Shown: piece after piece, positions 1 through 64,000 of the stretch | Numbering within the stretch: the stretch's first letter is position 1 | Layout: each line of letters opens with the position of its first letter | From: a virus | Direction: 5' to 3' (one strand) | DNA length: 64,000 bases | IMG/VR virus record: IMGVR_UViG_3300005253_000946 | Made by a program: the position numbers and the translations under genes | The notes under the pieces: model-generated | Seen by the model: only the letters and a program-made list of their open reading frames with translations | Told to the model about the DNA's origin: nothing | Database searches by the model: none

Positions 1-1
1 C

Positions 2-3000
2 TTCCTGATCCAATCCGTACAAGAATCTAGAGTAGAACGGGCACAGATTATAGAGACATTTGGAGAATCTTTTGTATTCTTCTTCGACGAACGTCCTGTA
101 GTGTTACAGATAGCTGGTGTACTTCTGAACTCTTACGATTTTGAGTGGGCGGCAGAATGGTTTGAGAACTACGAAAGGTATCTCAGAGGGACTAGGTGTG
201 TAGAGGCCGATGCTAGAGTGTATTTGGCTTACGACGACATAATTGTAGAAGGGTATATTATGAATACCCAATCTACGCGAGAGGTAAACATGCCTTATGC
301 AGTACCGTTTAGTTTCTCGTTCTTTGTAACTAATTACTACAACTGGGGTTTTAGAGAGCCTCCAGGAAACATAAGTCCAAGAGATAAAGTACGTAATTTT
401 GATGCTGACTATTCTCGTAGTCTGAAGGAGACAGTTCTTAAAGCTCTACAATACGGGGACTTCGTTCTCAGGACTGGATTAGAAAGTTTAAATTCAGCTC
501 TAGATTTTGTAATGTTCGCAGGCAATGCTGCTGGAGCTATAGCCAGTACAGGCGGTCAACTAGAATCCCTACCTCCAGAAGAGCTAGCAAGGTATAATCA
601 AATCGGAGGAACATTTACAGTACCTGACTACTATGAAAGAAAGGTAGAGTATCTGATTTATGACGGAGGATTAATTGAAGATGATTTAGGAAAACTCTCT
701 AGATGGATTGGTGATAACCTTATCGATCCTATAGGGTGGTTCGGCAAACTAGCTGATGCGTATAGTGCCTTCGGGCCTTATGTAGCCAGATTGGCCAACC
801 TTCTTTTGGCTATTAGATGGTTAGTTAAAGCGCATGAAGAAACACCGTTCTTCGAAAATAGCCTTAGTCTTAGTATTAATGACTTAGCTGATCTATTTCC
901 TTGGGAACCCGAAGCTCCTCAGCCTAGATACGGTTTAGAGGAGGAAGGAAGACGCCCAGTTGATTTACTTCAGCCTCCAACGTTATCATACGAATTTACA
1001 CCCTCGTTTAGCGGAATCATAGTTAATGCAGAGACTGTAGGTAACCGAGTCGTCGTCGATATGGACTTACCTATAGGAGAAGATGTTCTAGGAGCGGGAA
1101 TCTTCGCTGATGTATTCGCAACCAGTAATGATCCTGAAGGACCTGTGTCTGTATCTTTTAATAAGGACTATGGTCCTCCGTTAGCTGGAGATGGAAAGGC
1201 CTTTATAAATCCTAATGAAGGGCTAGTGACAATAGGAACGGCTGGAGGAATTGATGGATCTGGGGTTTTTAAAATAGGTATAACTAACCTACAACAAGGA
1301 GTTTATCATTTATCCGCTGTCCCTAGTAAGGTAGTGGAAGTAGAGGGTATAGGGTCAGTAGTAAAAATAGGAGAGCCTATTTACTTTCAATTCAATGTTA
1401 TTGATACAGATAATCAAGGCCCTCTTTTTGGAGGTACTCCTATAACTATACAGAACGAACCTCCGACTATTTACCCTGGCTCTTCTCTTAGTCTTTTATC
1501 TGACGTAACAGATCCGGACGGTGACTTGATAAATTATGAATGGTCTATATTGTCAGGGCCAGATACTAGTGTGACTTTATTTGGTAGTAGTGAAGGGCCT
1601 AATACTACTTTAGGGAGACTAGCACTCCCAGGTGATTATGTGGTTCTACTCAGAGCGTTTAATTTTAATGGCCCCCTTCTTGTAGAAAGTACGACTACTA
1701 AAACTATAACGGTAGCCCCATTCCCAGATATTAAGCCTATCGCTAATCCTGGGCCTGCAGTTGCTGCTTCATATGGACAATCTGTGGTATTGAACGGACT
1801 AGATAGTCTAGACGGTATCTCTCTGGTATTTAACGAGGCTACACAACAGTTTGAGTCTACAGGGATCGAAGAACAGGAATTAACGTACCAATGGACTCCT
1901 GTTAATTTTACTTCTGGTGTAGAAGCTACTCTATTGAATGGTACTGTCTCGGTAGCTGTTTTAGATTTGTTAGAGCCTGGAACTTATATTGTAAGACTTG
2001 TAGTTACGAGAGTGTCTGACGCTGAAGATAGTGAAGAGGCGTTTGTCACTATAGAAGCTCTTAACACTCCTCCAGTAGCTGTTTTAGAAAATTTAACTAC
2101 AGTTGTTGACCCTGTGTCTGGTCTACTAGTTACGGCAAACGTACTTCCTGTCGGAGGTACATTCCTTTTTACCGGCGTTAATAGCACTGATGAAGAGAAT
2201 GACGACATAGCTTCCTTTACCAATATTATTTGGACATTTGATTCCTTTCCAACAGGGTTTAGTGGGGCACTTACACCATCAGGTACTTATGGGGAAGATG
2301 TTTCATTTGATGCAGATGTTTCAGGAAATTATACAATCAGGTTGCGTGTAGAAGATGAGTTCAATGGTTGGAGTGAGAATATAATTACTGTGTTCGCTGG
2401 TGGTGTTCCAGAAGCTCTTATCGATCCAGCAACAATAGGAGCCATCCTTGTAGGGTCTACATTAGAACTCGATGGAAGGTTGAGTAAGGATGCAAATGGT
2501 ATAGATCAATTTGTGGGTGGAGGAGATCCTCTTGGGTATAAGTGGTTTATAGATTCTGTGACCGATCTTTTGTTAACTCCTGTGACCGATCACAATGCGT
2601 ATATAGAAGGCGCTGATTTAGGTGTAGCAAGGTTTGTCCCTGATCACACTAGAGAATTAACCTACACTGTTAAGTTAATTGTCACCTTATTATCTACAGG
2701 AGGCGCTGAACCGTTCCCTCTCACAAGCCCTATAGATAGTGATCCTTCTGCCATTCCTGCGATTTTCAGTGCATATAGACCACCTTCAGCTGAGATAGAT
2801 GCTGTTGGGTATGATGAGCAGGGATCTAATGCTAATGAAGCAACCCCTAATCAGCTATCGCAGATTGACGCCCAAGTATTATTCTCAACTCCTGTAGATT
2901 TAAACGGAAGTGATAGTATTGATCCCACAGCCGGTGCTGCCGGAGGTCTAGAGTATTTATGGGAAGTGATAAGTGAACCTGACGGTAATGTCGTCGAAGC

Positions 3001-4513
3001 ATTTTCTGAGGCTATTGTAGCTTCTCCGCATGTCACAGTAGAGCTTCCTATACTAGGTTCGATAATTATAGAAGATGCATCTAGAGTAGCTCCTTTAAAC
3101 GCTATCCTCTCACAACAACCATTTCAAATAGACACAGAAGTTGTAGGAGAAGCATTAACGCCGACAGGTAATCCTTTAGTGTTTACTACGGCCAACACTG
3201 ATTTAATTCCACCAGGTATTACTTTAGACACAGGAGTTACATCATTACCTGAGACAGTCTATATTGGCGTAGTACCTGCCTCTAAAGACGCAGAAGCTGT
3301 TGTAACACCCTTTATTGGTGAGGCATTGGTTCAGGTTGGTAGCGATCCTCTTGTGTGGTCAGTTCCTGGCCCTATTAATGTAAATACGGAAACAGTTTAT
3401 GATGATGGAACTCCGTTAGATGCTGCCCCAGCACAGACTGTAGAAAGTATAGTAGGAGAAATCCCGACACAATTACCTCCTGTAGCTGTTACTCAAGCTA
3501 TTTTAGTAGCTGACGAGACAAACGTTCCTGGTGTAGTTGGTACTCCTAGTGCTGCACCTGTATTTAACGAAGAGACACAACAGTTTGAAGAGGGGATATA
3601 TGATGAAGAGACGGGAGAACTGATAGGTGTGGTTCCTAATGTAGAAGGATTTGGCGACATAGGGAACAACTTACATTTCTTAGCACCCGATAGCCATCTT
3701 GTAGTTGACTCAGAAACAATTTATGAAGAAGGTGTCGCTTTAATTAAGAACACCGATTACACGATTGATTATGTAATCGGTAAAGTAATTTTCTTGAGAG
3801 ATGCTATAGCAGACCCTCCTCCTACAGACATTAGAGCTGACTACACATACGATGCGTTCGAGTGGCAGTTGGTTAGTACAGATGTTCAACCTGGAAGTGA
3901 GGTTGTTACAACTGACGCTGGACCGCTTACTCTGGGTATTGACTACAACATAGACTATATAGCCGGTGAGCTGGTATTTGCAGTTTCCCCTACAAACCCG
4001 GTGGTAGATTATGATTATGTAAATACACCAGTACCTGGGTATTCCATCGACTATATCACTGGGGTAGTCACGTTTGCTGTTGAACCGGTGAACCCTACTA
4101 TGGATTTCACAAAAACGTTGTTCGACAATGCCGATTATATTATTAACTATACAACCGGTACGGTAGTCTTCTCTAGTGTCCCTACGGCAGCAGTATTTAT
4201 AGACTATACATACAAAGAGTTCTACTCTTCTGAATATTCTGTAGATTACGGAACCGGTACGGTCACTATTCTTGTAGCATTTAATCCTGGAACGACTAAT
4301 ATTGTATATCGTAATGAAAAGACTGGCGTAGGTCTTGGAGAGGAGTTTAGTGACGTAGCTGATTCCCTAGCTGCAATTACTACGTTCTCTCCGTCGAAAC
4401 CAGGTAGTTATTTGGTTAGACTCAAAGTTAATTATGTCAATACTCCAGGACTTTATGGAGATGCAGCACTGATGCTTATTAATGCACAAGAAGCGCCGGA
4501 GGCAGTGGCTTAA
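2..4513 (+). CDS. Giant virion structural protein (5'-partial): N-terminal putative tail/baseplate domain, multiple PKD/K319L-like Ig domains and nested DY-x-V-D-Y-x-x-G modules
   Basis: Frame is open from base 2 (FLIQSVQESRVERAQIIETFGESFVFFF...), so the track start at 101 is internal. PKD-like units: DPDGDLINYEWSILSGP...PGDYVVLLRA; PIANPG..SVVLNGLDS..LTYQW..PGTYIVRLVV; NTPPVAV..SGNYTIRLRVED. Acidic and Lys-poor, in the tail operon. Confidence 0.7.
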   Translation, partial: FLIQSVQESRVERAQIIETFGESFVFFFDERPVVLQIAGVLLNSYDFEWAAEWFENYERYLRGTRCVEADARVYLAYDDIIVEGYIMNTQSTREVNMPYAVPFSFSFFVTNYYNWGFREPPGNISPRDKVRNFDADYSRSLKETVLKALQYGDFVLRTGLESLNSALDFVMFAGNAAGAIASTGGQLESLPPEELARYNQIGGTFTVPDYYERKVEYLIYDGGLIEDDLGKLSRWIGDNLIDPIGWFGKLADAYSAFGPYVARLANLLLAIRWLVKAHEETPFFENSLSLSINDLADLFPWEPEAPQPRYGLEEEGRRPVDLLQPPTLSYEFTPSFSGIIVNAETVGNRVVVDMDLPIGEDVLGAGIFADVFATSNDPEGPVSVSFNKDYGPPLAGDGKAFINPNEGLVTIGTAGGIDGSGVFKIGITNLQQGVYHLSAVPSKVVEVEGIGSVVKIGEPIYFQFNVIDTDNQGPLFGGTPITIQNEPPTIYPGSSLSLLSDVTDPDGDLINYEWSILSGPDTSVTLFGSSEGPNTTLGRLALPGDYVVLLRAFNFNGPLLVESTTTKTITVAPFPDIKPIANPGPAVAASYGQSVVLNGLDSLDGISLVFNEATQQFESTGIEEQELTYQWTPVNFTSGVEATLLNGTVSVAVLDLLEPGTYIVRLVVTRVSDAEDSEEAFVTIEALNTPPVAVLENLTTVVDPVSGLLVTANVLPVGGTFLFTGVNSTDEENDDIASFTNIIWTFDSFPTGFSGALTPSGTYGEDVSFDADVSGNYTIRLRVEDEFNGWSENIITVFAGGVPEALIDPATIGAILVGSTLELDGRLSKDANGIDQFVGGGDPLGYKWFIDSVTDLLLTPVTDHNAYIEGADLGVARFVPDHTRELTYTVKLIVTLLSTGGAEPFPLTSPIDSDPSAIPAIFSAYRPPSAEIDAVGYDEQGSNANEATPNQLSQIDAQVLFSTPVDLNGSDSIDPTAGAAGGLEYLWEVISEPDGNVVEAFSEAIVASPHVTVELPILGSIIIEDASRVAPLNAILSQQPFQIDTEVVGEALTPTGNPLVFTTANTDLIPPGITLDTGVTSLPETVYIGVVPASKDAEAVVTPFIGEALVQVGSDPLVWSVPGPINVNTETVYDDGTPLDAAPAQTVESIVGEIPTQLPPVAVTQAILVADETNVPGVVGTPSAAPVFNEETQQFEEGIYDEETGELIGVVPNVEGFGDIGNNLHFLAPDSHLVVDSETIYEEGVALIKNTDYTIDYVIGKVIFLRDAIADPPPTDIRADYTYDAFEWQLVSTDVQPGSEVVTTDAGPLTLGIDYNIDYIAGELVFAVSPTNPVVDYDYVNTPVPGYSIDYITGVVTFAVEPVNPTMDFTKTLFDNADYIINYTTGTVVFSSVPTAAVFIDYTYKEFYSSEYSVDYGTGTVTILVAFNPGTTNIVYRNEKTGVGLGEEFSDVADSLAAITTFSPSKPGSYLVRLKVNYVNTPGLYGDAALMLINAQEAPEAVA

Positions 4514-4516
4514 ATC

Positions 4517-7500
4517 ATGGCTACGAACGTATTTAACATAGGAGCTTTTGAAGGCCCAACTTACTCTTTAGGTACACTAAATGGGCAAGATGGATGGGCC
4601 GGAGGAAATCCTGCTAATTTTACTGTTATCGCTGATCCCACAGGTGGAGGTAATGGACAAGTAGTAGAAATGACTAGTGGAATTTCTACTGGATTTTCAA
4701 AGAGTTTGATCGGATCTCCTGTAGGGTTTGGTGATTGGGATGTTACTGCAAAAGTATATATAGCTCTCGGCGGTAAGGTTGAAGTAGGACTAGAGAAAGG
4801 GGAAGTACGTTCAGTTACTATTGAAGATCAAAACGGTACTGATGTCTTAGTTACGTTTGAAGACGGTTTTACTAAAGTAGTTCTCGGAGCTGTTGCTAGT
4901 GCTTGGGTGACAGTAAGACAAGTATTTGATTATAGAAACTCTGATATCAAATGTTATGTAGATACGGTTTTAGAAAATACTGCTAAGTTGGATGACGTAC
5001 TTCGAAGTGGTGCAGACAACGTACAAGTAACAGCTTACGGAGCTGCTATTACTTATATGGCCGATGTAAGTGTGGATTATCTCTCTATCCCTTTTGCTAC
5101 TAGTATAAATCAATCACCAAACCCTACAGCTGAAGGTTTTGAAGATTTGTTGTTTTCATATCTCTTTGGAGATTCTAATGGTCAGTCAGAAGCAGGGTCA
5201 CAAATTAGGTGGAGACATACCCCATCCCCTATAGATAAAGCATTGGAATTACGTGATATAGGCCCCAGTGTCTTTACGGGTATGGATAATCCCAATAGAC
5301 AGTCTGCTGGATTTAATATCAATACAGCTACCTCAACCCCAGAAGATTGGGATTATAGATTAAAATTTTCTATACCATCATCGAGTGAAGGATTTATAAC
5401 AGGCCCTCTTGTGGTAGTTATTTGGGTTGTAGATAGTGGAGGTTACCTCTTCCAGTTAATGCTTGAATATGACGGAACCACTCTTAGTGTTTATACAACC
5501 GATTACTCCACTGGAACATTTGTAACTACTTTAGCCTTAGACACTGTACACGATATATATATTCTACCTACTTGGGATGGTGCTTCATCCACTGCCACTC
5601 TAGATATAAACGGCACTCTTTATTCACCAGCATGGCCTGTAGAAGGTCCAGATGGCGGACTTACTCACGCATTTCTCTTTGATGCTAGACCACATGATCT
5701 AGGAGACGGTTATCAAGAACTTGGAGGATATGGTGGAGTTATCGAGTTTAGTCAGATAACAGTTAGGAAAATAACAGGAGGACCTACAAGTATACTTACA
5801 GAAGACTTTCAGGGTTTAAATGTAGGATCTATACAAGGACAAAATGTTGCTGTAGGACCTGAAATCTGGACTTATCTTGGGAATATTAATAATTTCGGAG
5901 ATGATGTAGGACATGTAGTCCCACTTGGTGGTGGTAATGTAGTTCCGGCTTTGAACAATCTATTAACTGTTCCAGCTGCTTCTACAGTAGAAGGTTTTTA
6001 TAGAGCTGAAGTTATACCTAAAAACTCTGAAACTACTAGCGGTAGACCATATGTCTCACCATTCCCTACTGAAGTTATTTCATTAACTAACCCTCCTCCT
6101 ACAGCAGACCCGGCATTTATAAATCCTTTAGTACCTTTTGTGGTAGACGATTTATTTGCTGATTATACTTATTATGATCCAAACAGTGATCCAGAGTCTG
6201 GATCTGAAATACGTTGGGAGAGTATAGCCGCTCCTTCCGGTAATCGATATTTACAATTAAAGGCTTACGGTACGACACCTGAAAATGAGGGCTGGGAAGC
6301 TGTTATGCGAGAAGTAGGGGGTCCTGTAAATCTCAAAACTATTCGGTATACATTTGATTTTACTATTCCTGTTGGATTACCTACTGATGCTTCTGTATGG
6401 ATGATTTTAGTAAATGGTACAGGATATGAAATCCCGGTCAGATACTATTGGGATGGGGCTAATGTTAAAGTCGATGTCTATAGTGGAGGGTATAGTACAG
6501 TAGTAGGTTCTGTATCGACTACAGCAGGAGTTCAGCACAATTTAGTTATCACTATTAGTTGGAATAACCCTAATTTTTCTGGAAGTATAGAAGTAGATGC
6601 CGGTGGTCCGGTTGTAATAGCTTCTACAGCCGCTAATGCTGCTGGTGGTCCAGCTGCTCAATCTATTATTCTTGTGGCAGGTTATCTTTTAGCTAATGGT
6701 TTTGGTGAGATGTTGTTAGACAATATTGATATACAAGATATAACAGGAGCACCAGTCGTAATATTTTCTGAAGGTTTTAGTGGGCTGGAGACCGGGGATC
6801 TTATATCTCAGGATTCGTGGACAAGTTCCGGTGATCCTACTGTTGCGTCTCCTAGAGTAGTGTCTGCTGGAGGGGAGGCTGTTGAAGAATCAACTTATGA
6901 CGATCTTACAATTGTACCTAACGCTGCTACTTCTATAGGAGAGGTATGGAGATACCGAGTCCATCCTAATGATGGAACTATTTTCGGTCAGTGGGTAACT
7001 TCGACCGAAGCTAGAATAATTGAAGTTCAGCCGATAGCTTTAAATCCGTTTATTACTCCTTTTATTCCGGCAGATGAAGATGATCTCACCGCTAATTATA
7101 CCTATTCGCATCCTACCGATCCAGAATCCGGTTCAGAGATAAGGTGGCACAAAGCTATTTATGATAGAGGTATGGTGATTCGACGACGAGGTTCTTTAGC
7201 CGATGCAGCTATTTTAGATATGGGTGGTGGTTTAACTACAAACACTATTCAATATCGGTTACGAGTTAGATCCCCATCGTTTTCGACCGCAGGAAACACT
7301 AAGGTTATACTTACAAATGGAGACGGAACTTTCGCTAAGATTATGTTCTTTACCACTGATGGTTTAGGGGGTAATGTAACTGTAGGCCTGTTCGGAGCCA
7401 TACCTGGGTCTATTTTACCGGATACGTGGTATACTATGATACTTACTGTTGATTGGGCCACAAGATTGCCTACTGTCTTTTCTTTTGATGATGGTATTAA

Positions 7501-8470
7501 CCCTGTTATAGAACCAGACAAGTCTGCTTGGGATGATACCCCTCTTGGCGGTGGACCTATAGATCTCACTAGGAGATCATTTACTTTTACAGGAGACGAT
7601 ACTCCTGGTGGGTACGTAGAGTTCTTAGCTGACGATTTTGTTTTTGATGATCTGACAGCTATCTCTAATTTGTACACACAAGATTTCTCGACTATTAGTG
7701 AAGGTCCTCTAAACAATAGAGCTGGCTGGTTTACACCAGTAGATCCAGTTACATCTATGCCCCTTGTTCGAGATAATATAGTAACGGACACAATAGTTAC
7801 CTCTCTTAATGATCTACTGGTTGTTCCTGATGTAGAGACCTCGATAGGAGAACAATGGTTCTTTACTGTTAAACCCAATAATGGGTCTATATTTGGGGCA
7901 ATTGTACAGTCTCCTCCAGTAACGATAGGCTTAGGAGGTCTCTCAACAGTCTATGATGCTATAGTCGGTGTGCCTTATGAAATAATGGTACAGACAGTAG
8001 GTAAGCAGCATCCTTATACGTTTGAGTGGACAGTTGTTACATCTCCGAACGGTAGAGATCCTGAAATAGATGACTCTACTAAACAACGAACTTCGGTAAC
8101 GTTTAGGCAACCGGGTGATTTTACAATGCGTTGTAAAGTTATAGGAGCTGGTGTGGCGGCTAAATTTGTAGAGATACCAATCAGAGTAGCCCCATCTGTA
8201 AGTGTATCTGGTACGGTATTTGGAGATTCTAATGGGGGAGTAGCCGATACATACGTACCTGTTGCGTCTGAGGTAGAATCTGGAGAGTATACTCCAGCAT
8301 ATCTATGGGAGATAATAGAAGAACCTATACCTGGAGCAGGATTTTTAGACTCTCCTTTAAGTCCTTTGACAGCTCTAATTACTAACGTTGTCGGAGACTA
8401 CACACTTAGATTAATAGTAGTATCCAATGCTAAAGTGAACACAGCTTTCTTTAAAATTAAGGTGACATAA
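4517..8470 (+). CDS. Large virion adhesin-like protein: lectin-like (LamG/ConA-type) domains, three Ig-like repeats and C-terminal PKD-like domains
   Basis: 1317 aa. Three repeats of Y-x-Y-x-D-P-x2-D-P-E-S-G-S-E-I-R-W ... L-x-V-P-x3-T-x-I-G-E-x-W-x3-V-x-P-x-D/N-G. F-x-G-x3-G-x-L-x-G-Q-x-G-W lectin-like motifs. C-terminal YTFEWTVVTSP..PGDFTMR and YLWEIIEEP..GDYTLRL. Confidence 0.65.
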   Translation: MATNVFNIGAFEGPTYSLGTLNGQDGWAGGNPANFTVIADPTGGGNGQVVEMTSGISTGFSKSLIGSPVGFGDWDVTAKVYIALGGKVEVGLEKGEVRSVTIEDQNGTDVLVTFEDGFTKVVLGAVASAWVTVRQVFDYRNSDIKCYVDTVLENTAKLDDVLRSGADNVQVTAYGAAITYMADVSVDYLSIPFATSINQSPNPTAEGFEDLLFSYLFGDSNGQSEAGSQIRWRHTPSPIDKALELRDIGPSVFTGMDNPNRQSAGFNINTATSTPEDWDYRLKFSIPSSSEGFITGPLVVVIWVVDSGGYLFQLMLEYDGTTLSVYTTDYSTGTFVTTLALDTVHDIYILPTWDGASSTATLDINGTLYSPAWPVEGPDGGLTHAFLFDARPHDLGDGYQELGGYGGVIEFSQITVRKITGGPTSILTEDFQGLNVGSIQGQNVAVGPEIWTYLGNINNFGDDVGHVVPLGGGNVVPALNNLLTVPAASTVEGFYRAEVIPKNSETTSGRPYVSPFPTEVISLTNPPPTADPAFINPLVPFVVDDLFADYTYYDPNSDPESGSEIRWESIAAPSGNRYLQLKAYGTTPENEGWEAVMREVGGPVNLKTIRYTFDFTIPVGLPTDASVWMILVNGTGYEIPVRYYWDGANVKVDVYSGGYSTVVGSVSTTAGVQHNLVITISWNNPNFSGSIEVDAGGPVVIASTAANAAGGPAAQSIILVAGYLLANGFGEMLLDNIDIQDITGAPVVIFSEGFSGLETGDLISQDSWTSSGDPTVASPRVVSAGGEAVEESTYDDLTIVPNAATSIGEVWRYRVHPNDGTIFGQWVTSTEARIIEVQPIALNPFITPFIPADEDDLTANYTYSHPTDPESGSEIRWHKAIYDRGMVIRRRGSLADAAILDMGGGLTTNTIQYRLRVRSPSFSTAGNTKVILTNGDGTFAKIMFFTTDGLGGNVTVGLFGAIPGSILPDTWYTMILTVDWATRLPTVFSFDDGINPVIEPDKSAWDDTPLGGGPIDLTRRSFTFTGDDTPGGYVEFLADDFVFDDLTAISNLYTQDFSTISEGPLNNRAGWFTPVDPVTSMPLVRDNIVTDTIVTSLNDLLVVPDVETSIGEQWFFTVKPNNGSIFGAIVQSPPVTIGLGGLSTVYDAIVGVPYEIMVQTVGKQHPYTFEWTVVTSPNGRDPEIDDSTKQRTSVTFRQPGDFTMRCKVIGAGVAAKFVEIPIRVAPSVSVSGTVFGDSNGGVADTYVPVASEVESGEYTPAYLWEIIEEPIPGAGFLDSPLSPLTALITNVVGDYTLRLIVVSNAKVNTAFFKIKVT

Positions 8471-11211
8471 TGGGTGGCGGTGCCGGAGGTAGACTTCATC
8501 TACGATTGTTCCTTGATGGTATTGAGATTCCTGTAGTCGGGGCTAATGTCACTACTACAATCAACGCGCCTGCTAGAGCGCAGATTAGAATCATCCCTAC
8601 AGATTTGGCTAAATACATTCAGCCTAGAACTACTGTACAGCTTTTTTACTATGACTATACTGGTATTGAAATAAAGACTGAAGATTCAGCAGAACGTGCC
8701 TCATCCGGTGTTATTGAAGCTGATCTATTAGATATAACCTCTACAGACCCTCCTAATGATGCGCCTTTAACTAAGTCAAAGTTAACTGCCGATACTAAGG
8801 CGTTATTAGGCGAAGGTAAAGATATTGGCAATATGTATTCTGGAGATGTTTTAAACAAGTATAGGGTATTGTTTAAAGGTGAAGTGTCTGGGTGGCAGTG
8901 GTCTAAGTCAGCTCAAGGAAATAGGGTTATATCTTTAGAGTGTTTAGACGATACCAACTATTTCGATTTCATTTACCAGACGTACTTAAATGTGGGTTCT
9001 ATTGCCCAGTCCCAAATGACTATGTTTCTACAAGGTCAGGATCATAATTATACATTTTTGGCGGCGCAATTCTTTGAAGCAACAAACTGGATCACACGAT
9101 TGTTCAGCCCTGGCGGTAGTCCTTTTCTACTCGACAGATACAAAGTGAAGTTTCAAGGAATTAATGGCTTATTAGCCGGGTTTGTCAGGATTATAGCAGC
9201 AGTATCTGGTGTAGATCCAGGACCTGCCGGGGGTAGAATACTTAATATCTTTTTCAGAGAAGCTCTTCTTAGAAATAGAATACTAGATCAAGTTTACGCA
9301 GCTGAAAATGACGATACAGCCATCAAACTTATGGAAACTACTGTTTTTTTTCAATCTATACAAAACACTATTTCAGAACTCGGAGCTAACCAAGCCACAT
9401 TGAGAGATATGTTAAAGCTGTCGCTGACTCCTATATATTACACGCACGCTCCTATAACTACTCCGTATTATAATCCAGACAAAGACTCTCTTTATACATT
9501 GATGATGAAACCGGAATTGTTTTTTGCTCCCCCTCCATCGTGTAACTTAATATTTCCAGATGAGTACACATCTGTATCTTACGCACGTAATTACTTAGCT
9601 GAACCTACAAGGTTATTGGTTCAGGAGCGTGCTACTGTAGCTACTGGTGGAGCAGGCGCACAAGATATGCAACCTATGCATTTCGCACCAGCTACAACTG
9701 CTGTAATAGAATCAGTCAAGAAGATAGAGGCTGGGCAGAATATACCTGGGGTTGTACCTGGTAGTGGAGCTTTCAGTAAATTTCTGTCTTTAAAACACCC
9801 ACACGAACAGTTCACAGGCCCAATCCCGGTCTGGCAATCTATAAGTCAGTACCCTAGCTATACAGCTACTAAAGCTGCAGCAGGGCAACCAACTCCCCAC
9901 ATAACAGATACAGCCAACTATGAATTCTATAAAATGAGATTCGGAACTAGAATGGCAAATGTTACTGCCAAGTTCTTACCGAGGTTAGTATGTGGGTTGC
10001 CTGCCGCTGTAATAGATAAACCTGTCTTACAAAGTGAATTAGATGAATCTCATCCGTCTCACTTACTTGGTAGTATCATTACTCTTACTCACAGTGTAGA
10101 TGCTGTTAGTGGTGGTACCACTTCGTTTACTTTAGAAAAGGTACGAATGTGGGATGAGTCTTTGAGTGGGTACGCTGTCGGAACTGAGGGCCAGATATAT
10201 AAGTTCCTAACGGTTACAAATGCTCGTTTAGGTACCGCAGCTCCTACTGTTATACCGATTGAAAAAATTATTGCCCCAAAGTGGTTAGATAAGGATGTGT
10301 ATGGGAATGAAAATATAGGCCCTAAGTTTTATGCACCATTATTAGGGTGTGGTAGTATGATTGATTCTGTAAAAGTAGGTTACTTGGATGAGGAGGAGGA
10401 AGCTGACAAAGCTAGAGAAGTGGCCGAGACAGTAGTTAGAGGAATAATTACCAGCAACTCCGGTTTATTTGGTATAGAGTTTACTCCAGGTGAAACAGAG
10501 GATTCAGATATATTATTTCGTACTAATGCTACTCAACGAGCTTCTGCCAGTATCCACGACGCGGATTCTCCTTTAAATACTGCTACTACTGTAGGTGAGT
10601 TTAGAGACGCACTTACAGCAGAATTGTCTAACACTCCTGTGAGTATTAACAAGTCTATAGAAGTATTGGCAGATGCATACAGTCGTCTGTCTAGAGGAAA
10701 AATAGCAGACATACAAAATTTTATAAACACAATTACTTTCAGACCAATTGCGAAATTGTTAGATATTATAGATCCTGAAGCAATTACTGCTTCTCTAATT
10801 CAGATAGGTGTTCTCTCAGATCCTATAGAAGAAGCAACTAGTATACTCGAAGACATAGCACTAACCACAGCTGGTGAAGTAAATCCTAGGGATGCTGATG
10901 CAGCTACTATGGCTCAGTTAGCTAATGAGATTAGGTATGATGACAGAGATCCAAAATTTGTTTCAGGTCCGACTATTCAATTTGAGTCAGACAAGCTAAC
11001 TCCTAAGTTCAATGTCTTATATGTAGGTAGGCCATTTGCTAGAGCACAAACGGAAGGGGATCCAGTATCTGGTACCCCAGTTACTGCCTCAACTGGAGCT
11101 GTTGAAGTTGAGGGCGTCCAAGTTGTAAAAGACCCTGTACTAAAAGCCCGCCAGACTATAATATTAAAATATAGGCGACAGCTTATACGGTCTAGAGGTT
11201 TTGTAGGATAA
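8470..11211 (+). CDS. Putative baseplate hub / tail protein (gp27/gpD-like N-terminus)
   Basis: 913 aa. N-terminal RLFLDGIEIPVVGANVTTTINAPARAQIRI..TTVQLFY..LFKGEVSGWQW..ISLECLD pattern resembles contractile-tail hub proteins. Position upstream of gp25 and baseplate J. Confidence 0.5.
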   Translation: MGGGAGGRLHLRLFLDGIEIPVVGANVTTTINAPARAQIRIIPTDLAKYIQPRTTVQLFYYDYTGIEIKTEDSAERASSGVIEADLLDITSTDPPNDAPLTKSKLTADTKALLGEGKDIGNMYSGDVLNKYRVLFKGEVSGWQWSKSAQGNRVISLECLDDTNYFDFIYQTYLNVGSIAQSQMTMFLQGQDHNYTFLAAQFFEATNWITRLFSPGGSPFLLDRYKVKFQGINGLLAGFVRIIAAVSGVDPGPAGGRILNIFFREALLRNRILDQVYAAENDDTAIKLMETTVFFQSIQNTISELGANQATLRDMLKLSLTPIYYTHAPITTPYYNPDKDSLYTLMMKPELFFAPPPSCNLIFPDEYTSVSYARNYLAEPTRLLVQERATVATGGAGAQDMQPMHFAPATTAVIESVKKIEAGQNIPGVVPGSGAFSKFLSLKHPHEQFTGPIPVWQSISQYPSYTATKAAAGQPTPHITDTANYEFYKMRFGTRMANVTAKFLPRLVCGLPAAVIDKPVLQSELDESHPSHLLGSIITLTHSVDAVSGGTTSFTLEKVRMWDESLSGYAVGTEGQIYKFLTVTNARLGTAAPTVIPIEKIIAPKWLDKDVYGNENIGPKFYAPLLGCGSMIDSVKVGYLDEEEEADKAREVAETVVRGIITSNSGLFGIEFTPGETEDSDILFRTNATQRASASIHDADSPLNTATTVGEFRDALTAELSNTPVSINKSIEVLADAYSRLSRGKIADIQNFINTITFRPIAKLLDIIDPEAITASLIQIGVLSDPIEEATSILEDIALTTAGEVNPRDADAATMAQLANEIRYDDRDPKFVSGPTIQFESDKLTPKFNVLYVGRPFARAQTEGDPVSGTPVTASTGAVEVEGVQVVKDPVLKARQTIILKYRRQLIRSRGFVG

Positions 11212-11215
11212 ATCG

Positions 11216-11244
11216 TTGACAGTACTGAGTAATTCTTTAATACT
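11216..11244 (+). promoter_or_regulatory. Sigma70-like promoter TTGACA-N17-AATACT overlapped by a TACTGAG(G)TAAT direct repeat
   Basis: Perfect -35 at 11216-11221 and -10-like at 11239-11244, 9 nt before ATG 11254. Repeat copies start at 11223 and 11241. Confidence 0.45.
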
Positions 11245-11253
11245 GAGGTAATC

Positions 11254-11535
11254 ATGGACTCTACATATTGGACATCGTTTAAAGACGAACTAACTAAGCT
11301 AGGAGCATTGCCTTCTAAGAGTCTCCATGTGACTCCAGGAGCTGATCCTGGGCAACGTAGGATACTTGGAAACAGCCCTGCTCCTACGATGGGTAGTCTA
11401 ACAGCGTCAATGGCTCCAAATTCTTTAGCGTCTAAAGATCTTGGATCTAAAGTTTTAGGTAACCCGCAGATGATGCAAAAAATGATAAATATGTCTAAAG
11501 CTATTAAAGACATCAAGCTTCAAAAGGCAATGTGA
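11254..11535 (+). CDS. Small hypothetical protein with F-x-D-E-L-x-K-L-G motif (putative internal virion protein)
   Basis: 93 aa, GAGGT SD. MDSTYWTSFKDELTKLGAL. Confidence 0.6.
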   Translation: MDSTYWTSFKDELTKLGALPSKSLHVTPGADPGQRRILGNSPAPTMGSLTASMAPNSLASKDLGSKVLGNPQMMQKMINMSKAIKDIKLQKAM

Positions 11536-12173
11536 TGGCTATCCTGACGTTTAAAGTTGAAGATTCTACTACTGTACCAGACCCTACTCCGATAGAGGGT
11601 GTAACACTTTCGATATTTGAAGGAGACGAAGAACTTGCTTCTTTCCTTATCAATTCTGTAATCGGTACAGATGTGTCTCTCCCTGATGGTATTTATTCTC
11701 TAATTTTACACAAACCTAATTATGCGTTCTCTACGAACGTAGTAACTCTTGTAGTAGCTGGGGTTGATTTCGAACAAATTTTAGAAGGATCTGGTCTGGA
11801 CTTTACAGTATCGTCTCCAGACGAGAATCTTTTAACAGCTTATGTTAATCTAGTAGACCCTTCTGGAAAGGCTATACCTTTCCAGAAGATTCTGATTGAG
11901 ATAGAGACAGTACCTTCTGGCACAGTTGGAGGTTTTACTTCGACTAGCGGAAATGTGATTATAGAGACTGACGATACTGGATACGCAGAAACACTTCTTC
12001 CTAAAGGAGCCTCAGTAGGGGTTTCAGTAGTAGGACGAAAAGGTATGTATAGAAGGCTCACACTACCTGCATCGGCTGGCGATCTGAGAGTAGACCTCTT
12101 CGAATTGTTCGGAGAGGCTCCAGACTATTGGAAACCGCAACGTTCCAGAACTTTCCCATTCGAGGTCTCTTAG
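11532..12173 (+). CDS. Virion protein with two prealbumin/carboxypeptidase-regulatory-like Ig domains
   Basis: 213 aa. PIEGVTLSIF..LPDGIYSLILHKPNYAF and LVDPSGKAIP..ETDDTGYAETLLPKGAS. Confidence 0.5.
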   Translation: MMAILTFKVEDSTTVPDPTPIEGVTLSIFEGDEELASFLINSVIGTDVSLPDGIYSLILHKPNYAFSTNVVTLVVAGVDFEQILEGSGLDFTVSSPDENLLTAYVNLVDPSGKAIPFQKILIEIETVPSGTVGGFTSTSGNVIIETDDTGYAETLLPKGASVGVSVVGRKGMYRRLTLPASAGDLRVDLFELFGEAPDYWKPQRSRTFPFEVS

Positions 12174-12183
12174 GAGAAGAACA

Positions 12184-12579
12184 ATGAATATTGAAGAAAT
12201 GCGTAAATTAGCCGCTGTTATATTAGAGGTAGAAAAACCGGAGCAGGAATTTGTTAAAGAGGGATCTATCGAAGAGATCCATATCTTAGCTGGATTCTTA
12301 CTACAAAAAGAAGCCGGTTTATTATCAGGAGCTGCTAAGAAAGCTAAGACACTATTATCTCCTGCCGCAACTACCACAATTAGGCCTGCTGGAGCTGTGA
12401 GAGGTTCTCAAGCGTATGGGCGTGGTATAGTCGACATCTCAGGTCAGACAGCGTCTAGAGTGAAGCCGTCAGTTACAGCTAGGTACGGAAAGGCTGCTGT
12501 AGAAGGTGAGAAGAAAACTATGATGATGGGCGGTAGGTCTGTAACTAAAACACGCCGTGGCGGTAAATGGGTTTTATAA
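12184..12579 (+). CDS. Basic hypothetical protein with K-x-A motifs (putative internal virion protein)
   Basis: 131 aa, AGGAG SD. MRKLAA, FVKEGS, LLQKEAG; Arg/Lys-rich C-half. Confidence 0.6.
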   Translation: MNIEEMRKLAAVILEVEKPEQEFVKEGSIEEIHILAGFLLQKEAGLLSGAAKKAKTLLSPAATTTIRPAGAVRGSQAYGRGIVDISGQTASRVKPSVTARYGKAAVEGEKKTMMMGGRSVTKTRRGGKWVL

Positions 12580-12585
12580 GCATCG

Positions 12586-13404
12586 ATGAATGATCTAGCA
12601 TTAGATGAATTTGCTCACCTTCTTTTTGATGGTGAGGAAGAGGTATTAGAGAAAGAGTCTTTCGCTAAGAAGATGACTCCTATTGCCCCTCTAACTACTA
12701 CTCAACTAAGAAGTCGCCAGAAGAAAGAAGTTCAACTTTACGATACATGGAAACAGGCTCCGACTAAGCAGAACTTAACTCCGTTGATGAAGTCTTTGTC
12801 TAACATCACGAATATGTATACCCAAAGACATGCTACCAGTTGGGCTATACCAAGAAGCGCAGTGGAAGCTGAAGTTAAGATAAAGACTCTCCAAGCCTTA
12901 AACACCTTCGACCCTTCCTATGGGGTTAAGTTAAGTACACATCTCCAACATCAATTAAAATCTGTAGGGAGATTCATCAAAAAATATAATAACTTCGGTA
13001 AGATACCTGAACAAAGACAACGTAGGATTGGTGAGTTTAAACGTGCAAAGACTGAGTTACATGATATGCACGGCAGAGAACCTACTACTCAAGAGATGTC
13101 TGAATTTATGAGTTGGCCGATGTCTGAAGTAGCTTTGCTAGAAATAGAGATACGAGCCGACATTACTGGAGGAGAAGAAACAGGGGCTGTTACTACGTTC
13201 GAACGAAGTAAGGATTCTGATATTTTAAAACTTATTTATTATGAACTGACCCCAGAGGAAAAACTGGTGTACGAATACACTCTAGGCGCTCACGGTAAAC
13301 AAGAGCTTGGTACTACTGCGATAGCTAAACAGTTAAATATGGCCGCAGCGAAGGTGTCTAGAATAAAGAAGAAGATTGCTAACAAGATGCAGGTATACAC
13401 ATGA
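12586..13404 (+). CDS. RNA polymerase sigma-70 family factor (group 3, FliA/SigB/SigF-like)
   Basis: 272 aa. Region 2 ALNTFDPSYGVKLSTH (cf. FDPSRGVKFSTYA), region 3 HGREPTTQEMSEFMSW (cf. GREPT.EEIAE.LG), region 4 LTPEEKLVYEYTLG..GTTAIAKQLNMAAAKVSRIKKK (HTH). Confidence 0.9.
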   Translation: MNDLALDEFAHLLFDGEEEVLEKESFAKKMTPIAPLTTTQLRSRQKKEVQLYDTWKQAPTKQNLTPLMKSLSNITNMYTQRHATSWAIPRSAVEAEVKIKTLQALNTFDPSYGVKLSTHLQHQLKSVGRFIKKYNNFGKIPEQRQRRIGEFKRAKTELHDMHGREPTTQEMSEFMSWPMSEVALLEIEIRADITGGEETGAVTTFERSKDSDILKLIYYELTPEEKLVYEYTLGAHGKQELGTTAIAKQLNMAAAKVSRIKKKIANKMQVYT

Positions 13405-13604
13405 GTATCGAAACAGCTATTTTACAACTGAACATCTTAAAAGTATCATTCTCAGAATGGAAATTGAAGGAACAACTTAGGTTAAATGAGGAAGTCGTGT
13501 TCCTCAGCACTATTGAAACCTCACCTAGCAGCTTAATCGATGAGACCACAGCGTCTACTTCAGCTGTAGTAACTACAGACATTAACAAATTACTGGAGCT
13601 TTAA
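13401..13604 (+). CDS. Hypothetical protein
   Basis: 67 aa, ATGA overlap with the sigma gene. Confidence 0.5.
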   Translation: MSIETAILQLNILKVSFSEWKLKEQLRLNEEVVFLSTIETSPSSLIDETTASTSAVVTTDINKLLEL

Positions 13605-13605
13605 A

Positions 13606-14340
13606 ATGCCGCCTGTTATTAGAAAACAATGGTTCGTTTCTCCGTTAGGCTTAGATGCCAATACAGGACTGGATTGGGATAATGCTTTTCTTACTGTTAC
13701 ATTTGCCCTTACACAAATGGTAGCCTCTCTTCCTCACCAGCTTAATCTGGGTATGGGAGCGTACAATGAGACAGTAGTATTTCCAGATCTTGATTTAATT
13801 ATTAACGGTACTAGGTCTTCATTTATAGATGGGGTTCCATACTATGATGCAGAACAAGGCGAGAACGCTCCTGGAATTGTTCTAGGAGACGGTGTAACTA
13901 CTGTATTTTTTATCAAGGATCTGAGTGTCCTCAATTCGCTATTAGAGTTAGTACTTGTAAAAGCAGATGTGACTTCAGATGCTACAGACAATCCTGTTTA
14001 CTTAAAAGTGGTTGATTCTGGAGAAATATTTTCCGGTGATGGTGACGAGGTTAAATTAAATCGTTCTGCTAGAACTTTTGAATTTGAGACAGCTCCAGTA
14101 GACGGATCCCTGATTACTTATGAATCTTTAAGAGGTCCGTTCGAGTATGCGAAGTTCTCTAAGTCAGGCTCAGTGGTTTTTGCAGATGTGCCGGTAAATA
14201 TACGTAATGTGAAATCAGGGGCTGTAAATAAAATTGTGTTTCCTTTAGAACATCTTCCTACTAAGCAAATCGCTTACTATTTTACCTATGACGCTAGTGG
14301 TAATCTTATTGACTCTACTCCAGTAATCGAGCTTGTCTAA
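13606..14340 (+). CDS. Putative virion protein with a pectin-lyase-like (DUF1565-type) N-terminal cap motif
   Basis: 244 aa. WFVSPLGLDANTGLDWDNAFLTVTFAL..LGMGAYNETV, then GDGVTTVF and FEFETAPVDGSLITY. Confidence 0.5.
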   Translation: MPPVIRKQWFVSPLGLDANTGLDWDNAFLTVTFALTQMVASLPHQLNLGMGAYNETVVFPDLDLIINGTRSSFIDGVPYYDAEQGENAPGIVLGDGVTTVFFIKDLSVLNSLLELVLVKADVTSDATDNPVYLKVVDSGEIFSGDGDEVKLNRSARTFEFETAPVDGSLITYESLRGPFEYAKFSKSGSVVFADVPVNIRNVKSGAVNKIVFPLEHLPTKQIAYYFTYDASGNLIDSTPVIELV

Positions 14341-15200
14341 TGGATACTTTAGCATGGTTTAGTGGAGGTCTGTTAGGAGGAGGCTCCGAAGCTCCTCTAC
14401 CTATCGATCAGGATATGTGTAGGGTTACAGCCCTGCTCATAGACGCTACAGGAACTCCGCTAATAAAGTATCGTGTTCAAGTACAAATGATTGACTTTCC
14501 TGGAGTTGTGCAGTCTAGAGGAATCTTTAAACGTAAAGAGGTCGTAACTACTGACCAGCTTGGTTATTTAGAGTTCTTTGCCTTTAGAGGAGCAAGTTAC
14601 CACATAGTATTTCAACGTCATGAAGATGCAGTATATAAAGTAGAAATACCTAGTGTCGATACTATTAACCTGATCGATCTCGTATTTTTTGAACTTTTAA
14701 GTATAGAGTTTGAAGTAGAGAAGACTACTCTTTCTATTGATGAGAGTCTTTCTATAATAGTCAATGGGTTGTTTACAGATGGGCAAACAAGAGAGGTTAC
14801 AAGAGATGTTGAGATAAACTCGGCAACCGAAATTTTAGGTGAGAGTTTGACTGCTACAATAGTTCCTGAAGAGTGGAGTACAGCTAACGATGACCTACTG
14901 GCAGAGAGTGAGACTATCACAGACTTATCTGTAGTTTTGATACGAGATACTGACTACACTGTCAACTATGAGACAGGTCTGGTTACGTTTACGGTAGCTC
15001 CTACAGCACCAATAATGAGCTACCGACATTCTAGTATAACAGTTAATGGGACTGTCTCTTATCCAGAAGTAGGGAACTATGTTCTGTTTACAACTGATGG
15101 TTCCTATGTACGTCCTTCGTCAATAAGCGGTGGGATTTTTTATACACCCCTACCAGATGTTGACCCAGCGCCGGAAGTATTTATAAATGTGGTATCCTAG
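14340..15200 (+). CDS. Virion protein: prealbumin-like domain (paralog of 11532 ORF) plus DY-x-V-N-Y-x-x-G module
   Basis: 286 aa. LIDATGTPL..TTDQLGYLEFFAFRGAS; IRDTDYTVNYETGLVTF. Confidence 0.55.
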   Translation: MDTLAWFSGGLLGGGSEAPLPIDQDMCRVTALLIDATGTPLIKYRVQVQMIDFPGVVQSRGIFKRKEVVTTDQLGYLEFFAFRGASYHIVFQRHEDAVYKVEIPSVDTINLIDLVFFELLSIEFEVEKTTLSIDESLSIIVNGLFTDGQTREVTRDVEINSATEILGESLTATIVPEEWSTANDDLLAESETITDLSVVLIRDTDYTVNYETGLVTFTVAPTAPIMSYRHSSITVNGTVSYPEVGNYVLFTTDGSYVRPSSISGGIFYTPLPDVDPAPEVFINVVS

Positions 15201-15714
15201 AAGCATTTTAATTCAAGAAATCTTCTGTGACCTACTTGAAGTAGGTGTAGTACGCGACGATGGTGATGTCGACGAAGATGAATTTCCAGAAAACTATGAG
15301 AGTGAACGTATTACTAATCTGAAAAAGAGTACGTTACTTCGAGCTGTAAGAGATTTTCTCCAGTTCACTATAATGACTTACGAAGGTATAAAAGAAACTA
15401 GCAGACAGCATCAGAGTGATCTCAAGTGGGGGTATCAGGCTTACACATGGATCTTCTCAAAGAACAATATTGCCGACAATCCTCTAGACTACGATTTTAC
15501 ATTTGAAGGTATGTGCGAGAGTGTCGACTACAACCCGCAAGCGTTAAAAGAACAACTCTTGAAACTGACTAAAGAGAACTGCATTACCTTAAAAACCTAC
15601 CTCAGTGCAGAGCGTGGGTTTAAATTACCGAACCTACTAACTTCTATACCTAATGATGACTTTCAACTATTTTTCCCACAAAACGAACTACAGGTTTATG
15701 AGGTCTCATCTTAA
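15187..15714 (+). CDS. Hypothetical phage protein (helical; LLRAVRDF..AYTWIFS..FTFEGMCESVDYNP)
   Basis: 175 aa ORF filling the gap between two structural genes. Pattern seen in small non-structural phage proteins. Confidence 0.5.
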   Translation: MWYPRSILIQEIFCDLLEVGVVRDDGDVDEDEFPENYESERITNLKKSTLLRAVRDFLQFTIMTYEGIKETSRQHQSDLKWGYQAYTWIFSKNNIADNPLDYDFTFEGMCESVDYNPQALKEQLLKLTKENCITLKTYLSAERGFKLPNLLTSIPNDDFQLFFPQNELQVYEVSS

Positions 15715-18062
15715 TGGCTGAATATCAAGAACAGGAGGTAGTAGATAGTCTGTCTAACTTCTTTATTCAATCTCTAGACTATATCCGTATTGAGGGTACA
15801 GCCAAAGATGTTGAGTCTTTATACACTAACTTAATAGACCTCGTTACGTTTGGGTTCCTTCTTAATTCTACAGCCATATTTTACTTAACCAAACTCGCCT
15901 CTGATAATTTAGGGAGTGGTTTTATGGGTCTGGTTTTAGAAGATCTGTCTGATTTGTATGACAATATAGATCAAATAGACGCTATTACAGGTGACCAAGA
16001 AATCACTAACTTAAACAAGCTAGATGATGCTTTATCGTCTCTAGTAGGTGTTACGTCAGCAGTTGCCAGTAATCTAGATCCTACTAATAAGTTATCTGAA
16101 TTTACTGGGGACTTAGACGAGTTCCTGGTCGGTCCTATAAAAGAGAATGTTACTGCACAAGGAGCAACAAACTCTATTGCCGGGGTCATCTCAGGAGTAG
16201 ATTCTCTTGAGGACTCTCTGGTTATATTATGGAATAGGATAAATATTATCAGCAGTGTCTTAGCGGCCTATAATCAGTTGAACCTGAAGTTTAGCGCCTC
16301 TAAAAGTATGACTATAAAGATACGAGAAAGCATTATCCTTATTAGAGATACTTTGGCTAATAGTGTTATATCTGAGCAAGCTGCATTAAGTAGGGATTAC
16401 TTCTTAGAGTTGGTGTCTGGGAAAAACTCTTTAGCTACTATTTTAGAATTCTCTGCACCTGAGTTTGTCGAGTTTTTGGCTGGGCCGTTTACTGGTGATT
16501 TAGATTTCATAGACGGTGAACAGGTAGGAGATTTGATTGTAGATGTAGCTTCAGAAGATTTATTAGCTCAAGGGGTTCAAGCTAAAGATTATCTAGAAAT
16601 CATAACCCCTGCAGCTTTATCTGGGGAGTTGTTTGAAATAGTAGAGATTCTCAATAACATTTCTATCTCAGGTGTCTCGATTGAGTTAGATCGGCAGATA
16701 CCGATGATGTTTCAAGACTCAGATTCTTTTATCAATAGCCCCACCAGCCCTACCTATGTAACTGATTACACTGTTACACCTACTGGTGGTTTTGTTGAGT
16801 TAGATGAGACCCAGTTGTCTGTGACCATCGGAGGAGTTCCTGTACCAGATGCAGATACAGTTGTTACCCCTACAACAGGTTTAGTAGATATTACAGCCTT
16901 CGCTGCCCCAGATGTAGGTCAAGTAATCGAGGCTGACTACATACGTATTGTAGAGGAGACAGAGGCCTTGACAGGTTCTCCACAAAGTACTGTGTACTCT
17001 CCTGTTATTGCCGGTAGTGAAGTAGTGACAAATGGAGGACCTGCCCTAATTAGAGGAACTGATTATTTAATTGATTATGGTACCGGAACTGTAACCATAC
17101 TTACAGCTGCTAATCAGATTGTGTATAGACATGAGAGTGCTATAGTCGGAGAAACTGTCACCCCGATACCAGATAACTCTAATCTTATATTCGATCTGGA
17201 TGTTACAGCTAGTCTTACAGGGACATTTATTGAAATCAAAGATGGGTCAGAGGTCATTTATCTGGACAGTGCTGTTCTGATTTCAAGGAAAGACTACTAT
17301 ATAGTTGATTACACAGCTACCACAGATCAGTTATCGTTTGCCCCAAAAGCGTCACCAATAGGTACTGAGGTTTTAGTTACTTACTACTATGAGAAGTTCA
17401 ATCAAGTAACGTTCTCTATTAAGAGAGGAAGCCCTTTTCACCCAAACTTTTTATCCTTTATAGATAGCATCTCAACTGAGGTACTTTTGGAATCTCTTGG
17501 GTCTGGTGACGAATTTATTACAGAATTTGATTTACCTACAGCCCAATCTTCTCAAGGTACTGTTGTACGATTATTTACATCTGTCTACGCGGACTCTGTA
17601 AAAGTCAGTCAACTTTTATACTCTGTCGATGAATTAGAAGGTAAAATTATTTTCAGCACACCTCCTGTAGCGGGCACTGTTATTGAGTCTGACTACAGGT
17701 ATTATTCGTTTGGCTTAAAATCTTCTTTCGACGATTTAAGATCACTGGCTGCTGCAGCTGTTAGATCTAAAGACTCTGCTGATATCATAGCTGCTCAAGC
17801 AGAAGTCGATTCACAATCTTCTGGTATAAACTTGTGGATATCTGAAGCAAGTACGTATTTAGGGCCTGTTGCCAGAGCTATTGAGGTAGACAGTATTTTT
17901 GGTATATTGGACGACCAAGGATTAGACAGGTCAGCTAGAATTCTATTAGAGGCAGACCTTCTTTCCTTCTTCGGCTTAACCTTTGAAAAGTCGTCGACGA
18001 ACTCTAATTTTACTTCTGCGACTAATGCTATGATGCAAGAAATGGAAGGACTTGTGCAGTGA
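15714..18062 (+). CDS. Baseplate-associated structural protein (helical termini, central beta modules)
   Basis: 782 aa. Several DY-x-[IV]-D-Y-x-x-G modules (IRGTDYLIDYGTGTVTI; RKDYYIVDY; YSVDELEGKIIF). Directly upstream of gp25 and baseplate J. Confidence 0.55.
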   Translation: MAEYQEQEVVDSLSNFFIQSLDYIRIEGTAKDVESLYTNLIDLVTFGFLLNSTAIFYLTKLASDNLGSGFMGLVLEDLSDLYDNIDQIDAITGDQEITNLNKLDDALSSLVGVTSAVASNLDPTNKLSEFTGDLDEFLVGPIKENVTAQGATNSIAGVISGVDSLEDSLVILWNRINIISSVLAAYNQLNLKFSASKSMTIKIRESIILIRDTLANSVISEQAALSRDYFLELVSGKNSLATILEFSAPEFVEFLAGPFTGDLDFIDGEQVGDLIVDVASEDLLAQGVQAKDYLEIITPAALSGELFEIVEILNNISISGVSIELDRQIPMMFQDSDSFINSPTSPTYVTDYTVTPTGGFVELDETQLSVTIGGVPVPDADTVVTPTTGLVDITAFAAPDVGQVIEADYIRIVEETEALTGSPQSTVYSPVIAGSEVVTNGGPALIRGTDYLIDYGTGTVTILTAANQIVYRHESAIVGETVTPIPDNSNLIFDLDVTASLTGTFIEIKDGSEVIYLDSAVLISRKDYYIVDYTATTDQLSFAPKASPIGTEVLVTYYYEKFNQVTFSIKRGSPFHPNFLSFIDSISTEVLLESLGSGDEFITEFDLPTAQSSQGTVVRLFTSVYADSVKVSQLLYSVDELEGKIIFSTPPVAGTVIESDYRYYSFGLKSSFDDLRSLAAAAVRSKDSADIIAAQAEVDSQSSGINLWISEASTYLGPVARAIEVDSIFGILDDQGLDRSARILLEADLLSFFGLTFEKSSTNSNFTSATNAMMQEMEGLVQ

Positions 18063-18316
18063 GCGTATTACCTAGAGTAGTTCTAATAGGAGCTTTTAAT
18101 GCAGCTTCTTTTGCACGTAGTCAGCAGACTACTGAAAGTATCTCTGCGCTAACTATAGATGAGCTAGTCCAGGAGGCTGTTTCTGTTATTCAAGATGAGG
18201 TAGTAGCCGATACAGGTAAGCCAGGTAAACTTGCTAGATTAGAACTTATAAGTAATGGGCTGGATGCGGCTATTGAATATTTTGAACAAGTACTTTCTAG
18301 TGGGTCTTTCTTATGA
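18059..18316 (+). CDS. Hypothetical protein
   Basis: 85 aa, GTGA and ATGA overlaps with both neighbours. Confidence 0.55.
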   Translation: MSVLPRVVLIGAFNAASFARSQQTTESISALTIDELVQEAVSVIQDEVVADTGKPGKLARLELISNGLDAAIEYFEQVLSSGSFL

Positions 18317-18753
18317 GTTTAGATTTAGGTTTAATTACATTCATACCAGGACCCGGAGATTACCAGAGAACTGCTCTCTGGGGATTTGGTGCAGATCCAG
18401 GTGTGTTATCTGGGATTGACAAATTAACTCAGAAGGTAGTGATGCTGCTTTTATCTGATCAAGGAACTGATATTCTTAATCCTGGTTTAGGAGGAGGGTT
18501 GAAGTCTCTTATAGGTAAGACGATGGACAAGCCTCACATAGCTGGTATGATGACCGCTATAGGTAACTCCGTAACTACGGTAGAACGTCAGATTTTTAAT
18601 TTACAAGCTGGAGAGCCTGTATCGCTTAGTGAAACATTACTTAGTTTAACGCTAATACAGGCTTCGTATGTGAAAGCTTTAACAACGATATTTATAGAGG
18701 TTAGGCTGGTTAACGCAGAAGGCGTGTTCAGCCTAGTCGGTATATTAGTATAG
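18313..18753 (+). CDS. Baseplate wedge protein, gp25/GPW-like
   Basis: 146 aa. LSGIDKLTQKVVMLLLSDQGTDILNPGLGGGLKSLIG matches the gp25-family I..ILLT..G.....P.FG..L signature. Immediately before baseplate J. Confidence 0.75.
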   Translation: MSLDLGLITFIPGPGDYQRTALWGFGADPGVLSGIDKLTQKVVMLLLSDQGTDILNPGLGGGLKSLIGKTMDKPHIAGMMTAIGNSVTTVERQIFNLQAGEPVSLSETLLSLTLIQASYVKALTTIFIEVRLVNAEGVFSLVGILV

Positions 18754-18762
18754 GACAAAAAA

Positions 18763-21603
18763 ATGCCAGCAGTTAATACGCAACTACGGTCATTTATAGA
18801 AGACTTAATTCTTACTATGGATAGCACGGTAGATACCTCTGTAGGATCTCAATGGGACATTAACGTGATTCAGCCTATGTTGGATCGTGTTGGTAGTAAC
18901 CCTGTAGAAGTCAGTGTCGAGCAACTCATTAAGGATCGTATAAAAACTATAGACCCTCAATTATCTACAGATGGAGGGTCCGCTTTAGGCGCTACTTCTG
19001 TAAATATAGCTACACATATTTTTGCTCCTCTGAGGAATGAGTTGGTTGCTCTACGTAAAAGTATGTCTTTACGAAATGCTGATATCATGTCTGAAGATGA
19101 GATGGACGCATTAGTAGCCAATTTTTTCATCGAAAGAATTTCGGGAGACAAATCTACTGGGAATATCAGAATCTATTATATAAATCCGGTCGCTCTATCC
19201 GTGTCTCCATTGAACAGAGTTCTAGCTATAAATGACTTAGCCTTCTTCCCATCTACTACTACCAATATTTCGGCAGAAGATATGTCTTTTAATGTAGACG
19301 GTTCAAGGTTCTACGTAGATGTAGCTGTAATTGCTGAGAACGAGGGTGATGAGTACAACATAGATATAAATCAAGTAACTACTATCGAAGGACTTTTACC
19401 TGGCCCTATAAAGGTCACTAACAGAGAACAGTTTAAAGACGGAAGAACTCCCCAGACTAACGAGGATCTGGCAGCAGTAGCTGCTAACAGTTTGACTGTT
19501 CGGGATATCAATACGCTCAAAGGAATCAACTTTGTTCTACCTGACAACTTTCTTGCTGTTAACGATATTGAGGTAGTAGCTTACGGCAACTCTGAAATGC
19601 GAAGAGACCGTATAACGGGGGTTCTTGAAGACTTTGTGATACTAGAACGTATAGCGGTAACTATTGTTACAGCTGACCCAGCGGGGTCTATTACAGGAAC
19701 TATCTCCTCTGGAGGAGGATTAACTACTACCGTAATTTCGCCCGATCATGGATTAGAGAATGAAAACGAAGTTAATATCACATTAACAACCAGCTATAAC
19801 GGAGTTAGTGTTCTATCAAACGTGACTCCACATACGTATGACATCCCTATAAGTTTTGTAGCTGACGAAACAGGAAGTTGGACTAGAGAGCCATTAAAGA
19901 AATTTAGGTTACCTATAGGTCCTGCTGATCCAAGTTTACCGTTAGACGTATATATTAACGATGTTATAGACCCTACTTGGACTTTCGGTACAGGACCTGA
20001 CTATAACTTTATCGAAAATGTTTCAGCACCAATTGTGTCGGACGTTATCAAAGCGACATACCGGTATAATTTCTCTACTGATTTAGAACAGTTATCTATC
20101 TCAGATATCCCTGGAGGTTTTTTAGGACCAGCACCATTGCTGACAGATCCTAATGAGGTCGCTGTTGGCGGTAAGACCGATATCTACATCAAAGAGACCG
20201 ACCTTTCTGTTGGATCTTATGACCTTGTGACAATCAGCCCTACAAACCCTGTACAGGTGATAGCTGTTCAAGACCCAGAGTCACTTTTGAATTTGGTCAG
20301 TAAACCCTTAGTAAGAATGGTTTCTGTCGAACGTATAGATCAGTTAAGTCTCCAACCTACTGGAGAGATCATACCTAAAAAGGATCCTGTTGATATACGT
20401 ACTGCCACTTTCGTAGGCGGTGGAGGTCCAAATGGTATTGGCCCAGGCACTGATCACGCTACAGGAACTGTTAGGTTTTACTTTTTAGATCCGACATCGT
20501 TTTCGACAAATTTAGACTTAGATGGAGGAACTGAATTTGAAACTGACGATGGTATCAAGGTGTTCCCTATACGTATTGGTGTTGATGCCGATTTTGGTAA
20601 CCCTACTTCGGGTTATGCTCAAGCAACTGCAGAAGGTACAGTAGACCCTTCAGGGAATGCTACTATATTTGAGCTTCCTTCCGGCAATACATCGTGGGAT
20701 AATGTAGAAGTAGGAAGTATTTTAACAGATGTAATAGCCGGTGTTCCTCAATCACCTCAATATATTATTACCGATATCGTACCTAGCACAGACATATCCG
20801 GTATTGCGAAGATTACTATCGTACGACAAGACCTCACTCCGATTGTAGCTACTGACTATGGATACAGACCTACTGCTGCTCCTGTTACCGACACAATCAT
20901 TGACTGGGTTATAAGCCCAGGAACCAGTAAAGCATTTATGGAAGCCAGAGGTAAAGATAACGGACTTTATTACTTCGACATGCTTTGCTATGCAGACCCT
21001 ATCGACAACACAGGTAATTTTTCAGAAGACACTGAGTTAGTGGTTGTAGACGGTAATTACTTCAGTGAAGGTTGGTACTTAGAAACGGCCAATGATAAAT
21101 TCTCCTTTTCTGTTTACGAAGAACTAACTATAGGTTTCACATCGACGTTTGATGATTACACGTTGTTTATTTCAAACAACAGTGTGCGACTGAACTATGA
21201 GTATGGTAGTGGTTTAAACGAAATCCAAGATTTCGTGACTTCAGATATTAACCGAGTCGTTGTAGAAGATGTAATGATACGTCACTTCCTACCTGCGTTC
21301 GTGAGGCTAAAAATTAACTACAAGACTGAGACTATAGTTGACGAGCTAGCTGTGGTAAATGGTATGGAGGAGTATATAGAAGGGGTCGGATCGTTAGATC
21401 CTTTAGAAGCTTTTGAAGTACAAAAAGTTTTACAAGGTAATGGGGCTAGTTTTGTAGAACTTCCGTTCGAATTAGTAGTGATAGAGATTGACGAACAGCG
21501 TAGTTACAAGACTATACGTTCTATATCACAAATTATATTGAGTTCTAGAACTAAGAGATTTTTATTAGACACAGATCAGGTAGAGTTAACTGATATTTCT
21601 TAA
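18763..21603 (+). CDS. Baseplate J-like (gp6-like) wedge protein with large insertions
   Basis: 946 aa. FFIERISGDKSTGNIRIY..VAVIAENEGDEYNI..VTN..FKDGRTPQTNEDL..SLTVRDINT; C-terminal VMIRHFLPAFVRLKINY. Confidence 0.75.
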   Translation: MPAVNTQLRSFIEDLILTMDSTVDTSVGSQWDINVIQPMLDRVGSNPVEVSVEQLIKDRIKTIDPQLSTDGGSALGATSVNIATHIFAPLRNELVALRKSMSLRNADIMSEDEMDALVANFFIERISGDKSTGNIRIYYINPVALSVSPLNRVLAINDLAFFPSTTTNISAEDMSFNVDGSRFYVDVAVIAENEGDEYNIDINQVTTIEGLLPGPIKVTNREQFKDGRTPQTNEDLAAVAANSLTVRDINTLKGINFVLPDNFLAVNDIEVVAYGNSEMRRDRITGVLEDFVILERIAVTIVTADPAGSITGTISSGGGLTTTVISPDHGLENENEVNITLTTSYNGVSVLSNVTPHTYDIPISFVADETGSWTREPLKKFRLPIGPADPSLPLDVYINDVIDPTWTFGTGPDYNFIENVSAPIVSDVIKATYRYNFSTDLEQLSISDIPGGFLGPAPLLTDPNEVAVGGKTDIYIKETDLSVGSYDLVTISPTNPVQVIAVQDPESLLNLVSKPLVRMVSVERIDQLSLQPTGEIIPKKDPVDIRTATFVGGGGPNGIGPGTDHATGTVRFYFLDPTSFSTNLDLDGGTEFETDDGIKVFPIRIGVDADFGNPTSGYAQATAEGTVDPSGNATIFELPSGNTSWDNVEVGSILTDVIAGVPQSPQYIITDIVPSTDISGIAKITIVRQDLTPIVATDYGYRPTAAPVTDTIIDWVISPGTSKAFMEARGKDNGLYYFDMLCYADPIDNTGNFSEDTELVVVDGNYFSEGWYLETANDKFSFSVYEELTIGFTSTFDDYTLFISNNSVRLNYEYGSGLNEIQDFVTSDINRVVVEDVMIRHFLPAFVRLKINYKTETIVDELAVVNGMEEYIEGVGSLDPLEAFEVQKVLQGNGASFVELPFELVVIEIDEQRSYKTIRSISQIILSSRTKRFLLDTDQVELTDIS

Positions 21604-21863
21604 GTTAAACATTCAAAACAAAGAACTCGACTTCCTTTTGTACCAGGTATAGGTAAAAACCTTTTAGGTTCGAAGGCTACCTTTAGAATTTTCTCACTAC
21701 CACACTTAGGACATAAAGGTACTTTGTGCTGAGGAGTCTTTTGTTTATCAGCTATTCGTTGTAAAGAGGATTTTTTGTTATCAGAATGAAACCCTTTGAG
21801 TAACTTGTAGGTCAGATCAGTGTCCATCACAGATTCGGGCGGGTTCGGTTGTTTGTCAGACAT
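21600..21863 (-). CDS. Small zinc-ribbon protein
   Basis: CPKC..CFEC. Likely ATG at 21863, overlapping the rnhB stop. Stop codons overlap tail-to-tail (TTAA) with baseplate J. Confidence 0.55.
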   Translation of the reverse strand: MSDKQPNPPESVMDTDLTYKLLKGFHSDNKKSSLQRIADKQKTPQHKVPLCPKCGSEKILKVAFEPKRFLPIPGTKGSRVLCFECLT

Positions 21864-22437
21864 ATTTTTTAGTTCCATTGTTTACTCTGTGAAGACCTTT
21901 TATAAATCCGTGGTCCTCTAAAGCTTCTTGATGTCTTTTTGTACCATAGCCTACATGATTATAAAAGCCGTACTGAGGGTACTCTGAGTGTATTAGGTTC
22001 TCCATATATAGATCTCGCTCAGCTTTAGCCACGATAGAGGCACAGGCAATACTGAATATCTTGCTGTCTCCTTTGACTACCCATTCAACTTCCTTGGCTT
22101 TAAGGTGCCAGTCTTTTCTATAACTACCGTCCATAATAGCTAGATCTACTGGTATATTGCAGTTTAGTATAGCCCTGTTGACCGCACGTATTGTGGCTGC
22201 CTTTAAACCTATTAAATTGATCTCATTTGGGAACGACCACCCTAAACCGAGGTAGTCAGCTTTAGCTGAGATTACTCTAGCTAGCTTTTTTATCTTAGGC
22301 TTAGAAAGTTTTTTAGAGTCTCTAACATCTTCCAGCGGACCTACTTCATATAATTCCCCTTCAATGGAGACACAAGCTACTGTGACAGGACCTGCCCAGC
22401 TTCCATACCCTACTTCATCTATACCGGCTACTATCAA
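21856..22437 (-). CDS. rnhB: Ribonuclease HII
   Basis: GIDEVGYGSWAGPV, VRDSKKLS, AIMDG, KGDSK..SIACASIVAK..RD..M, YP.YGF..H.GYGT..H..AL...G....HR. AAGGAG SD with TTG start. Confidence 0.95.
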   Translation of the reverse strand: MIVAGIDEVGYGSWAGPVTVACVSIEGELYEVGPLEDVRDSKKLSKPKIKKLARVISAKADYLGLGWSFPNEINLIGLKAATIRAVNRAILNCNIPVDLAIMDGSYRKDWHLKAKEVEWVVKGDSKIFSIACASIVAKAERDLYMENLIHSEYPQYGFYNHVGYGTKRHQEALEDHGFIKGLHRVNNGTKKYV

Positions 22438-22455
22438 GATATTGCTCCTTTAACG

Positions 22456-22484
22456 ATTGTTTGGTAGTATTCTTATGCTGACAA
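22456..22484 (-). promoter_or_regulatory. Sigma70-like promoter for rnhB (TTGTCA-N17-AACAAT)
   Basis: Read on the - strand: -35 at 22484-22479, -10 at 22461-22456, followed by the AAGGAG SD. Confidence 0.4.
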
Positions 22485-22514
22485 ATTTGTAATAAATTCA
22501 TTTACATTAGTCTG

Positions 22515-22543
22515 TTGACTGAGGTGATCTGATTAGGTATCGT
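22515..22543 (+). promoter_or_regulatory. Sigma70-like promoter TTGACT-N17-TATCGT
   Basis: In the divergent intergenic region, 9 nt before ATG 22553. No SD visible. Confidence 0.5.
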
Positions 22544-22552
22544 AGAGTCGCT

Positions 22553-23941
22553 ATGCCTACCACTCTGTACAATGTCAATACTAGAGATGAAAGAGGAAAT
22601 CCCCACCTCATCTCCGGGAAAATTCTTGACTGGAAATATTTTGAAATAACAGAGTCTTCTTTCTTCTTCCCTACCTTAAATCCAAAGTTCACTGGTTATG
22701 GGGCAGATGGTGTAAAGTATATCAACGGCAACCAAATTGCTACAAACCTGGCGTCGTGGGCAACTGAAACTCCACATATACATAGAGGTTCGGCTGTAAA
22801 AATGCCGGAGCGATTCTTTGTTATCTCTACAGAGCGGGAGATAACTATTATCAACTCCAGGTCTGGAAATGTCTGGATGAGATTTATAGTACATCCCCTA
22901 CCTTCTATTACAACGGCTGTTTCCGCAGTCCCTCTCTATGCGCCACCTCCTTACGGTGGAGGTCCAATAGAGTCTCCTGGGGTAGTCCATCCAAGGCTAT
23001 TTACAGCCTTTGCAGATGGAGTACTAGCAGTACTAAACTCGAATACAGTTCTGTCAATAGATTCAGGATTTTCAGGATATCAGGACTACTTAGATAACTA
23101 CGCTAACTCCTTAACTTTTATAGATTTTATAAATGACAAAGTTACGAGCTATGCTGGAGGAGATCCTTTTACTCTCCCACAAGTAGTGATTAGATATGCC
23201 GATAATAAGATAGTAAATAGAAACAAGCTTGAAGGTTCTACAGTAATAGTCTTGCCGTTAGAAAGTCCTGTAGGGAAAGAATCAGTACGACACCCCTTCT
23301 TCCAGGCAGATAATTGGCCAGCAAAAGGTAGAGCTAGTCACGGAATTTTTAGCTATTCTATCGACGAGAATCCTTATTTTATTTTACTCAGGTCGTTTGG
23401 GATCACAGTTCTTAGTCGAGAGACCAGGAAACATCATTTAAATATTCCTGGTCAGGTGATAAAAGCTGTTGTAAATAAGAAGGACGGGCATCTATATTTC
23501 GTTTATAATCAAGGGAATGTATCTTACTTAGCTTTATGGGCCGATTGGTGGAAAGACCTACCTAAAAATACAGTCCCGTACAAAATATTGATGTTGACTA
23601 GCGATCCGCAAAAAACTGTAGTGGCGACGGACTTAGTCCTACTTAGGAACAGTTTATATATTTCGACTAATAGAGGTATGATCGAAGCTACTCTAGATTT
23701 ATCAGACCAACGGATGTTATTCTCATCTAACAATTCCGGAGTCAGTAAAACGTACACCATAGACTCTACAGATTCTGGTATTAAGAAGATGACAATTGAC
23801 CCTACTACTGGTCTACTAGGTATCATTACTACAGATGCTGTGCACGAACTCAATGCTATAAATGGCAGGACTGTTAGACGTACAGACGCGGCCGATTTCG
23901 GATTCAGTAGACTAGACAGGATAGTAGGTGTTGGACAATGA
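22553..23941 (+). CDS. Hypothetical protein, beta-rich (possibly propeller-like), probable virion component
   Basis: 462 aa, ATGA overlap with the downstream wedge gene. Short beta-strand repeats at the C-terminus. Confidence 0.5.
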   Translation: MPTTLYNVNTRDERGNPHLISGKILDWKYFEITESSFFFPTLNPKFTGYGADGVKYINGNQIATNLASWATETPHIHRGSAVKMPERFFVISTEREITIINSRSGNVWMRFIVHPLPSITTAVSAVPLYAPPPYGGGPIESPGVVHPRLFTAFADGVLAVLNSNTVLSIDSGFSGYQDYLDNYANSLTFIDFINDKVTSYAGGDPFTLPQVVIRYADNKIVNRNKLEGSTVIVLPLESPVGKESVRHPFFQADNWPAKGRASHGIFSYSIDENPYFILLRSFGITVLSRETRKHHLNIPGQVIKAVVNKKDGHLYFVYNQGNVSYLALWADWWKDLPKNTVPYKILMLTSDPQKTVVATDLVLLRNSLYISTNRGMIEATLDLSDQRMLFSSNNSGVSKTYTIDSTDSGIKKMTIDPTTGLLGIITTDAVHELNAINGRTVRRTDAADFGFSRLDRIVGVGQ

Positions 23942-26421
23942 GTTTCATTGTAGCTGGAGATACCGGGTCAGAAATTCTGATAACGGAAGGTGCTTCTATT
24001 ACAAACATTCCGTTCGAACTTACTAAGACTTTCGGAACTGTAGATACTAATTTTCTGTGGGGATTTATTCCTAGTGCCCTTGTAGATTTACCACAAGCTG
24101 ACAGAGATTCTCTTGAAGAGATTTGGAAAGCTATGTTTCAAGAAGGAGCTGACCTTCTTTTAGATATACACCAACTCCATGCGGCAAGGGAGTTATTTAG
24201 AGTACCTGTCTATTACCAGCGTAAGTGGGTGTGGTATGAATTCTCTAAGTTCTTAGACCTCAACGCCTTTCCAACAGATGTAATTTTTAAAGGTAAGTCA
24301 GCGCAAAACTTTGTGTATAATGCAACCACTAGGTCTTTTGATATAAAGGCTATTAACAAGACATCACAAGACAAAGCTTATTTTTGTACGAGAGGTCCAT
24401 TCAAAAACACTACAGCAGAAGCTTTTTGGGAGGTCGATATTGATTTTGGTATCTTCTCTGGAGGCACCGGAGCTATTGTAGTAGGAGCTTTTGATTCTAG
24501 GAGTAATAATTTAAATAATTCAGCATCTGTAGCTATAGCTGATGACAGGTCTTTATTGGCTATAGTTGTTGACGAGGAAGGGGTTCAGAAAACTATACGA
24601 TTCCCTGACGTATTTACTGTAGATGAGAGAACTTATACAGTTAGATGTTCTTATTTAGGGGATGAATTTCGGGTAGCTGTAGGATTAGCTGGAGCCACTG
24701 TTTTTAATGTTAGCATAAAAATACAGGCAGAAATTATACTCGACAGTTATGGTATTTCCAATCTTTCTATACCTTCTTTCACACATCCTGTTTCGACGTT
24801 CTTCAAGCCTTTAACTAATGCTTTTATGGATGCGTCGATCTCTAGATTTATTTACAAAGATTACTCGGTGTACCCAGAGGTAGTAGAGGTACCGTACTTC
24901 CAAGATACTCCTGAGAACCCTCCTAATATTTATAGGAACGGGATAGATTTTACTATACAAGATGGAGGTATAAATCTCTTTATTGAAGAAGATCCTGATG
25001 GATTGTGGGCAGAGTTTTCGTTTTTAAACTTAGAGGTGGTGAGGGATAATTTTGGTTGGCCTGTCGGGTTGTTTCAGGAGAACTCTGAGAGGTATCTAAA
25101 TTCTGTTCAAGGGTTGTGGTTTGTTTATTTAAATGGACCTACTCCTGAGAACATCGAATCCGGAATCCAGATTAATATAGGGCAACCATTTGTACAGGTA
25201 GCAGGGGAGGTTACTAGGATTGACACAACTTTCCCTGGGAATGGTATAGGGACTATCGTTGTAGAAGGTATTGACTATGAATACGATACCAGACTGCGTC
25301 ACGGATACCTCCCAGACTCTTTTACGCAATTTAGTGTTGGAGACATCTTACCTAAATTCACCCCATTGACAGCAGATGCGGTTACAATACGTGATTATAT
25401 AAACGACCCTGATTGGTACATACTAGAGTCTATAAGGCACAGTCTTGCGACTGATATAACGGTAACTGGAGAGTTCCCGGTCGGTGGAGGGTTAGGTCCA
25501 TACAGAACCCAGTTCAGTCCGATAATTCCTGGGAGCGTAACAGTGAGGGATGGAGCTGCTGTCTTAGTGGAAACTGTTAACTACACAGTAGATTATACTA
25601 ACGGAGATTTAACTCTTTTAATAGCTACTACCAATCCTCCAGATATGGATTACAGCTACATTGAACTGAGCCACTTCTACGTACCTAACATTGTCATAGA
25701 ATCTGAAGATATATACTTAGCTAGTATGTACAGCCTTAACAAAGAGGATTCGATTGTTGCTGTCGACGTTGACGCAATGACTATCCGAGTAGACTATCAA
25801 GCGGCAAATATGCACGATGACTCAAATTTTACAGCTGGTATAGTAGGCTCTAGTATAGTGTTTGTAGAAGGGCCTGGAGCCGAACCTGTTCTCTACACGA
25901 TTAATTCCTATACATTTATTGGCGGTAATATAGCAGAGTTAGGACTTGACGAGAGTTTCGCTATAGGTAAAGAGCCTGTAGTTGGGCAGACCAAGCTAGC
26001 TGTAGTTACTACACCTTTAACCCGCTACAGTGATTATGGAATCAACTACCGTTCTGGTGAAGTTAAACTTTCTAAACGTGCTTCTGCTGTAGAGGATGAT
26101 TTTGTTATACTGTTAGCTCGGCATATGATCCTAGGTATGTCCGAAGTTCAGAAGTATCATACCTTTAATGTGCGATTGGGTCCATTAAATCTACCTTGGG
26201 AAGATTTTGCTAGGAACGTTCTAGTGTTTACACATCTCATTAGACCAACCTATGCTAGGCAAGTTTTTACGGATATTGACGGGCGTCCGGTGCTCCGTTA
26301 TGGTGGTATATCAGAAGTAATAGACTTCGATTCTTTGGTTTACGGCCAGCAGCTAGACATACCCCTAACCTACGGTTTTGAAAGTATCGGTTTGGATACA
26401 GAACTAGGAATAAAAGTATAA
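23938..26421 (+). CDS. Putative baseplate wedge subunit (gp7/gpI-like) with lectin-like and DY-x-V-D-Y modules
   Basis: 827 aa. NFLWGFIPS..LEEIWKAMFQ; YLNSVQGLWFVYLNGPTPENIESG; C-terminal HLIRPTYA. Lies between baseplate J and the tail fibre. Confidence 0.5.
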   Translation: MSFIVAGDTGSEILITEGASITNIPFELTKTFGTVDTNFLWGFIPSALVDLPQADRDSLEEIWKAMFQEGADLLLDIHQLHAARELFRVPVYYQRKWVWYEFSKFLDLNAFPTDVIFKGKSAQNFVYNATTRSFDIKAINKTSQDKAYFCTRGPFKNTTAEAFWEVDIDFGIFSGGTGAIVVGAFDSRSNNLNNSASVAIADDRSLLAIVVDEEGVQKTIRFPDVFTVDERTYTVRCSYLGDEFRVAVGLAGATVFNVSIKIQAEIILDSYGISNLSIPSFTHPVSTFFKPLTNAFMDASISRFIYKDYSVYPEVVEVPYFQDTPENPPNIYRNGIDFTIQDGGINLFIEEDPDGLWAEFSFLNLEVVRDNFGWPVGLFQENSERYLNSVQGLWFVYLNGPTPENIESGIQINIGQPFVQVAGEVTRIDTTFPGNGIGTIVVEGIDYEYDTRLRHGYLPDSFTQFSVGDILPKFTPLTADAVTIRDYINDPDWYILESIRHSLATDITVTGEFPVGGGLGPYRTQFSPIIPGSVTVRDGAAVLVETVNYTVDYTNGDLTLLIATTNPPDMDYSYIELSHFYVPNIVIESEDIYLASMYSLNKEDSIVAVDVDAMTIRVDYQAANMHDDSNFTAGIVGSSIVFVEGPGAEPVLYTINSYTFIGGNIAELGLDESFAIGKEPVVGQTKLAVVTTPLTRYSDYGINYRSGEVKLSKRASAVEDDFVILLARHMILGMSEVQKYHTFNVRLGPLNLPWEDFARNVLVFTHLIRPTYARQVFTDIDGRPVLRYGGISEVIDFDSLVYGQQLDIPLTYGFESIGLDTELGIKV

Positions 26422-29400
26422 TGGCGTTTAAAACGAAGCAGCAATTACAGTCACAGGATTGGATACGTTCTGGCGAGAACGTAATTGATGAGACTATCGC
26501 TAACCGTCCTCACGACGCTTTAGCAGACAACACAAATAATCTAGATATACGTATGTCCTCTGTTGAGGATGCTCCTATAGCTTATCCTAATATCACTGGA
26601 GAACTAACTAGTGTAGGTGAGTGGTCTCTAAGGGTTCTAGACGATCAAATTTGGGTAGATGTTTTTGAGTTCACTAACGCTATTCTCTTATCGGATATTG
26701 TTGATACTACAACCTTTGTCACTCTGTTAAGAGACGATCTCAATCCTGGCAACCCTTACCCAGTAGTTCCTGTAGCTTTAACATTCTACGAAGATCCTGA
26801 CGACGCTAACCTTACAGTTCCAGGTATTGGAGACAAAACTAACGGTGTAAAATCTTCAGGAGGTTGGGGAAGTGCTTGGATCGGTGGAGGTACAGCTACT
26901 ACCTTAGAGGATAGCAGCGGTAATTTAGCTGGGGCTGATGATCTTTATAATAATGGTTATGTACATTTATCACGCTTAGACGGGACTTGGGAGTTTAAAC
27001 GAATCACAGACTTTATTGCTGGTGTGGTAACAGTAGAAGGATGGAACGGGGCTGATCCAGATAATACTACTGACGAATACTGGATAATTATGGATTTAGT
27101 CATAGGCGATGTCAGTATAAATTCGGCTGGCAATACTGTAAACGGTAATGCTGATGGTTTTTATGGAACTAGTGGTTCGCCTACAGAACCTAGACCTTAC
27201 TTACGCTTCAGTCATTTTATACCGTCTAGCGTTAAGTATGCCTTCAGGTACGGTGTTAAGAGAGATATCTCCACTCTTCCTCCAGATGCTCTTATTAAAC
27301 AGTCTATAGCTGGTGTAATAGAAGATGCTAATTTGATCTCAGCCATTGTCGACATAAAAGGCGCTTCGTTAGAAACACCTGTAGATGACAATAAAGACCT
27401 CTTTAACCACGAGGCTCGTATAGCTCTACATTCTCATGTAGATGACCCTACACCTTCAGCAGGATTTTCTAGAATAGCACCTCCTACAGCGAATGGAATA
27501 AACTTAGACGGTCAAAGTCTACCAGTAGCACCTAACTTGGTTGTCAATGGTGACTTTATGCTTATTGAAGGTGTAGGCCAAGCTGTACCTCAAGGTTGGA
27601 TTAATAATGCTGGTGGTACTACTATTGCTGCGAATGTCAATAATGCTTATCCTTTCTTAAAACTCAATACTGGCGCTCCAGCAGTATGGGATATTGTTTC
27701 AGATCCTTCTTACGCGATTTTTACCGGAACATTAGTTCTGGGAGATGAGTTACTTTTATCAGTTGAATATGCACAATCGGCAAATCCAGGATCTCCTATA
27801 GAAGTAGGGCTTAGGTTCTATGATATCGGTAGAGCCAATTTTCAAGACGTTGTAGCTTTTACTATTACTAGTGGATTCGGTGCAGTTTGGGATTGGTATA
27901 AACTGTGGGGCAGTGTAACAGTACCTGCTACTGTTACAGGTACTACTACAATAGAAGCAGATGTATTTATTCGTAACACAGGCATGGGTCAAACATTAGA
28001 TACACAGAAATTTGCCAGATTAAAAGTAGAGTGGTCCAGGCAAACAGTTTATGAAACTACACTACCTACCCCATTTAATAATTTTAGAACCTTAGTCCCG
28101 ATATATGATGAACTTCGTAATGCCCGTCTATCCGATACTTATGGCGCATTCGATAATTTAAAACTTAGATTAGATAATACCGATTCTATTGTTGGTATAG
28201 CCGACGCAGATACCGTGGATTCACTTCACGCCGTATCGTTCTTGCGTTCAGATGCGCCGACTACGGCAGCAGGGATTGTGCTGTTTACTGCCCGGCCTCT
28301 GCTAGAAAATAATGTTTATCTTGAGGGACATAATGCAGCTCAAGATACCTCGTATAGCCTTATTGGGGTAGACTCTTCCGATCAGGTGCTTGTCGGTAAT
28401 CCAAGTCTTCCGTTGTTTCTCCAGACTTCAGCTCGGATTGAGGCGGGTGATTCGATAAATGTCCCATTAGGAAAGGATTATAGAATCAATGGTGGTACAG
28501 GGTTGCAAGCTCAGATTACGCCTAATACGACTCATAGAGGAGTAGTATCCGGTAATCCTCATGTCGTGACCCTCGCTGACATTGGTGCTGCACCATCCGG
28601 AGAGGGCGTATTAAACGGTAATTCGCACGACCACATTGGCGGCGACGGTGCGCTGATAAATACAGATGCTTTAGTCGATGATGCAGTTACCGGAGCTAAA
28701 ATTGCCGTTCTTACCGAATCTCTTGTTCTGGCAAACAACGTCACTCTTCTCGCAAAAGAAACTGGCGGCGGCACTCAAATTCTTGCCGCAGTAAATGATT
28801 TAAATCAATTGCTTCTCGGTGACAACAACTTGCCAGCAATTATCCGATCATCCGCAACTGTTCTAAGCAATCGATCCTTACAAGTAGGTGTTGGCGAAGA
28901 TTTTTTAATTGATGCCGGTGCGAGCTTAAAAGTTCACGATCATACAGTGGGCAAGGGCGGCGATCTTGGCGCTAATTCAGTCCCGACGGTTGCTATCGAG
29001 GATTTAGCTGTCACAACTCCTAAAATGGATTTAGTGTCCGCCCGTTATATAATTAACGGGGGTCAAAGTATAACTCATCAAATCTATACTGTTGTAGATT
29101 TCAAAACCAAAACTTTTGATGATCCGGGGACTGATCGAGTCACAATAGCCAGTCCTCCAGACGATCAAACTAACCACTGGAAATTCACTGCTGACCGGGA
29201 CATGAAAGTTCGTGTAAACGCAGCAGTGCAGTTTGAGACGTCGAGTGTTTGGAGTGCGGGCGAGCAAATTCAATTATGGATATATAAAAGCGATGGCCCG
29301 TATTCACAGTTAACGCGAAACGAACTTACCAGCTCTCCTGCAACGTGGAGGGCGTCCCTTAACGGTTGTGACATTGTGTCACTGCTGAACGAAGAGTGGA

Positions 29401-29489
29401 TAGATATTAGAATATACCAAAATTCAGGTAGTACGCGAATCATCTTAGCTAGCACAACGTCTAATTACGTTTCGATAGAAGAATTTTAA
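26421..29489 (+). CDS. Tail fibre / receptor-binding protein with carbohydrate-binding-like middle domain and C1q/TNF-like C-terminus
   Basis: 1022 aa. N-terminal GENVIDETIANRPHDALADNT attachment-type motif; NLVVNGDF CBM-like domain; DADTVDSLHAVSFLRSDA fibre motif; C-terminal GQSITHQIYTVVDF..KFTA..RVNAAVQF..LLNEEWIDIRIYQNSG. Confidence 0.75.
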   Translation: MAFKTKQQLQSQDWIRSGENVIDETIANRPHDALADNTNNLDIRMSSVEDAPIAYPNITGELTSVGEWSLRVLDDQIWVDVFEFTNAILLSDIVDTTTFVTLLRDDLNPGNPYPVVPVALTFYEDPDDANLTVPGIGDKTNGVKSSGGWGSAWIGGGTATTLEDSSGNLAGADDLYNNGYVHLSRLDGTWEFKRITDFIAGVVTVEGWNGADPDNTTDEYWIIMDLVIGDVSINSAGNTVNGNADGFYGTSGSPTEPRPYLRFSHFIPSSVKYAFRYGVKRDISTLPPDALIKQSIAGVIEDANLISAIVDIKGASLETPVDDNKDLFNHEARIALHSHVDDPTPSAGFSRIAPPTANGINLDGQSLPVAPNLVVNGDFMLIEGVGQAVPQGWINNAGGTTIAANVNNAYPFLKLNTGAPAVWDIVSDPSYAIFTGTLVLGDELLLSVEYAQSANPGSPIEVGLRFYDIGRANFQDVVAFTITSGFGAVWDWYKLWGSVTVPATVTGTTTIEADVFIRNTGMGQTLDTQKFARLKVEWSRQTVYETTLPTPFNNFRTLVPIYDELRNARLSDTYGAFDNLKLRLDNTDSIVGIADADTVDSLHAVSFLRSDAPTTAAGIVLFTARPLLENNVYLEGHNAAQDTSYSLIGVDSSDQVLVGNPSLPLFLQTSARIEAGDSINVPLGKDYRINGGTGLQAQITPNTTHRGVVSGNPHVVTLADIGAAPSGEGVLNGNSHDHIGGDGALINTDALVDDAVTGAKIAVLTESLVLANNVTLLAKETGGGTQILAAVNDLNQLLLGDNNLPAIIRSSATVLSNRSLQVGVGEDFLIDAGASLKVHDHTVGKGGDLGANSVPTVAIEDLAVTTPKMDLVSARYIINGGQSITHQIYTVVDFKTKTFDDPGTDRVTIASPPDDQTNHWKFTADRDMKVRVNAAVQFETSSVWSAGEQIQLWIYKSDGPYSQLTRNELTSSPATWRASLNGCDIVSLLNEEWIDIRIYQNSGSTRIILASTTSNYVSIEEF

Positions 29490-29607
29490 TTGCTAAGTTG
29501 ATGTAATAGTTCAACGAGGTCAAAATGAAAGTACAATGTTAAAAGTAAACCCGTAAACCCTAACATCACATTAAACCTCTAACCCTGGAAAGAAAGTAAG
29601 GCCCACT

Positions 29608-29940
29608 ATGACTTCTATAACACTAAACCTAACTGTAGCTGAAAGGATATTACTATCGAGAGCCTTTAACGAATTGAAAGGATCACTCATTCTTTTAAGA
29701 CAAGGAGGAAGTATATTAGATATACTTCAACTAACTGATGACGAAAAAGACGGGGTTATGTATGAAGAGCTTCCTAACGGACAAGCACGTTGGAAAGATA
29801 ACCTATCAGTAGATCTGAAATTTAATCCGACTGAGTTTGAATTCTTCAAAAATATAATTGGAAACAAGCAAGACTGGCCTATGCAAGCTCTAGAAGTATT
29901 AGAGAAGATAGATAATGTAGAAGAAGAAAAAGAAACCTGA
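29608..29940 (+). CDS. Hypothetical protein of a type often found after tail fibre genes
   Basis: 110 aa. LNLTVAERILL..ILDILQLTDDEK..W pattern. Confidence 0.55.
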   Translation: MTSITLNLTVAERILLSRAFNELKGSLILLRQGGSILDILQLTDDEKDGVMYEELPNGQARWKDNLSVDLKFNPTEFEFFKNIIGNKQDWPMQALEVLEKIDNVEEEKET

Positions 29941-29959
29941 CACAGAAGAGTAGTATCGT

Positions 29960-30280
29960 ATGGACGACCCTAGTACAATATTAGATATTCTAAAGATCGG
30001 TGGACCTGTTCTTATCACAGTGGTGGTGGTAGAGGTTTTCCGTTGGCGTGAAAGGTTATCTCATCGTGAAACTATTAAGGAGTTAAACGAAACTATGCAG
30101 GCCCTGGCTAAGACTGGTGCTGATGAGCGTAAACAATGGGCCTCTGATGTAAGAGAAATATTTGAAGCTATGAGGGGATTACAGTCTCAAGCACTAGCTA
30201 CAATTCAAAGTAATACAGAAGTATTATCGGAATTTCTAACAACCATAAAAGAGAGGTTACCTCGTGGAAGAGACACTTGA
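29960..30280 (+). CDS. Holin-like membrane protein (one N-terminal TM plus coiled coil)
   Basis: ILKIGGPVLITVVVVEVF hydrophobic segment, then an amphipathic helix. Confidence 0.45.
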   Translation: MDDPSTILDILKIGGPVLITVVVVEVFRWRERLSHRETIKELNETMQALAKTGADERKQWASDVREIFEAMRGLQSQALATIQSNTEVLSEFLTTIKERLPRGRDT

Positions 30281-30437
30281 CGAAGTAAAGGATAGAGCTT
30301 TAGAACTACAAAAACAGTTTGAAGCTCCTAAAGTATTATCGGCACAGCTTGTTGCAGCAATTAGAAATCTTGGGGCTGAACAAGCTCAGAGACTTGTGAA
30401 TTGTTTAATACCTAGTGCTGAAACCCGTATAGTATAG
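30264..30437 (+). CDS. Small hypothetical protein (57 aa, not in the ORF track)
   Basis: GTG start with GAGAGG SD. VEETLDEVKDRALELQKQFEAPKVLSAQLVAAIRNLGAEQAQRLVNCLIPSAETRIV*. Fills the gap exactly. Confidence 0.55.
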   Translation: MEETLDEVKDRALELQKQFEAPKVLSAQLVAAIRNLGAEQAQRLVNCLIPSAETRIV

Positions 30438-30446
30438 GAAAACAAA

Positions 30447-30866
30447 ATGAAAAAAATAACCTACCTAGCTCTGACATTTTTAGCTATATCTCCGGCGTTA
30501 GTGTGGGCAGCTGTAAATGCTGTCACAGAAGCTACGGAAATGGGACTAATAAATAAGTTGATCGAAATCGTCCCAGGAGGAGATTTTGTAGTTATTGCTA
30601 TAGTAGTTGTACAGCTACTCACACAGGTCTGTAAGAAATATAAAGTACACAAACAGTTTGGTACTCTACTTGAGAAGGTAAGCCCTTCCTTAGTTCCTTA
30701 TTCTGCAGCTATACTAAATATGTTATTTAGTACTACAGCAGCGGTTTTAGGTCTTGTAACAGCTGGTGTGGTTTGGCAAGCTGCTATTGTACAGGTAGTG
30801 TTAGGTCCGACTATAGGTAAAATGTCTAATGATATGAAGTCGTCGAAGGAAAGCCATAAAAAATGA
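30447..30866 (+). CDS. Multi-pass membrane protein, holin candidate
   Basis: 139 aa. Signal-like N-terminus plus about 3 hydrophobic segments and a basic C-terminus. Confidence 0.5.
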   Translation: MKKITYLALTFLAISPALVWAAVNAVTEATEMGLINKLIEIVPGGDFVVIAIVVVQLLTQVCKKYKVHKQFGTLLEKVSPSLVPYSAAILNMLFSTTAAVLGLVTAGVVWQAAIVQVVLGPTIGKMSNDMKSSKESHKK

Positions 30867-31183
30867 CAGACAAGGTAAACGCTGGAGTGGTTGCGACAAT
30901 ACTGGTAGCCGGTCTTGTCGTTCTAAACTACTTCCGTAAAAAGAAGCTTGTTCTTTTACAGAAGAAGCTCTTAACGAATGATGTTAATATTAGAGCCATC
31001 CAAGAGGCTAAGGCTGCTGCGTATACTGTTAAGGCTAAATCTATTCTGGATAACAGAATACGTAATCTCAAAGACCAAAAAGAAGCTACAGAGAATGCTA
31101 GTAATAACATTGAAGCAGGTATTGAGGCTACTATCAAAGACATTAAAAAGGCCAAATCATGGGACGACTTGGACCGGGTTTAA
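30863..31183 (+). CDS. N-terminally anchored coiled-coil membrane protein (i-spanin-like topology)
   Basis: AGVVATILVAGLVVLNYF followed by RKKK and a long helical segment. Confidence 0.45.
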   Translation: MTDKVNAGVVATILVAGLVVLNYFRKKKLVLLQKKLLTNDVNIRAIQEAKAAAYTVKAKSILDNRIRNLKDQKEATENASNNIEAGIEATIKDIKKAKSWDDLDRV

Positions 31184-31599
31184 TTACTACGATCAGTATA
31201 CTGGTCTTAGCGACCAATTCCTTAGCAGAGGACTTTCCTGTAGGGAAGAGGGCTGTTATAGATAATAAGACTGTGCAAGCTTATTCGTTTGAGGAGTATA
31301 AACAACTTAGACTATTCGAAGAAGGGTATAAACTACTCCGAATCGAAAACGGTACGCTAAAAAAGAGAAGCGAGTTGGACTCTCGGATATCAGAAACCAA
31401 GGATGGTATTATTGAAGTCCTCGACAAAGATAATGAGCGCCTGGGTAAGTATAACGAGTTCCTTAAAGAAAAGGTAGATGAATTGGCTGAAGTAGAGGCT
31501 GAAGGTGTTGAAGACGGTATGTGGTTATACCTTGGTTGGGGTGGTACATGCTCCTTTAGCTTTACAACTGTTCTCCTGATTGCGATAATACTGCTATGA
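31159..31599 (+). CDS. Signal peptide plus coiled coil plus C-terminal TM protein (spanin-like partner)
   Basis: ITTISILVLATNSLA-E signal, coiled coil, C-terminal MWLYLGWGG..TTVLLIAIILL. Overlaps the upstream gene by 25 nt. No lipobox Cys. Confidence 0.45.
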   Translation: MGRLGPGLITTISILVLATNSLAEDFPVGKRAVIDNKTVQAYSFEEYKQLRLFEEGYKLLRIENGTLKKRSELDSRISETKDGIIEVLDKDNERLGKYNEFLKEKVDELAEVEAEGVEDGMWLYLGWGGTCSFSFTTVLLIAIILL

Positions 31600-31973
31600 G
31601 CAACTGGGATAAATTCGCTGAGTGTTTAATGAAGACCGCTGAATCTTCTAATAAACCTCTCACCCTCTCCACTCCAAGAACATTCAAGACTCCTGTGTAC
31701 ATAGAGGCTGCTCCTAGTGGTGCGGATATCTCTCCACCCAAGAAAGTTAATAAGGTTCTGAAAGACGTAGGTCTAAGTGCTGGTGTAGCTGCAGGAGCAA
31801 CTGGTATAGGTAGAGCAATACTCAAGACTAAAAAATCAGTTAGGCCGGTTACTATCAAATTACCGAAAATGGGTAAGGTAACTATACCCGGTGAGTATTT
31901 AGCCGCAGCTGCAGCTGGAAGTCTTTACGGAGCAAAGAGCCTAGTAGTAACAGACAAGAATCCTAGTAGCTAA
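31596..31973 (+). CDS. Basic hypothetical protein with F-x3-L-x-K-T-A motif and Gly/Ala hydrophobic segments (putative internal virion protein)
   Basis: MSNWDKFAECLMKTAES; GLSAGVAAGATGIG; LAAAAAGSLYGA. Confidence 0.6.
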   Translation: MSNWDKFAECLMKTAESSNKPLTLSTPRTFKTPVYIEAAPSGADISPPKKVNKVLKDVGLSAGVAAGATGIGRAILKTKKSVRPVTIKLPKMGKVTIPGEYLAAAAAGSLYGAKSLVVTDKNPSS

Positions 31974-32002
31974 AAGAAAAGGGAGAGTCGAAACTCTCCC
32001 TT
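31972..32002 (-). terminator. Rho-independent terminator between convergent blocks (probably bidirectional)
   Basis: Stem AAGGGAGAG/CTCTCCCTT with a 6-nt loop. On the - strand it is followed by TTCTTTT. Confidence 0.8.
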
Positions 32003-32024
32003 CCCTTTGCGGCGTGCTCTAATG

Positions 32025-32804
32025 TTAGGCAAACATATCCGCTAGGTAGTTGTCTATCTGTACCATTAGACTCTCATAATCGGTGTCACCCTCATCATAC
32101 TCGATCCCTAGATTAAGTCCAGTCCATTGGATCAATCCTTCTAGGTCAAGGTGCTTCAAATCATCAGGTATAGTCAAATCCCTGAGTTCTTCGTCAGTGA
32201 GTCTAACATCGGGCGGTGTTTGACCTTCCACATACTCTCCGTCGCCGCCTGGGTCATTTTGTTCTCCATACTCTTCAGACTCTACTGCTTGTTTAGCAGC
32301 ACCTCGTGTTCTCTTCCTGGTAGTAGATTTTACTTCTTCTGCAGATTCGGTTTTCGGTCTCTCGAATCCAAGAGCTTCTCCGACAAAGTCGGTTAACTGA
32401 TCTACACATACGTGTAGGTCTACAACTTTAACTTGGAAGGCTGCTAACTCAGACTTAGTTGCAGCTAGTTCTTCTTGTAGTTTCGCTATAGCGTCGTCTG
32501 GAACTTCTACAGCCTTCTTTCGAGGTTCTCGTTTAACTTTAGGCTTATCTTCCTGTTCTTTGCCAGCAGCTTTCTTCTTAGGTTCAGGATCTTCTTTCTG
32601 ACCATCTGCTTCTGATTCCTTAACTATGAATTCAGCAGCTTTCTTCTTCATTTCCTTTAGATCCATACCCATTACCTCCTCACTGTATTTCATACCTCTC
32701 GATATGAGGAAGCGGTTGAGGTCTATACGAGTAGAGGAACCATCTTCAAGGCTCTCCAATGTGACATCTGGTTGGGCTAATTTACTGCCTTTTTTCTTAG
32801 ACAT
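32025..32804 (-). CDS. Hypothetical protein, highly charged (Lys/Glu-rich, acidic C-terminus)
   Basis: 259 aa, AGGAG SD. Confidence 0.7.
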   Translation of the reverse strand: MSKKKGSKLAQPDVTLESLEDGSSTRIDLNRFLISRGMKYSEEVMGMDLKEMKKKAAEFIVKESEADGQKEDPEPKKKAAGKEQEDKPKVKREPRKKAVEVPDDAIAKLQEELAATKSELAAFQVKVVDLHVCVDQLTDFVGEALGFERPKTESAEEVKSTTRKRTRGAAKQAVESEEYGEQNDPGGDGEYVEGQTPPDVRLTDEELRDLTIPDDLKHLDLEGLIQWTGLNLGIEYDEGDTDYESLMVQIDNYLADMFA

Positions 32805-32816
32805 TATATGTTCTCC

Positions 32817-33449
32817 TTAGAGTTTGAATTTTGGCATATCTGGACGGCCATTTAGGTGCGCCTTATTATCTAAATAACACTCAGTTACTTTACAACTTGG
32901 GCACATATAACAATCTGCATCGCACGACAACTGGCCTTCCATGTTCTTCCAGTCCTGTCTAATGAGATTGTTTATAGTACCTTTCAATTGGTCTACTACA
33001 CTGAACTCTTCTACATCCTTCTCCCCTCTTAAAATTTTCTTACAAGTCTCTAGGTCGGTACTTCTAGAAATGAAGTATCCATGCATACCCAGTATCTGTA
33101 AGATTTCGGTTTTGTTACATAAATCTAAGCCTGGTTCGTCTAGTATTAAGGCTTCTAACTCACGTTCTCGTTTACGTTTAGAGGCAGCAATCTTCTTGAT
33201 CGCTTTCTCAGCTTGCTCTTCTACAAATACCTTAGAAAGCTCTTGTATATTTTGAGAGAAACCTTCAGCTAGACCCATTAGTTCAGTACCCCATTGTCTG
33301 AGGATCTGGTGCTGCATGTCATCGTCGTCGCCTATAGAGATTAGTGAACCTCCAATAGATTCTAGACGTTGAAGTAGGTGTTCAGCAACAGCTATAGCTG
33401 CTCCTCGTTCTTTAGTACCTATCTTTTTTGGTTTGTCATTTCCAGCCAT
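32817..33449 (-). CDS. Hypothetical protein with C-terminal Cys cluster
   Basis: 210 aa. LSCDADCYMCPSCKVTECY. Confidence 0.65.
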   Translation of the reverse strand: MAGNDKPKKIGTKERGAAIAVAEHLLQRLESIGGSLISIGDDDDMQHQILRQWGTELMGLAEGFSQNIQELSKVFVEEQAEKAIKKIAASKRKRERELEALILDEPGLDLCNKTEILQILGMHGYFISRSTDLETCKKILRGEKDVEEFSVVDQLKGTINNLIRQDWKNMEGQLSCDADCYMCPSCKVTECYLDNKAHLNGRPDMPKFKL

Positions 33450-33954
33450 TTATAATCTCCGTTAAGTGGTCCTCGTCTACGATCACGGTGTCTACATCTT
33501 CTGGGTCTAGTTCAAAAATCTGTATTCTAACTCCACACAAATCTTTATTACCTCTTCTCTTATCCAGTATTATTTGTACGTTTTGCGAGTCATCGTAAGC
33601 GAATAAGTCTTTAACACAATCTTCTAACAGTTTCACCCAGTTACTGAGGTCTTTACGCCTGTACTTGGTTTTCGTCTTAGGCCATCCCTTATTGATCAGG
33701 TCAGGTATTACGAAGCAGATCACTACTCGATAAGGCACATTGTCTTTAGGGAAAGAGGAAGGTGTTAGAGCAGTCTCCTTCAAATAGTTGTCTATAACAT
33801 GGTTTCTAAACTTACTTCTAAACTCAGTAGCCTCAGTAGAAAGATAAGTGTACTTCATAACCCAGTTGTGGCTGTACACTTTATTAGCACTAGGAGGCAT
33901 GAACGGTATAAAGAAGTCGGATACTAGTGTCTTATTCTCCATCTCTACGGGCAC
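33436..33954 (-). CDS. rusA: Holliday junction resolvase, RusA family
   Basis: PPSANKVY, RRKDLSNWVKLLEDC, DDSQ. The conserved RusA acidic residues are present. Confidence 0.85.
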   Translation of the reverse strand: MPVEMENKTLVSDFFIPFMPPSANKVYSHNWVMKYTYLSTEATEFRSKFRNHVIDNYLKETALTPSSFPKDNVPYRVVICFVIPDLINKGWPKTKTKYRRKDLSNWVKLLEDCVKDLFAYDDSQNVQIILDKRRGNKDLCGVRIQIFELDPEDVDTVIVDEDHLTEIINGWK

Positions 33955-34594
33955 CCCTTCTGGAAACTGCAGTGTTAGCTACTCCCTTACTCCTTTTAGT
34001 CAAACCTCTCTTTACTGCCTCCGGAGATTTCATCTTGGTCGACGTATCGTATGAGCTGGACCTAATAGTAATTTCCCTGGAAATTACCTTTAGTCCTCGT
34101 TCCATAGCAGTGGCTATTCCCTTTACTACATTATGTAAGTACTTCATTTTCAAATACTCGGCGTTGATTTCTACATACCTGATATCAGTTCTAACAGCGT
34201 CGTTTTTGTCTGACACAGTCATACTCTTATCGGTATGCTCTTTCCTGATCGCAGCCCAAGTAAGATCTTTGACTTCTTCTAACGCACTTAGTTGTACGTT
34301 GAACTTCGTGTTTAATATAACCACGTATTCAAACCATTCAGCAAAGACGCTTTGAAGAGTACTGATCTGAGACAGTGTTAATCGAGATATATCTGTAGGT
34401 ATTTTGGGCTGTCCCATACCTTCATTTGTATATTCGATAAAATTTACTTGTAGGGCATGAGGTAGTGTAGGAAGCTCTAGACCTAAGCTGTGAAGCTCTT
34501 CTTCAATATTAGATACTTGTGAGTACCTTCCTTGAGCCTCTGACCATATCTTTTCGTTAGAGAGGTCTCGTGGACCTAGTGGTAACTTTGCCAT
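33932..34594 (-). CDS. Putative UvsY-like recombination mediator
   Basis: All-helical. FAEWFEY..VRTDIRYVEI..LHNVVKGIATAMERGLKVISREITIR parallels the layout of T4 UvsY. Clustered with recA. Confidence 0.45.
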   Translation of the reverse strand: MAKLPLGPRDLSNEKIWSEAQGRYSQVSNIEEELHSLGLELPTLPHALQVNFIEYTNEGMGQPKIPTDISRLTLSQISTLQSVFAEWFEYVVILNTKFNVQLSALEEVKDLTWAAIRKEHTDKSMTVSDKNDAVRTDIRYVEINAEYLKMKYLHNVVKGIATAMERGLKVISREITIRSSSYDTSTKMKSPEAVKRGLTKRSKGVANTAVSRRGARRDGE

Positions 34595-35332
34595 TTATCC
34601 TTCCTTGTTGTCTTGTTTACACTGAGTTAAGAAGGCGCAGGTAGTACACCATGAACCTTTATTGACTAAAGGCAGTACCCCCTTCTCAATATCAGACTTA
34701 ACAGAGTTTATTAGTTTTTCGACACTACCCCATGTAATATCGCTGACGTTAACAAATAGGGGTATGAGGGTTTGGTTATCTTTATTTTCATACAAGAACA
34801 GTATTCTGTTTAACCCAAGACCTTTAGCGTAACAAGTAGCTTGTCTTTCATGGAATAGTTTAGGCTTAGTCAAACTTGCCAATGAGCCACTAGCTGCACT
34901 TTTTATCTCAATAACAAAGGTTCCTACTTTTGTTGTTAATACACCATCTGCATGTCCAAATATTTCATACTCTTTAACAGAGACAGGGACTTCTGCTTCG
35001 AAATTTCCTGGATAAGCTTTACCAAAAAGGTACTGTAGCCTGTCGTGTACAGTGTGTCCATTTCTGAAAATTCTATGAAGTTGTGGGCTGAAGCGATTTA
35101 TACGTGGAGCGTCCAGGTAAGAATAGTACAATCGTCTATTGCAAGGATACATAGACCCTATCTCACTAGGATGGAATACTCCTGTGCGTCGTTTGTGTTT
35201 GATACTCTTTTCTTCAACATCTTTTAGAAGTGCTTTATCTAGATTAGACACTATCTCTAAAGCTTCATCAGTAAAACCTACTAACTTCCTTTTACTCCTG
35301 TTTCGTACTGCTTTTCTTAGAGCTTTACTCAT
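34595..35332 (-). CDS. Cas4-like / PD-(D/E)XK exonuclease with 4Fe-4S Cys motif (solo, no CRISPR)
   Basis: FHPSEIG..CNRRLYY, GHTVH, FGHADG..IEIKS, QATCY, C-terminal WCTTCAFLTQC. Confidence 0.85.
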   Translation of the reverse strand: MSKALRKAVRNRSKRKLVGFTDEALEIVSNLDKALLKDVEEKSIKHKRRTGVFHPSEIGSMYPCNRRLYYSYLDAPRINRFSPQLHRIFRNGHTVHDRLQYLFGKAYPGNFEAEVPVSVKEYEIFGHADGVLTTKVGTFVIEIKSAASGSLASLTKPKLFHERQATCYAKGLGLNRILFLYENKDNQTLIPLFVNVSDITWGSVEKLINSVKSDIEKGVLPLVNKGSWCTTCAFLTQCKQDNKEG

Positions 35333-37064
35333 AATATTCTACTGCCTCTGTAAACCAGTCCGGAAACAAACTGTTGTGTCTACTGATAAAATCGGTAAAT
35401 CTTTCATCAAGTGCGTACGTAACACCTGTGTCTTCGACGTCACGTACAATTCTTCCGTATGTCTGCATTATTGACAGGGCTGTTAACCAGTTATACCAAG
35501 GCCACCCGCCAAGTCCGATCCTTACTTTTACTCGTTTATCACTAATGCTGGCGTAAGGTACAAAGACCATAATCTGAAATCTAGCCAGATCAAACTTTAA
35601 GTCAACTCCTTCGGTAAAAGATGGTGTAATAAATACAGGGTTATCCTCTCGTTCGGTATACTCTTTGAACATGTTTAGTCTTCTAGCACCAGATAGATGA
35701 GTGATTACCCTATCTCTAGTAGTAGAGTTTTCCTTTAAAGCGTTACTTATTATATTAGTCGCCTTGTAGGATTGTGTGTGAATAATACCTTTACAATCAG
35801 AATGGTGCTCTACAATGTCACATATCTCTTTAGTTACTTTCGCCATCTTCTCGTCAGTTCTTTTAGGGTAAGCAAGAGATCCTATTGTATTTGAAATAAT
35901 GAAAGGTCTGTTCTCTGCAGGAAACTCTGAAGCGATCCTAACAAATGCGTGCTCTTCTATACCGAGAGACTTTGAAAACGCTCTTGAGTCCAAGATAGTG
36001 GCCGACATAAATAATCTTTTAGGTGCCTTATTTAGCAACATATATTTAGCGAACTTATCTACAAATACTGGAGAAAAGTTGTACGAAACAATTTTATTTT
36101 TAAACCCTTTAGATATAATCTCTACACGGTCACCTACCCATTTCGTATGATCTAGTGATGAATTCATAAGAGACAGTCCAGGTATTACGTCAGATAATAG
36201 GTAATGTATATCTGAGGGGCGTCCCCCTGTTTTTTCCATTATCTCAGCTATTTTACGTATTTTAAGTAATTCTGATCCTAACCAGTCTTTCATAAAAGCT
36301 GATCCTAAAGGGTCATCATCTGCTACAGCTTCAATGTATTGAGATAAAGATTGTATATCAAGGTCTGGAACTAATCTCTTAAGTCTATCTTCGTTTAGTT
36401 TTACTCCTGCGAATGAAACTAACCATTCTTCACATCTATGGGCTTCGTCTAATACTAATAGAGACCTCTTATGGAAGATACCTGTGTAATTAACATGAGA
36501 TAGAAACAGTGCGAAATTCATAACCAGTATTTCACTCTGTAATGCCAGATGACGATTGTACAAATAATTACAGTACACTTTTTCTGAGTCAAGATCTTGT
36601 GTGTTTAAAGGTACAGGACCTAGCGGAAAATCTACTTCAGCTAACGGTGTTCCAATACAACACCCATAATTTCTACCACCGAAGCCTCCTTTAGCACATT
36701 GAGCTGTCGGTCCACAATCAGCATCAGGTATACCACTTGATATGCCTAAGTGGCATGGGTAGTTGGCAGCTCCTTTAAACACAAATACATTGTCAGAAAA
36801 AGACTCACTATACTGATCCTGTAATTCTTTTCTAGGTGTCAGTAGAAATGAGTTACCTTCGAGCGTATCACTGATGTATTTAGCAAACACCATAGCTATA
36901 ACACTCTTACCTGACCCAGTCGGTGATTCTAGAATCACATCGTCGTAATCATTAAGTGCTTGTGTTACTCGCTTGATGGCATCCTCTTGGGTGAACCTAG
37001 GTGTGTATCCAAGATTACTCAATAAGCTACGGTATACCTGTATTACGTCATCTTCGTTAAACAT
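35325..37064 (-). CDS. dinG: DinG/XPD-family SF2 helicase
   Basis: ESPTGSGKS, Fe-S-region Cys cluster, VLDEAH, FMSATI, IIHTQSY, TEGVDL..DLAR, QTYGRIVR..DTG..Y.LD.RF. Confidence 0.85.
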   Translation of the reverse strand: MFNEDDVIQVYRSLLSNLGYTPRFTQEDAIKRVTQALNDYDDVILESPTGSGKSVIAMVFAKYISDTLEGNSFLLTPRKELQDQYSESFSDNVFVFKGAANYPCHLGISSGIPDADCGPTAQCAKGGFGGRNYGCCIGTPLAEVDFPLGPVPLNTQDLDSEKVYCNYLYNRHLALQSEILVMNFALFLSHVNYTGIFHKRSLLVLDEAHRCEEWLVSFAGVKLNEDRLKRLVPDLDIQSLSQYIEAVADDDPLGSAFMKDWLGSELLKIRKIAEIMEKTGGRPSDIHYLLSDVIPGLSLMNSSLDHTKWVGDRVEIISKGFKNKIVSYNFSPVFVDKFAKYMLLNKAPKRLFMSATILDSRAFSKSLGIEEHAFVRIASEFPAENRPFIISNTIGSLAYPKRTDEKMAKVTKEICDIVEHHSDCKGIIHTQSYKATNIISNALKENSTTRDRVITHLSGARRLNMFKEYTEREDNPVFITPSFTEGVDLKFDLARFQIMVFVPYASISDKRVKVRIGLGGWPWYNWLTALSIMQTYGRIVRDVEDTGVTYALDERFTDFISRHNSLFPDWFTEAVEYYE

Positions 37065-37562
37065 TTAGTTATCTCTTTCGAGTAATTGTTGCCATTCTAT
37101 GGCTGTAGTAAGTAGTAGCGTTCTCTTATCTGATTCGAATAAGATCTTTAGCGGTTTTTTAATGGACACTAGAGACGGGGAAATCCTCACAGATTTTTTG
37201 TCTGTGCTTAGTTCTTCTGAGACTTGTATCTCATTAGACCAAGAACCGTCTAACACTGCCAGAGATCTTTTGAGGCTGCTTCTGCCCCCAGTGAATTCAA
37301 TAACCATCACTGGGTGTGAGCCTGTTATTTTAGCTTCTTGTTCCGCCTTTAAGAACGTCGATAGTTTTAGGGTGTAGTGGGCCGCGTCAGTATACTTATG
37401 CTCTATTTTCCAGGATTCTCCGTAGTCATCTTCTAGGGATAGGTCACCTTTATCTGTGTGGAACGCTCCGCTATTAATGTTTACTCTAGCACCTATTTTA
37501 GAAGCAAGCTGCTTAGTCAGCCTGTCCGACTTCTTCCTCTTGTGGTTCGTCATCTTCTTCAA
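37065..37562 (-). CDS. Hjc-like PD-(D/E)XK nuclease / putative Holliday junction resolvase
   Basis: NSGAFHTDKGDL..KIEHKYT..Y.LK..K..QEA..P.MVIEF. The usual N-terminal helix Glu appears replaced by Thr (RLTKQLA). Confidence 0.65.
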   Translation of the reverse strand: MKKMTNHKRKKSDRLTKQLASKIGARVNINSGAFHTDKGDLSLEDDYGESWKIEHKYTDAAHYTLKLSTFLKAEQEAKITGSHPVMVIEFTGGRSSLKRSLAVLDGSWSNEIQVSEELSTDKKSVRISPSLVSIKKPLKILFESDKRTLLLTTAIEWQQLLERDN

Positions 37563-38835
37563 TACCTATCCCTGTTTGTCTAACATTAGAAAGTTCTAAG
37601 ATATAATGATGGGCATAATCTCTAAACTTTCTATACTTATTGAGGTCTGCTAATAGGTCTCCCTTACTTGTCCATACCATAGAGTGACCTTCCGGGAGCT
37701 TGTCTTTAAAGAACACTTTATGTTCTTTGACTATCTCATTGCTCCTACCTTTAATTTTAAACAATCCGAATCTATCGCCTGCAGTACGTATACTCATCGC
37801 CAGGTTTATAGAACCTACTGGTAAGTTATGAGGGTTCTTCCTATTTAATATAAGCTCGATACTAGTTATCCCGCCTTCAGGAGCACCGTTCTTAGATTTA
37901 CCGATGTGTATTCTGATCTCTTTCCCCCACAAGTGATAAGTTTTAGGATCGTTTTTAGTGCCATCATAAAGCTTTCCTGACTCTATGTGGGAGAATTCTA
38001 CATCCAGAGAAGCTATATGTTTCCAAGCGTTACCTCCCGGTGAACTTTTTGTAGGTCCTCTGCCCATCGTATTAATCTTTTCTCGGAACTGATTAACACC
38101 TAATACTGTAGTTCTGTTAGGTTCACCGTCGTCTGCTTTCATATTAAGAGCTGAGTGTAGCTTCTTAGTAAAAGAAGTCATCATTAGAGGAACACCGTCA
38201 CCAGGTTTTTCGCCGCCAAGATCTACTTCCATTGCATGTCTGGTAGTCAATGCTCCAATTGAATCTAAGATTATCAAATCGAAAGTACCCGACATTACCC
38301 AGTCAAGAAGTATCTGCAGTTGGTCCTCACCTGTTAGTGCATGGACTTCGTAGAATGCTCCTATCTGACTTCTAAGAGTAGCTAGGACAGCTTTACTAAA
38401 TTGAGCACCACGTACTTTCTCCATATTGGCTATCTCTTCGTCGCTGTATGCTACAAGGAACCCGTTACGTCTAGCCCAAGGTTTGTCTATTGGGTGCTCA
38501 ACAGCTATATGACCTATGACAGCATACCCACCGAACTTCTTCTGAACCTCTGCAGCGTGTCTGTAGGCGGCTGTAGTCTTAGCACAAGAAGGCTTACCTT
38601 TATATTGAACCACAGCTCCGTCAGGTAGACCTCCTCCCACTATAAGATCTAGTCCTAGAAGGCCTGTAGAAGTCCTCTCAGTGAACGTGTTGACCATCTC
38701 ATCAGCAGTTACTATCTCTGCCTTAATCTTACGCTTCTTGAGTTCAGCGTTCTGCTGATCTACTAAATCCTGTGCAGCTTTAAATTTAGAAGCTCTTCGG
38801 CTGACAGGGGTTTTACTTTTTGTCCTTGGCGACAT
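37513..38835 (-). CDS. recA: RecA/UvsX-like recombinase
   Basis: STGLLGLDLIVGGGLP.G, variant Walker A GKPSCAKTT, Walker B LIILDSIGAL, NQFREKI, SPGGNAWKH. Confidence 0.9.
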   Translation of the reverse strand: MSPRTKSKTPVSRRASKFKAAQDLVDQQNAELKKRKIKAEIVTADEMVNTFTERTSTGLLGLDLIVGGGLPDGAVVQYKGKPSCAKTTAAYRHAAEVQKKFGGYAVIGHIAVEHPIDKPWARRNGFLVAYSDEEIANMEKVRGAQFSKAVLATLRSQIGAFYEVHALTGEDQLQILLDWVMSGTFDLIILDSIGALTTRHAMEVDLGGEKPGDGVPLMMTSFTKKLHSALNMKADDGEPNRTTVLGVNQFREKINTMGRGPTKSSPGGNAWKHIASLDVEFSHIESGKLYDGTKNDPKTYHLWGKEIRIHIGKSKNGAPEGGITSIELILNRKNPHNLPVGSINLAMSIRTAGDRFGLFKIKGRSNEIVKEHKVFFKDKLPEGHSMVWTSKGDLLADLNKYRKFRDYAHHYILELSNVRQTGIGIEEDDEPQEEEVGQAD

Positions 38836-38992
38836 TCTTTGATCCCTTCTCTAAAGGTTCGGTTCCGTGGACAGGGCATTTCATAACCTGTCCGTGTTGT
38901 TCCATTTTTACTCCACATTCGGGACATAATACGTCCGATGTTCCTTGTTTAGTAAGATCATCTTGACCTTGATCTACTCCTAATTTTTCCAT
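38813..38992 (-). CDS. Small zinc-finger protein (59 aa, not in the ORF track)
   Basis: MEKLGVDQGQDDLTKQGTSDVLCPECGVKMEQHGQVMKCPVHGTEPLEKGSKNVAKDKK*. CxxC..CxxH. AGGA SD. Confidence 0.7.
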   Translation of the reverse strand: MEKLGVDQGQDDLTKQGTSDVLCPECGVKMEQHGQVMKCPVHGTEPLEKGSKNVAKDKK

Positions 38993-38995
38993 GAT

Positions 38996-39238
38996 TTATC
39001 CTTTCTTCTTCTGTTTAGGTTTAGTCTCTTTAACTACAGAGACTTCTACTTCAGGTTCGACTATAGCATTTTCTGGTATAGTCACAGAAGCTACAGGAAA
39101 GGCTCTATTAAGAAATCCTTTAGGTAGATTCAGTTTGACCTGTACTGCATACTCTCCAGCCTTCAGACTAGGTTTATTTCTTGTCTGACGTTTAATACCA
39201 GACTCAGAGAAGATTAGGTAACACATATATGTTTTCAT
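38996..39238 (-). CDS. Hypothetical protein
   Basis: 80 aa from the ATG at 39238, which has an AAGGAG SD. The track start at 39271 is probably too far upstream. Confidence 0.6.
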   Translation of the reverse strand: MKTYMCYLIFSESGIKRQTRNKPSLKAGEYAVQVKLNLPKGFLNRAFPVASVTIPENAIVEPEVEVSVVKETKPKQKKKG

Positions 39239-39248
39239 AATTGACTCC

Positions 39249-41261
39249 TTAATGGGCATCAGCCCATGCATAAGCTTTGTGGATATCGACTACTAGAGGG
39301 ATTGTGAGGATGTCAGAGAACTGTGAAATCATAATTTTCTCAATGATTTCCATAGCTTCGTCTGCTCTCTCATCGTCTGGCATGTAGAACACTAGTTCAT
39401 CATGTACTTGGAGTAACATCTCAACTTCTAGTTCACGTAAACGTTCATTATTCTCTATTTCGATCATGGCGCATTTGATGATGTCTGCTGCAGAACCTTG
39501 AGGTAAGAAGTTTACAGCTTGTCGAAAGATACTCGCCCTCTCCTGCATGGATTTGTAGGTCTCTCTAGTGACACCATCCTTATTTGCGAAGACTGAATCA
39601 GGTACGTTTAAACGGCGGTACCTTCCTAATAGAGAGAACACCCGGCCTTGTGTCTCTGCTTCCATCTGTACATCAAGGATCCACTCATACACCATCGGGT
39701 AGCCGTCAAAGTATTTCTTCCTAGCTTCTTGAGCAGCTTGCTTGTCAGGACGTTTCTCTACTCTACCGGTTTCTTTATCTGTGTACTCGACAAACTTTCC
39801 TAAATTAGCGGCCATCGAATTATCTTGCTGACCATAAGTAACAGCTAGATTGGTAATCTTTCCCTGGTTTCTGAACTCCAATAGTTCCTTCTGTTTAGGA
39901 GTTAGCTGCTCCCCACTCTCTTTTGCGTTCTTAGCTGAGATAACTTCATCATAGTCTTGGCCGTACATAAGAGCTGCTGTGTAGCTGTGGTTATCTAGGC
40001 CATCTCTAATAGCTGATAGCATATTCTCGTCTTGACTGAAGTGTGCAGTAAGACGTGGTTCTATCTGCCCATAGTCAGCAGCAACTAGAACGCGACCAGG
40101 AGGTGGTACAAAAGCTTTTCTAAGACCAAACTGATCAGACCCAGGTCTTGGTACATTCTGCAGGTTTGGTTGAGAGCTTGAGAGTCTCCCTGTAGTAGCA
40201 CCACCCTGGTTAAAGCTCGTGTGTATCCGATGCTCTATGTGATCTTTAGCATTTCTAGTAAGACCATCAGAGTAAGTTCCTTTTGCTTTAGAGAGTTCCC
40301 TGTGTTCCAACAATAGTTTCACAGGCTCGTATCCTCTTTCAGCTAAGTCTTCTAATACACCGGCAGCTGTCGATGGCTGTTTATTTCCTGACTTACCTCC
40401 TTTAGTCCATTTGAGAATAGGCAAACCGAAACCTTTAGCATCAGCATCATCTTCTGGGTTAACATCTCCGTACAATGCTCCTATTAATTGTGTAGGTGAA
40501 TTCAAGTTTACAATTCTACCTAGCAATTTAGTAAACTCTCGTTCTATTTCGGTGATACGCTTAGCCATCTTCTTACCGACTTCGGCCAACATATCAATAT
40601 CGACAGAGATACCTCTACGTTCCATATTCCAAAGTACGCGAGTGTATGGTACTTCGTACTGTACGTAGTAATCCCAGTAGGTGCTGTCTTGCCAATCTAT
40701 GAGCTTTAACAGGATACGAAGGCACCTGAATAACATGTAGGTAGCCCAAGCATCTTTTGTGGCATAATCGGTTAGCACGTCAGGCTTAACTTTATGTAAC
40801 GGAACATTCCCGAACAGCTTTTTAAAAGAGACCATCTGTAGACCTAGATAATCAGTGGCACAACTCTTAAGGTTATGACTACCGTAGCGGTTCTCGTCTA
40901 CTAAACAATCCATCATAAAGGTATCGTAGAGTATGCCGCCTAACATAATTCCGTGATTGGCAAAGACGTGCATATCGTACTTAGCATTGTGCATTATGAG
41001 GTCGACAGATGGATCTTCTAACCACTTCTTCATCATATGTACTGTGCGTCTAGTAAGGAGAATCCTATTCTTAATCCCCCAACACATCGACCAACAGTAA
41101 ATTCTATCTTTACCTACTGCCGATACTTTTTTCTTTACAGATTCGCCGTCAGTTTCTGTATCAATCGCAACCAATTTTACATCTACAAGCTGCTCAAGTA
41201 ACCAGTCTACCTCTTCTCTAGTATCTATAATTATTGGGTCAGGAAGTTTTACAAACTTCAT
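39249..41261 (-). CDS. polA: Family A DNA polymerase (3'-5' exonuclease plus polymerase; no 5'-3' exonuclease)
   Basis: AIDTETDG, HNAKYD, TGRLSSSQPNLQNVP, motif A ADYGQIEPR, motif B RNQGKITNLAVTYG, PQGSAAD, motif C LLQVHDELVF. Confidence 0.97.
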   Translation of the reverse strand: MKFVKLPDPIIIDTREEVDWLLEQLVDVKLVAIDTETDGESVKKKVSAVGKDRIYCWSMCWGIKNRILLTRRTVHMMKKWLEDPSVDLIMHNAKYDMHVFANHGIMLGGILYDTFMMDCLVDENRYGSHNLKSCATDYLGLQMVSFKKLFGNVPLHKVKPDVLTDYATKDAWATYMLFRCLRILLKLIDWQDSTYWDYYVQYEVPYTRVLWNMERRGISVDIDMLAEVGKKMAKRITEIEREFTKLLGRIVNLNSPTQLIGALYGDVNPEDDADAKGFGLPILKWTKGGKSGNKQPSTAAGVLEDLAERGYEPVKLLLEHRELSKAKGTYSDGLTRNAKDHIEHRIHTSFNQGGATTGRLSSSQPNLQNVPRPGSDQFGLRKAFVPPPGRVLVAADYGQIEPRLTAHFSQDENMLSAIRDGLDNHSYTAALMYGQDYDEVISAKNAKESGEQLTPKQKELLEFRNQGKITNLAVTYGQQDNSMAANLGKFVEYTDKETGRVEKRPDKQAAQEARKKYFDGYPMVYEWILDVQMEAETQGRVFSLLGRYRRLNVPDSVFANKDGVTRETYKSMQERASIFRQAVNFLPQGSAADIIKCAMIEIENNERLRELEVEMLLQVHDELVFYMPDDERADEAMEIIEKIMISQFSDILTIPLVVDIHKAYAWADAH

Positions 41262-41262
41262 A

Positions 41263-41778
41263 TTATACCTCTTGTAGAAGTTTTGAGAGTGCGTCTTTAT
41301 CAGCCCATAACTTTTTTTGTATCTCGTATGGGTATTCTAAGGGTTTGATTAGTCCTAGTAAGTCTTTACCTCTCACTAAGAGTGGAGAAGTTATTGAGGC
41401 TTGCCTGTACAACTTAATTTGTAGTTGTGGATTGATAGCTATAGTCCTAAACATCTCAGACCGTATTGGGGTATACAGCTTGTTATTTCCGATGTCCGTT
41501 CTGACTGTGTCTGTTTTACCTAAACCTAATTCTTCATATGCAGGGAGAGACAATACTTCACTTTTAAGGTCTTTACGTTGAGCTATAACTGCCACATCCA
41601 GTTCTACATTACTTCTGTATTTAGAGACTGTTTGTAGGAAGTCTTCTTTGACTTCTACTCCGGTCAATGTGTCTAGTTCTTCTAGAGCTTCGGCTAACCT
41701 TGTACAGAATCTAGCGGAATGTTCTTTAAGAGCAACTAGCTCAAACGAATCCGCCACAAAAGTTTGTGGGGTAAACAT
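41263..41778 (-). CDS. Hypothetical protein
   Basis: 171 aa, AGGAG SD. Confidence 0.65.
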   Translation of the reverse strand: MFTPQTFVADSFELVALKEHSARFCTRLAEALEELDTLTGVEVKEDFLQTVSKYRSNVELDVAVIAQRKDLKSEVLSLPAYEELGLGKTDTVRTDIGNNKLYTPIRSEMFRTIAINPQLQIKLYRQASITSPLLVRGKDLLGLIKPLEYPYEIQKKLWADKDALSKLLQEV

Positions 41779-41796
41779 TAATTAACTCCTGGAAGA

Positions 41797-41826
41797 AGAT
41801 AGGGGTAGGAAAACCTACCCCTATCT
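41797..41826 (-). terminator. Perfect 13-bp hairpin after the SSB gene (terminator or mRNA-stabilising element)
   Basis: AGATAGGGGTAGG-AAAA-CCTACCCCTATCT. Weak U-tract (TCTT) on the - strand, just before the next gene's SD. Confidence 0.6.
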
Positions 41827-41841
41827 AGATCGTCGTGTGGT

Positions 41842-42834
41842 TTAGTAATTTGACGACTTACTACCCTCGAAGATATTTGGTTCTCCGAGTATAGCAGCTT
41901 GCTCGTCTAGTGTTGGCGCTACCAATATGCTTTGGAACTCGAACAACTCGATATGTTGTTTGAACTCCTTACCAAGCCTTCCTGTCTGACCCGATTTCTG
42001 GAGTTGTAACGCCGATTGTGTACCTTCACCGGCTTTCTTTATGTGTACGTCGACATCATAAATCTCGGTGCGTTCAGGATTATCACAACTTTCACAGTCT
42101 ATGACTTCCTCCGGTGTACCTTCGTAGTCACAGTGAGAACAAGAACCCTCACGACCAGAGAACTCATTAATTTCTTTGGGTGACCATTCAGTTAGATCGT
42201 CAGCAGAAACTATCTCTCCTTCACAGGCTGGACAGTCAAAAGATACTACATGGATATCTCCTCCACAACTTCTGCAGGTTTTACCTATGTGTTCTTGAAA
42301 CTCTCCGAGGTGCGACAGGTGTGATGGTCCGAGAGTTAACATACGGGCACCAGCGATAGTCATGTCCATATCCTTCTCGCAACTGCCTTTACAGGGTCTG
42401 GACATGGTACAGGGTTCGAAACGAGGCTTCTTACTAGAATCGTCGTTAGGCTTTAGATGCCCTACTGTATAGTCGATCAGTTGTAGGGGAGTCATAATCC
42501 TAAACGGACTGATGTGTTTTTTACCTGCAGATGCGTAATGGCAGCTAAGGCATCTTCCTTGCTTGTCTGTATCTGTCGAGCAGATCATGTTAAAGCCTTT
42601 ACGTTTACCATCTTTGCTGGGTCTGTTGATCCAATGCTCTTTATAGGAGAAGAGATCTGTATCTATACCGTCACCGTAAGGGACTTCGATGGTAATCTCG
42701 TTCTTTATAAATCTGACCTTGGCTGAGTCAGAATCTTTCTTTGGTGGCCAGAATGCGGGGATTCCGTGCCACTTAGGAAAATTACCTCCAGAACCTTTTA
42801 GATTCTTTTGTGCCTTGGTTTTGAACTTGTTCAT
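41842..42834 (-). CDS. Putative single-stranded DNA-binding protein (T4 gp32-like) with Cys-rich zinc modules
   Basis: KVRF..YKEHWI..GFNMICS..RCLSC; YDVDVHIKKAGEGTQS. Next to primase. 14 Cys. Confidence 0.6.
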   Translation of the reverse strand: MNKFKTKAQKNLKGSGGNFPKWHGIPAFWPPKKDSDSAKVRFIKNEITIEVPYGDGIDTDLFSYKEHWINRPSKDGKRKGFNMICSTDTDKQGRCLSCHYASAGKKHISPFRIMTPLQLIDYTVGHLKPNDDSSKKPRFEPCTMSRPCKGSCEKDMDMTIAGARMLTLGPSHLSHLGEFQEHIGKTCRSCGGDIHVVSFDCPACEGEIVSADDLTEWSPKEINEFSGREGSCSHCDYEGTPEEVIDCESCDNPERTEIYDVDVHIKKAGEGTQSALQLQKSGQTGRLGKEFKQHIELFEFQSILVAPTLDEQAAILGEPNIFEGSKSSNY

Positions 42835-43873
42835 TTAGTTGGTTCCTTTTCTTTCTCTTGGTTTGTGTTTTATAGACCAATGGGGTCACCGTTTGTTTTA
42901 AGAGAGTTTCTATATCTGTTCTAGTCATACCAGCTTTAACTTCTCCTTGTGCATCGATTTCTGGTGCAGCATCTTTCCTGTGTTCTGGATATGATGCTAT
43001 CTCTACCCTTATACCAGCTCGTTTTAGAAGTCTACCTAAAGATCTGAGAGTCCCTTCCTGACCTGCTTCGTCGTTATCTAATGCCAGTATTACTTTCAAA
43101 TCAAACATACCTAGTAGCTCCAGCTGTCGATTTGTAATAACCGAAGTCAATGTAGCGACTACGTTGTGCACACCTTTCTGCCAAAGCCATATACAATCTT
43201 TCTGACCTTCTACTACAACTATCTCTTTAAGATCTCCTAAGAGTAACTTAGGATAGACTCTGTGAAGATTATATAGATAACCGCCCTTGATAATTTTGTC
43301 TTTACTAGCTTCTACGATATCGTACAAGTGGTCATACATCACTAGTTGTGGGACTATATTAGGTAAAATAGTTTTTGCATAAACGATACGTAAGTTACCC
43401 TGATGATCTCTCACTGGGTAAGTTATTCGATACCCTTTATTGTCAAAACCTACTTCAAATCTCTGAAGCACTTCTTTTTTGAAACCCATCTCGATAAGGT
43501 TTGTAGGACAAAAGTCATACAGACCTAAGTAGGATTCTGGGATAACAGGGGCCTCAATTAATTCGTAACGTTCGTTCTTCCTTCTTATACGCTTCTTTAT
43601 GTCTTTGTCTTGAGTGTCTTCTGATATAATTTTAGCTGCTCTGTTGATTACAGATGTCGGTGAGTTCATTAATTTCAATAGGTACTGGAATGGACCTGCA
43701 GTATGGCATCCGTAACAGTTAAAGACTCCTTCATGAATATTTAAGGTAAAACTAGGCGTATTATCGTCATGCCAAGGAAAAGGACATCTCGATATAACGT
43801 TACCACTAGAGGTCACTTTATACCCATCTAGGTTGGATTCAGAGAAACCATATACCAGATCTTCTATACTCAC
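42782..43873 (-). CDS. dnaG: DNA primase (CHC2 zinc finger plus TOPRIM)
   Basis: RCPFPWHDDNTPSF..FNCYGC; VVVEGQKDC; LALDNDEAGQEG. Confidence 0.9.
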   Translation of the reverse strand: MSIEDLVYGFSESNLDGYKVTSSGNVISRCPFPWHDDNTPSFTLNIHEGVFNCYGCHTAGPFQYLLKLMNSPTSVINRAAKIISEDTQDKDIKKRIRRKNERYELIEAPVIPESYLGLYDFCPTNLIEMGFKKEVLQRFEVGFDNKGYRITYPVRDHQGNLRIVYAKTILPNIVPQLVMYDHLYDIVEASKDKIIKGGYLYNLHRVYPKLLLGDLKEIVVVEGQKDCIWLWQKGVHNVVATLTSVITNRQLELLGMFDLKVILALDNDEAGQEGTLRSLGRLLKRAGIRVEIASYPEHRKDAAPEIDAQGEVKAGMTRTDIETLLKQTVTPLVYKTQTKRKKRNQLNEQVQNQGTKESKRFWR

Positions 43874-45249
43874 TTAGGTTTTTTCCTTCTACCCATCTCT
43901 ACTGTTAAGTCCATATCACTTTCGTCGAACTCTCCTGGGTTATATACATCTGCCGTACGTTTCTCATTAACACCATCTTTCCGGTTCTGGTCTTCTTCGT
44001 AGTTTTCTTCAATCAGGCCTAAGAATCTTAGGTCTTGAGCCAGCCTAGCTCTTGCTCTAAATCCGTATAGAGCAGTCTCTCTGGCACCAGTTAGTACCCA
44101 ATCTATGTAGCCCTCACTTTTGTTGAACCGTAGTCTGATAATCAGATCGGCATCCTGACCAAAACTGTCTGCGTACGCTATATCATCTACATCAGACCCA
44201 CCTTTATTTTTAGCTTTAACTGCAGACCTATTTTGTTGGGTAGTACCTATTATAGGTATTTTTGTGGACTGAGCTAACTCTTTAAGGTCTTGAGTGATGT
44301 TATACATAGCTCTCCAGTCAGAAGTCTTACTGGTGCTACGGTCATCGCGCATAAGATAGATACCGTCTAAGAACACTATGTCTGGAGAGACCTCTTCAAT
44401 TTTAGCTCTTAATGCTGTTACACCGCCGCCAGACTGTCTTCTACGACCTCCGCTTTTTTGGGCGCTGATAATCAACCGTTTGTTCTTAGAGATATCTTTT
44501 ACTACTTGATTGAAACGCTGTTCTTCCAGAGTAGTGAGTTTACCTTGTCTGAATCGTCGGTAATCAAGTTTAGCAATAATGGCAGCACACCTACGCATTA
44601 AAGCCTTTTTAGACATCTCCTTTGTCTCTATTAACGTTTTATAACCTCTCTCAAACTTATGTACTGCCTCAGCTAGTAGCATCCATGTCTTCGCATTTTT
44701 AGGACGAGCGTAAAAAACAATAAAATCTTCTTCGTGTATACCACCCAACTCGGTGTTTAGAATGTCGAATCTCCACGGTATACCCGTGAGTCCTTTCTGC
44801 TCCTTAACCATGTAGTACTCTTCTTGTACTTCACTCATCCCATCGCCTATAACCATATCATCTGGATCGGAGTACCTACCAGAAAGAGTAGTAGACCCTG
44901 CCTGTAGCCTATCTAATGCAGAGAATGGTTCAGCTTCTACTACTTCAGCTATAGAAACTTGTAGATTGTTTATATCATTTTCCAGCAGAGCAGACTGGAC
45001 TTGGTCTAGAATAGCTTCCAGGGAATCTCTAGTAGGCCTAGGTAGTTCGACAGGACCCATCTTTTCAAAGAACATCTCTTTTGAAAGTACTGTACCAAAA
45101 TCTATATAGTTGGTCAGTATTTTCTCTAGAGCTTCGGAACAGTTTGGATTAGTCAGGTCAGCGGGTGTAATTCCTCGTCTGATAACCTCTTTCAGTTGTC
45201 CACTATAAATTATCTTACTGATTAAGAGTAGCTCCCAGTTAACCGGCAT
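43870..45249 (-). CDS. dnaB: Replicative DnaB-like helicase
   Basis: Variant Walker A ARPKNAKT, ETKEM, VFLDGIYLM, GTTQQNR, DIAYADSFGQDAD. Adjacent to primase. Confidence 0.85.
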   Translation of the reverse strand: MPVNWELLLISKIIYSGQLKEVIRRGITPADLTNPNCSEALEKILTNYIDFGTVLSKEMFFEKMGPVELPRPTRDSLEAILDQVQSALLENDINNLQVSIAEVVEAEPFSALDRLQAGSTTLSGRYSDPDDMVIGDGMSEVQEEYYMVKEQKGLTGIPWRFDILNTELGGIHEEDFIVFYARPKNAKTWMLLAEAVHKFERGYKTLIETKEMSKKALMRRCAAIIAKLDYRRFRQGKLTTLEEQRFNQVVKDISKNKRLIISAQKSGGRRRQSGGGVTALRAKIEEVSPDIVFLDGIYLMRDDRSTSKTSDWRAMYNITQDLKELAQSTKIPIIGTTQQNRSAVKAKNKGGSDVDDIAYADSFGQDADLIIRLRFNKSEGYIDWVLTGARETALYGFRARARLAQDLRFLGLIEENYEEDQNRKDGVNEKRTADVYNPGEFDESDMDLTVEMGRRKKPK

Positions 45250-45586
45250 CTAATTCAGACTCCTCAAAGTGTGCAAAGATGTCCTCTCCTGTTATTTCTT
45301 CTGCTTTACGCCTCAAATCTGTCTTTTTCCTCAAATCAATAGTTAGTTCTTCTGCGGTAGCCGGTGACACATCTTCGAATAAGACAGGTAGCAGTTCGTT
45401 GATCGCACTTTTTACTAATACCAGTATAGCATCGTGTACTTCTTTGGATGTTAGAGAAGGCCATGTACCGGCTCCGTATGATACTCCTTTATCATCTATC
45501 AATTCATACTCACAATTAGTGGTACCTGATTTGGCATTTATGTGGACAGACGAAAGCCTTATTCCAGTAATTTTAGATGCACTCAT
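45239..45586 (-). CDS. Hypothetical protein
   Basis: 115 aa, overlaps both neighbours. Confidence 0.6.
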   Translation of the reverse strand: MSASKITGIRLSSVHINAKSGTTNCEYELIDDKGVSYGAGTWPSLTSKEVHDAILVLVKSAINELLPVLFEDVSPATAEELTIDLRKKTDLRRKAEEITGEDIFAHFEESELDAG

Positions 45587-45798
45587 TGAGAACCTCCATT
45601 GAGAATGTCTGCCTTGAGAATCTCTAGATCACCCAATAGACTGCTGACACTGGTTTCTGTGTAAGCTATAAGGTGCTCTCCGTCTTTTGTTAAACCAATT
45701 ATAGCCACACGTTCTAATTCATCTTCGTGAGCAGATAGGAAGCCTACAACTCTCTCAGTAGACTTAGGTCTCAACTTAACTATGCTGTTGTTCGACAT
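45583..45798 (-). CDS. Hypothetical protein
   Basis: 71 aa from the ATG at 45798 (GGAGAAGG upstream). RVAIIGLTKDGEHLIAY. Confidence 0.55.
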   Translation of the reverse strand: MSNNSIVKLRPKSTERVVGFLSAHEDELERVAIIGLTKDGEHLIAYTETSVSSLLGDLEILKADILNGGSQ

Positions 45799-46231
45799 GC
45801 ACCTTCTCCTCAATTGTGACTGCCACACTACTGACTTTTACAGTTATAAAGTCCGACAGGTCAATATTGTTATTGTCTGCCCATATAGTTAAGGCTTTAG
45901 GATTTGCTTCTTTCACTATAATAGAGGTGTCTTTACCTTCTACGTCTATAGTCTCGGTTTCTAGACCAGGGAATTTCTTTAACAAAGCTTTTACATCAAT
46001 TATCTTGGTCTTTCTTTCTGTTAATTTGAACTCAATATCATCAAACGCTCTAGCGATCCCTTTTGACTTCACCCAAGTTTTTGACTTTTCCTCAAGTGTT
46101 TTAAGTTCATTAAGTATCAGGGTGTATTCTTCTAGAATATCTGCATTATCTTCTTCGAAACCCCGTACACGCTTCAGAGCCTTTATGTGTTCCTTAATCG
46201 GTTTAGGAATTAGTTTGTCTATCCTTCCCAT
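45776..46231 (-). CDS. Hypothetical phage protein
   Basis: 151 aa with AAGGA SD. Confidence 0.6.
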   Translation of the reverse strand: MGRIDKLIPKPIKEHIKALKRVRGFEEDNADILEEYTLILNELKTLEEKSKTWVKSKGIARAFDDIEFKLTERKTKIIDVKALLKKFPGLETETIDVEGKDTSIIVKEANPKALTIWADNNNIDLSDFITVKVSSVAVTIEEKVHVEQQHS

Positions 46232-46235
46232 ATCT

Positions 46236-46955
46236 CTATCCTTCCCGTAATTCTGTTATATCTCTTATAGGTATATCAATTTTGTTCTCAATTTTTTGAA
46301 ATGTATCTAGTGATGCCAACATCTTTTGTAGATCGAGAATAGTAGATACTATAGGACCATCTTTTTTGTTCTCACTCGGATTACGTAGTAAGTAAGATGG
46401 GTGAAATATAGGGAAGGCTGGGTAACGAACTGGACCGAACATCCCAGGAATCTCTACTGTATGCATTTCTCCCTTAGAAGATGTTATCTTTTTTTTATCA
46501 CCGAAGAACGCTGAGAGAGCTACGTTCCCTAATAATAAGACTATTAGAGGGTCTATGATGTAAATAGTTTCACACAAACGTTTCCAACAGTTAGTGATCT
46601 CATCTTTGGTGGGCTTCCTGTTACTAGGAGGTCGACACATCACAACATTTGTGGTGTACAAAACTTCAGTTCTGGGAGAATCTTTAGATATTAGACACAC
46701 TTGATGTAATAGTTTGTCTAACATCTTACCAGATGGACCTACGAAAGGTTCTCCTGTTAAATCTTCTTCCAATCCAGGTGCTTCACCTACGATCAGGATA
46801 TTGGCATTTAAGTTGCCCGTACCGAAAACGGTGTTACCTAACTCCTCGTCTTCAATTTTGGAGTCTAGTCTACACTGATACAGGTTCGAGCATTTCTTAC
46901 AATCTTTATACTGGGCTTCAAGTTCTTGTAATCGTTCTTGTTTAGTTAATAGCAC
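46236..46955 (-). CDS. udg: Uracil-DNA glycosylase, family 4 (4Fe-4S)
   Basis: CKKCSNL, VFGTGN..A.ILIVGEAPG..ED.TGEPFVG.SG, TNVVMCRPPSNRKP..EI.NC, FHPSYLLRN. Confidence 0.95.
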   Translation of the reverse strand: MLLTKQERLQELEAQYKDCKKCSNLYQCRLDSKIEDEELGNTVFGTGNLNANILIVGEAPGLEEDLTGEPFVGPSGKMLDKLLHQVCLISKDSPRTEVLYTTNVVMCRPPSNRKPTKDEITNCWKRLCETIYIIDPLIVLLLGNVALSAFFGDKKKITSSKGEMHTVEIPGMFGPVRYPAFPIFHPSYLLRNPSENKKDGPIVSTILDLQKMLASLDTFQKIENKIDIPIRDITELREG

Positions 46956-46967
46956 CCTTTTTTCCTC

Positions 46968-47339
46968 CTAGGGGTTTTTAGGTCTTGGTATTGAGTTGGC
47001 TGGTGCGAATTCTAGTCCACTGTTACGGCCTCTAAAACTTAGATACTCTTTTCGAATCTGACTCTCTGGGGAGTCAGTTATCTCTTGTAGAGCCACTGGC
47101 ATTATTTCTACTTTGACCAGTTCGTTTATACCAGGCTCTAGTGATAGAACCACTGTGATTTGTTGAGCCATCATCCCTTGGGGGCCTTGAACCATACCCA
47201 TCTGAACCAAAAGTCTGGCAGTTTTCTCTAGAACATATCTTTGTCCGAAAGAGGATCTAAGTGTTCCCACCTCTTCGTCGGAAAGTTCAGATATGTAATC
47301 TCTAGCCACTGAATCAGTTATGACAAATAGTTTGGACAT
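46968..47339 (-). CDS. Hypothetical protein
   Basis: 123 aa with GGAGG SD. Confidence 0.6.
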   Translation of the reverse strand: MSKLFVITDSVARDYISELSDEEVGTLRSSFGQRYVLEKTARLLVQMGMVQGPQGMMAQQITVVLSLEPGINELVKVEIMPVALQEITDSPESQIRKEYLSFRGRNSGLEFAPANSIPRPKNP

Positions 47340-47351
47340 TTTGTAGGCCTC

Positions 47352-48740
47352 CTAAACCTTGATTGATATAAAATCGTAACCCATTTCGGCTAAGACCTTC
47401 TTAGCTTTCTTGGCTGTGCTGTAAGTAGGGGCAATAAGCGGATCTTCGAATACAATACAGAGAGGGTCTTTCTTTCCTTCATACTCTCTTTGCGCTCTTC
47501 CCAACAACTGTCTCCAGAATATCGGTTTAGAGTAAGGTATGGTGACAAAAATAGTGTCTAGTTCTTCCTTGTCTAACGCTTCGTATCCTAACTCATGTGT
47601 AGCTACTAAGACCTTGCCTTCCGTTATATCTTGTTGTCGCTTAGCCCTCCTACCCTTACCAACTACTCCATAGATCAGCTTGGCATCAACACCAAGGTTA
47701 GTCAACTGTTCGTGTAGATATTCAGCGTGAGCTTTTGTAGGGGTACAGATCATTATAGTTCTTCCTGCCTTAATCGCTTTCATAACCTCTTGTAAAATAA
47801 AAGAGTTTCGATCTTCATCTTCGAGGACGAATTTAACAATCTTAGAGGATATAATACGTCCTGTATCTAGATTTACATAATCATCTAGATTCTTTACTTC
47901 TGTTTTTGTTCTTAAAAACCTGATATTTATTTTTAACGGCTGTTCCAGATTTATGTATAGAGGTTCTCCTAGATGATACTGATAAATCTTCTCCATACCA
48001 TCAGACCGTTCGTGTGTAGCTGTTATACCTAATCTACGGCCTATAAAGAGATTCGCTGCTCTAGAGAATACCTCGGCCGCTACATGATGTGCTTCGTCAT
48101 AGATAGCTGTTCCGAATCTTAACCTGTAGCGCATACTAACTTTCCCACGGCTAGAAGCTAAAGTATGTATCATCGCTATAACGATAGGCTTTAGAAAATT
48201 TTTATCGTTGATTGATTTGGTTCCCGACACCAGCCCTATGTCTCTTTTATCCCAGAGGGTTAGTTTTTCTATTTCGTTAGACCACTGACTCATAAGCTGT
48301 GTTTTATTTACCACTACTATAATAGGGTGAGTAGGAGCGATTAGTGCCTCCTTTAATGATATAGCCGTTTTACCTCTACCACATGCCAGAACTAGTGTAC
48401 CTTCCTTACCTCTTATAGCTTTTAGAGCCTCCCTTTGAATATCGTCCCTGGGTTCTATAGACGAGTGTACGTTAACCTTTTCAAATTCTTTATAGACACT
48501 TATGTCTACAAAAGGTATACCGGCTTTAAGTAGCTGCTCCTGGGTATAAAAATTACGAGGAACTATTAGGTGTGTATCTGTCTCTTTCCATATAGCTATA
48601 CTCCTAACTGTTCCTGTAGATGGAAAAAACGTCAACGAGTTTTTAACTACCTGTACGTTAACCAGCTTCTTCGGCAACAGTAGGTCGAATATCTTGTACG
48701 CAGTATCATTTTTTAGGGGTAATATTCTTCGTTTTGGCAA
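47352..48740 (-). CDS. SF2 DNA helicase (UvsW/ResIII/XPB-like)
   Basis: VLACGRGKT, IYDEAHH, GITATHERSDG, GYEALD, RQLLGRAQR. Confidence 0.85.
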   Translation of the reverse strand: MPKRRILPLKNDTAYKIFDLLLPKKLVNVQVVKNSLTFFPSTGTVRSIAIWKETDTHLIVPRNFYTQEQLLKAGIPFVDISVYKEFEKVNVHSSIEPRDDIQREALKAIRGKEGTLVLACGRGKTAISLKEALIAPTHPIIVVVNKTQLMSQWSNEIEKLTLWDKRDIGLVSGTKSINDKNFLKPIVIAMIHTLASSRGKVSMRYRLRFGTAIYDEAHHVAAEVFSRAANLFIGRRLGITATHERSDGMEKIYQYHLGEPLYINLEQPLKINIRFLRTKTEVKNLDDYVNLDTGRIISSKIVKFVLEDEDRNSFILQEVMKAIKAGRTIMICTPTKAHAEYLHEQLTNLGVDAKLIYGVVGKGRRAKRQQDITEGKVLVATHELGYEALDKEELDTIFVTIPYSKPIFWRQLLGRAQREYEGKKDPLCIVFEDPLIAPTYSTAKKAKKVLAEMGYDFISIKV

Positions 48741-49257
48741 CTTTAAATCTCCTGGTTAGAAAATAGTCTGAAACTTCTCTAGCTGCGGCAGATATAGCCC
48801 TTTCAATAGATCTTATTGCTACCTCAATCATTACCTCTTTAAAAGGTCTACTTTCCACTGCTTCTAGCAAAGGAGGTATTTCCCTTGGGTGGTTATGGTT
48901 TGTGCGATCAATATCTGTAGCACCACTATTACCTCCCCAAGCAGATATTTTACAAGAGGACCGTTTAGCGCACTTAACACACTCACGGTGACCTTCTTCA
49001 TAAGTTCCATAACATGGGTGAGTATCATATACTGAGCCTGCTCCTTTCGCTTTCTTAGATTTCTTTAACAACGGTCTCGATGCTTCATTGTTTATAGTTT
49101 CAGTTCTGCAACTAGATTTTTCGAAGCAGTATTCACATTCAGAATTACCATCCTCGTAGTGCATACTGTAACAGTAATCTCGATTATCTCTATCTCTCAT
49201 TGTAAGGTGTAGCTCCTCTTGGTTAAAAGTGGGTAACAAACTGCTGCGTGTAAACAT
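48706..49257 (-). CDS. Cys-rich protein with a duplicated C-Y-x7-8-E-C-x2-C-x4-S-C motif
   Basis: YCYSMHYEDGNSECEYCFEKSSC and PCYGTYEEGHRECVKCAKRSSC. Confidence 0.65.
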   Translation of the reverse strand: MFTRSSLLPTFNQEELHLTMRDRDNRDYCYSMHYEDGNSECEYCFEKSSCRTETINNEASRPLLKKSKKAKGAGSVYDTHPCYGTYEEGHRECVKCAKRSSCKISAWGGNSGATDIDRTNHNHPREIPPLLEAVESRPFKEVMIEVAIRSIERAISAAAREVSDYFLTRRFKVAKTKNITPKK

Positions 49258-49284
49258 CTTATGCTATTAAATCCGTACCCTTAC

Positions 49285-49313
49285 TTGACGTTAGAAGGCT
49301 ATTAGTAGAGAAT
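49285..49313 (+). promoter_or_regulatory. Possible sigma70-like promoter TTGACG-N17-GAGAAT for the head-gene block
   Basis: In the divergent intergenic region. GGAGG SD downstream before ATG 49353. Confidence 0.35.
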
Positions 49314-49352
49314 CATAATGAAACCCTGTATCCATAATCGGAGGCAAAAGTC

Positions 49353-50447
49353 ATGGCATTAGAAGGTTTATTCGATCACTCTGACGATCCTACTGGTAAA
49401 ATCCTGGTAAGCAACTTAGGTCCATCTCTCGGCCCTGCTGTAATGCAGAAAGTAGCCGAGGTTAATTATAAAGAACTCCCTGATTCTGCATTCGCTCTTG
49501 TAGTAGCAGGTAAAGGTGAGACGCTTAGAAAGTTCGCTTGTATAAATCCAGAGACGACTTTAGCTTCTTTAGTTTATTTCGCAGCAAGCACTGGGCATAT
49601 ACCTACAGCTCTTGCTAAAACAGCGGCTGTAAATTTATCTGAAGCATGTAAAAGTTTTGGGTTAAAAGTTCCTTCAATGATCAGCGAGTTTAATGCTGAC
49701 GAAGATACCTTAAATGTTGTGGTTAGGGATAAGAACGATTACTCTCTTGATGATCTCTCAGGTTATTTGTTAAAAGAAGCAAGTGTTCCTAAGAACTTTG
49801 CTTATAAAGAAGAGGGTCTGTTCAGTACTTCTACAAAAGAAGCCGCTACAAGTTCGATAAAAGAATTTGAGAAGATGGCTCATACACTATCTCCTGATAA
49901 CAAGCGTGAGGTAGCCAAAGAACTGTCTACCAGATGCCAGGCTTGGGGTGTTAGTCCTAGCGAATTTATTTCTAAACATGCCTCTAATCAAAGGTCTGAA
50001 GAGAATTTAAATGTTGGCATAAACCTTAGACTAACTCGGTTAAATGATATTGAAGAGAACGAACCTCACAGAGAAGCTCTTCATAAATTAGCATCGGCTG
50101 TAAATGACTTGGAGGACAGCGAGATTGTTGATGCATTTAAAGAGATAGATCGTAGAGCTGGGTTTGACTATAAATATACTCAAGTACCTGACCCCTTCCA
50201 AAGCGTGTTTGGTTTAGCTAAAGAAGCAGGCTTTACTTTCCTACACGGAAATGACAGAGTTACCGGAGATCAGTTGGGTATACTAGCTGAGAACCCTACA
50301 GTTTTAAAGAATAACTTTACCGAGGAGTTTGTGTCAGCGTTTAAAAGTGACCCAGTTACCATCTTTGAATCGTTACCCCTGCCACAGAAGTTAGTTCTGT
50401 GCCGTGTAGCTAACGATATAGGTACTTCAAACGCCACACCAGCATAG
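49353..50447 (+). CDS. Putative head/internal virion protein rich in K-x-A motifs
   Basis: 364 aa. MQKVA, LAKTA, LLKEA, TKEA, FEKMA, LHKLA, LAKEAG. Upstream of the portal-like gene. Confidence 0.6.
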   Translation: MALEGLFDHSDDPTGKILVSNLGPSLGPAVMQKVAEVNYKELPDSAFALVVAGKGETLRKFACINPETTLASLVYFAASTGHIPTALAKTAAVNLSEACKSFGLKVPSMISEFNADEDTLNVVVRDKNDYSLDDLSGYLLKEASVPKNFAYKEEGLFSTSTKEAATSSIKEFEKMAHTLSPDNKREVAKELSTRCQAWGVSPSEFISKHASNQRSEENLNVGINLRLTRLNDIEENEPHREALHKLASAVNDLEDSEIVDAFKEIDRRAGFDYKYTQVPDPFQSVFGLAKEAGFTFLHGNDRVTGDQLGILAENPTVLKNNFTEEFVSAFKSDPVTIFESLPLPQKLVLCRVANDIGTSNATPA

Positions 50448-50449
50448 AC

Positions 50450-51337
50450 ATGAGCGATAAAGACTCTGAATTTTATATAGGTGTCCCAGGTAAGGAGTAT
50501 ATACCCGCTGATACCATACCTACTCCTGAGAGCCTGTTTATGGCACGTCTCTCCGACCCTGCTGCGCCTATAGAAGCAGATCTTCAAAAAGAGGCAGAAT
50601 CGGTCGAAGAAAAGACTTCTTACGCTACCATCATAAACAAACCGGCCGACGATCTTTCTTCTTCTAGACTTAAAGTAGGAGTCATATTCGTCGAAGACGA
50701 TATATCTCCATTGGTTTACGAAATCCTTCTGCGTCGATTGTTCGGCAATAACTGGATAGCCCCGGATGATTTGTATGAAGATGTATGGACTCCAGAAACT
50801 ATCTGGTCTGGTATAGAGGAAGAGTTTGGAGTAGAACCATCTAGGCTTACAAAAGACAAGATTCTTGCGGTACAGTTGATGCGTAATTCAGACGATTATT
50901 GGAACGATATAGATATATTTGAGAAGATAACCCAAGCTTTTAATAATAACATTCCTATATTTACTCTAAGACAAGAGGCGACTATATCTCAAATTCTTTG
51001 GAGTGTGACGTTAGCCAACCTATTTGAGAAAAATACCTTTAGCCACGAGGTCAGAGCTTATATAGCTGCTGCCTTTTTCAATAGTGGTTTATGGTGGGCA
51101 CCTCCCTTAATAAAATTTGCACAACCTCTGTTAGGTATACTAGCTACACAGAACGAGTTACCGGCCTTTGAACCGTCTAAAATATCTAAAACTTACAATC
51201 AGGTTAAAGAAATGCCTTCAGATTCTGTAAGATTTGAAGAGGATGTTATTGGTATACAGGTACAAAAACTTCTTTTAGCTAGAGACTATGTTAGTAAGAG
51301 GAGTGCAGAGCTGCATGGTCAGATAGCGGAGTTATGA
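50450..51337 (+). CDS. Conserved-looking hypothetical protein, putative head morphogenesis
   Basis: 295 aa. WTPETIW..KILAVQL..YW..FEKI..AFNN..FSHEVRAYIAA. N-terminal LQKEAES. Confidence 0.6.
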   Translation: MSDKDSEFYIGVPGKEYIPADTIPTPESLFMARLSDPAAPIEADLQKEAESVEEKTSYATIINKPADDLSSSRLKVGVIFVEDDISPLVYEILLRRLFGNNWIAPDDLYEDVWTPETIWSGIEEEFGVEPSRLTKDKILAVQLMRNSDDYWNDIDIFEKITQAFNNNIPIFTLRQEATISQILWSVTLANLFEKNTFSHEVRAYIAAAFFNSGLWWAPPLIKFAQPLLGILATQNELPAFEPSKISKTYNQVKEMPSDSVRFEEDVIGIQVQKLLLARDYVSKRSAELHGQIAEL

Positions 51338-51340
51338 TCT

Positions 51341-53224
51341 ATGTCTTCTTTGGTAACTGTAGGTAGTACTTCTAGGTTTAATAGACGAACCCGGTCCGAC
51401 TTAGCTAGTCGAGGGATCATTCGTTACCCTCACCCATTTTTTAATGTAGCTCAGACATATCTTCCTAGTTCGATAAAAGAGTTGTTTGATCTTTTAGAGT
51501 ATTACTTTAGCTCTACAGGATTTTTAAACGCGGCTATAATGAATATGGCCGCTTACCCTATAACTGATCTGTCTTTCGAGCACGATAATGAAGACATTAT
51601 TTCTAGATACGAATTGTTGTTTGAAGAAAACTTAAAGATCTATGACTTCCAAATAGAGATAGGTATGGATTACTTCAATTATGGTAATGCCTTTGCCTCT
51701 ATTAATTACCCGCTACAGAAGAGGCTCAAGTGCCGTAACTGTAAGAAGTACAGCAATATCGAAGAAGTGAACTTTAAGTTGGTTGAAGGTAAGTTTCAAT
51801 TTAAAGGCGCTTGTCCAAACTGCAAAGAAATATCTTTGATGGATCCAGAAGATGTTTACCGTAAATCAGAGAAGGAACTGAATCTGATACGTTGGAACCC
51901 GCATGATATAGGTATTATATACAACCCTCTTACACATAAAAATGTGTACACATACACTATACCGGCAGCTACCCGAAAGCTAATAAAAAAAGGTGATCGT
52001 AATACTATAAAAGATCTACCTAACATTTTTATTGAGGCTGCTATTAAGAATAAACCGATTATTTTTAATCCTGGATCAATCTATCATTTCAAGCGACCTA
52101 GTATCTCAGGTAAATTCAATGGATGGGGAACTCCATTACCTATGCCTGTTTTACAAGACCTGTTCTATTTAAAGGTATTACGTAAGGCTAATGAAGCCAT
52201 TGCTATGGAGCACATTGTTCCTCTACGTGTTATTTACCCATCCGGCCAAACTGAGCACGGTACAGCCTATTCATCGTTAAGCTTAAGTACTTGGAAGACT
52301 AACGTAGAGACTGAGATTAAACGTTGGAGATTGGACCCCAATCATATCCCTATCTTCCCATTACCTATAGGACTGCAATCTTTTGGTGGCCAGGGTAAGG
52401 CCATGATGCTTACACAAGAAATACGTATGAGGATGGAAGAAACTATCGCCGGTATGGGTGTACCACGAGAATTTGTATTTGGTGGCCTGACATACTCTGG
52501 TTCTAGTATGAGTATTAGAATGTTGGAGAACTTATTTATACGGTATCGTACCTCTCAAAATGGTTTCCTCAAATGGGTATTAGAACGTGTCCATGTGTAC
52601 CTAGGATGGCCTTCTGTATCTACTAGAATGACTGACTTCAAAATGGCTGATGATCTGCAGAAGAAGCAGATTCTCATTACACTTAATGCATCGCAGAAGA
52701 TATCAGATCACGCTTTGTTGGACGAATTCGGTTTCGACTATGATGAACAATCTGCCATGCTTGAGGACGAGCTAAAAAAGAAACTTCATTTCAGGAAGGT
52801 AGAGAACGACATCAACGCGATGCTGCAAGGGCAGTCTATGTTGATACAACAACGTTACCAACAAAAGCTACAAGAGCTTATAGGAAGTATCGGAGAGGCT
52901 GGAGCAACTGTGCCAGAAGGGGTACAAAATCAAGCCCAAGAAGCCCAACAAGTATTAGACAGAGGTCAAGAAGCCGAAGATGGTGCTGTGAATATAGATG
53001 CCCGCAATCTTCTTAACTACTACGCTAAAGAGATGTCTGAAATGAATGAGGCTCAGAAACAGGCTGTTCTAGACAAAATGAAGGGTGAGATGCCTGAACT
53101 TCACGGTAAGCTTATACAGATGCTCACTGGAGGAGATCCTTCCAAGTCAGAAAACAAACCACTACCAGAAATCAAGCCGCCACGTAGAAAAGTAGGAGGT
53201 CAGGTAGCTGGTTCTACTAGCTAA
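51341..53224 (+). CDS. Putative portal protein with inserted zinc ribbon
   Basis: 627 aa. IGMDYFNYGNAFASI (portal-like D...YGNAF), LIRWNP..I, IYHFKR..GWG.P.., TIAGMGVPREFVFGG, then a helical crown-like region. CxxC..CxxC insert. Confidence 0.7.
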   Translation: MSSLVTVGSTSRFNRRTRSDLASRGIIRYPHPFFNVAQTYLPSSIKELFDLLEYYFSSTGFLNAAIMNMAAYPITDLSFEHDNEDIISRYELLFEENLKIYDFQIEIGMDYFNYGNAFASINYPLQKRLKCRNCKKYSNIEEVNFKLVEGKFQFKGACPNCKEISLMDPEDVYRKSEKELNLIRWNPHDIGIIYNPLTHKNVYTYTIPAATRKLIKKGDRNTIKDLPNIFIEAAIKNKPIIFNPGSIYHFKRPSISGKFNGWGTPLPMPVLQDLFYLKVLRKANEAIAMEHIVPLRVIYPSGQTEHGTAYSSLSLSTWKTNVETEIKRWRLDPNHIPIFPLPIGLQSFGGQGKAMMLTQEIRMRMEETIAGMGVPREFVFGGLTYSGSSMSIRMLENLFIRYRTSQNGFLKWVLERVHVYLGWPSVSTRMTDFKMADDLQKKQILITLNASQKISDHALLDEFGFDYDEQSAMLEDELKKKLHFRKVENDINAMLQGQSMLIQQRYQQKLQELIGSIGEAGATVPEGVQNQAQEAQQVLDRGQEAEDGAVNIDARNLLNYYAKEMSEMNEAQKQAVLDKMKGEMPELHGKLIQMLTGGDPSKSENKPLPEIKPPRRKVGGQVAGSTS

Positions 53225-53381
53225 ACCTGCTTCTAAATTCTACATAGTCATTGATAGAGTGTGGACTGTTAAAAAATTTTACGATGTCGCTCCACTCTAT
53301 TAACGCTTCTGCCAGTGCCATAAATAATCCAGATAATAAACCTGTAGAGATTAGGATAATTGTAGTCCTATCTAGGGTCAC
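53217..53381 (-). CDS. Putative small membrane protein (54 aa, not in the track)
   Basis: GTG start overlapping the upstream TGA (GTGA). TIILISTGLLSGLFMALAEALI hydrophobic helix. Confidence 0.45.
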   Translation of the reverse strand: MTLDRTTIILISTGLLSGLFMALAEALIEWSDIVKFFNSPHSINDYVEFRSRFS

Positions 53382-53455
53382 TCCTCAGCCCCGCTGATAC
53401 CACACATATCTTCTAATGTATCTTGTAAGTCTTCACACGGATCGTAGTCGTCCAT
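53378..53455 (-). CDS. Putative 25-aa acidic peptide (not in the track)
   Basis: AAGGAG SD 7 nt before ATG. MDDYDPCEDLQDTLEDMCGISGAEE*. Confidence 0.45.
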   Translation of the reverse strand: MDDYDPCEDLQDTLEDMCGISGAEE

Positions 53456-53529
53456 TACGGAACTCCTTAAAGTTAGGGTTTTTACGTTCAATTACCTTAT
53501 GACATAAAACCACTACTCTATTTCATAGA

Positions 53530-53559
53530 TTGACCTAACATTTTAGGATGTGGTATTAC
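53530..53559 (+). promoter_or_regulatory. Possible sigma70-like promoter upstream of the RNAP gene (TTGACC-N18, TG-n-TATTAC)
   Basis: -35 at 53530-53535. Extended -10 TGGTATTAC at 53551-53559. Confidence 0.4.
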
Positions 53560-53607
53560 TATTAAGAGAACTTATACGCTACCTCCAACACCAAGAAGGT
53601 TGTAATA

Positions 53608-56600
53608 ATGGCGCATCTAAACCCAGCCGACCAATTCGAATCTCTTAAAAAAAGGGTAGTCCAAACCTTACAGACTACTGTGTTCCCTATAACAGGTGGT
53701 AAGCACACATTAGAGGCTAAAAAGATTTGGGTTGATGACTCACTATCTATCAATGATTTAGGATCACAGAAAGATGCTAAACTAAAAGGTGGTAGCTGGA
53801 CTGTACCTGTAAACGCTCACCTGGTACTCAAAGATTCGAAGACCGGAAAAATTATAGACGAGCGGCCGAAGATCCGTATTATGAATCTTCCAAAGGTTAC
53901 TCGCAGGTTCTCTTTTATTGTTGGAGGAACAGAGTATCAACCTAAAGGGCAGTTCAGGCTTAAGTCTGGTGTGTACTCCACAATCAGTGGTAAGGGCGAA
54001 GTTATAGCTAAGGTAAACATGGTAATCGGGCTTAAAGGATGGGGAGGAAGTTCACATGTAAAACTAGATCAGGCCAACGGAATCTTTTACTTCTTGCCTG
54101 AGACTTCTACAGGTACTTCAATACTCCTGTACCCTATACTCAAAATGATGGGTATCGGTGATGCCCAGATGCAAAGATATTGGGGTAAGGAATTACTAGA
54201 AACTAATCGAACCTTTAGTTCTGGTAAAGAAGAACGAAATCTAAACAAGCTATACGCAAAACTTACTGGTGAGAAATCTACTGACCAAGATGCAGTAAAG
54301 AGTCTTTTATTAGACTCATTTAAAGGTACTAAGCTTAGGGAAGACTCTACAAAAATAACTCTCGGTAAGGCTGTATCTAAGCTAGATGGAGAAGCTCTTC
54401 TGCTTACTTCATCTAAGCTGATTAAGTTGTCAAAAGGAGAAGCCAAACCGGATGACACAGATTCACTGGCCTTCAAAGACTTTGCTGACATAGACGATTT
54501 TATCTCGGAACATATCGAGGCAAAGGTGAAGACGATCCATCGCAAGATCAAGAATAACCTTAATGACAAAGTTGCTATTAGGGATATAGTCTCGTCTTCC
54601 TATTTTACCGAACCTGTAAGAAGTTTCTTTACTAGTACACAGTTGTCGGACAAGCCGGAGCAGGTTAACCCTCTTGAGATGATTAGCGGCCAATTAAAAA
54701 CCACCATTATGGGAGAAGGAGGAGGTATTACTGATCCCAATAAAATACGACCGAATCTGCGTCAGGTTAATCCTTCTCACTTAGGATTCCTAGACCCTAT
54801 CCATACACCAGAAGGAGATAAGACCGGTATAACATTGAACCTACCTATCGGTGCTAGTAAAAAAGGTAATGAGCTACGTACAACTTTTTACTCTATTAAA
54901 CGCAAAAAACTTGTGAAGGTGTCCCCTCTGGAGTCCATTCATTCCGTAGTAGCTTTTGCTGATCAATACATTAAAGAGTCTGATGGGACATATACTCCTA
55001 AAGAAAAAATAGTAAAAGTAGTCTCTAAAGATGGTGAGATACAAAAAGTCCCAGCTACTACGGTTGATTATGTTATACCAAGCCCGTCCGTGCTTTTTGA
55101 TGTCACTACAAACATGATACCATTTCTGAGTAACAACTCAGGTGCTAGAGCCTTCATGGCTTCTAAACAGATAGAGCAAGCTGTCAGTTTAGTACACAGA
55201 GAAGAACCTTTAGTTCAGGTAAGAGCGTCAGACAAATCAGAACATACTTTTGAAAGAGCTGTAGGACGAACCAGTGCTCACATATCCCCTATTGACGGCA
55301 AAGTAACAAGGGTAACTGAAACAGACATCTATGTTCGAGGGGACAATGGTAAGAGTATAAAAGTACCTTACTACAATAATTTCCCGCTCAATAGTAAACA
55401 GATGTTACACGCCACACCAGTTGTAAGGGCTGGGGACACGGTTACAAAAGGACAGTTATTGGCTGACTCTAACTTTACTAAAAATGGTGTGTTGTCATTA
55501 GGAGTAAATTTGGATGTAGGCTACATGCCGTTCAAAGGATACAACTATGAAGATGGTATAGTTATATCGGAAAAAGCTGCTGAGAAGCTGACCTCTGAGC
55601 ACCTTTATAAATTCTTAGTTACTGTGGGTCCAAATACTGAATTAAGTCTTAGGAAGTTTACTGCACACAGTCCTAATATACTTTCAGTAAAAAACTTAGA
55701 GAAACTAGACTCTAGAGGTGTTGTAAAGAAAGGGTCGACTGTTTATGAGGAAGATTATCTTGTAGCGGTCCTCAATAAAGTGGAGCTTACTAAAGAGCAA
55801 GTAATGATGCGTAAGTTTAAAAGCTCTCTGATTTCTGCTTATAGTACTAGTAAGAGTATTATGTGGGATAAGAGATTTCCGGGAACTGTCACTGATGTAT
55901 CGGTATCTGGTAAAGATGTAGTTGTCTATGTAAAAACACAAGAGCCTATGATTGTAGGAGATAAACTGATCGGCAGACACGGAAACAAAGGTATTGTCAC
56001 AATGATAGTACCTCAAAATGAGATGCCTACAACTAAGAGTGGAAAACCTTTAGAAGTATTATTGAACCCTACAGGTGTACCTGGACGTATTAACCCTGGC
56101 CAGGTCTTAGAGACTATGGCAGGTAAGATTGCTGATAAGATTGGAAAGCCTCTAAAAATGGTTAACTTTGATGGCAAGAATGCTGTTGACCATTTAATTA
56201 AAGAACTTAAGAAACATAAACTATCTGACACTGAAGACGTCTTAGATCCAAAGACCGGACGTTCAATAGGTAAAGTAATGGTAGGTAAGCAGTATATGCT
56301 TAAGCTTATCCACCAGATAGATAAGGGTACTTCTACTCGCTCTACAGGCCCTTATGAGAGTACATCAAGAGCACCAGCTCGTGGAGGTAAAGCTAGTGCT
56401 AGTAGGTTAGGAGAACTGGGCAACTACGCGATGCTGGCTCATGGAGCTAAAGCTAACTTGTTTGATGCCTATAACTATAAAACAGAGCGAAACGATGATG
56501 TTTGGTACGCTTTAGTTGAAGGCGCTCCACTTCCTAAAACTAAACCAGCATTTGTGTTTGACAAGTTTACCGGGTATCTAAACGCTCTCGGAGTAAATGT

Positions 56601-59600
56601 AGAAAAGAAAGGTACTAAATTTCAGTTAATCCCTTTCACAGAGAAGCAGATACTAGATATGAGTAGCGGTGAACTCAAAGACGCCGGACAAATGGTTAAA
56701 GGAAAGAGCTTGAAGCCTATTAGAAATGGCCTGTTTGATGAAGAGCTGACTGGAGGCCTTGAAGGAACCAAATGGACTCATATAGATCTCGGAGAGAGGT
56801 TCGCTAATCCTGTATTTGAGAAACCACTGAAGTATATTCTAGATATATCTGAGAAGGAGTTCGAGGATATTAAGAATGGTAAGACTGTAGTTAAAGGCAA
56901 AACTGGAGGAGATCTCTTCTACGATATGCTGAAAAAGGTAGATGTAGATAAAGAGCTTAAAGAAGCTATAGAGAAAGCTAGAAAGTCTAAAGCAGCCACG
57001 ACATCCAAAGTTCATCGTCGTATTCGATACTTGAAGTCTTTGAAAGAGTTAGGTATCAGACCAGAAGAGGCTTACGTTAAAAAATCTCTACCTGTATTAC
57101 CTCCAGCTTTTAGACCGTTGACCATTACTGAAGAAGGTAACATACGAGATCGAGGTCTCAATGGTATTTACAAAGGAGTGTTTTTACTGGCTGACAAATT
57201 CAAAGAGGCTAAGAAGGTAGGATTACCTGATGAGGATTTAAATAAGCTACGTACTGAAATATACGATGCTCTACAAGCATTTACAGGTATAGGAGGTCAT
57301 ATAAGTATTGGTGGCAAAGGTCGTAGACCAAAAGGTATCATGGAAATACTAGGTGCCAGTAAATCTGGTGCAGAACAACGTGTGTCTGCTAAAGAAGGTT
57401 TCTTCCAGAACAAGGTACTGAAGCGTCGACAAGATTTTACAGCTCGAACAACTATTGTTCCAGAACCAAGGTTAGGTTTAGATGAGATAGGTATACCTGA
57501 GAACCTTGCTTGGGAACTATACAAACCATTTATCATTAAAGATCTGACTAAAACTCTTTTTATGGCCCCTCTTAGAGCTAGAGAGGAAGTCTCGAAGAAG
57601 AGTAAGTTGGCACGTACAGCGTTAAGTAGAGTGATGAAAGATAGGCCAGTACTGGCTAAGCGAGATCCTGCTTTACACAAATATAACGTACAAGCGTTTG
57701 ATCCTATCATTACTGCTGGCCGTGCTATCAAGATTAACCCTCTTGTAACTAGTAGCTATAACGCTGACTTCGATGGTGATAAAATGCCTATATTCTTACC
57801 TATTTCTAAAGATGCGGTTGCAGAAGCACATAGATTAAAGCCTTCTAATAACCTGTTTTCTGCAGCTCACGGTAAGTTGATGTACAAACCGACACAAGAA
57901 GCACAGTTAGGTTTGTTCCTACTTACTAAAGAAGGTAAGAAGACAGGTCTGTCTTTCACATCCCAAAAAGATATTATGACAGCCTTTAAACAACGCCGTC
58001 TTAAAATAGACGATGTTGTTACCCTTAAAGGTAGAAAGACAACTATCGGTAAAGAGATAATAAGAGGAATGTTACCTAAAGGTATGCAGACTAAAGAAAT
58101 GTTAAGGGTTGTGAAGAAGACTTTCGATAGGAACGTGCTCACTGAATTCTTAAACATAGCTGCAAAACGAGATCCAGGAAGGTTCGGGGTAATAGTCAAT
58201 AAGATAAAGAACCTAGGTAATGAGAAGGCTACTGGGTACTCATTTAAGTTAGCCGATTTTAAACCTATTAACAAAAGCACAAGAGATAGACTGTTTAAAG
58301 CTGCTGAGAAAGAAGCTGCCAAGATCGACAAAGATAAGTCTTTATCTAAAGATGAGCGTAATGAAAAGAAGGCTGCTGTATTTATGGAGGTAGTTAAAAC
58401 GTTAGACAAAAAGATGATCGATCACTTTAAAAGTTCTGACTCCGGGATAGGTGCTTTATTATTATCTGGTGCTGTAAATAAGCCCGCTCAAGTAAGATCT
58501 ATGATCAGTGCTCCTGGTGTTGTAACTGGACCAGATGATAAACCTCTACCAGTTCCAGTAACAAAATCCTACTCTGAAGGACTGGATTTAGGTAGTTACT
58601 GGAATTCTATGTCTGCTGCACGTAAGACTATGATACAGAAAACTATTGAGGTGCGTAATCCTGGATATTTAACAAAACAGTTGATGAACACAACGATAGG
58701 TATGGTAATATCTGAGGCTGATTGTGGTACTAAAAGGGGTATTTCTTTAGAGACCGAAGATCCTGAGATCATAGGTCGGGTACTAGCTAATGGAGTTAAA
58801 GTAGGCTCCATCTCAGTCAGGCGTGGGACTGTTATAACTCCAGAAGTTATTACCCGTCTGATTAATAATAGAATACCTAAGATAGTTGTTCGATCACCTA
58901 TGCGTTGCGAATCTATAAACGGCGTATGCCAAAAATGTTATGGAAAAAATGAGACTGGAGCGTTCCCTGAGATAGGCACTAATGTTGGAGCCATAGCTTC
59001 ACAATCTTTAGGGGAACCATCAACTCAGTTAATAATGAGAGCCTTCCATACAGGAGGTACTGTATCTGCTAAGAGTAATGTATTAAATACCTTTGACCGG
59101 GTGTCTCAATTAGTACGCCTACCAAAAACAGTACCGGGATCTGCTACTTTAGCTGGTTCTGACGGATCTATTGAAAGTATCAACAAAGCTCCGGCCGGTG
59201 GGTGGAATGTAAGTTTAGGAGGTATAGCTCATTACATCCCTCAAGACAGAGGTTTGAGAATAAAAAAAGGTCAGACAGTTAAAAAAGGGTCACCTATCAG
59301 TGGTGGGGTTATAAACCCAAGAGAGTTGTTAGAATTAAAAGGTATCGACGCTACCCAGAATTATATAGCTGGTTCACTGTACGATTCCTACAAGACAGAG
59401 GGGCCTATTAATCGTAGACATGCCGAGATTATGACTAGAGGTATTACGAATATCTCTCAGGTCAGAGACCCTGGAGGTAATGAGGTTGTGGTTCCCGGAG
59501 ATATTGTACCGACGACTTTGGTAGAGAATTTTAATCGCACAGGCAGGATTAGAACTGTAGCTCCGGTAGATGCTTTCAATTCTACTTTACTAGAACCAGT

Positions 59601-59913
59601 TGCTGGTTTGAGTAGAGGTAAACGTCTTAATGAAGACGACATACAAAAACTTAAGAGGCATGGTATACAAACTGTTAAGGTAGCTGCAGATCCTATAATT
59701 TCTGAAATTAATCTCAAAGGGGTTGAGATGGCCCCGTTAGCTGTTAGTGAAGACTGGATGGCCAGAATGAACTTCAACCGTTTAAAAGAGACTGTGCTCG
59801 AAGCAGCAGGTCAAGGTTGGATTTCTGATGTACACAGCTCTAACCCTATACCGGCTTTAGCTTACGGAGCTGAGATAGGTAAACCACCGGAAGATAAACC
59901 TTGGGCGTACTAG
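53608..59913 (+). CDS. rpoBC: DNA-directed RNA polymerase, fused beta-beta' single polypeptide
   Basis: 2101 aa. Beta motifs: QLS..EQVNPL, SHLGFLDPIHTPEG, GARAFMASKQIEQAV, GYNYEDGIVIS, GDKLIGRHGNKG, LNPTGVPGRINPGQ, YMLKL.H, RLGELG. Beta' motifs: LPVLPP.FRP, KEGFFQ..VLKRRQDF.AR, YNADFDGDKM (57760-57780), GYLTKQL, DCGT, C..C..C zinc site, SQSLGEPSTQLIMRAFHTGG. Confidence 0.98.
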   Translation: MAHLNPADQFESLKKRVVQTLQTTVFPITGGKHTLEAKKIWVDDSLSINDLGSQKDAKLKGGSWTVPVNAHLVLKDSKTGKIIDERPKIRIMNLPKVTRRFSFIVGGTEYQPKGQFRLKSGVYSTISGKGEVIAKVNMVIGLKGWGGSSHVKLDQANGIFYFLPETSTGTSILLYPILKMMGIGDAQMQRYWGKELLETNRTFSSGKEERNLNKLYAKLTGEKSTDQDAVKSLLLDSFKGTKLREDSTKITLGKAVSKLDGEALLLTSSKLIKLSKGEAKPDDTDSLAFKDFADIDDFISEHIEAKVKTIHRKIKNNLNDKVAIRDIVSSSYFTEPVRSFFTSTQLSDKPEQVNPLEMISGQLKTTIMGEGGGITDPNKIRPNLRQVNPSHLGFLDPIHTPEGDKTGITLNLPIGASKKGNELRTTFYSIKRKKLVKVSPLESIHSVVAFADQYIKESDGTYTPKEKIVKVVSKDGEIQKVPATTVDYVIPSPSVLFDVTTNMIPFLSNNSGARAFMASKQIEQAVSLVHREEPLVQVRASDKSEHTFERAVGRTSAHISPIDGKVTRVTETDIYVRGDNGKSIKVPYYNNFPLNSKQMLHATPVVRAGDTVTKGQLLADSNFTKNGVLSLGVNLDVGYMPFKGYNYEDGIVISEKAAEKLTSEHLYKFLVTVGPNTELSLRKFTAHSPNILSVKNLEKLDSRGVVKKGSTVYEEDYLVAVLNKVELTKEQVMMRKFKSSLISAYSTSKSIMWDKRFPGTVTDVSVSGKDVVVYVKTQEPMIVGDKLIGRHGNKGIVTMIVPQNEMPTTKSGKPLEVLLNPTGVPGRINPGQVLETMAGKIADKIGKPLKMVNFDGKNAVDHLIKELKKHKLSDTEDVLDPKTGRSIGKVMVGKQYMLKLIHQIDKGTSTRSTGPYESTSRAPARGGKASASRLGELGNYAMLAHGAKANLFDAYNYKTERNDDVWYALVEGAPLPKTKPAFVFDKFTGYLNALGVNVEKKGTKFQLIPFTEKQILDMSSGELKDAGQMVKGKSLKPIRNGLFDEELTGGLEGTKWTHIDLGERFANPVFEKPLKYILDISEKEFEDIKNGKTVVKGKTGGDLFYDMLKKVDVDKELKEAIEKARKSKAATTSKVHRRIRYLKSLKELGIRPEEAYVKKSLPVLPPAFRPLTITEEGNIRDRGLNGIYKGVFLLADKFKEAKKVGLPDEDLNKLRTEIYDALQAFTGIGGHISIGGKGRRPKGIMEILGASKSGAEQRVSAKEGFFQNKVLKRRQDFTARTTIVPEPRLGLDEIGIPENLAWELYKPFIIKDLTKTLFMAPLRAREEVSKKSKLARTALSRVMKDRPVLAKRDPALHKYNVQAFDPIITAGRAIKINPLVTSSYNADFDGDKMPIFLPISKDAVAEAHRLKPSNNLFSAAHGKLMYKPTQEAQLGLFLLTKEGKKTGLSFTSQKDIMTAFKQRRLKIDDVVTLKGRKTTIGKEIIRGMLPKGMQTKEMLRVVKKTFDRNVLTEFLNIAAKRDPGRFGVIVNKIKNLGNEKATGYSFKLADFKPINKSTRDRLFKAAEKEAAKIDKDKSLSKDERNEKKAAVFMEVVKTLDKKMIDHFKSSDSGIGALLLSGAVNKPAQVRSMISAPGVVTGPDDKPLPVPVTKSYSEGLDLGSYWNSMSAARKTMIQKTIEVRNPGYLTKQLMNTTIGMVISEADCGTKRGISLETEDPEIIGRVLANGVKVGSISVRRGTVITPEVITRLINNRIPKIVVRSPMRCESINGVCQKCYGKNETGAFPEIGTNVGAIASQSLGEPSTQLIMRAFHTGGTVSAKSNVLNTFDRVSQLVRLPKTVPGSATLAGSDGSIESINKAPAGGWNVSLGGIAHYIPQDRGLRIKKGQTVKKGSPISGGVINPRELLELKGIDATQNYIAGSLYDSYKTEGPINRRHAEIMTRGITNISQVRDPGGNEVVVPGDIVPTTLVENFNRTGRIRTVAPVDAFNSTLLEPVAGLSRGKRLNEDDIQKLKRHGIQTVKVAADPIISEINLKGVEMAPLAVSEDWMARMNFNRLKETVLEAAGQGWISDVHSSNPIPALAYGAEIGKPPEDKPWAY

Positions 59914-59919
59914 CTAAAA

Positions 59920-59951
59920 GAGGGGTGGGGACATTAAGCCCCCACACCCTC
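59920..59951. terminator. GC-rich hairpin between convergent RNAP and H1-like genes (probable terminator)
   Basis: GAGGGGTGGGG-loop-CCCCAC(A)CCCTC with one bulge, preceded by AAAA (U-tract on the - strand). Confidence 0.65.
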
Positions 59952-59971
59952 CCACTCTTACTAGGAGACTC

Positions 59972-60751
59972 CTACGAGGCTTTCGCCATCGTCTTTTTAG
60001 GAGCTGCTTTTTTATTGGTGGTCGGTTTCTTCTTCGTTTTCTTGGTTGAGGTTTTTGCTTTAGCTACAGGTTTCTTCGCAGTCTTTTTAGCTGCTTTCTT
60101 GGCCGGGGCTTTCTTTTTAGTTTCAACGGTTTTGGTTTCTTTAACCGACACCACTTTACCGGTTGTTTTGTCCGTTGATACTGTCAGACCTGCTACTTGG
60201 ACTAGCTCTACTTCTCCAGAAGCTTCTTCTGGTAGAAGGCTGCGACCAGGCATCAAGATATCAATCATACGTCGGCTGGTATCTATTGGTTTGCCTTTTG
60301 AGAGATCCTCTGATGCTTTTGAGGCACCGATGGCGACTTCAAGTATACCAGCGATAACCAGCATCTTTGTCTCAGCGTGCCAGTCCCTATCTACATTGTT
60401 ATTGAATTCAATGTGCGCCCTGTCGTCAGGAATTCTGGCTTGCACCTCCACATCTATACCCATGTGGGGCATTGGCGGTAGGAAGATGGTACATCTAAGA
60501 CCGTGGCCTCTAAAATCTCTAAAGACCTGGACCCCTTGTTCGATGTCTAGAAAGTCAGAGTATGTAATAAATTCCACAGGGGCCTTAAATCTACCGAGGT
60601 TGATTAAATACCTTTTCAGGTTTTCTACCAGCCACGACGCATTTTTGTGTCCGTTGTTTCTGATCCACACAGACCTTTCTTTCACAAATTCGGTTACTTC
60701 GCTTTTTTCAAATCCGGCCGCTTCTAATTGGTTTTTTATGTCTGTTGACAT
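59972..60751 (-). CDS. Protein with globular N-terminal domain and histone H1-like Lys/Ala-rich C-terminal tail
   Basis: AGGAGG SD. Tail KKKAPAKKAAKKTAKKPVAKAKTSTKKTKKKPTTNKKAAPKKTMAKAS. Confidence 0.8.
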   Translation of the reverse strand: MSTDIKNQLEAAGFEKSEVTEFVKERSVWIRNNGHKNASWLVENLKRYLINLGRFKAPVEFITYSDFLDIEQGVQVFRDFRGHGLRCTIFLPPMPHMGIDVEVQARIPDDRAHIEFNNNVDRDWHAETKMLVIAGILEVAIGASKASEDLSKGKPIDTSRRMIDILMPGRSLLPEEASGEVELVQVAGLTVSTDKTTGKVVSVKETKTVETKKKAPAKKAAKKTAKKPVAKAKTSTKKTKKKPTTNKKAAPKKTMAKAS

Positions 60752-60836
60752 GAGCTATCCTCCTAGGAGAGTGTTAGAGTTTCAGGCTAATTGCCTTCAT
60801 AGTTCTTATAACAATTTTTAGGACGGAATTTTAGCG

Positions 60837-61835
60837 ATGAGACGCCAATCAAAACCTTGGTTTCCTGTTTCAGATTACAGGATGCCGGAGATTATTTACT
60901 GTAGAGTCAGTAATGTGGATCTTGATAAGTACACACTTACAGCTGTAGGGGACATCGGTAATAGATCCTTCTTCAGTCTTCCGTGGGCATCTCCTTATGT
61001 CAACATAAATCAAGGGCAAGGAACTTATTGTATCCCAGAAGTAGGTTCTCGCGGATATGTCGTAATACCCTCCGACAACACAGACCCTTTCTTTTTGACA
61101 TTTATAATGCCTCAGAGTACCGATTTTTATCGAGGTGGTAGAAGTAAAAAACTCAATCCAGGAGATCAAGTTATGATTTCTGAGGATGGTAACGGTGTTA
61201 TAGTACGAAAAGGTGGTGTGACTCAGATAATGTCTACACCTATCTGCCAGAGGATGTTTATACCTATTAACAACTTCATTAAAGACTACTGTGAAAACTT
61301 CCAATTATTTAGTGCTGGAGGAACTATGACTTGGGTAGTTAACAAAACACTTTTAAATAAAACAGCATTCGAACTAAGAGCTAAGACACAAGCAGAATTA
61401 CCGCCTACAATAAAGTTTGCTCTTGGAGATCTTACAGGCTTATTAGATGAGCTACCTATGACAGGTGTAACAGCTCCTGCAGATATTCACGGATTACTTT
61501 CTATTGGCGAAGGTCTATTTACGATGAGAATAGACGCTGTAGGTAACTGCGAGATGAAAGGGTTAGAAAGTTCTGAGACCTGGCTTACAGGTAAGACAAT
61601 CACAGCCCCTGTTATAAAATTCGGATCAATAGCTGCCTCATCTCCGGCCGCTAAAGGTGATGCCGTTATTCAACTACTTACTAGCTTCTTAAACGCCTTT
61701 ATAAACAATTCAGAGATATCTACGCTCGGCAATATGGGTGCTCCGGTAGTCACTAATCCAGCAATTATTACTGAGCTGACTACTATTCTAGGACAAGTAA
61801 GCACTATAGCTTCCCTGAAAGTGTTGATCGAATAA
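60837..61835 (+). CDS. Baseplate central spike-like protein (gpV/gp45/gp5 OB-fold type)
   Basis: RVSNVDLDKYT..LPWASPY..GQGTYCIPEVGSRGYV; LNPGDQVM..GNGVIVRKGG beta-repeat region; C-terminal AAKGDAV. Confidence 0.6.
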   Translation: MRRQSKPWFPVSDYRMPEIIYCRVSNVDLDKYTLTAVGDIGNRSFFSLPWASPYVNINQGQGTYCIPEVGSRGYVVIPSDNTDPFFLTFIMPQSTDFYRGGRSKKLNPGDQVMISEDGNGVIVRKGGVTQIMSTPICQRMFIPINNFIKDYCENFQLFSAGGTMTWVVNKTLLNKTAFELRAKTQAELPPTIKFALGDLTGLLDELPMTGVTAPADIHGLLSIGEGLFTMRIDAVGNCEMKGLESSETWLTGKTITAPVIKFGSIAASSPAAKGDAVIQLLTSFLNAFINNSEISTLGNMGAPVVTNPAIITELTTILGQVSTIASLKVLIE

Positions 61836-62275
61836 TGCCATTAGCTCAAGGAAGTCCTGATTGGATAGATGCATGGGGGAAGGCTACTCCGGTAGTAGGA
61901 GCAGGTCCTACGAACGTTGTAACTGAATCTATGGCTGCTCTATCTGCTATGGACGCAATACTAGTAGCTGCTGTACCATTACAAGCAAAAGGATTCGCGC
62001 TTTTAGCTGCTCTTCCGGCTACAATGCAGACCACAAAGGCCGGTATAGCTTTAGACGCAGCCTTTGAAGCAACATTTACAGAGAGTCAAGGAATATACCT
62101 ACCAACAGCTCCACCGAATCCAGGACCGCCAATACACCCACTAGCAGAAAAAATGATAACCACGTTTAAAACTGCTTACGTAGCTTCAATGCCAGAGGCT
62201 GCATTTGGTGTTGGACTTGAGACATTAGCTATGGCAGTATGTACTAATATATACTTCGCCTATCCAACTCCGTAG
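61835..62275 (+). CDS. Hypothetical protein (Ala/Pro-rich)
   Basis: 146 aa, translationally coupled (TAATG) to the spike gene. Confidence 0.6.
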   Translation: MPLAQGSPDWIDAWGKATPVVGAGPTNVVTESMAALSAMDAILVAAVPLQAKGFALLAALPATMQTTKAGIALDAAFEATFTESQGIYLPTAPPNPGPPIHPLAEKMITTFKTAYVASMPEAAFGVGLETLAMAVCTNIYFAYPTP

Positions 62276-62284
62276 GAGATATCA

Positions 62285-64000
62285 ATGGAAGCCCAAATAA
62301 GACCGGATCTATTTTTAAACCACGAACTTAAGTTCGAAAAAATGGCTGCTGCTCAACTGAGTGACTATGCAGGCAAATGGGATCAAGAGATTCTGCAAGA
62401 GGCCTACAAACAGGTTCCGTATCTAGGTGATTATCAAACTACACTTGTACTGGACCGAAAAGATGAAGAGCGTGGAACAGCGTTAGGTTATATCTCGGTT
62501 AAAACAAAAACAGGTACTACTGAGAGCACTAGTGGAGCCACCACTAAGGACTTTGATGTAGTCATTCCTATAATCGTTAAAGACAATAAGCTTTTTAACC
62601 TAGATATATTACGAATTAGTACGAAGTTCTTTCCGCTTACTCAAGATCGTTTAGCTGAAGCTCTCTTCAATCCCAGCATTTTTGAACTGATTACCAAGAA
62701 TCGTCACTTTGATACGTCTATTCTAGATGTCTTAGAGCCAGCAGTGAAGGATAGGTATGGGTTCGGTTTAGGGGTAACTAATCTCCTTAAACAAGGTTCA
62801 GCAAACGTTACTCCTATTTCTTTGCTTAAAGAAGCTACTGCGTCTATGATAGATACTGATAAGAATGTGTTTTTAAATTCGCTAGACGACAATATTGTGC
62901 ACGCAATGACGAACAATGACACAATTGGTTCACTAGACATTATTGTTGCAGCAGAACCTAAGTTTACAAAAGAAGCGTCTGCAATTGCTGTGTTGTCTGT
63001 TTCCCCTGACGTTATTTCTTTACGTAAAACACGTCCTAATTCGTACATCTTAAAGACAGCTAATGCAGAGGGTTATGCCCCTATCACTCTTAATATAAAC
63101 AAAGCAGAAGCTGTCCTTGCAACTAACGAAGAGTTTGTTAAAGAAGCAGACCTTACACCACTTTCTGTAGAGAAGACCTCTAGACCAGCTCAGTTAGAGG
63201 ATTTGATTAAAAAACCTCAGAGTAAAAAATTAGATAACAGTAATATTATTGTCGCTAAAGACGCAGGATCTGGCAGGTCTACTATAGGTATGTACTTCAA
63301 TAGGATAGTTGATTTTGACAACGTATTACTCCCTGTGTGTTTATTCACAAACCTTTCTCAGTACAGCTACCAAGAAAGTATCGCTGGAGATAGTCTGAAA
63401 AAGTTATATTTAGATGACAGAGGTAGTAAGAAATTATTTAAGATTCCTGCTGCTGGTGACCTTGGTGTTTTTGTAGTAGACGAAAATAAAGCCACTAACT
63501 ACGACTCAGTGGTGACAATCCCTCTTAAAATTGTCACTGTTATACGAGACCTTGGTGCTACTAAATACGTCTGTACCACTATCGAAGACAATCCAGTTAC
63601 TCTTATCCCTGATTCTAATGTTACAAAGTTCATGGCTACGGGAGAAGGATCTTATTTATATCCTTCAGAATTAAAGTTCCTACCTATAGGCACCCAACCT
63701 GTGGGGTTAATAAAAGATTCTGCTGAGTTTGACAAAATAGCTTCACTAGAAGGTGTTTCTAGACGTGTAGTTATTAAGTCATCTGGAGGCTCTTATACTC
63801 TTAGTGGTAATCCGGTAGACACACTAGATTCGAAGGACAAAGAGTTTCTTAACAAAGAAGCTGCCAGGATGGTTTTAGGAGCTGCGGGGTTTAGTTCTTC
63901 TATGTCCAACCCTGTTCTAGATACTGCTGACAGAACTAGAAGAACACAATATCTTGATGGTGCCGTCAGAATAGTTAATCCTCCTATGTCCAAAGTAGCT
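62285..64000 (+). CDS. Large putative head/internal virion protein rich in K-x-A motifs (3'-partial, missing from the ORF track)
   Basis: AGGAG SD. I translated 572 codons with no stop up to the window end: MEAQIRPDLFLNHELKFEKMAAAQLSDYAGKWDQEILQEAYKQVPYLGDY...IPIIVKDNKLFNLD...MSKVA. Confidence 0.85.
   Translation, partial: MEAQIRPDLFLNHELKFEKMAAAQLSDYAGKWDQEILQEAYKQVPYLGDYQTTLVLDRKDEERGTALGYISVKTKTGTTESTSGATTKDFDVVIPIIVKDNKLFNLDILRISTKFFPLTQDRLAEALFNPSIFELITKNRHFDTSILDVLEPAVKDRYGFGLGVTNLLKQGSANVTPISLLKEATASMIDTDKNVFLNSLDDNIVHAMTNNDTIGSLDIIVAAEPKFTKEASAIAVLSVSPDVISLRKTRPNSYILKTANAEGYAPITLNINKAEAVLATNEEFVKEADLTPLSVEKTSRPAQLEDLIKKPQSKKLDNSNIIVAKDAGSGRSTIGMYFNRIVDFDNVLLPVCLFTNLSQYSYQESIAGDSLKKLYLDDRGSKKLFKIPAAGDLGVFVVDENKATNYDSVVTIPLKIVTVIRDLGATKYVCTTIEDNPVTLIPDSNVTKFMATGEGSYLYPSELKFLPIGTQPVGLIKDSAEFDKIASLEGVSRRVVIKSSGGSYTLSGNPVDTLDSKDKEFLNKEAARMVLGAAGFSSSMSNPVLDTADRTRRTQYLDGAVRIVNPPMSKVA

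Follow-up and report, generated by a model that had tools for sequence, protein, structure and literature searches.

The open reading frame at positions 12,586 to 13,404 of a 64,000-nucleotide stretch of DNA from an uncultured marine-sediment phage (IMG/VR virus record IMGVR_UViG_3300005253_000946, hereafter the window) is confirmed here to encode a genuine sigma70-family protein with sigma2, sigma3 and sigma4 domains. On balance, and with modest confidence, we consider it to be the cognate sigma factor of the RNA polymerase (RNAP) encoded by the phage itself, made late, packaged with the polymerase, and injected to start early transcription. The product would serve as the promoter-specificity (sigma) subunit of the single-chain beta-beta' enzyme. 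Its gene would be transcribed late within the baseplate gene block, and the particle would take up the protein along with the RNAP. In the subclade of the window it would be made as a pro-protein carrying a short acidic leader that ends in Lys-x-Ala/Ser. The holoenzyme, or its two separate parts, would then enter the cell with the DNA, and early and middle transcription would start from phage-specific promoters with no need for the host sigma. In many relatives these promoters would correspond to an extended -10 element, G-G-T-A-T-A-A-G, with a G at -7 where host sigma70 needs a T. The virus thus probably injects a ready-made transcription machine. Injection with a canonical sigma is known for no studied phage polymerase of bacterial type.

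The bounds of the reading frame were confirmed exactly (12586-13404, plus strand, 272 residues). A 40-mer of the gene has no exact match among the JGI metagenome contigs; the DNA sequencing runs listed for the sequence are marine-sediment metagenomes, perhaps the source sample itself, and no RNA run is among them. The protein and its parts are arranged as follows.

12586..13404, plus strand: sigma70-family factor of 272 residues (sigma2-sigma3-sigma4, region 1.1 absent), from profile, domain and fold searches
12586..12660, plus strand: acidic leader, residues 1-25, ending L-E-K-E-S (Phi-x-K-x-S), of low pLDDT and with the motif conserved in homologues
12697..12990, plus strand: sigma2 domain, residues 38-135, four helices, from the AF2 model and the family profile alignment, which starts at region 2.1
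13009..13152, plus strand: sigma3 domain, residues 142-189, the sole part above the Pfam cutoff, also placed by the AF2 model and the profile alignment
13153..13209, plus strand: flexible region-3.2-type linker, residues 190-208, pLDDT 58-69, without secondary structure, in gapped alignment to the RpoS linker
13210..13398, plus strand: sigma4 domain, residues 209-271, from the helices of the AF2 model and the profile alignment

In the Pfam search of the window protein, Sigma70_r3 was the only match above its cutoff (29.1 bits versus 25.3, residues 148-182), and Sigma70_r2 and Sigma70_r4 were not detected. The NCBIfam SigB/F/G family aligned over residues 102-269 with an E-value of 1.2e-9, far under its trusted cutoff; TIGR02980 scored 38.2 bits against a cutoff of 234, and FliA/WhiG scored 27.9 bits against one of 189.6. 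PHROG 351, 'RNA polymerase sigma factor', matched at 2.4e-12. A profile of 73 family sequences could be aligned with RpoS/SigA chains over its full length, regions 2.1 through 4.2 (E 2.8e-19), and in region 4 the alignment reaches the last helix of RpoS. The AF2 model (pLDDT 86.8) displays three helical domains and a disordered 3.2-type linker, and the top Foldseek matches to it are sigma factors throughout (SigB, SigD, RpoS, SigA). Family profile, fold and domain searches hence confirm the sigma70 assignment made in the initial annotation. The accompanying label of 'group 3' is right for the architecture, which lacks region 1.1 and the non-conserved region, retains sigma3 and has SigB/F/G as its best family, and not for membership, the scores falling under the curated SigB/F/G and FliA/WhiG cutoffs. 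The window protein is distant from every cellular family (best E 1e-9).

Region 2.3 of the window sigma lacks the Trp dyad and reads T-H-L-Q-H-Q from T118 where RpoS has T-Y-A-T-W-W; in the family profile, T-Y-A-T-W-W-I-R of RpoS is aligned with the consensus T-h-v-t-n-r-l-k. Among the region 2.3 aromatics (Y430, W433 and W434 in E. coli numbering), the first position alone is kept, as His or Trp. The replacement suggests an altered -10 chemistry rather than a lost fold. The sigma4 helices, residues 209-271, are modeled with a pLDDT of 94-98, and within the recognition helix, ...AAAKVSRIKKK, the K-V-S is invariant in the family and the K-V-S-R-I invariant or nearly so. The homology core begins at approximately residue 43 in 150 of the 150 best homologues.

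The polymerase with which this protein would pair is encoded elsewhere in the window.

53608..59913, plus strand: single-chain beta-beta' RNAP of 2101 residues, adjoining the portal gene (Rpb2_6 and Rpb1_1/2/3/5 domains)
55783..55830, plus strand: beta flap-tip-helix equivalent, residues 726-741, in gapless alignment to E. coli beta 894-909
57136..57282, plus strand: beta' clamp-helices (coiled-coil) equivalent, residues 1177-1225, in gapless alignment to E. coli beta' 262-309

Both docking elements that had been read earlier from the polymerase sequence, a flap-tip-like helix and a diverged beta' clamp coiled coil, are upheld by alignments without indels to the E. coli subunits. The segment ELTKEQVMMRKF (RNAP residues 726-737, nucleotides 55783-55818) lies gapless against E. 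coli beta 894-905, and GLNGIYKGV...LRTEIYDALQAF, residues 1183-1226, lies within the gapless clamp-helix stretch matching beta' 262-309. Two residues of E. coli beta', R275 and E295, which we take to matter for sigma binding, are each replaced by a leucine in the aligned window enzyme. The family column identity is 0.20 for the flap-tip and 0.31 for the clamp helices, versus 0.39 for the RNAP overall. As judged by these alignments, both docking helices are retained yet lie below the RNAP average in conservation. A reading in which the C-terminal 80 residues of the RNAP form a separate gene in relatives was rejected, as they belong to the same open frame.

Relatives of the sigma in viral contigs were recovered by an alignment-seeded search, a search with the single sequence giving no match. 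On the sequences so gathered, the sigma belongs to the core genes of a large lineage that is viral almost throughout and has Salmonella phage Arash and Vibrio phage D69 among its members. Its family amounts to 800 clusters among viral and metagenome proteins at E<=1e-10, and 185,579 species genomes contain one match, on a phage-sized contig. A viral family of this size with a single species-genome match indicates an old viral gene and not a recent capture. The RNAP is found in 27 of 35 sigma-bearing viral contigs. When near-complete contigs were seeded by the RNAP, the sigma was present in eight of nine, the sole exception being a 356-kb phage with a distant, partial RNAP match (27% identity). 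In a deep branch with a 26%-identical RNAP, a sigma-like ORF is still present. The gene order of hub-like protein, sigma and wedge is kept in about 30 loci and in both Arash and D69.

The initial annotation had taken the sigma to be cognate to the phage RNAP and had named co-occurrence and co-phylogeny as checks. Both turned out in its favor: the two genes occur together in all near-complete relatives (9/9 sigma-seeded contigs that are at least 90% complete and 7/7 in-clade, RNAP-seeded genomes), and their divergence is correlated (Spearman 0.86, n=24, for the identity of each protein to its counterpart in the window). The converse pattern, with the sigma missing from most RNAP-bearing relatives, was not seen. 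The claim is nonetheless borne out only in part, and a physical pairing with the phage RNAP rather than the host enzyme is putative. Conservation at the two docking helices is lower than over the remainder of the polymerase. Note also that any pair of core genes from one lineage should be found together.

The sigma gene is tightly packed within a virion block that runs from the baseplate hub to the wedge, 40 kb from the fused RNAP. The features surrounding it are listed below.

8470..11211, plus strand: virion protein of 913 residues, in synteny with gp8 of Arash (a cell-wall hydrolase, structural by mass spectrometry) and conserved upstream of sigma in relatives
11216..11244, plus strand: promoter-like site TTGACA-N17-AATACT, in the sole intergenic gap that precedes the sigma sub-operon, which runs from 11254 onward
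12184..12579, plus strand: ORF of 131 residues directly upstream of sigma (6-nt gap), whose N-terminal 45 residues contain the Phi-x-K-x-A/G motif three times
13401..13604, plus strand: ORF of 67 residues overlapping the sigma stop (ATGA)
18313..18753, plus strand: baseplate-wedge-like protein, a weak match (PHROG 43/975, E ~5e-4), conserved downstream of sigma in relatives

The start codon of sigma, which lacks a Shine-Dalgarno sequence, lies 6 nt past the upstream stop, and its end shares the ATGA overlap with the next ORF, in agreement with the tight packing and co-orientation with virion genes described at the outset. Small leader-bearing ORFs occupy the equivalent position upstream of sigma in several relatives. 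Pfam and PHROG searches of the virion genes neighboring sigma found almost nothing. The 'tail/baseplate' label given to the block stands on synteny with Arash proteins that are structural by mass spectrometry and on weak PHROG wedge matches (E ~5e-4), and it is not backed by strong domain matches.

The Arash homologue, Gp10 (annotated 'RNA polymerase sigma factor RpoS', OQ632216), shows 30% identity to the window sigma across 80% of the query and occupies the same place, between a hub-like hydrolase and structural genes. Gp206 and Gp216 of Arash are homologous to the window RNAP and likewise lie beside the portal; the Arash enzyme is split into chains of 1525 and 606 residues by a 4.8-kb insertion, whereas that of the window is one chain. 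In the published mass spectrometry of Arash virions, Gp10 was represented by 24 unique peptides and 467 spectra, Gp206 by 3516 spectra and Gp216 by 1210 spectra, and the RNAP beta chain was the top-ranked protein by spectra (PMC10585845). When these spectra are divided by the annotated lengths, the values per residue are 2.0 for Gp10, 2.3 for Gp206, 2.0 for Gp216 and 1.5 for the portal. The particles had been prepared by a sucrose gradient and pelleting, and the 116 'virion' proteins include RNR, helicases and a dNMP kinase (PMC10585845). With a purification this mild and a list this long, abundant late proteins may have been carried over, a point made by the authors themselves (PMC10585845). 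Gp10 is only listed in that paper (PMC10585845) and has been the subject of no published functional work.

These data bear on a further reading, which we regard as unlikely, in which the sigma is host-directed: it would replace the host sigma on the host core and redirect it to phage middle or late promoters, and its co-occurrence with the RNAP would simply be that of lineage core genes. Phage factors that redirect the host core RNAP include T4 gp55, SPO1 gp28/gp34 and phiEco32 gp36. Large phages without an RNAP often carry sigma factors thought to use the host core, but the sigma gene considered here has the virion genes of a late block around it instead of early or middle regulators, and it is present in every complete RNAP-bearing relative tested. 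The window protein has the full sigma2-3-4 set of a cellular-type factor and the docking helices of the phage RNAP are poorly conserved, both of which would suit a host-directed factor; against it stands the abundance of the Arash homologue in particles, where its level per residue equals that of beta and beta'. One relative, G062, carries a second sigma that is nearly cellular and RpoD-like (9e-58). This second factor shows that the lineage interacts with host-type transcription, and at the same time it sets off how far the sigma under study, with a best E of 1e-9, is from the cellular families in comparison with a host-derived one.

The packaged cognate sigma, by contrast, would have to be loaded into the particle, and in the window's subclade the leader may be involved. 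Residues 1-25 contain nine Asp/Glu and one Lys, for a net charge of about -8, and the acidic N-terminal extension ending in LEKES that had been reported is therefore confirmed, at 25 residues. The motif Phi-x-K-x-[AGS] is found in 42 of 63 extended sigma homologues versus 12.2 +/- 2.9 in shuffles (maximum 22), and a Phi-x-K-x-A/S leader heads nearly all sigma loci of the subclade closest to the window. Over all window genes Phi-x-K-x-[AGS] is not significantly enriched (16 versus 11.9 +/- 3). The sigma factors of Arash and D69, unlike that of the window, are without the leader, which consequently cannot be a general packaging route; by sequence comparison the LEKES leader is subclade-specific. 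The long N-terminal extensions of some sigma homologues contain no Pfam domain in a Pfam search, and their similarity to the upstream 131-residue ORF is not significant.

The leader, a short N-terminal peptide whose last residues form a recurrent motif of cleavage type, resembles the capsid-targeting sequence (CTS) of phage T4, likewise a short N-terminal peptide that ends in a protease consensus. The CTS is found on internal proteins of T4 that are packaged and ejected, and the prohead protease cleaves it off. Its motif is L/I-x-E, whereas that of the leader is K-x-A/S, with cleavage and targeting putative. The sigma leader is, from its sequence, a candidate cleavable or targeting propeptide. 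There is a low probability that the acidic segment is, instead, a region-1.1-like, auto-inhibitory DNA mimic on a sigma that otherwise acts as proposed. A charge of about -8 over 25 residues that are flexible in the AF2 model would fit such a mimic, but the conserved part is the short Phi-x-K-x-A/S motif, whose distance from the N-terminus varies little, and not the acidity, several leaders being neutral or basic. The segment is missing in some functional relatives, as is region 1.1 in many sigma groups; the same motif, however, also begins unrelated small ORFs neighboring sigma.

The promoter-like sequences of the lineage provide a further line of evidence for a packaged cognate sigma. A lineage-specific, extended -10-like element, GGTATAAG, is present in many relatives. 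In 28 of them it occurs 199 times on the strand opposite sigma, which in Arash is the non-structural strand, and 49 times on the sigma strand, as compared with 107 for the control on both strands. In Arash, TGGTATAAG has 18 exact sites, all on the non-structural strand, the reversed-pattern control giving 0 and 1. Most of these sites have a Shine-Dalgarno sequence and a start codon visibly within ~50 nt downstream, and a -35 signal is absent. The sigma4 domain is conserved although the Arash motif logo shows no conserved -35 element. Six-mer enrichment in the intergenic regions of relatives was noisy, but parts of TCTTATACCAA stood out in it and pointed the way to the Arash motif, and gapped-dyad counting over the whole genome of relative G063 (62% GC) was swamped by codon periodicity.

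In about one-third of the relatives and in the window, GGTATAAG is missing or at background, and TGGTATAAG with one mismatch or fewer is at chance level in the window (21 versus 21). The sequence 'CCTAAAAT' before Arash late genes is not above the control genome-wide (4 versus 5), and GMAAW-N19-TAAG has two matches in the window, both intragenic, versus 3.6 expected. The late blocks of the window contain a bipartite TTGAC-N17-xAxxxT at four co-oriented intergenic sites, versus ~0.6 expected, and by sequence these look like ordinary bacterial sigma70 promoters. We infer that GGTATAAG may be read by the sigma of the RNAP lineage; the element is tied to this sigma no more closely than to another factor or to host sigma70.

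It is quite improbable that the sigma is a non-packaged late factor that pairs with newly made phage RNAP and drives the virion genes and its own operon in a positive feedback, the Arash particle signal being contamination: the gene does sit in a late operon, the Arash 'virion' list of 116 proteins is clearly inflated after a mild purification, and the four late-block sites could be read by a sigma4-bearing factor, but those sites follow the ordinary bacterial sigma70 consensus and so can be read without a phage factor, the motif specific to the lineage precedes non-structural genes on the opposite strand, contamination explains poorly an RNAP beta chain that is first by spectra with a sigma equal to it per residue, and the leader common to sigma and the neighboring small proteins would have no role. 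The initial annotation had left two scenarios for the late-operon placement. Positive feedback on late genes has gained no support, whereas packaging for injection has gained it from the Arash virion proteome, the conserved leader and the lineage-specific motif on the opposite strand.

For the packaged cognate sigma, then, we infer the physical pairing with the phage RNAP, the cleavage of the leader, the injection and the assignment of the motif to this factor. A fuller proposal is put forward tentatively, as something possible rather than expected: that a widespread lineage of tailed phages of ~150-210 kb, sub-jumbo to jumbo in size, injects a self-contained, bacterial-style holoenzyme, composed of a single-chain beta-beta' without alpha or omega and a canonical yet ancient viral sigma70-family factor, that one subclade loads the sigma by means of a cleavable K-x-A/S leader, and that an extended -10 with G for T at -7 insulates early transcription from host sigma70. 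If true, no viral multisubunit RNAP would have been shown before it to work with a true sigma, and the pair would serve as a minimal model, of two polypeptides, for sigma-dependent initiation. Should the pairing prove real, it would provide a two-protein, alpha-less holoenzyme for the study of sigma docking, of -10 melting without a Trp dyad and of a G at -7, as well as an orthogonal set of sigma, core and promoter; it would also bear on whether viral RNAPs branched from the cellular enzymes before or after sigma dependence. The cultured relatives, Arash on Salmonella and D69 on Vibrio, place these questions within bench reach now.

Among the known systems, coliphage N4 is a possible analogue in logic, with a late polymerase gene, an injected enzyme and phage-specific early promoters. 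N4 employs its packaged vRNAP for early genes and the host RNAP for late genes, and the late blocks of the window carry host-like TTGAC-N17 sites. The N4 vRNAP differs in being a single-subunit, T7-like enzyme that has no sigma and reads hairpin promoters. T4 gp55, SPO1 gp28/gp33-34 and the sigma factors of RNAP-less jumbo phages are, like the protein described here, sigma70-family members encoded by lytic phages, and they redirect transcription to phage promoters. Those that use the host core belong to phages without an RNAP of their own and are encoded among early or middle regulators, whereas the window sigma lies in the baseplate block of a phage that encodes one. We know of no report of host-core-using phage sigma factors of the T4 gp55 or SPO1 type in virions.

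The phiKZ-like and AR9/PBS-like jumbo phages possess virion and non-virion RNAPs of the beta/beta' type, one set of which travels in the particle and is injected to carry out early transcription (PMC7598289, PMC13282480). These enzymes need a fifth subunit for promoter recognition, namely gp68 or gp226 (PMC7598289, PMC13282480). They are built from four to five polypeptides, none of them homologous in sequence to sigma, alpha or omega, whereas the window RNAP core is a single chain and a recognizable sigma70-family protein is at hand; the likeness of gp68 to sigma is confined to structure, and the sequence of gp226 does not resemble sigma. Reviews up to 2026 describe phage multisubunit RNAPs as having no sigma, alpha or omega homologue, and they place phage sigma factors in phages that depend on the core enzyme of the host. 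The present lineage breaks this division: a fused bacterial-type core and a recognizable sigma are passed on as a pair in each complete genome examined, and the two have been reported in the virions of a cultured member, Arash.

The two proteins under consideration are encoded in the window as follows.

12586-13404, plus strand: sigma, 272 residues, comprising σ2 (residues 38-135, four helices), σ3 (142-189, three helices), a disordered linker (190-208) and σ4 (209-271, four helices), as delineated in an AlphaFold model
53608-59913, plus strand: RNAP, 2101 residues, with β (Rpb2_3, Rpb2_6) fused to β′ (Rpb1_1, Rpb1_2, Rpb1_3, Rpb1_5)

Sigma70_r3 was the sole Pfam domain above the cutoff in the sigma. 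PHROG 351 (sigma factor) matched at 2.4e-12, and the NCBIfam SigB/F/G model matched residues 102-269 at 1.2e-9 with a score far under its trusted level. A family profile of 73 homologues, the alignment of which was also supplied to AlphaFold, was matched over its full length, region 2.1 through region 4.2, by RpoS and SigA chains taken from holoenzyme structures (best E-value 2.8e-19). The model has a mean pLDDT of 86.8, with low confidence for residues 1-35, and its top Foldseek matches were sigma factors only. The initial annotation of a sigma70 with regions 2, 3 and 4 is thus borne out by profile alignment, model and fold comparison. Because the positions of T-Y-A-T-W-W in RpoS are occupied by T-H-L-Q-H-Q in the window sigma (T-h-v-t-n-r in the family), the tryptophan dyad that opens the -10 element in cellular sigma factors is missing. 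The gene begins 6 nt after the stop codon of an upstream 131-aa ORF, without a Shine-Dalgarno sequence, and its own stop and the following start codon overlap in an ATGA.

Salmonella phage Arash (181 kb) and the 187-kb Vibrio phages D69, D181 and D148 are the closest among cultured phages. In each, a homologue of the sigma lies at about 11-12 kb and an RNAP at about 130-150 kb. The Arash sigma, gp10, is flanked by gp8, a structural cell-wall hydrolase, and by structural genes gp12-16; the D69 neighborhood has the same layout. Homologues of the window 101-, 8470-, 14340-, 18313- and 18763-ORFs keep this order around sigma in relatives. The family is large, old and essentially viral, since an exhaustive HMMER search returned 1496 clusters (50% identity) at E ≤ 1e-3 and 800 at E ≤ 1e-10, whereas 185,579 species genomes yielded one relative. 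This relative, on the 174-kb contig CAZNAX010000001.1 (locus L154) binned with an uncultured Desulfatibacillum MAG, represents a phage binned in error, or else hints at a host for the marine-sediment members. The IMG/VR relative G062 carries, alongside its lineage sigma (45048-45758), a second sigma of 270 aa at 10665-11321 (locus L176 312-1124, minus strand), which is RpoD-like (RpoD_Cterm, 9e-58) and, unlike the lineage sigma, looks like a recent host capture in an RNAP-encoding phage.

As described in the initial annotation, residues 1-25 of the window sigma form a strongly acidic extension ending in L-E-K-E-S. The family homology core starts near residue 43 (window numbering), and about half of the homologues begin there. 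The motif Φ-x-K-x-[AGS], typically located 5-20 residues from the N-terminus, occurs in 42 of 63 N-terminal extensions of 12 or more residues, taken from cluster representatives, versus 12.2 ± 2.9 in shuffled extensions (maximum 22 in 2000 trials), and its density is about six times higher there than in the sigma core. Nearly every sigma in the loci closest to the window (sigma identity 32-41%) bears it, with variants including LDKEA, LQKQA, LQKES, IEKVA and LEKLA; the sigma factors of the Arash/D69 branch lack it. On these comparisons of sequence, the leader is real and conserved within a subclade. We infer both its cleavage and its role. In the closest loci, several small ORFs just 5′ of sigma also bear the motif, and in the window it is found within the first 25 residues of four neighbors.

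11254-11535: 93-aa ORF, LTKLG
12184-12579: 131-aa ORF, MRKLA
12586-13404: sigma, LEKES
13401-13604: 67-aa ORF, ILKVS

Only a 213-aa ORF without the motif (11532-12173) interrupts these four, which may constitute a leader-tagged cassette within the baseplate block. Across all window genes the motif was not significantly enriched (16 versus 11.9 ± 3). Several of the homologues P0041, P0043, P0045, P0090, P0091, P0124 and P0126 share, in long N-terminal extensions, the basic motif H-x-R-R-x(2-3)-G-G-K-x-V-x-V-x(2-3)-H-x-R, which is unmatched in Pfam; the C-terminus of the window 131-aa ORF (...TKTRRGGKWVL) resembles half of it.

The initial annotation proposed that this is a cognate sigma for the phage RNAP. 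Among 35 viral contigs picked by sigma alignment and then searched whole, 27 hold the RNAP, including all nine with a completeness of 90% or more; those without it are fragments. Conversely, for the 46 contigs picked by RNAP alignment, sigma is present in eight of the nine that are near-complete, the exception being a 356-kb phage with a distant and partial RNAP match, and in all seven near-complete in-clade genomes. Even in a deep branch with an RNAP of 26% identity, a 302-aa sigma-like ORF is still present. Sigma is thus not absent from most RNAP-bearing relatives, and the expected co-divergence was likewise observed, in that the identities of the two proteins to those of the window are correlated (Spearman 0.86, n=24). 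Co-occurrence would be equally expected of any two core genes in a vertically inherited genome.

Both predicted sigma-docking elements, a flap-tip-like helix and a diverged clamp coiled coil, were upheld when the RNAP was compared by BLASTP with RpoB and RpoC of E. coli. The flap-tip helix, β 894-909, is matched gap-free by residues 726-741 (ELTKEQVMMRKFKSSL), and the β′ clamp helices, 262-309, are matched likewise by residues 1177-1225. Across nine aligned RNAPs of the family, these segments are constant in length and helical character, with mean pairwise column identities of 0.20 (flap-tip) and 0.31 (clamp helices) versus 0.39 for the whole RNAP; Arg 275 and Glu 295 of E. coli are replaced by leucine in the window. 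The docking elements are thus kept, but the RNAP sequence alone does not tell which sigma fits. Behind a linker that is not conserved, residues 2021-2101 (59668-59913) form a C-terminal domain of ∼75 residues. Its identity in relatives, 40-58%, exceeds the RNAP average, and there too it belongs to the same ORF. The RNAP frames of G025 (87011-92782) and G034 (45207-51020) each contain four in-frame TGA codons, and these IMG/VR relatives may be TGA-recoded lineage members.

Intergenic DNA is nearly absent from the window. Of the few gaps, four contain TTGAC-N17-xAxxxT sites (11216, 22515, 49285 and 53530), each 5′ of a plus-strand virion block, against an expectation of ∼0.6 co-oriented TTGAC sites for this amount of sequence. 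These look like ordinary bacterial sigma70 promoters, that at 11216 being the closest possible promoter for the sigma sub-operon. Strong GC-rich hairpins with T-runs at 41778-41842 and 31973-32025, placed at a minus-strand gene end and a convergent strand-block junction, are probably intrinsic terminators.

Exact TGGTATAAG sites number 18 in the whole Arash record (OQ632216; loci L136-L153). They lie exclusively on the minus strand, with the non-structural genes (for example, 32937-32945, 46632-46640 and 101564-101572); the plus strand has none, and a reversed-pattern control gave 0 and 1. Aligned, they yield TGGTATAAGtaaaGTGTA with a -35 region devoid of information, and most are followed within ∼50 nt by a visible ribosome-binding site and start codon. 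From sequence, they resemble a class of phage-specific promoters, here in a phage that is cultured; no mention of promoters was found in the Arash paper (PMC10585845). The Arash RNAP is interrupted after about residue 1460 (window numbering) by a 4.8-kb insert, mostly of opposite-strand genes (134702-139329; locus L134 8703-13330), with its own TGGTATAAG site at 139121-139129.

The GGTATAAG core also occurs in relatives of very different base composition, with forward/reverse counts of 27/0 in G030, 2/27 in G062, 2/20 in G031 and 4/13 in G042. Across 28 genomes, 199 sites lie on the strand opposite to sigma and 49 in the same orientation as sigma, versus 107 for a control pattern with both strands combined; the motif is missing from the window and from roughly one in three of the genomes. 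In G030 the sites often lie 3′ of terminator-like hairpins and 5′ of apparent start codons. The geometry, as read from these sites, is that of an extended -10 element, with G at -14, TATAA at -12 to -8, and then G. This last G stands in the place of the most conserved T of sigma70 promoters. A lineage-wide, host-independent promoter word points to a recognition factor encoded by the lineage, most obviously the conserved sigma. If sigma reads this word, the protein would have to be there ahead of the expression of its own late gene, a further pointer to delivery in the particle; each link, from promoter word to sigma to particle delivery, we infer.

Arash particles were analyzed by mass spectrometry after a sucrose gradient and pelleting (PMC10585845). 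Gp206 (β) gave the most spectra of any protein, 3516, with 1210 for Gp216 (β′) and 467, from 24 unique peptides, for Gp10 (PMC10585845). Spectra per residue computed from these published counts, a crude measure, are 2.3 for Gp206, 2.0 for Gp216, 2.0 for Gp10 and 1.5 for the portal (annotated lengths of 1525, 606 and 234 aa for Gp206, Gp216 and Gp10). The counts are consistent with a complex of sigma and core, in about a 1:1 ratio, that is a major component of the particle. The Arash authors caution that carry-over of abundant late proteins is possible, and the 116 proteins listed include RNR, helicases and a kinase (PMC10585845). The cognate-sigma proposal stands in part: its comparative predictions held, and of the two roles suggested for the late-operon placement, packaging is favored over positive feedback on late genes.

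According to a 2021 comparative study and a 2026 review, the multisubunit RNAPs of jumbo phages lack sigma, alpha and omega homologues, their specificity subunits gp68 and gp226 being unrelated or sigma-like in structure only, and phage sigma factors are found in RNAP-less phages, where they are thought to use the host core. The present lineage, in contrast, has a cellular-type core and a recognizable sigma together. In the literature this combination appears only in the Arash genome paper, as annotation only; the co-occurrence counts, leader statistics and promoter motif are added here.

What the first reader, a model, noticed from the sequence alone, without database searches (positions are those of the whole stretch)
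53608..59913. Single-chain, miniaturised beta-beta' RNA polymerase in a tailed phage, inside the head-morphogenesis block
Seen: one 2101-aa ORF carries the beta motifs (about aa 1-1000) followed with essentially no linker (LNALGVNVEK|KGTKFQLIPF, near 56610) by the beta' motifs (about 1100 aa), including the catalytic NADFDGD, bridge helix, trigger loop and the second zinc site. Established: E. coli beta plus beta' is about 2750 aa; the cellular fusions in Helicobacter and Wolbachia are full size; phiKZ/AR9 RNAPs are split into several genes; crAss-like single-chain RNAPs are far more diverged from cellular enzymes. From memory, a metagenomic clade of Caudovirales (mReC) encodes such bacterial-like RNAPs, and I know of none characterised biochemically. 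Inference: with no alpha or omega gene in the window, this may be a two-protein (fused core plus sigma) transcription machine.
Basis: partly seen in the sequence, partly recalled or inferred. Interest (0 to 1): 0.85.

Follow-up and report, generated by a model that had tools for sequence, protein, structure and literature searches.

The report
Single-chain bacterial-type phage RNA polymerase
An uncultured large tailed phage encodes both big subunits of a bacterial-type RNA polymerase as one 2101-residue protein. It belongs to a large, apparently undescribed phage family that carries its own sigma factor, has no alpha or omega subunit, and probably brings the enzyme into the cell inside the virus particle.

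Summary
Window 53608-59913 (+) is one intact 2101-aa ORF: a complete bacterial beta (aa 1-1003) joined without a linker to a complete beta' (aa 1004-2101). All catalytic motifs are present. Both halves fold as full bacterial beta and beta' (pLDDT 88 and 86; Foldseek E 1e-75 and 1e-63).

It is neither an artefact nor host DNA:
- At least 132 of the 150 best 50%-identity clusters have the same fused form.
- The portal-RNAP gene order is conserved.
- In trees the phage proteins form one group (support 100) outside bacteria of at least 12 phyla, and apart from the sampled published mReC clade, whose beta and beta' are separate genes.

"Miniaturised" overstates the case. The protein lacks lineage-specific inserts, the beta' N-terminal zinc finger and short tails. 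It is about 8-9% shorter than the smallest bacterial cores sampled.

The 11 complete or near-complete relatives checked each have one RNAP gene and no alpha or omega. Ten of them have an orthologue of the window's sigma.

Virion delivery is inferred, not shown. It rests on Salmonella phage Arash virion proteomics (PMC10585845), the gene's position, and virion-like cysteine depletion: four Cys, all zinc ligands.

This scan has met the same family on other genomes. I found no paper describing the fused enzyme. I rate it a new variant of a known kind.

The parts
53608..59913 (+). Single-chain beta-beta' RNA polymerase gene (2101 aa, P0001)
   Evidence: ORF and translation. Pfam and PHROG hits. 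PDB sequence hits to bacterial beta' at E 1e-105. Folds of both halves.
53608..56616 (+). Beta module (aa 1-1003). It includes a changed rifampicin-pocket region (nt 54625-54714), a flap-tip-like helix (55783-55818) and the catalytic GDK...GRHGNKG motif (55957-55992).
   Evidence: Alignment with E. coli RpoB. AF2 model pLDDT 88; Foldseek TMq 0.72-0.78 to bacterial beta chains.
56578..56637 (+). Beta C-terminus / beta' N-terminus junction, with no linker
   Evidence: The junction is conserved in the family consensus.
56617..59913 (+). Beta' module (aa 1004-2101). Features: site of the deleted N-terminal zinc finger (56728-56790), clamp helices (57157-57282), NADFDGD (57760-57780), bridge helix (58597-58689), zinc site II holding the protein's only four Cys (58723-58938), trigger loop (from 59011) and a lineage-specific insertion (59548-59685).
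   Evidence: AF2 model pLDDT 86; Foldseek TMq 0.70-0.82 to bacterial beta' chains.
12586..13404 (+). Sigma-70-family factor (272 aa), the probable initiation partner. It is the orthologue of Arash Gp10.
   Evidence: Pfam Sigma70_r3 and PHROG 351. PDB sigma F 1l0o_C matches aa 101-265. Orthologues in Arash, D69 and 9 of 11 IMG/VR relatives. Arash Gp10 was found in virions.
51341..53224 (+). Portal protein gene immediately upstream of the RNAP gene; this gene order is conserved
   Evidence: 31% identity, E 3e-89 to Arash Gp204. 28-41% identity to the ORF upstream of the RNAP gene in 13 relatives. Atlas portal clusters score 0.93 by features, with structure TM 0.57-0.74.
49353..51337 (+). Two conserved ORFs (364 and 295 aa) that open the plus-strand operon ending with the RNAP gene; function unknown
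   Evidence: No Pfam or PHROG hit. Homologues sit in the same position in relatives.
53530..53559 (+). Promoter-like element (TTGACC, 18 nt, TATTAC) in the 383-nt gap before the RNAP gene
   Evidence: Read from the sequence. Similar TTGAC-N17 elements precede 22553 and 49353. This is anecdotal: sigma-70-like sites are not enriched.
59925..59945 (-). GC-rich hairpin with a T-run on the minus strand. It is a terminator-like site between the RNAP gene and a convergent minus-strand ORF (59972-60751).
60837..61835 (+). Conserved downstream ORF (332 aa), possibly a baseplate V / central-spike-like protein
   Evidence: Homologues lie downstream of the RNAP gene in 10 relatives. Atlas features score 0.96 to clusters partly carrying Phage_base_V, and structure TM is about 0.5. 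Lead only.

Best explanation
The gene encodes the catalytic core of a phage-owned, bacterial-type, sigma-dependent RNA polymerase made as one polypeptide.

Shown:
- A complete beta module and a complete beta' module are joined head to tail at the point where the two subunits' termini meet in cellular enzymes.
- The catalytic residues, bridge helix, trigger loop, clamp helices, flap-tip-like helix and second zinc site are kept.
- The beta' N-terminal zinc finger is deleted.
- No alpha or omega gene exists in the window or in complete genomes of relatives.
- Each relative has one RNAP gene and, in 10 of 11, an orthologue of the window's sigma factor.

Inferred:
- The covalent link replaces the alpha-dimer assembly platform.
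- The enzyme binds the phage sigma (12586-13404) through the retained clamp helices and flap tip, and transcribes phage genes independently of host RNA polymerase.
- The rifampicin pocket is changed at positions equivalent to E. coli D516, H526 and S531, so the enzyme is probably rifampicin-insensitive.

Inferred more weakly: core and sigma are packaged in the virion and enter the cell with the DNA to start early transcription. A second sigma, seen in Arash, could then redirect the same core later in infection.
For: Architecture, motifs and folds.

The family is real and large. One search lists more than 90 full-length fused homologues at 39-43% identity. In one search the top 150 50%-identity clusters all have E below 1e-190, and 132 of them are at least 1990 aa. 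47 fused ORFs were found in IMG/VR.

The phage group is monophyletic and lies outside bacteria (SH-aLRT 100).

Alpha and omega are absent while controls are positive. Sigma co-occurs with the RNAP. There is one RNAP locus per genome.

Virion delivery:
- In Arash virion mass spectrometry, Gp206 has the most spectra (3516; 128 unique peptides). Gp216 has 1210 spectra and sigma Gp10 has 467. The second sigma, Gp196, is not listed (PMC10585845).
- The gene order portal-RNAP is conserved, and the terminase gene lies 9 kb downstream in the nearest relative.
- The RNAP has 0.19% Cys, like the window's large virion-type proteins (0.18%) and unlike its replication enzymes (1.31%) or bacterial beta plus beta' (13-36 Cys). 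All four Cys are zinc ligands, and 74 of 92 relatives also have exactly four.
Against: - There is no biochemical or transcriptomic datum for any member.
- The Arash virion list holds 116 proteins, including ribonucleotide reductase and kinases, so the preparation carried non-structural proteins. Abundance there is not proof of packaging.
- The RNAP has no N-terminal extension that could act as a capsid-targeting leader. It starts 24 aa inside the bacterial beta N-terminus, and its first helix is part of the fold.
- Phage sigma factors can also serve host core enzyme, as in T4-like phages (PMC7824862).
- One complete relative (G010) shows no orthologue of this sigma.
- Divergent alpha- or omega-like proteins would escape Pfam models.
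- No phage-specific promoter motif was found in the window.
Confidence: 0.6

Rival explanations
1. The enzyme is not packaged. It is a middle/late RNA polymerase made after infection. Early genes are read by host RNA polymerase, and the RNAP signal in Arash virion preparations is carry-over of a very abundant late protein.
For: The Arash particle proteome contains many obviously non-structural enzymes. Three operon heads in the window carry host-like TTGAC-N17/18 elements with a weak -10. No leader peptide is seen on the RNAP. The gene is co-transcribed with late-type virion genes, so new enzyme would appear late.
Against: Gp206 tops the spectral counts, above the major capsid protein, with 128 unique peptides. 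Its partner sigma Gp10 is present, but the second sigma Gp196 is not. The cysteine content matches the virion-type proteins rather than the intracellular enzymes of the same phage. An enzyme made only from a late operon could not help express earlier genes. With one RNAP per genome, that would limit its use to late genes.
Confidence: 0.25
2. The enzyme is a hybrid. The fused chain still needs host alpha dimer, and perhaps omega, to fold and work, as the natural Helicobacter fusion and engineered E. coli fusions do.
For: The fold is so close to bacterial beta and beta' that alpha-docking surfaces may persist. Cellular fusions coexist with alpha (own knowledge). A cellular fusion of similar size exists in a Paceibacterota MAG.
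Against: The family's members appear to come from very different habitats. Cultured members infect Salmonella and Vibrio; the others come from marine, sediment and human-associated samples, but only sample identifiers were seen, not sample descriptions. One conserved enzyme would then have to fit many different host alphas. The beta' C-terminal tail, which according to own knowledge contacts omega in bacteria, is missing. Other phage multisubunit RNAPs work without alpha or omega (PMC7598289, PMC13282480).
Confidence: 0.13
3. It is an artefact: host rpoBC contamination, a mis-assembly that joins two genes, or a decaying pseudogene.
For: No reads are available to check the junction. The window's DNA was not found in IMG/VR or the phage collection.
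Against: The same collinear fusion occurs in well over a hundred independent clusters and contigs. The neighbours are phage genes in a conserved order. The best bacterial matches reach only 25-30% identity. The trees place it in a phage-only group. All catalytic residues are intact.
Confidence: 0.02

Closest known systems
RNA polymerase of Salmonella phage Arash (Gp206 + Gp216, sigma Gp10; PMC10585845) and of Vibrio phages D69/D148/D181
   Same: They belong to the same protein family: 32-33% identity over 89% of the length, and they are sister to the core fused clade in the tree. Beta is fused to beta'. A portal gene lies just upstream. They have an orthologous sigma, no alpha or omega and one RNAP per genome.
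   Different: There beta' is cut after the position of window residue ~1460 into a 1525-aa and a 606-aa protein. The two are separated by 0.6-4.7 kb of small genes, with a homing endonuclease annotated in the matched region of D148 and D181. The window's enzyme is one chain. The catalytic loop reads DYDGD in Arash and D69. The Arash paper annotates the two proteins as beta and beta' and does not describe the fusion.
mReC: multisubunit-RNAP-encoding Caudovirales (Weinheimer & Aylward 2020, PMC7481178)
   Same: These are uncultured large tailed phages with RNAPs recognisably similar to bacterial beta and beta'. They branch outside cellular clades.
   Different: Beta (1000-1487 aa) and beta' (887-1391 aa) are separate proteins in all ~85 supplementary rows read, and several contigs carry two sets. 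In my beta' tree, 26 small split beta' proteins form their own group (support 100), apart from the 33-row fused group. That split group includes two contigs that match named mReC contigs by exact length. The other mReC subtypes were not sampled.
phiKZ / AR9 virion and non-virion multisubunit RNAPs (PMC7598289, PMC7824862)
   Same: They are phage-encoded beta/beta'-type enzymes without alpha or omega, and one set is packaged in the virion.
   Different: Those are split into four or five polypeptides, are far more diverged, lack a sigma-70-family factor and come in two sets per genome. Here there is one chain, one set and a canonical sigma.
crAss-like phage single-chain RNAP
   Same: Both double-psi beta-barrels sit in one virion-associated polypeptide.
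   Different: The mReC paper reports no recognisable sequence similarity to COG0085 or COG0086 for that enzyme. The window's protein aligns end to end with bacterial beta and beta'.
Cellular beta-beta' fusions (Helicobacter, Wolbachia from own knowledge; a Paceibacterota MAG found here, L037)
   Same: The join has the same topology: beta C-terminus to beta' N-terminus. The Paceibacterota protein is nearly as compact, at 2281 aa.
   Different: Those are typical bacterial sequences that group with bacteria in both trees. They sit among housekeeping genes (rpsF, ssb). Their Pfam scores are much higher.

Membership tests
Bacterial-type multisubunit RNAP core (beta + beta') | Two catalytic barrels: beta' NADFDGD and the beta GDK...GRHGNKG lysines | tested here: met
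Bacterial-type multisubunit RNAP core (beta + beta') | Full beta and beta' folds, including lobes, flap, clamp, bridge helix and trigger loop | tested here: met
   AF2 pLDDT 88 and 86. Foldseek E 1e-75 and 1e-63, TMq 0.70-0.82 to bacterial chains. Motifs.
Bacterial-type multisubunit RNAP core (beta + beta') | Beta' N-terminal zinc-binding domain (four Cys) | tested here: not met
   25-32 residues are deleted and no Cys is present, across the whole family.
Bacterial-type multisubunit RNAP core (beta + beta') | Second beta' zinc site | tested here: met
   Cys 1706/1767/1774/1777 align with E. coli C814/C888/C895/C898.
Bacterial-type multisubunit RNAP core (beta + beta') | Alpha dimer and omega subunits encoded alongside | tested here: not met
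   No PF01000, PF01193 or PF01192 match above cut-off in the window or in 16 relatives' records (PF01193 was searched in only 5 of them). Controls were positive in 14 of 14.
Bacterial-type multisubunit RNAP core (beta + beta') | Initiation through a sigma-70-family factor | tested here: inconclusive
   A sigma gene is present and co-occurs with the RNAP, and the docking elements are retained. Binding was not tested.
Fused phage RNAP family (Arash-like) | Falls within one phage-only group in RNAP trees | tested here: met
   20 of 20 phage rows lie on one side of a branch with support 100. In the beta' tree the group has 33 rows and support 100.
Fused phage RNAP family (Arash-like) | Beta fused to beta' without a linker, with the portal gene directly upstream | tested here: met
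Fused phage RNAP family (Arash-like) | Cysteines restricted to the four zinc-site-II ligands | tested here: met
   Four Cys in P0001. 74 of 92 uninterrupted relatives have exactly four.
Fused phage RNAP family (Arash-like) | Present in virions | not testable with these tools
   Known only for Arash, by mass spectrometry.
mReC (PMC7481178) | Separate beta and beta' genes, and placement in the mReC RNAP clade | tested here: not met
   The window has a single fused gene. It falls in a separate group from the sampled mReC small-beta' contigs. The other mReC subtypes were not sampled.
phiKZ/AR9-type phage RNAP | Beta and beta' each split into several polypeptides; no sigma-70-family factor | tested here: not met
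   One chain. Only weak PHROG hits to those families, 1e-6 to 1e-30, against 1e-116 for its own family. Sigma is present.

The most novel reading that the evidence does not exclude
A self-sufficient two-component transcription machine: a single-chain beta-beta' core plus one sigma-70-type factor. It assembles without alpha or omega, is carried in the capsid and injected with the DNA, and runs the whole phage programme by switching sigma factors. It would be the simplest known sigma-dependent cellular-type RNA polymerase, and it is widespread in nature.
Probability: 0.4. Interest if true: 0.85.

Novelty: new variant of a known kind. Interest (0 to 1): 0.68.

Why it matters
Cellular-type RNA polymerases are thought to need an alpha (or Rpb3/11) platform to assemble. 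Known phage exceptions are either split into many pieces or diverged beyond easy comparison.

This enzyme aligns residue by residue with bacterial beta and beta', keeps the sigma-docking elements, and yet comes as one chain with no alpha, no omega and no N-terminal zinc finger. If active with its sigma alone, it would give:
- a minimal, genetically simple model for sigma-dependent initiation;
- a natural test of what alpha, omega and the zinc finger are for;
- a compact orthogonal transcription module.

Cultured relatives (Arash, Vibrio phages D69/D148/D181) make the key experiments feasible now. The family is very diverse: the 150 best-scoring 50%-identity clusters, the most the tool lists, all belong to it. 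More than half of those clusters carry insertions of the size of the inteins mapped in 29 relatives, so the family is also a rich record of intein and homing-endonuclease traffic.

Tried and rejected
- An exact-match search for the window in IMG/VR and a megablast against phage records found nothing. No whole genome is held, so the rest of this phage could not be searched. Complete relatives were used instead.
- A contig-length coincidence suggested that homologue P0020 lay on a named mReC scaffold. The contigs turned out to be different, and the mReC scaffold has separate beta and beta' genes.
- Sigma-70-type promoter and terminator scans around the gene showed no enrichment over shuffles. 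A shared k-mer search over 13 intergenic regions gave no common motif.
- A 54-aa antisense ORF between the portal and RNAP genes has the same length and place as one in a relative, but shows no similarity.
- The minus-strand ORF after the RNAP gene is unrelated to Arash gp207c and has no Pfam hit.
- Pfam does not recognise the Arash or window portal. The portal assignment rests on homology to Arash Gp204, the Atlas search and the conserved position.
- No intein sits at the Arash split site, so the split is not explained by inteins.
- A T7-type RNAP search (PF00940) in relatives was negative but had no positive control.
- Rfam and tRNA scans of the window found nothing.
- One tree script returned no answer; its kept tree was read back in later calls.

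Full report
**1. The observation**

Window 53608-59913 (+) is a single open frame of 2101 codons with an ATG start.
- Pfam places RNA_pol_Rpb2 domains 3 and 6 at residues 351-926, and Rpb1 domains 1, 2, 3 and 5 at residues 1114-1849.
- Against PDB sequences the C-terminal half matches bacterial beta' chains at E about 1e-105.
- In an alignment with E. coli RpoB and RpoC, the last residues of beta face residues ~999-1003. The first residues of beta' start at 1004, so there is no linker.
- These elements are all in place: the beta catalytic lysine motif, NADFDGD (1385-1391), the bridge helix, the start of the trigger loop, the clamp helices and a flap-tip-like helix.

**2. The fold**

I folded the two halves on alignments of 63 sequences, made of family members plus 20 bacterial subunits.
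- Beta half (1-1010): pLDDT 88, pTM 0.84.
- Beta' half (1006-2101): pLDDT 86, pTM 0.80.
- Foldseek against the PDB returns bacterial beta chains over the whole length (E 1e-75 to 1e-70, TMq 0.72-0.78) and bacterial beta' chains (E 1e-63 to 1e-58, TMq 0.70-0.82).

Both modules are therefore complete bacterial-type subunits, including the N-terminal lobes of beta that Pfam does not score.

**3. How small is it?**

Against E. coli (2749 aa), most of the missing length is the lineage-specific inserts: beta SI1 (221-357), beta SI2 (934-1037) and beta' SI3 (946-1100). Also missing are part of the jaw, the beta' N-terminal zinc-binding domain (65-96), residues 125-149 and the C-terminal 44 residues.

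Against 18 diverse bacteria, segments present in at least 80% of them but absent here add up to only 40 residues in beta and 88 in beta'. The zinc finger and the stretch after it are the largest. The protein has its own ~45-residue insertion at 1981-2026.

Among 66 bacterial rpoBC operons fetched, the smallest beta plus beta' sums are about 2276-2310 aa. The enzyme is a bacterial core stripped of optional parts and the zinc finger. It is about 8-9% below the cellular minimum sampled, not a drastic miniature.

**4. Not an artefact, not host DNA**

- A word-indexed search of 5.8 billion proteins lists more than 90 full-length relatives of 2039-2110 aa at 39-43% identity and 100% coverage. They lie on contigs up to 200 kb. 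A further 29 longer ones carry inteins.
- An exhaustive HMMER search of 50%-identity representatives with the beta half gives 150 listed hits, all below E 1e-190. Of these, 53 are 1990-2130 aa, 79 are longer and 18 are shorter.
- The nearest relative (P0123, 2090 aa) is only 50% identical over the beta half, so this window holds a deep branch of the family.
- The best matches in one genome per bacterial species are ordinary rpoBC operons at 25-30% identity.
- Gene order is conserved in relatives: helicase (minus strand), two unknown ORFs, portal, RNAP, then homologues of 60837-61835 and 62285-63997.

**5. Phylogeny**

A concatenated beta plus beta' tree had 52 rows and 2155 columns (LG+G4, quick search). 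All 20 phage rows fall on one side of a branch with SH-aLRT 100 and a stem of about 1.1 substitutions per site. They are apart from 32 bacterial rows of at least 12 phyla. Within the phage group:
- a 2241-aa fused protein (L013) is basal;
- Arash plus Vibrio phage D69 are sister to a 17-row core clade;
- the window's protein is an early branch of that core clade.

Because the basal and core members are fully fused, the split within beta' in Arash and D69 is most simply a secondary event. Small genes lie in that gap, and a homing endonuclease is annotated within the matched RNAP region of D148 and D181.

A beta'-only tree had 84 rows and included IMG/VR loci. It resolves three groups, each with support 100:
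- 26 small stand-alone beta' proteins, including two contigs whose lengths equal named mReC contigs (149,482 and 152,423 bp);
- bacteria;
- a 33-row fused group containing the window.

The trees have no outgroup and use a simple model, so they show separateness, not origin.

**6. Relation to the literature**

The mReC paper (PMC7481178) lists separate beta and beta' proteins in every one of about 85 supplementary rows I read, often with two sets per contig. It mentions fusion only for crAss-like phages.

The Arash paper (PMC10585845) annotates Gp206 and Gp216 as beta and beta' and reports them in virion mass spectrometry, without noting the fusion.

A 2021 jumbo-phage genomics paper, a 2026 review and full-text searches for fused rpoBC terms turned up no description of this family. 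The library does not hold most subscription journals, so this is absence in what I could search. Earlier notes of this scan record the same family on other genomes with the same closest relatives. I reached Arash independently.

**7. Partners**

No alpha (PF01000, PF01193) or omega (PF01192) match above cut-off occurs in:
- the window's 56 scanned ORFs;
- the complete genomes of Arash and D69;
- three partial relatives;
- eleven further IMG/VR records. Nine of these are rated at least 90% complete and two have terminal repeats. PF01193 was not searched in these eleven.

The same searches ring in 14 of 14 control genomes.

Every one of these records has exactly one RNAP catalytic locus. This differs from phiKZ-like phages and from the mReC contigs that carry two sets.

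The window's 272-aa sigma-70-family protein scores Sigma70_r3 in Pfam and aligns to sigma F over regions 2.4-4. It has orthologues in Arash (Gp10), D69 and 9 of the 11 IMG/VR records, including 8 of the 9 near-complete ones. Arash has a second sigma (gp196) that is not in its virion list.

**8. Virion delivery**

Evidence for:
- Arash mass spectrometry: Gp206 gave 3516 spectra and 128 unique peptides, Gp216 gave 1210 spectra, and sigma Gp10 gave 467 spectra at 100% coverage.
- The RNAP gene is the last gene of a plus-strand operon with the portal. In the nearest relative the large terminase gene lies 9 kb downstream.
- Cysteine content. The protein has four Cys in 2101 residues (0.19%), all ligands of zinc site II. 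74 of 92 uninterrupted relatives also have exactly four. Bacterial beta plus beta' have 13-36. Within the window, the large virion-type proteins of the 1-32 kb block have 0.18% Cys and the replication enzymes 1.31%.

Evidence against:
- The Arash preparation also contained many metabolic enzymes.
- The RNAP shows no N-terminal leader.

I put virion delivery at a little over one half.

**9. Mechanism proposed**

The covalent join of the beta C-terminus to the beta' N-terminus substitutes for the alpha-dimer platform. The sigma docks on the retained clamp helices and flap tip. The holoenzyme transcribes phage DNA independently of the host enzyme. The rifampicin pocket differs at the positions of E. 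coli Q513, F514, D516, H526 and S531, so the enzyme is predicted, not shown, to be insensitive to the drug. With a single core per genome, and two sigmas in Arash, temporal control by sigma exchange on the phage core is the simplest scheme. All of these steps are inference.

**10. Verdict**

The finding is real and belongs to a large, coherent phage family whose single-chain nature I could not find described. It is a new variant of known kinds: phage multisubunit RNAPs and cellular beta-beta' fusions. It is not categorically new. Its interest lies in the testable claim of an alpha-free, sigma-dependent, possibly injected single-chain core.

Noticed in passing
relatives P0037-P0121 and P0124-P0267, mapped to window residues ~402, 662, 787-825, 951-960, 1056, 1392, 1776, 1810-1814: The RNAP family is riddled with inteins or LAGLIDADG insertions at its most conserved sites, including inside NADFDGD, inside the zinc-site CxxC and inside the trigger loop. 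79 of the top 150 cluster representatives are longer than 2130 aa, some up to 4739 aa. The window's own gene has none.
   Followed up: partly
L037:172-7017 (Candidatus Paceibacterota MAG, DATJQA010000074.1): This is a cellular fused rpoBC of only 2281 aa, followed by rpsF and ssb. It groups with Saccharibacteria in both trees, not with the phages. It is a compact cellular beta-beta' fusion outside Helicobacter and Wolbachia.
   Followed up: partly
window 1-32000 (+) versus 32000-49300 (-): There is a seven-fold difference in cysteine content between the plus-strand block of large PKD-domain/virion-type proteins (0.18%) and the minus-strand replication module (1.31%). This is a usable compositional marker of extracellular proteins in this phage.
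   Followed up: partly
window 59901-60821 (+) and 59972-60751 (-): The TTG-started plus-strand ORF that overlaps the RNAP stop codon is probably spurious. The overlapping minus-strand ORF (259 aa, ATG start) is followed by a hairpin plus T-run at 59945-59925, and local AT skew reverses. The RNAP gene therefore ends its operon facing a convergent gene. That ORF has no homologue or family hit.
   Followed up: partly
window 22520-22548, 49285-49313, 53530-59: Three heads of plus-strand operons carry TTGAC(T/G/C), a 17-18 nt spacer and a weak -10 (TATCGT, GAGAAT, TATTAC). The sample is too small for statistics, and sigma-70-like sites are not enriched overall.
   Followed up: partly
L063:9896-16907 (MAG labelled uncultured Gammaproteobacteria, 135-kb contig): Overlapping beta (1072 aa) and beta' (1275 aa) genes sit on a long branch at the base of the bacterial side of both trees. 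This may be a reduced symbiont or a mis-binned phage contig.
   Followed up: no
L108:6070-9441: In the nearest relative, the portal gene next to the RNAP gene itself carries an intein (1123 aa; Intein_splicing plus LAGLIDADG_3).
   Followed up: no
L109:641-4005 (protein P0129) and loci L153, L134: A few members of the fused clade are secondarily split. P0129 stops at the beta/beta' junction, and a new ORF starts 72 nt later. L153 has a stand-alone 1026-aa beta' nested among fused sequences.
   Followed up: partly
window 38996-39271 (-): A small ORF in the replication module encodes a CxxC...CxxH zinc-ribbon-like motif. One window ORF gave a weak TFIIB zinc-ribbon Pfam hit (E 9e-4), but which ORF it was went unconfirmed.
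   Followed up: no
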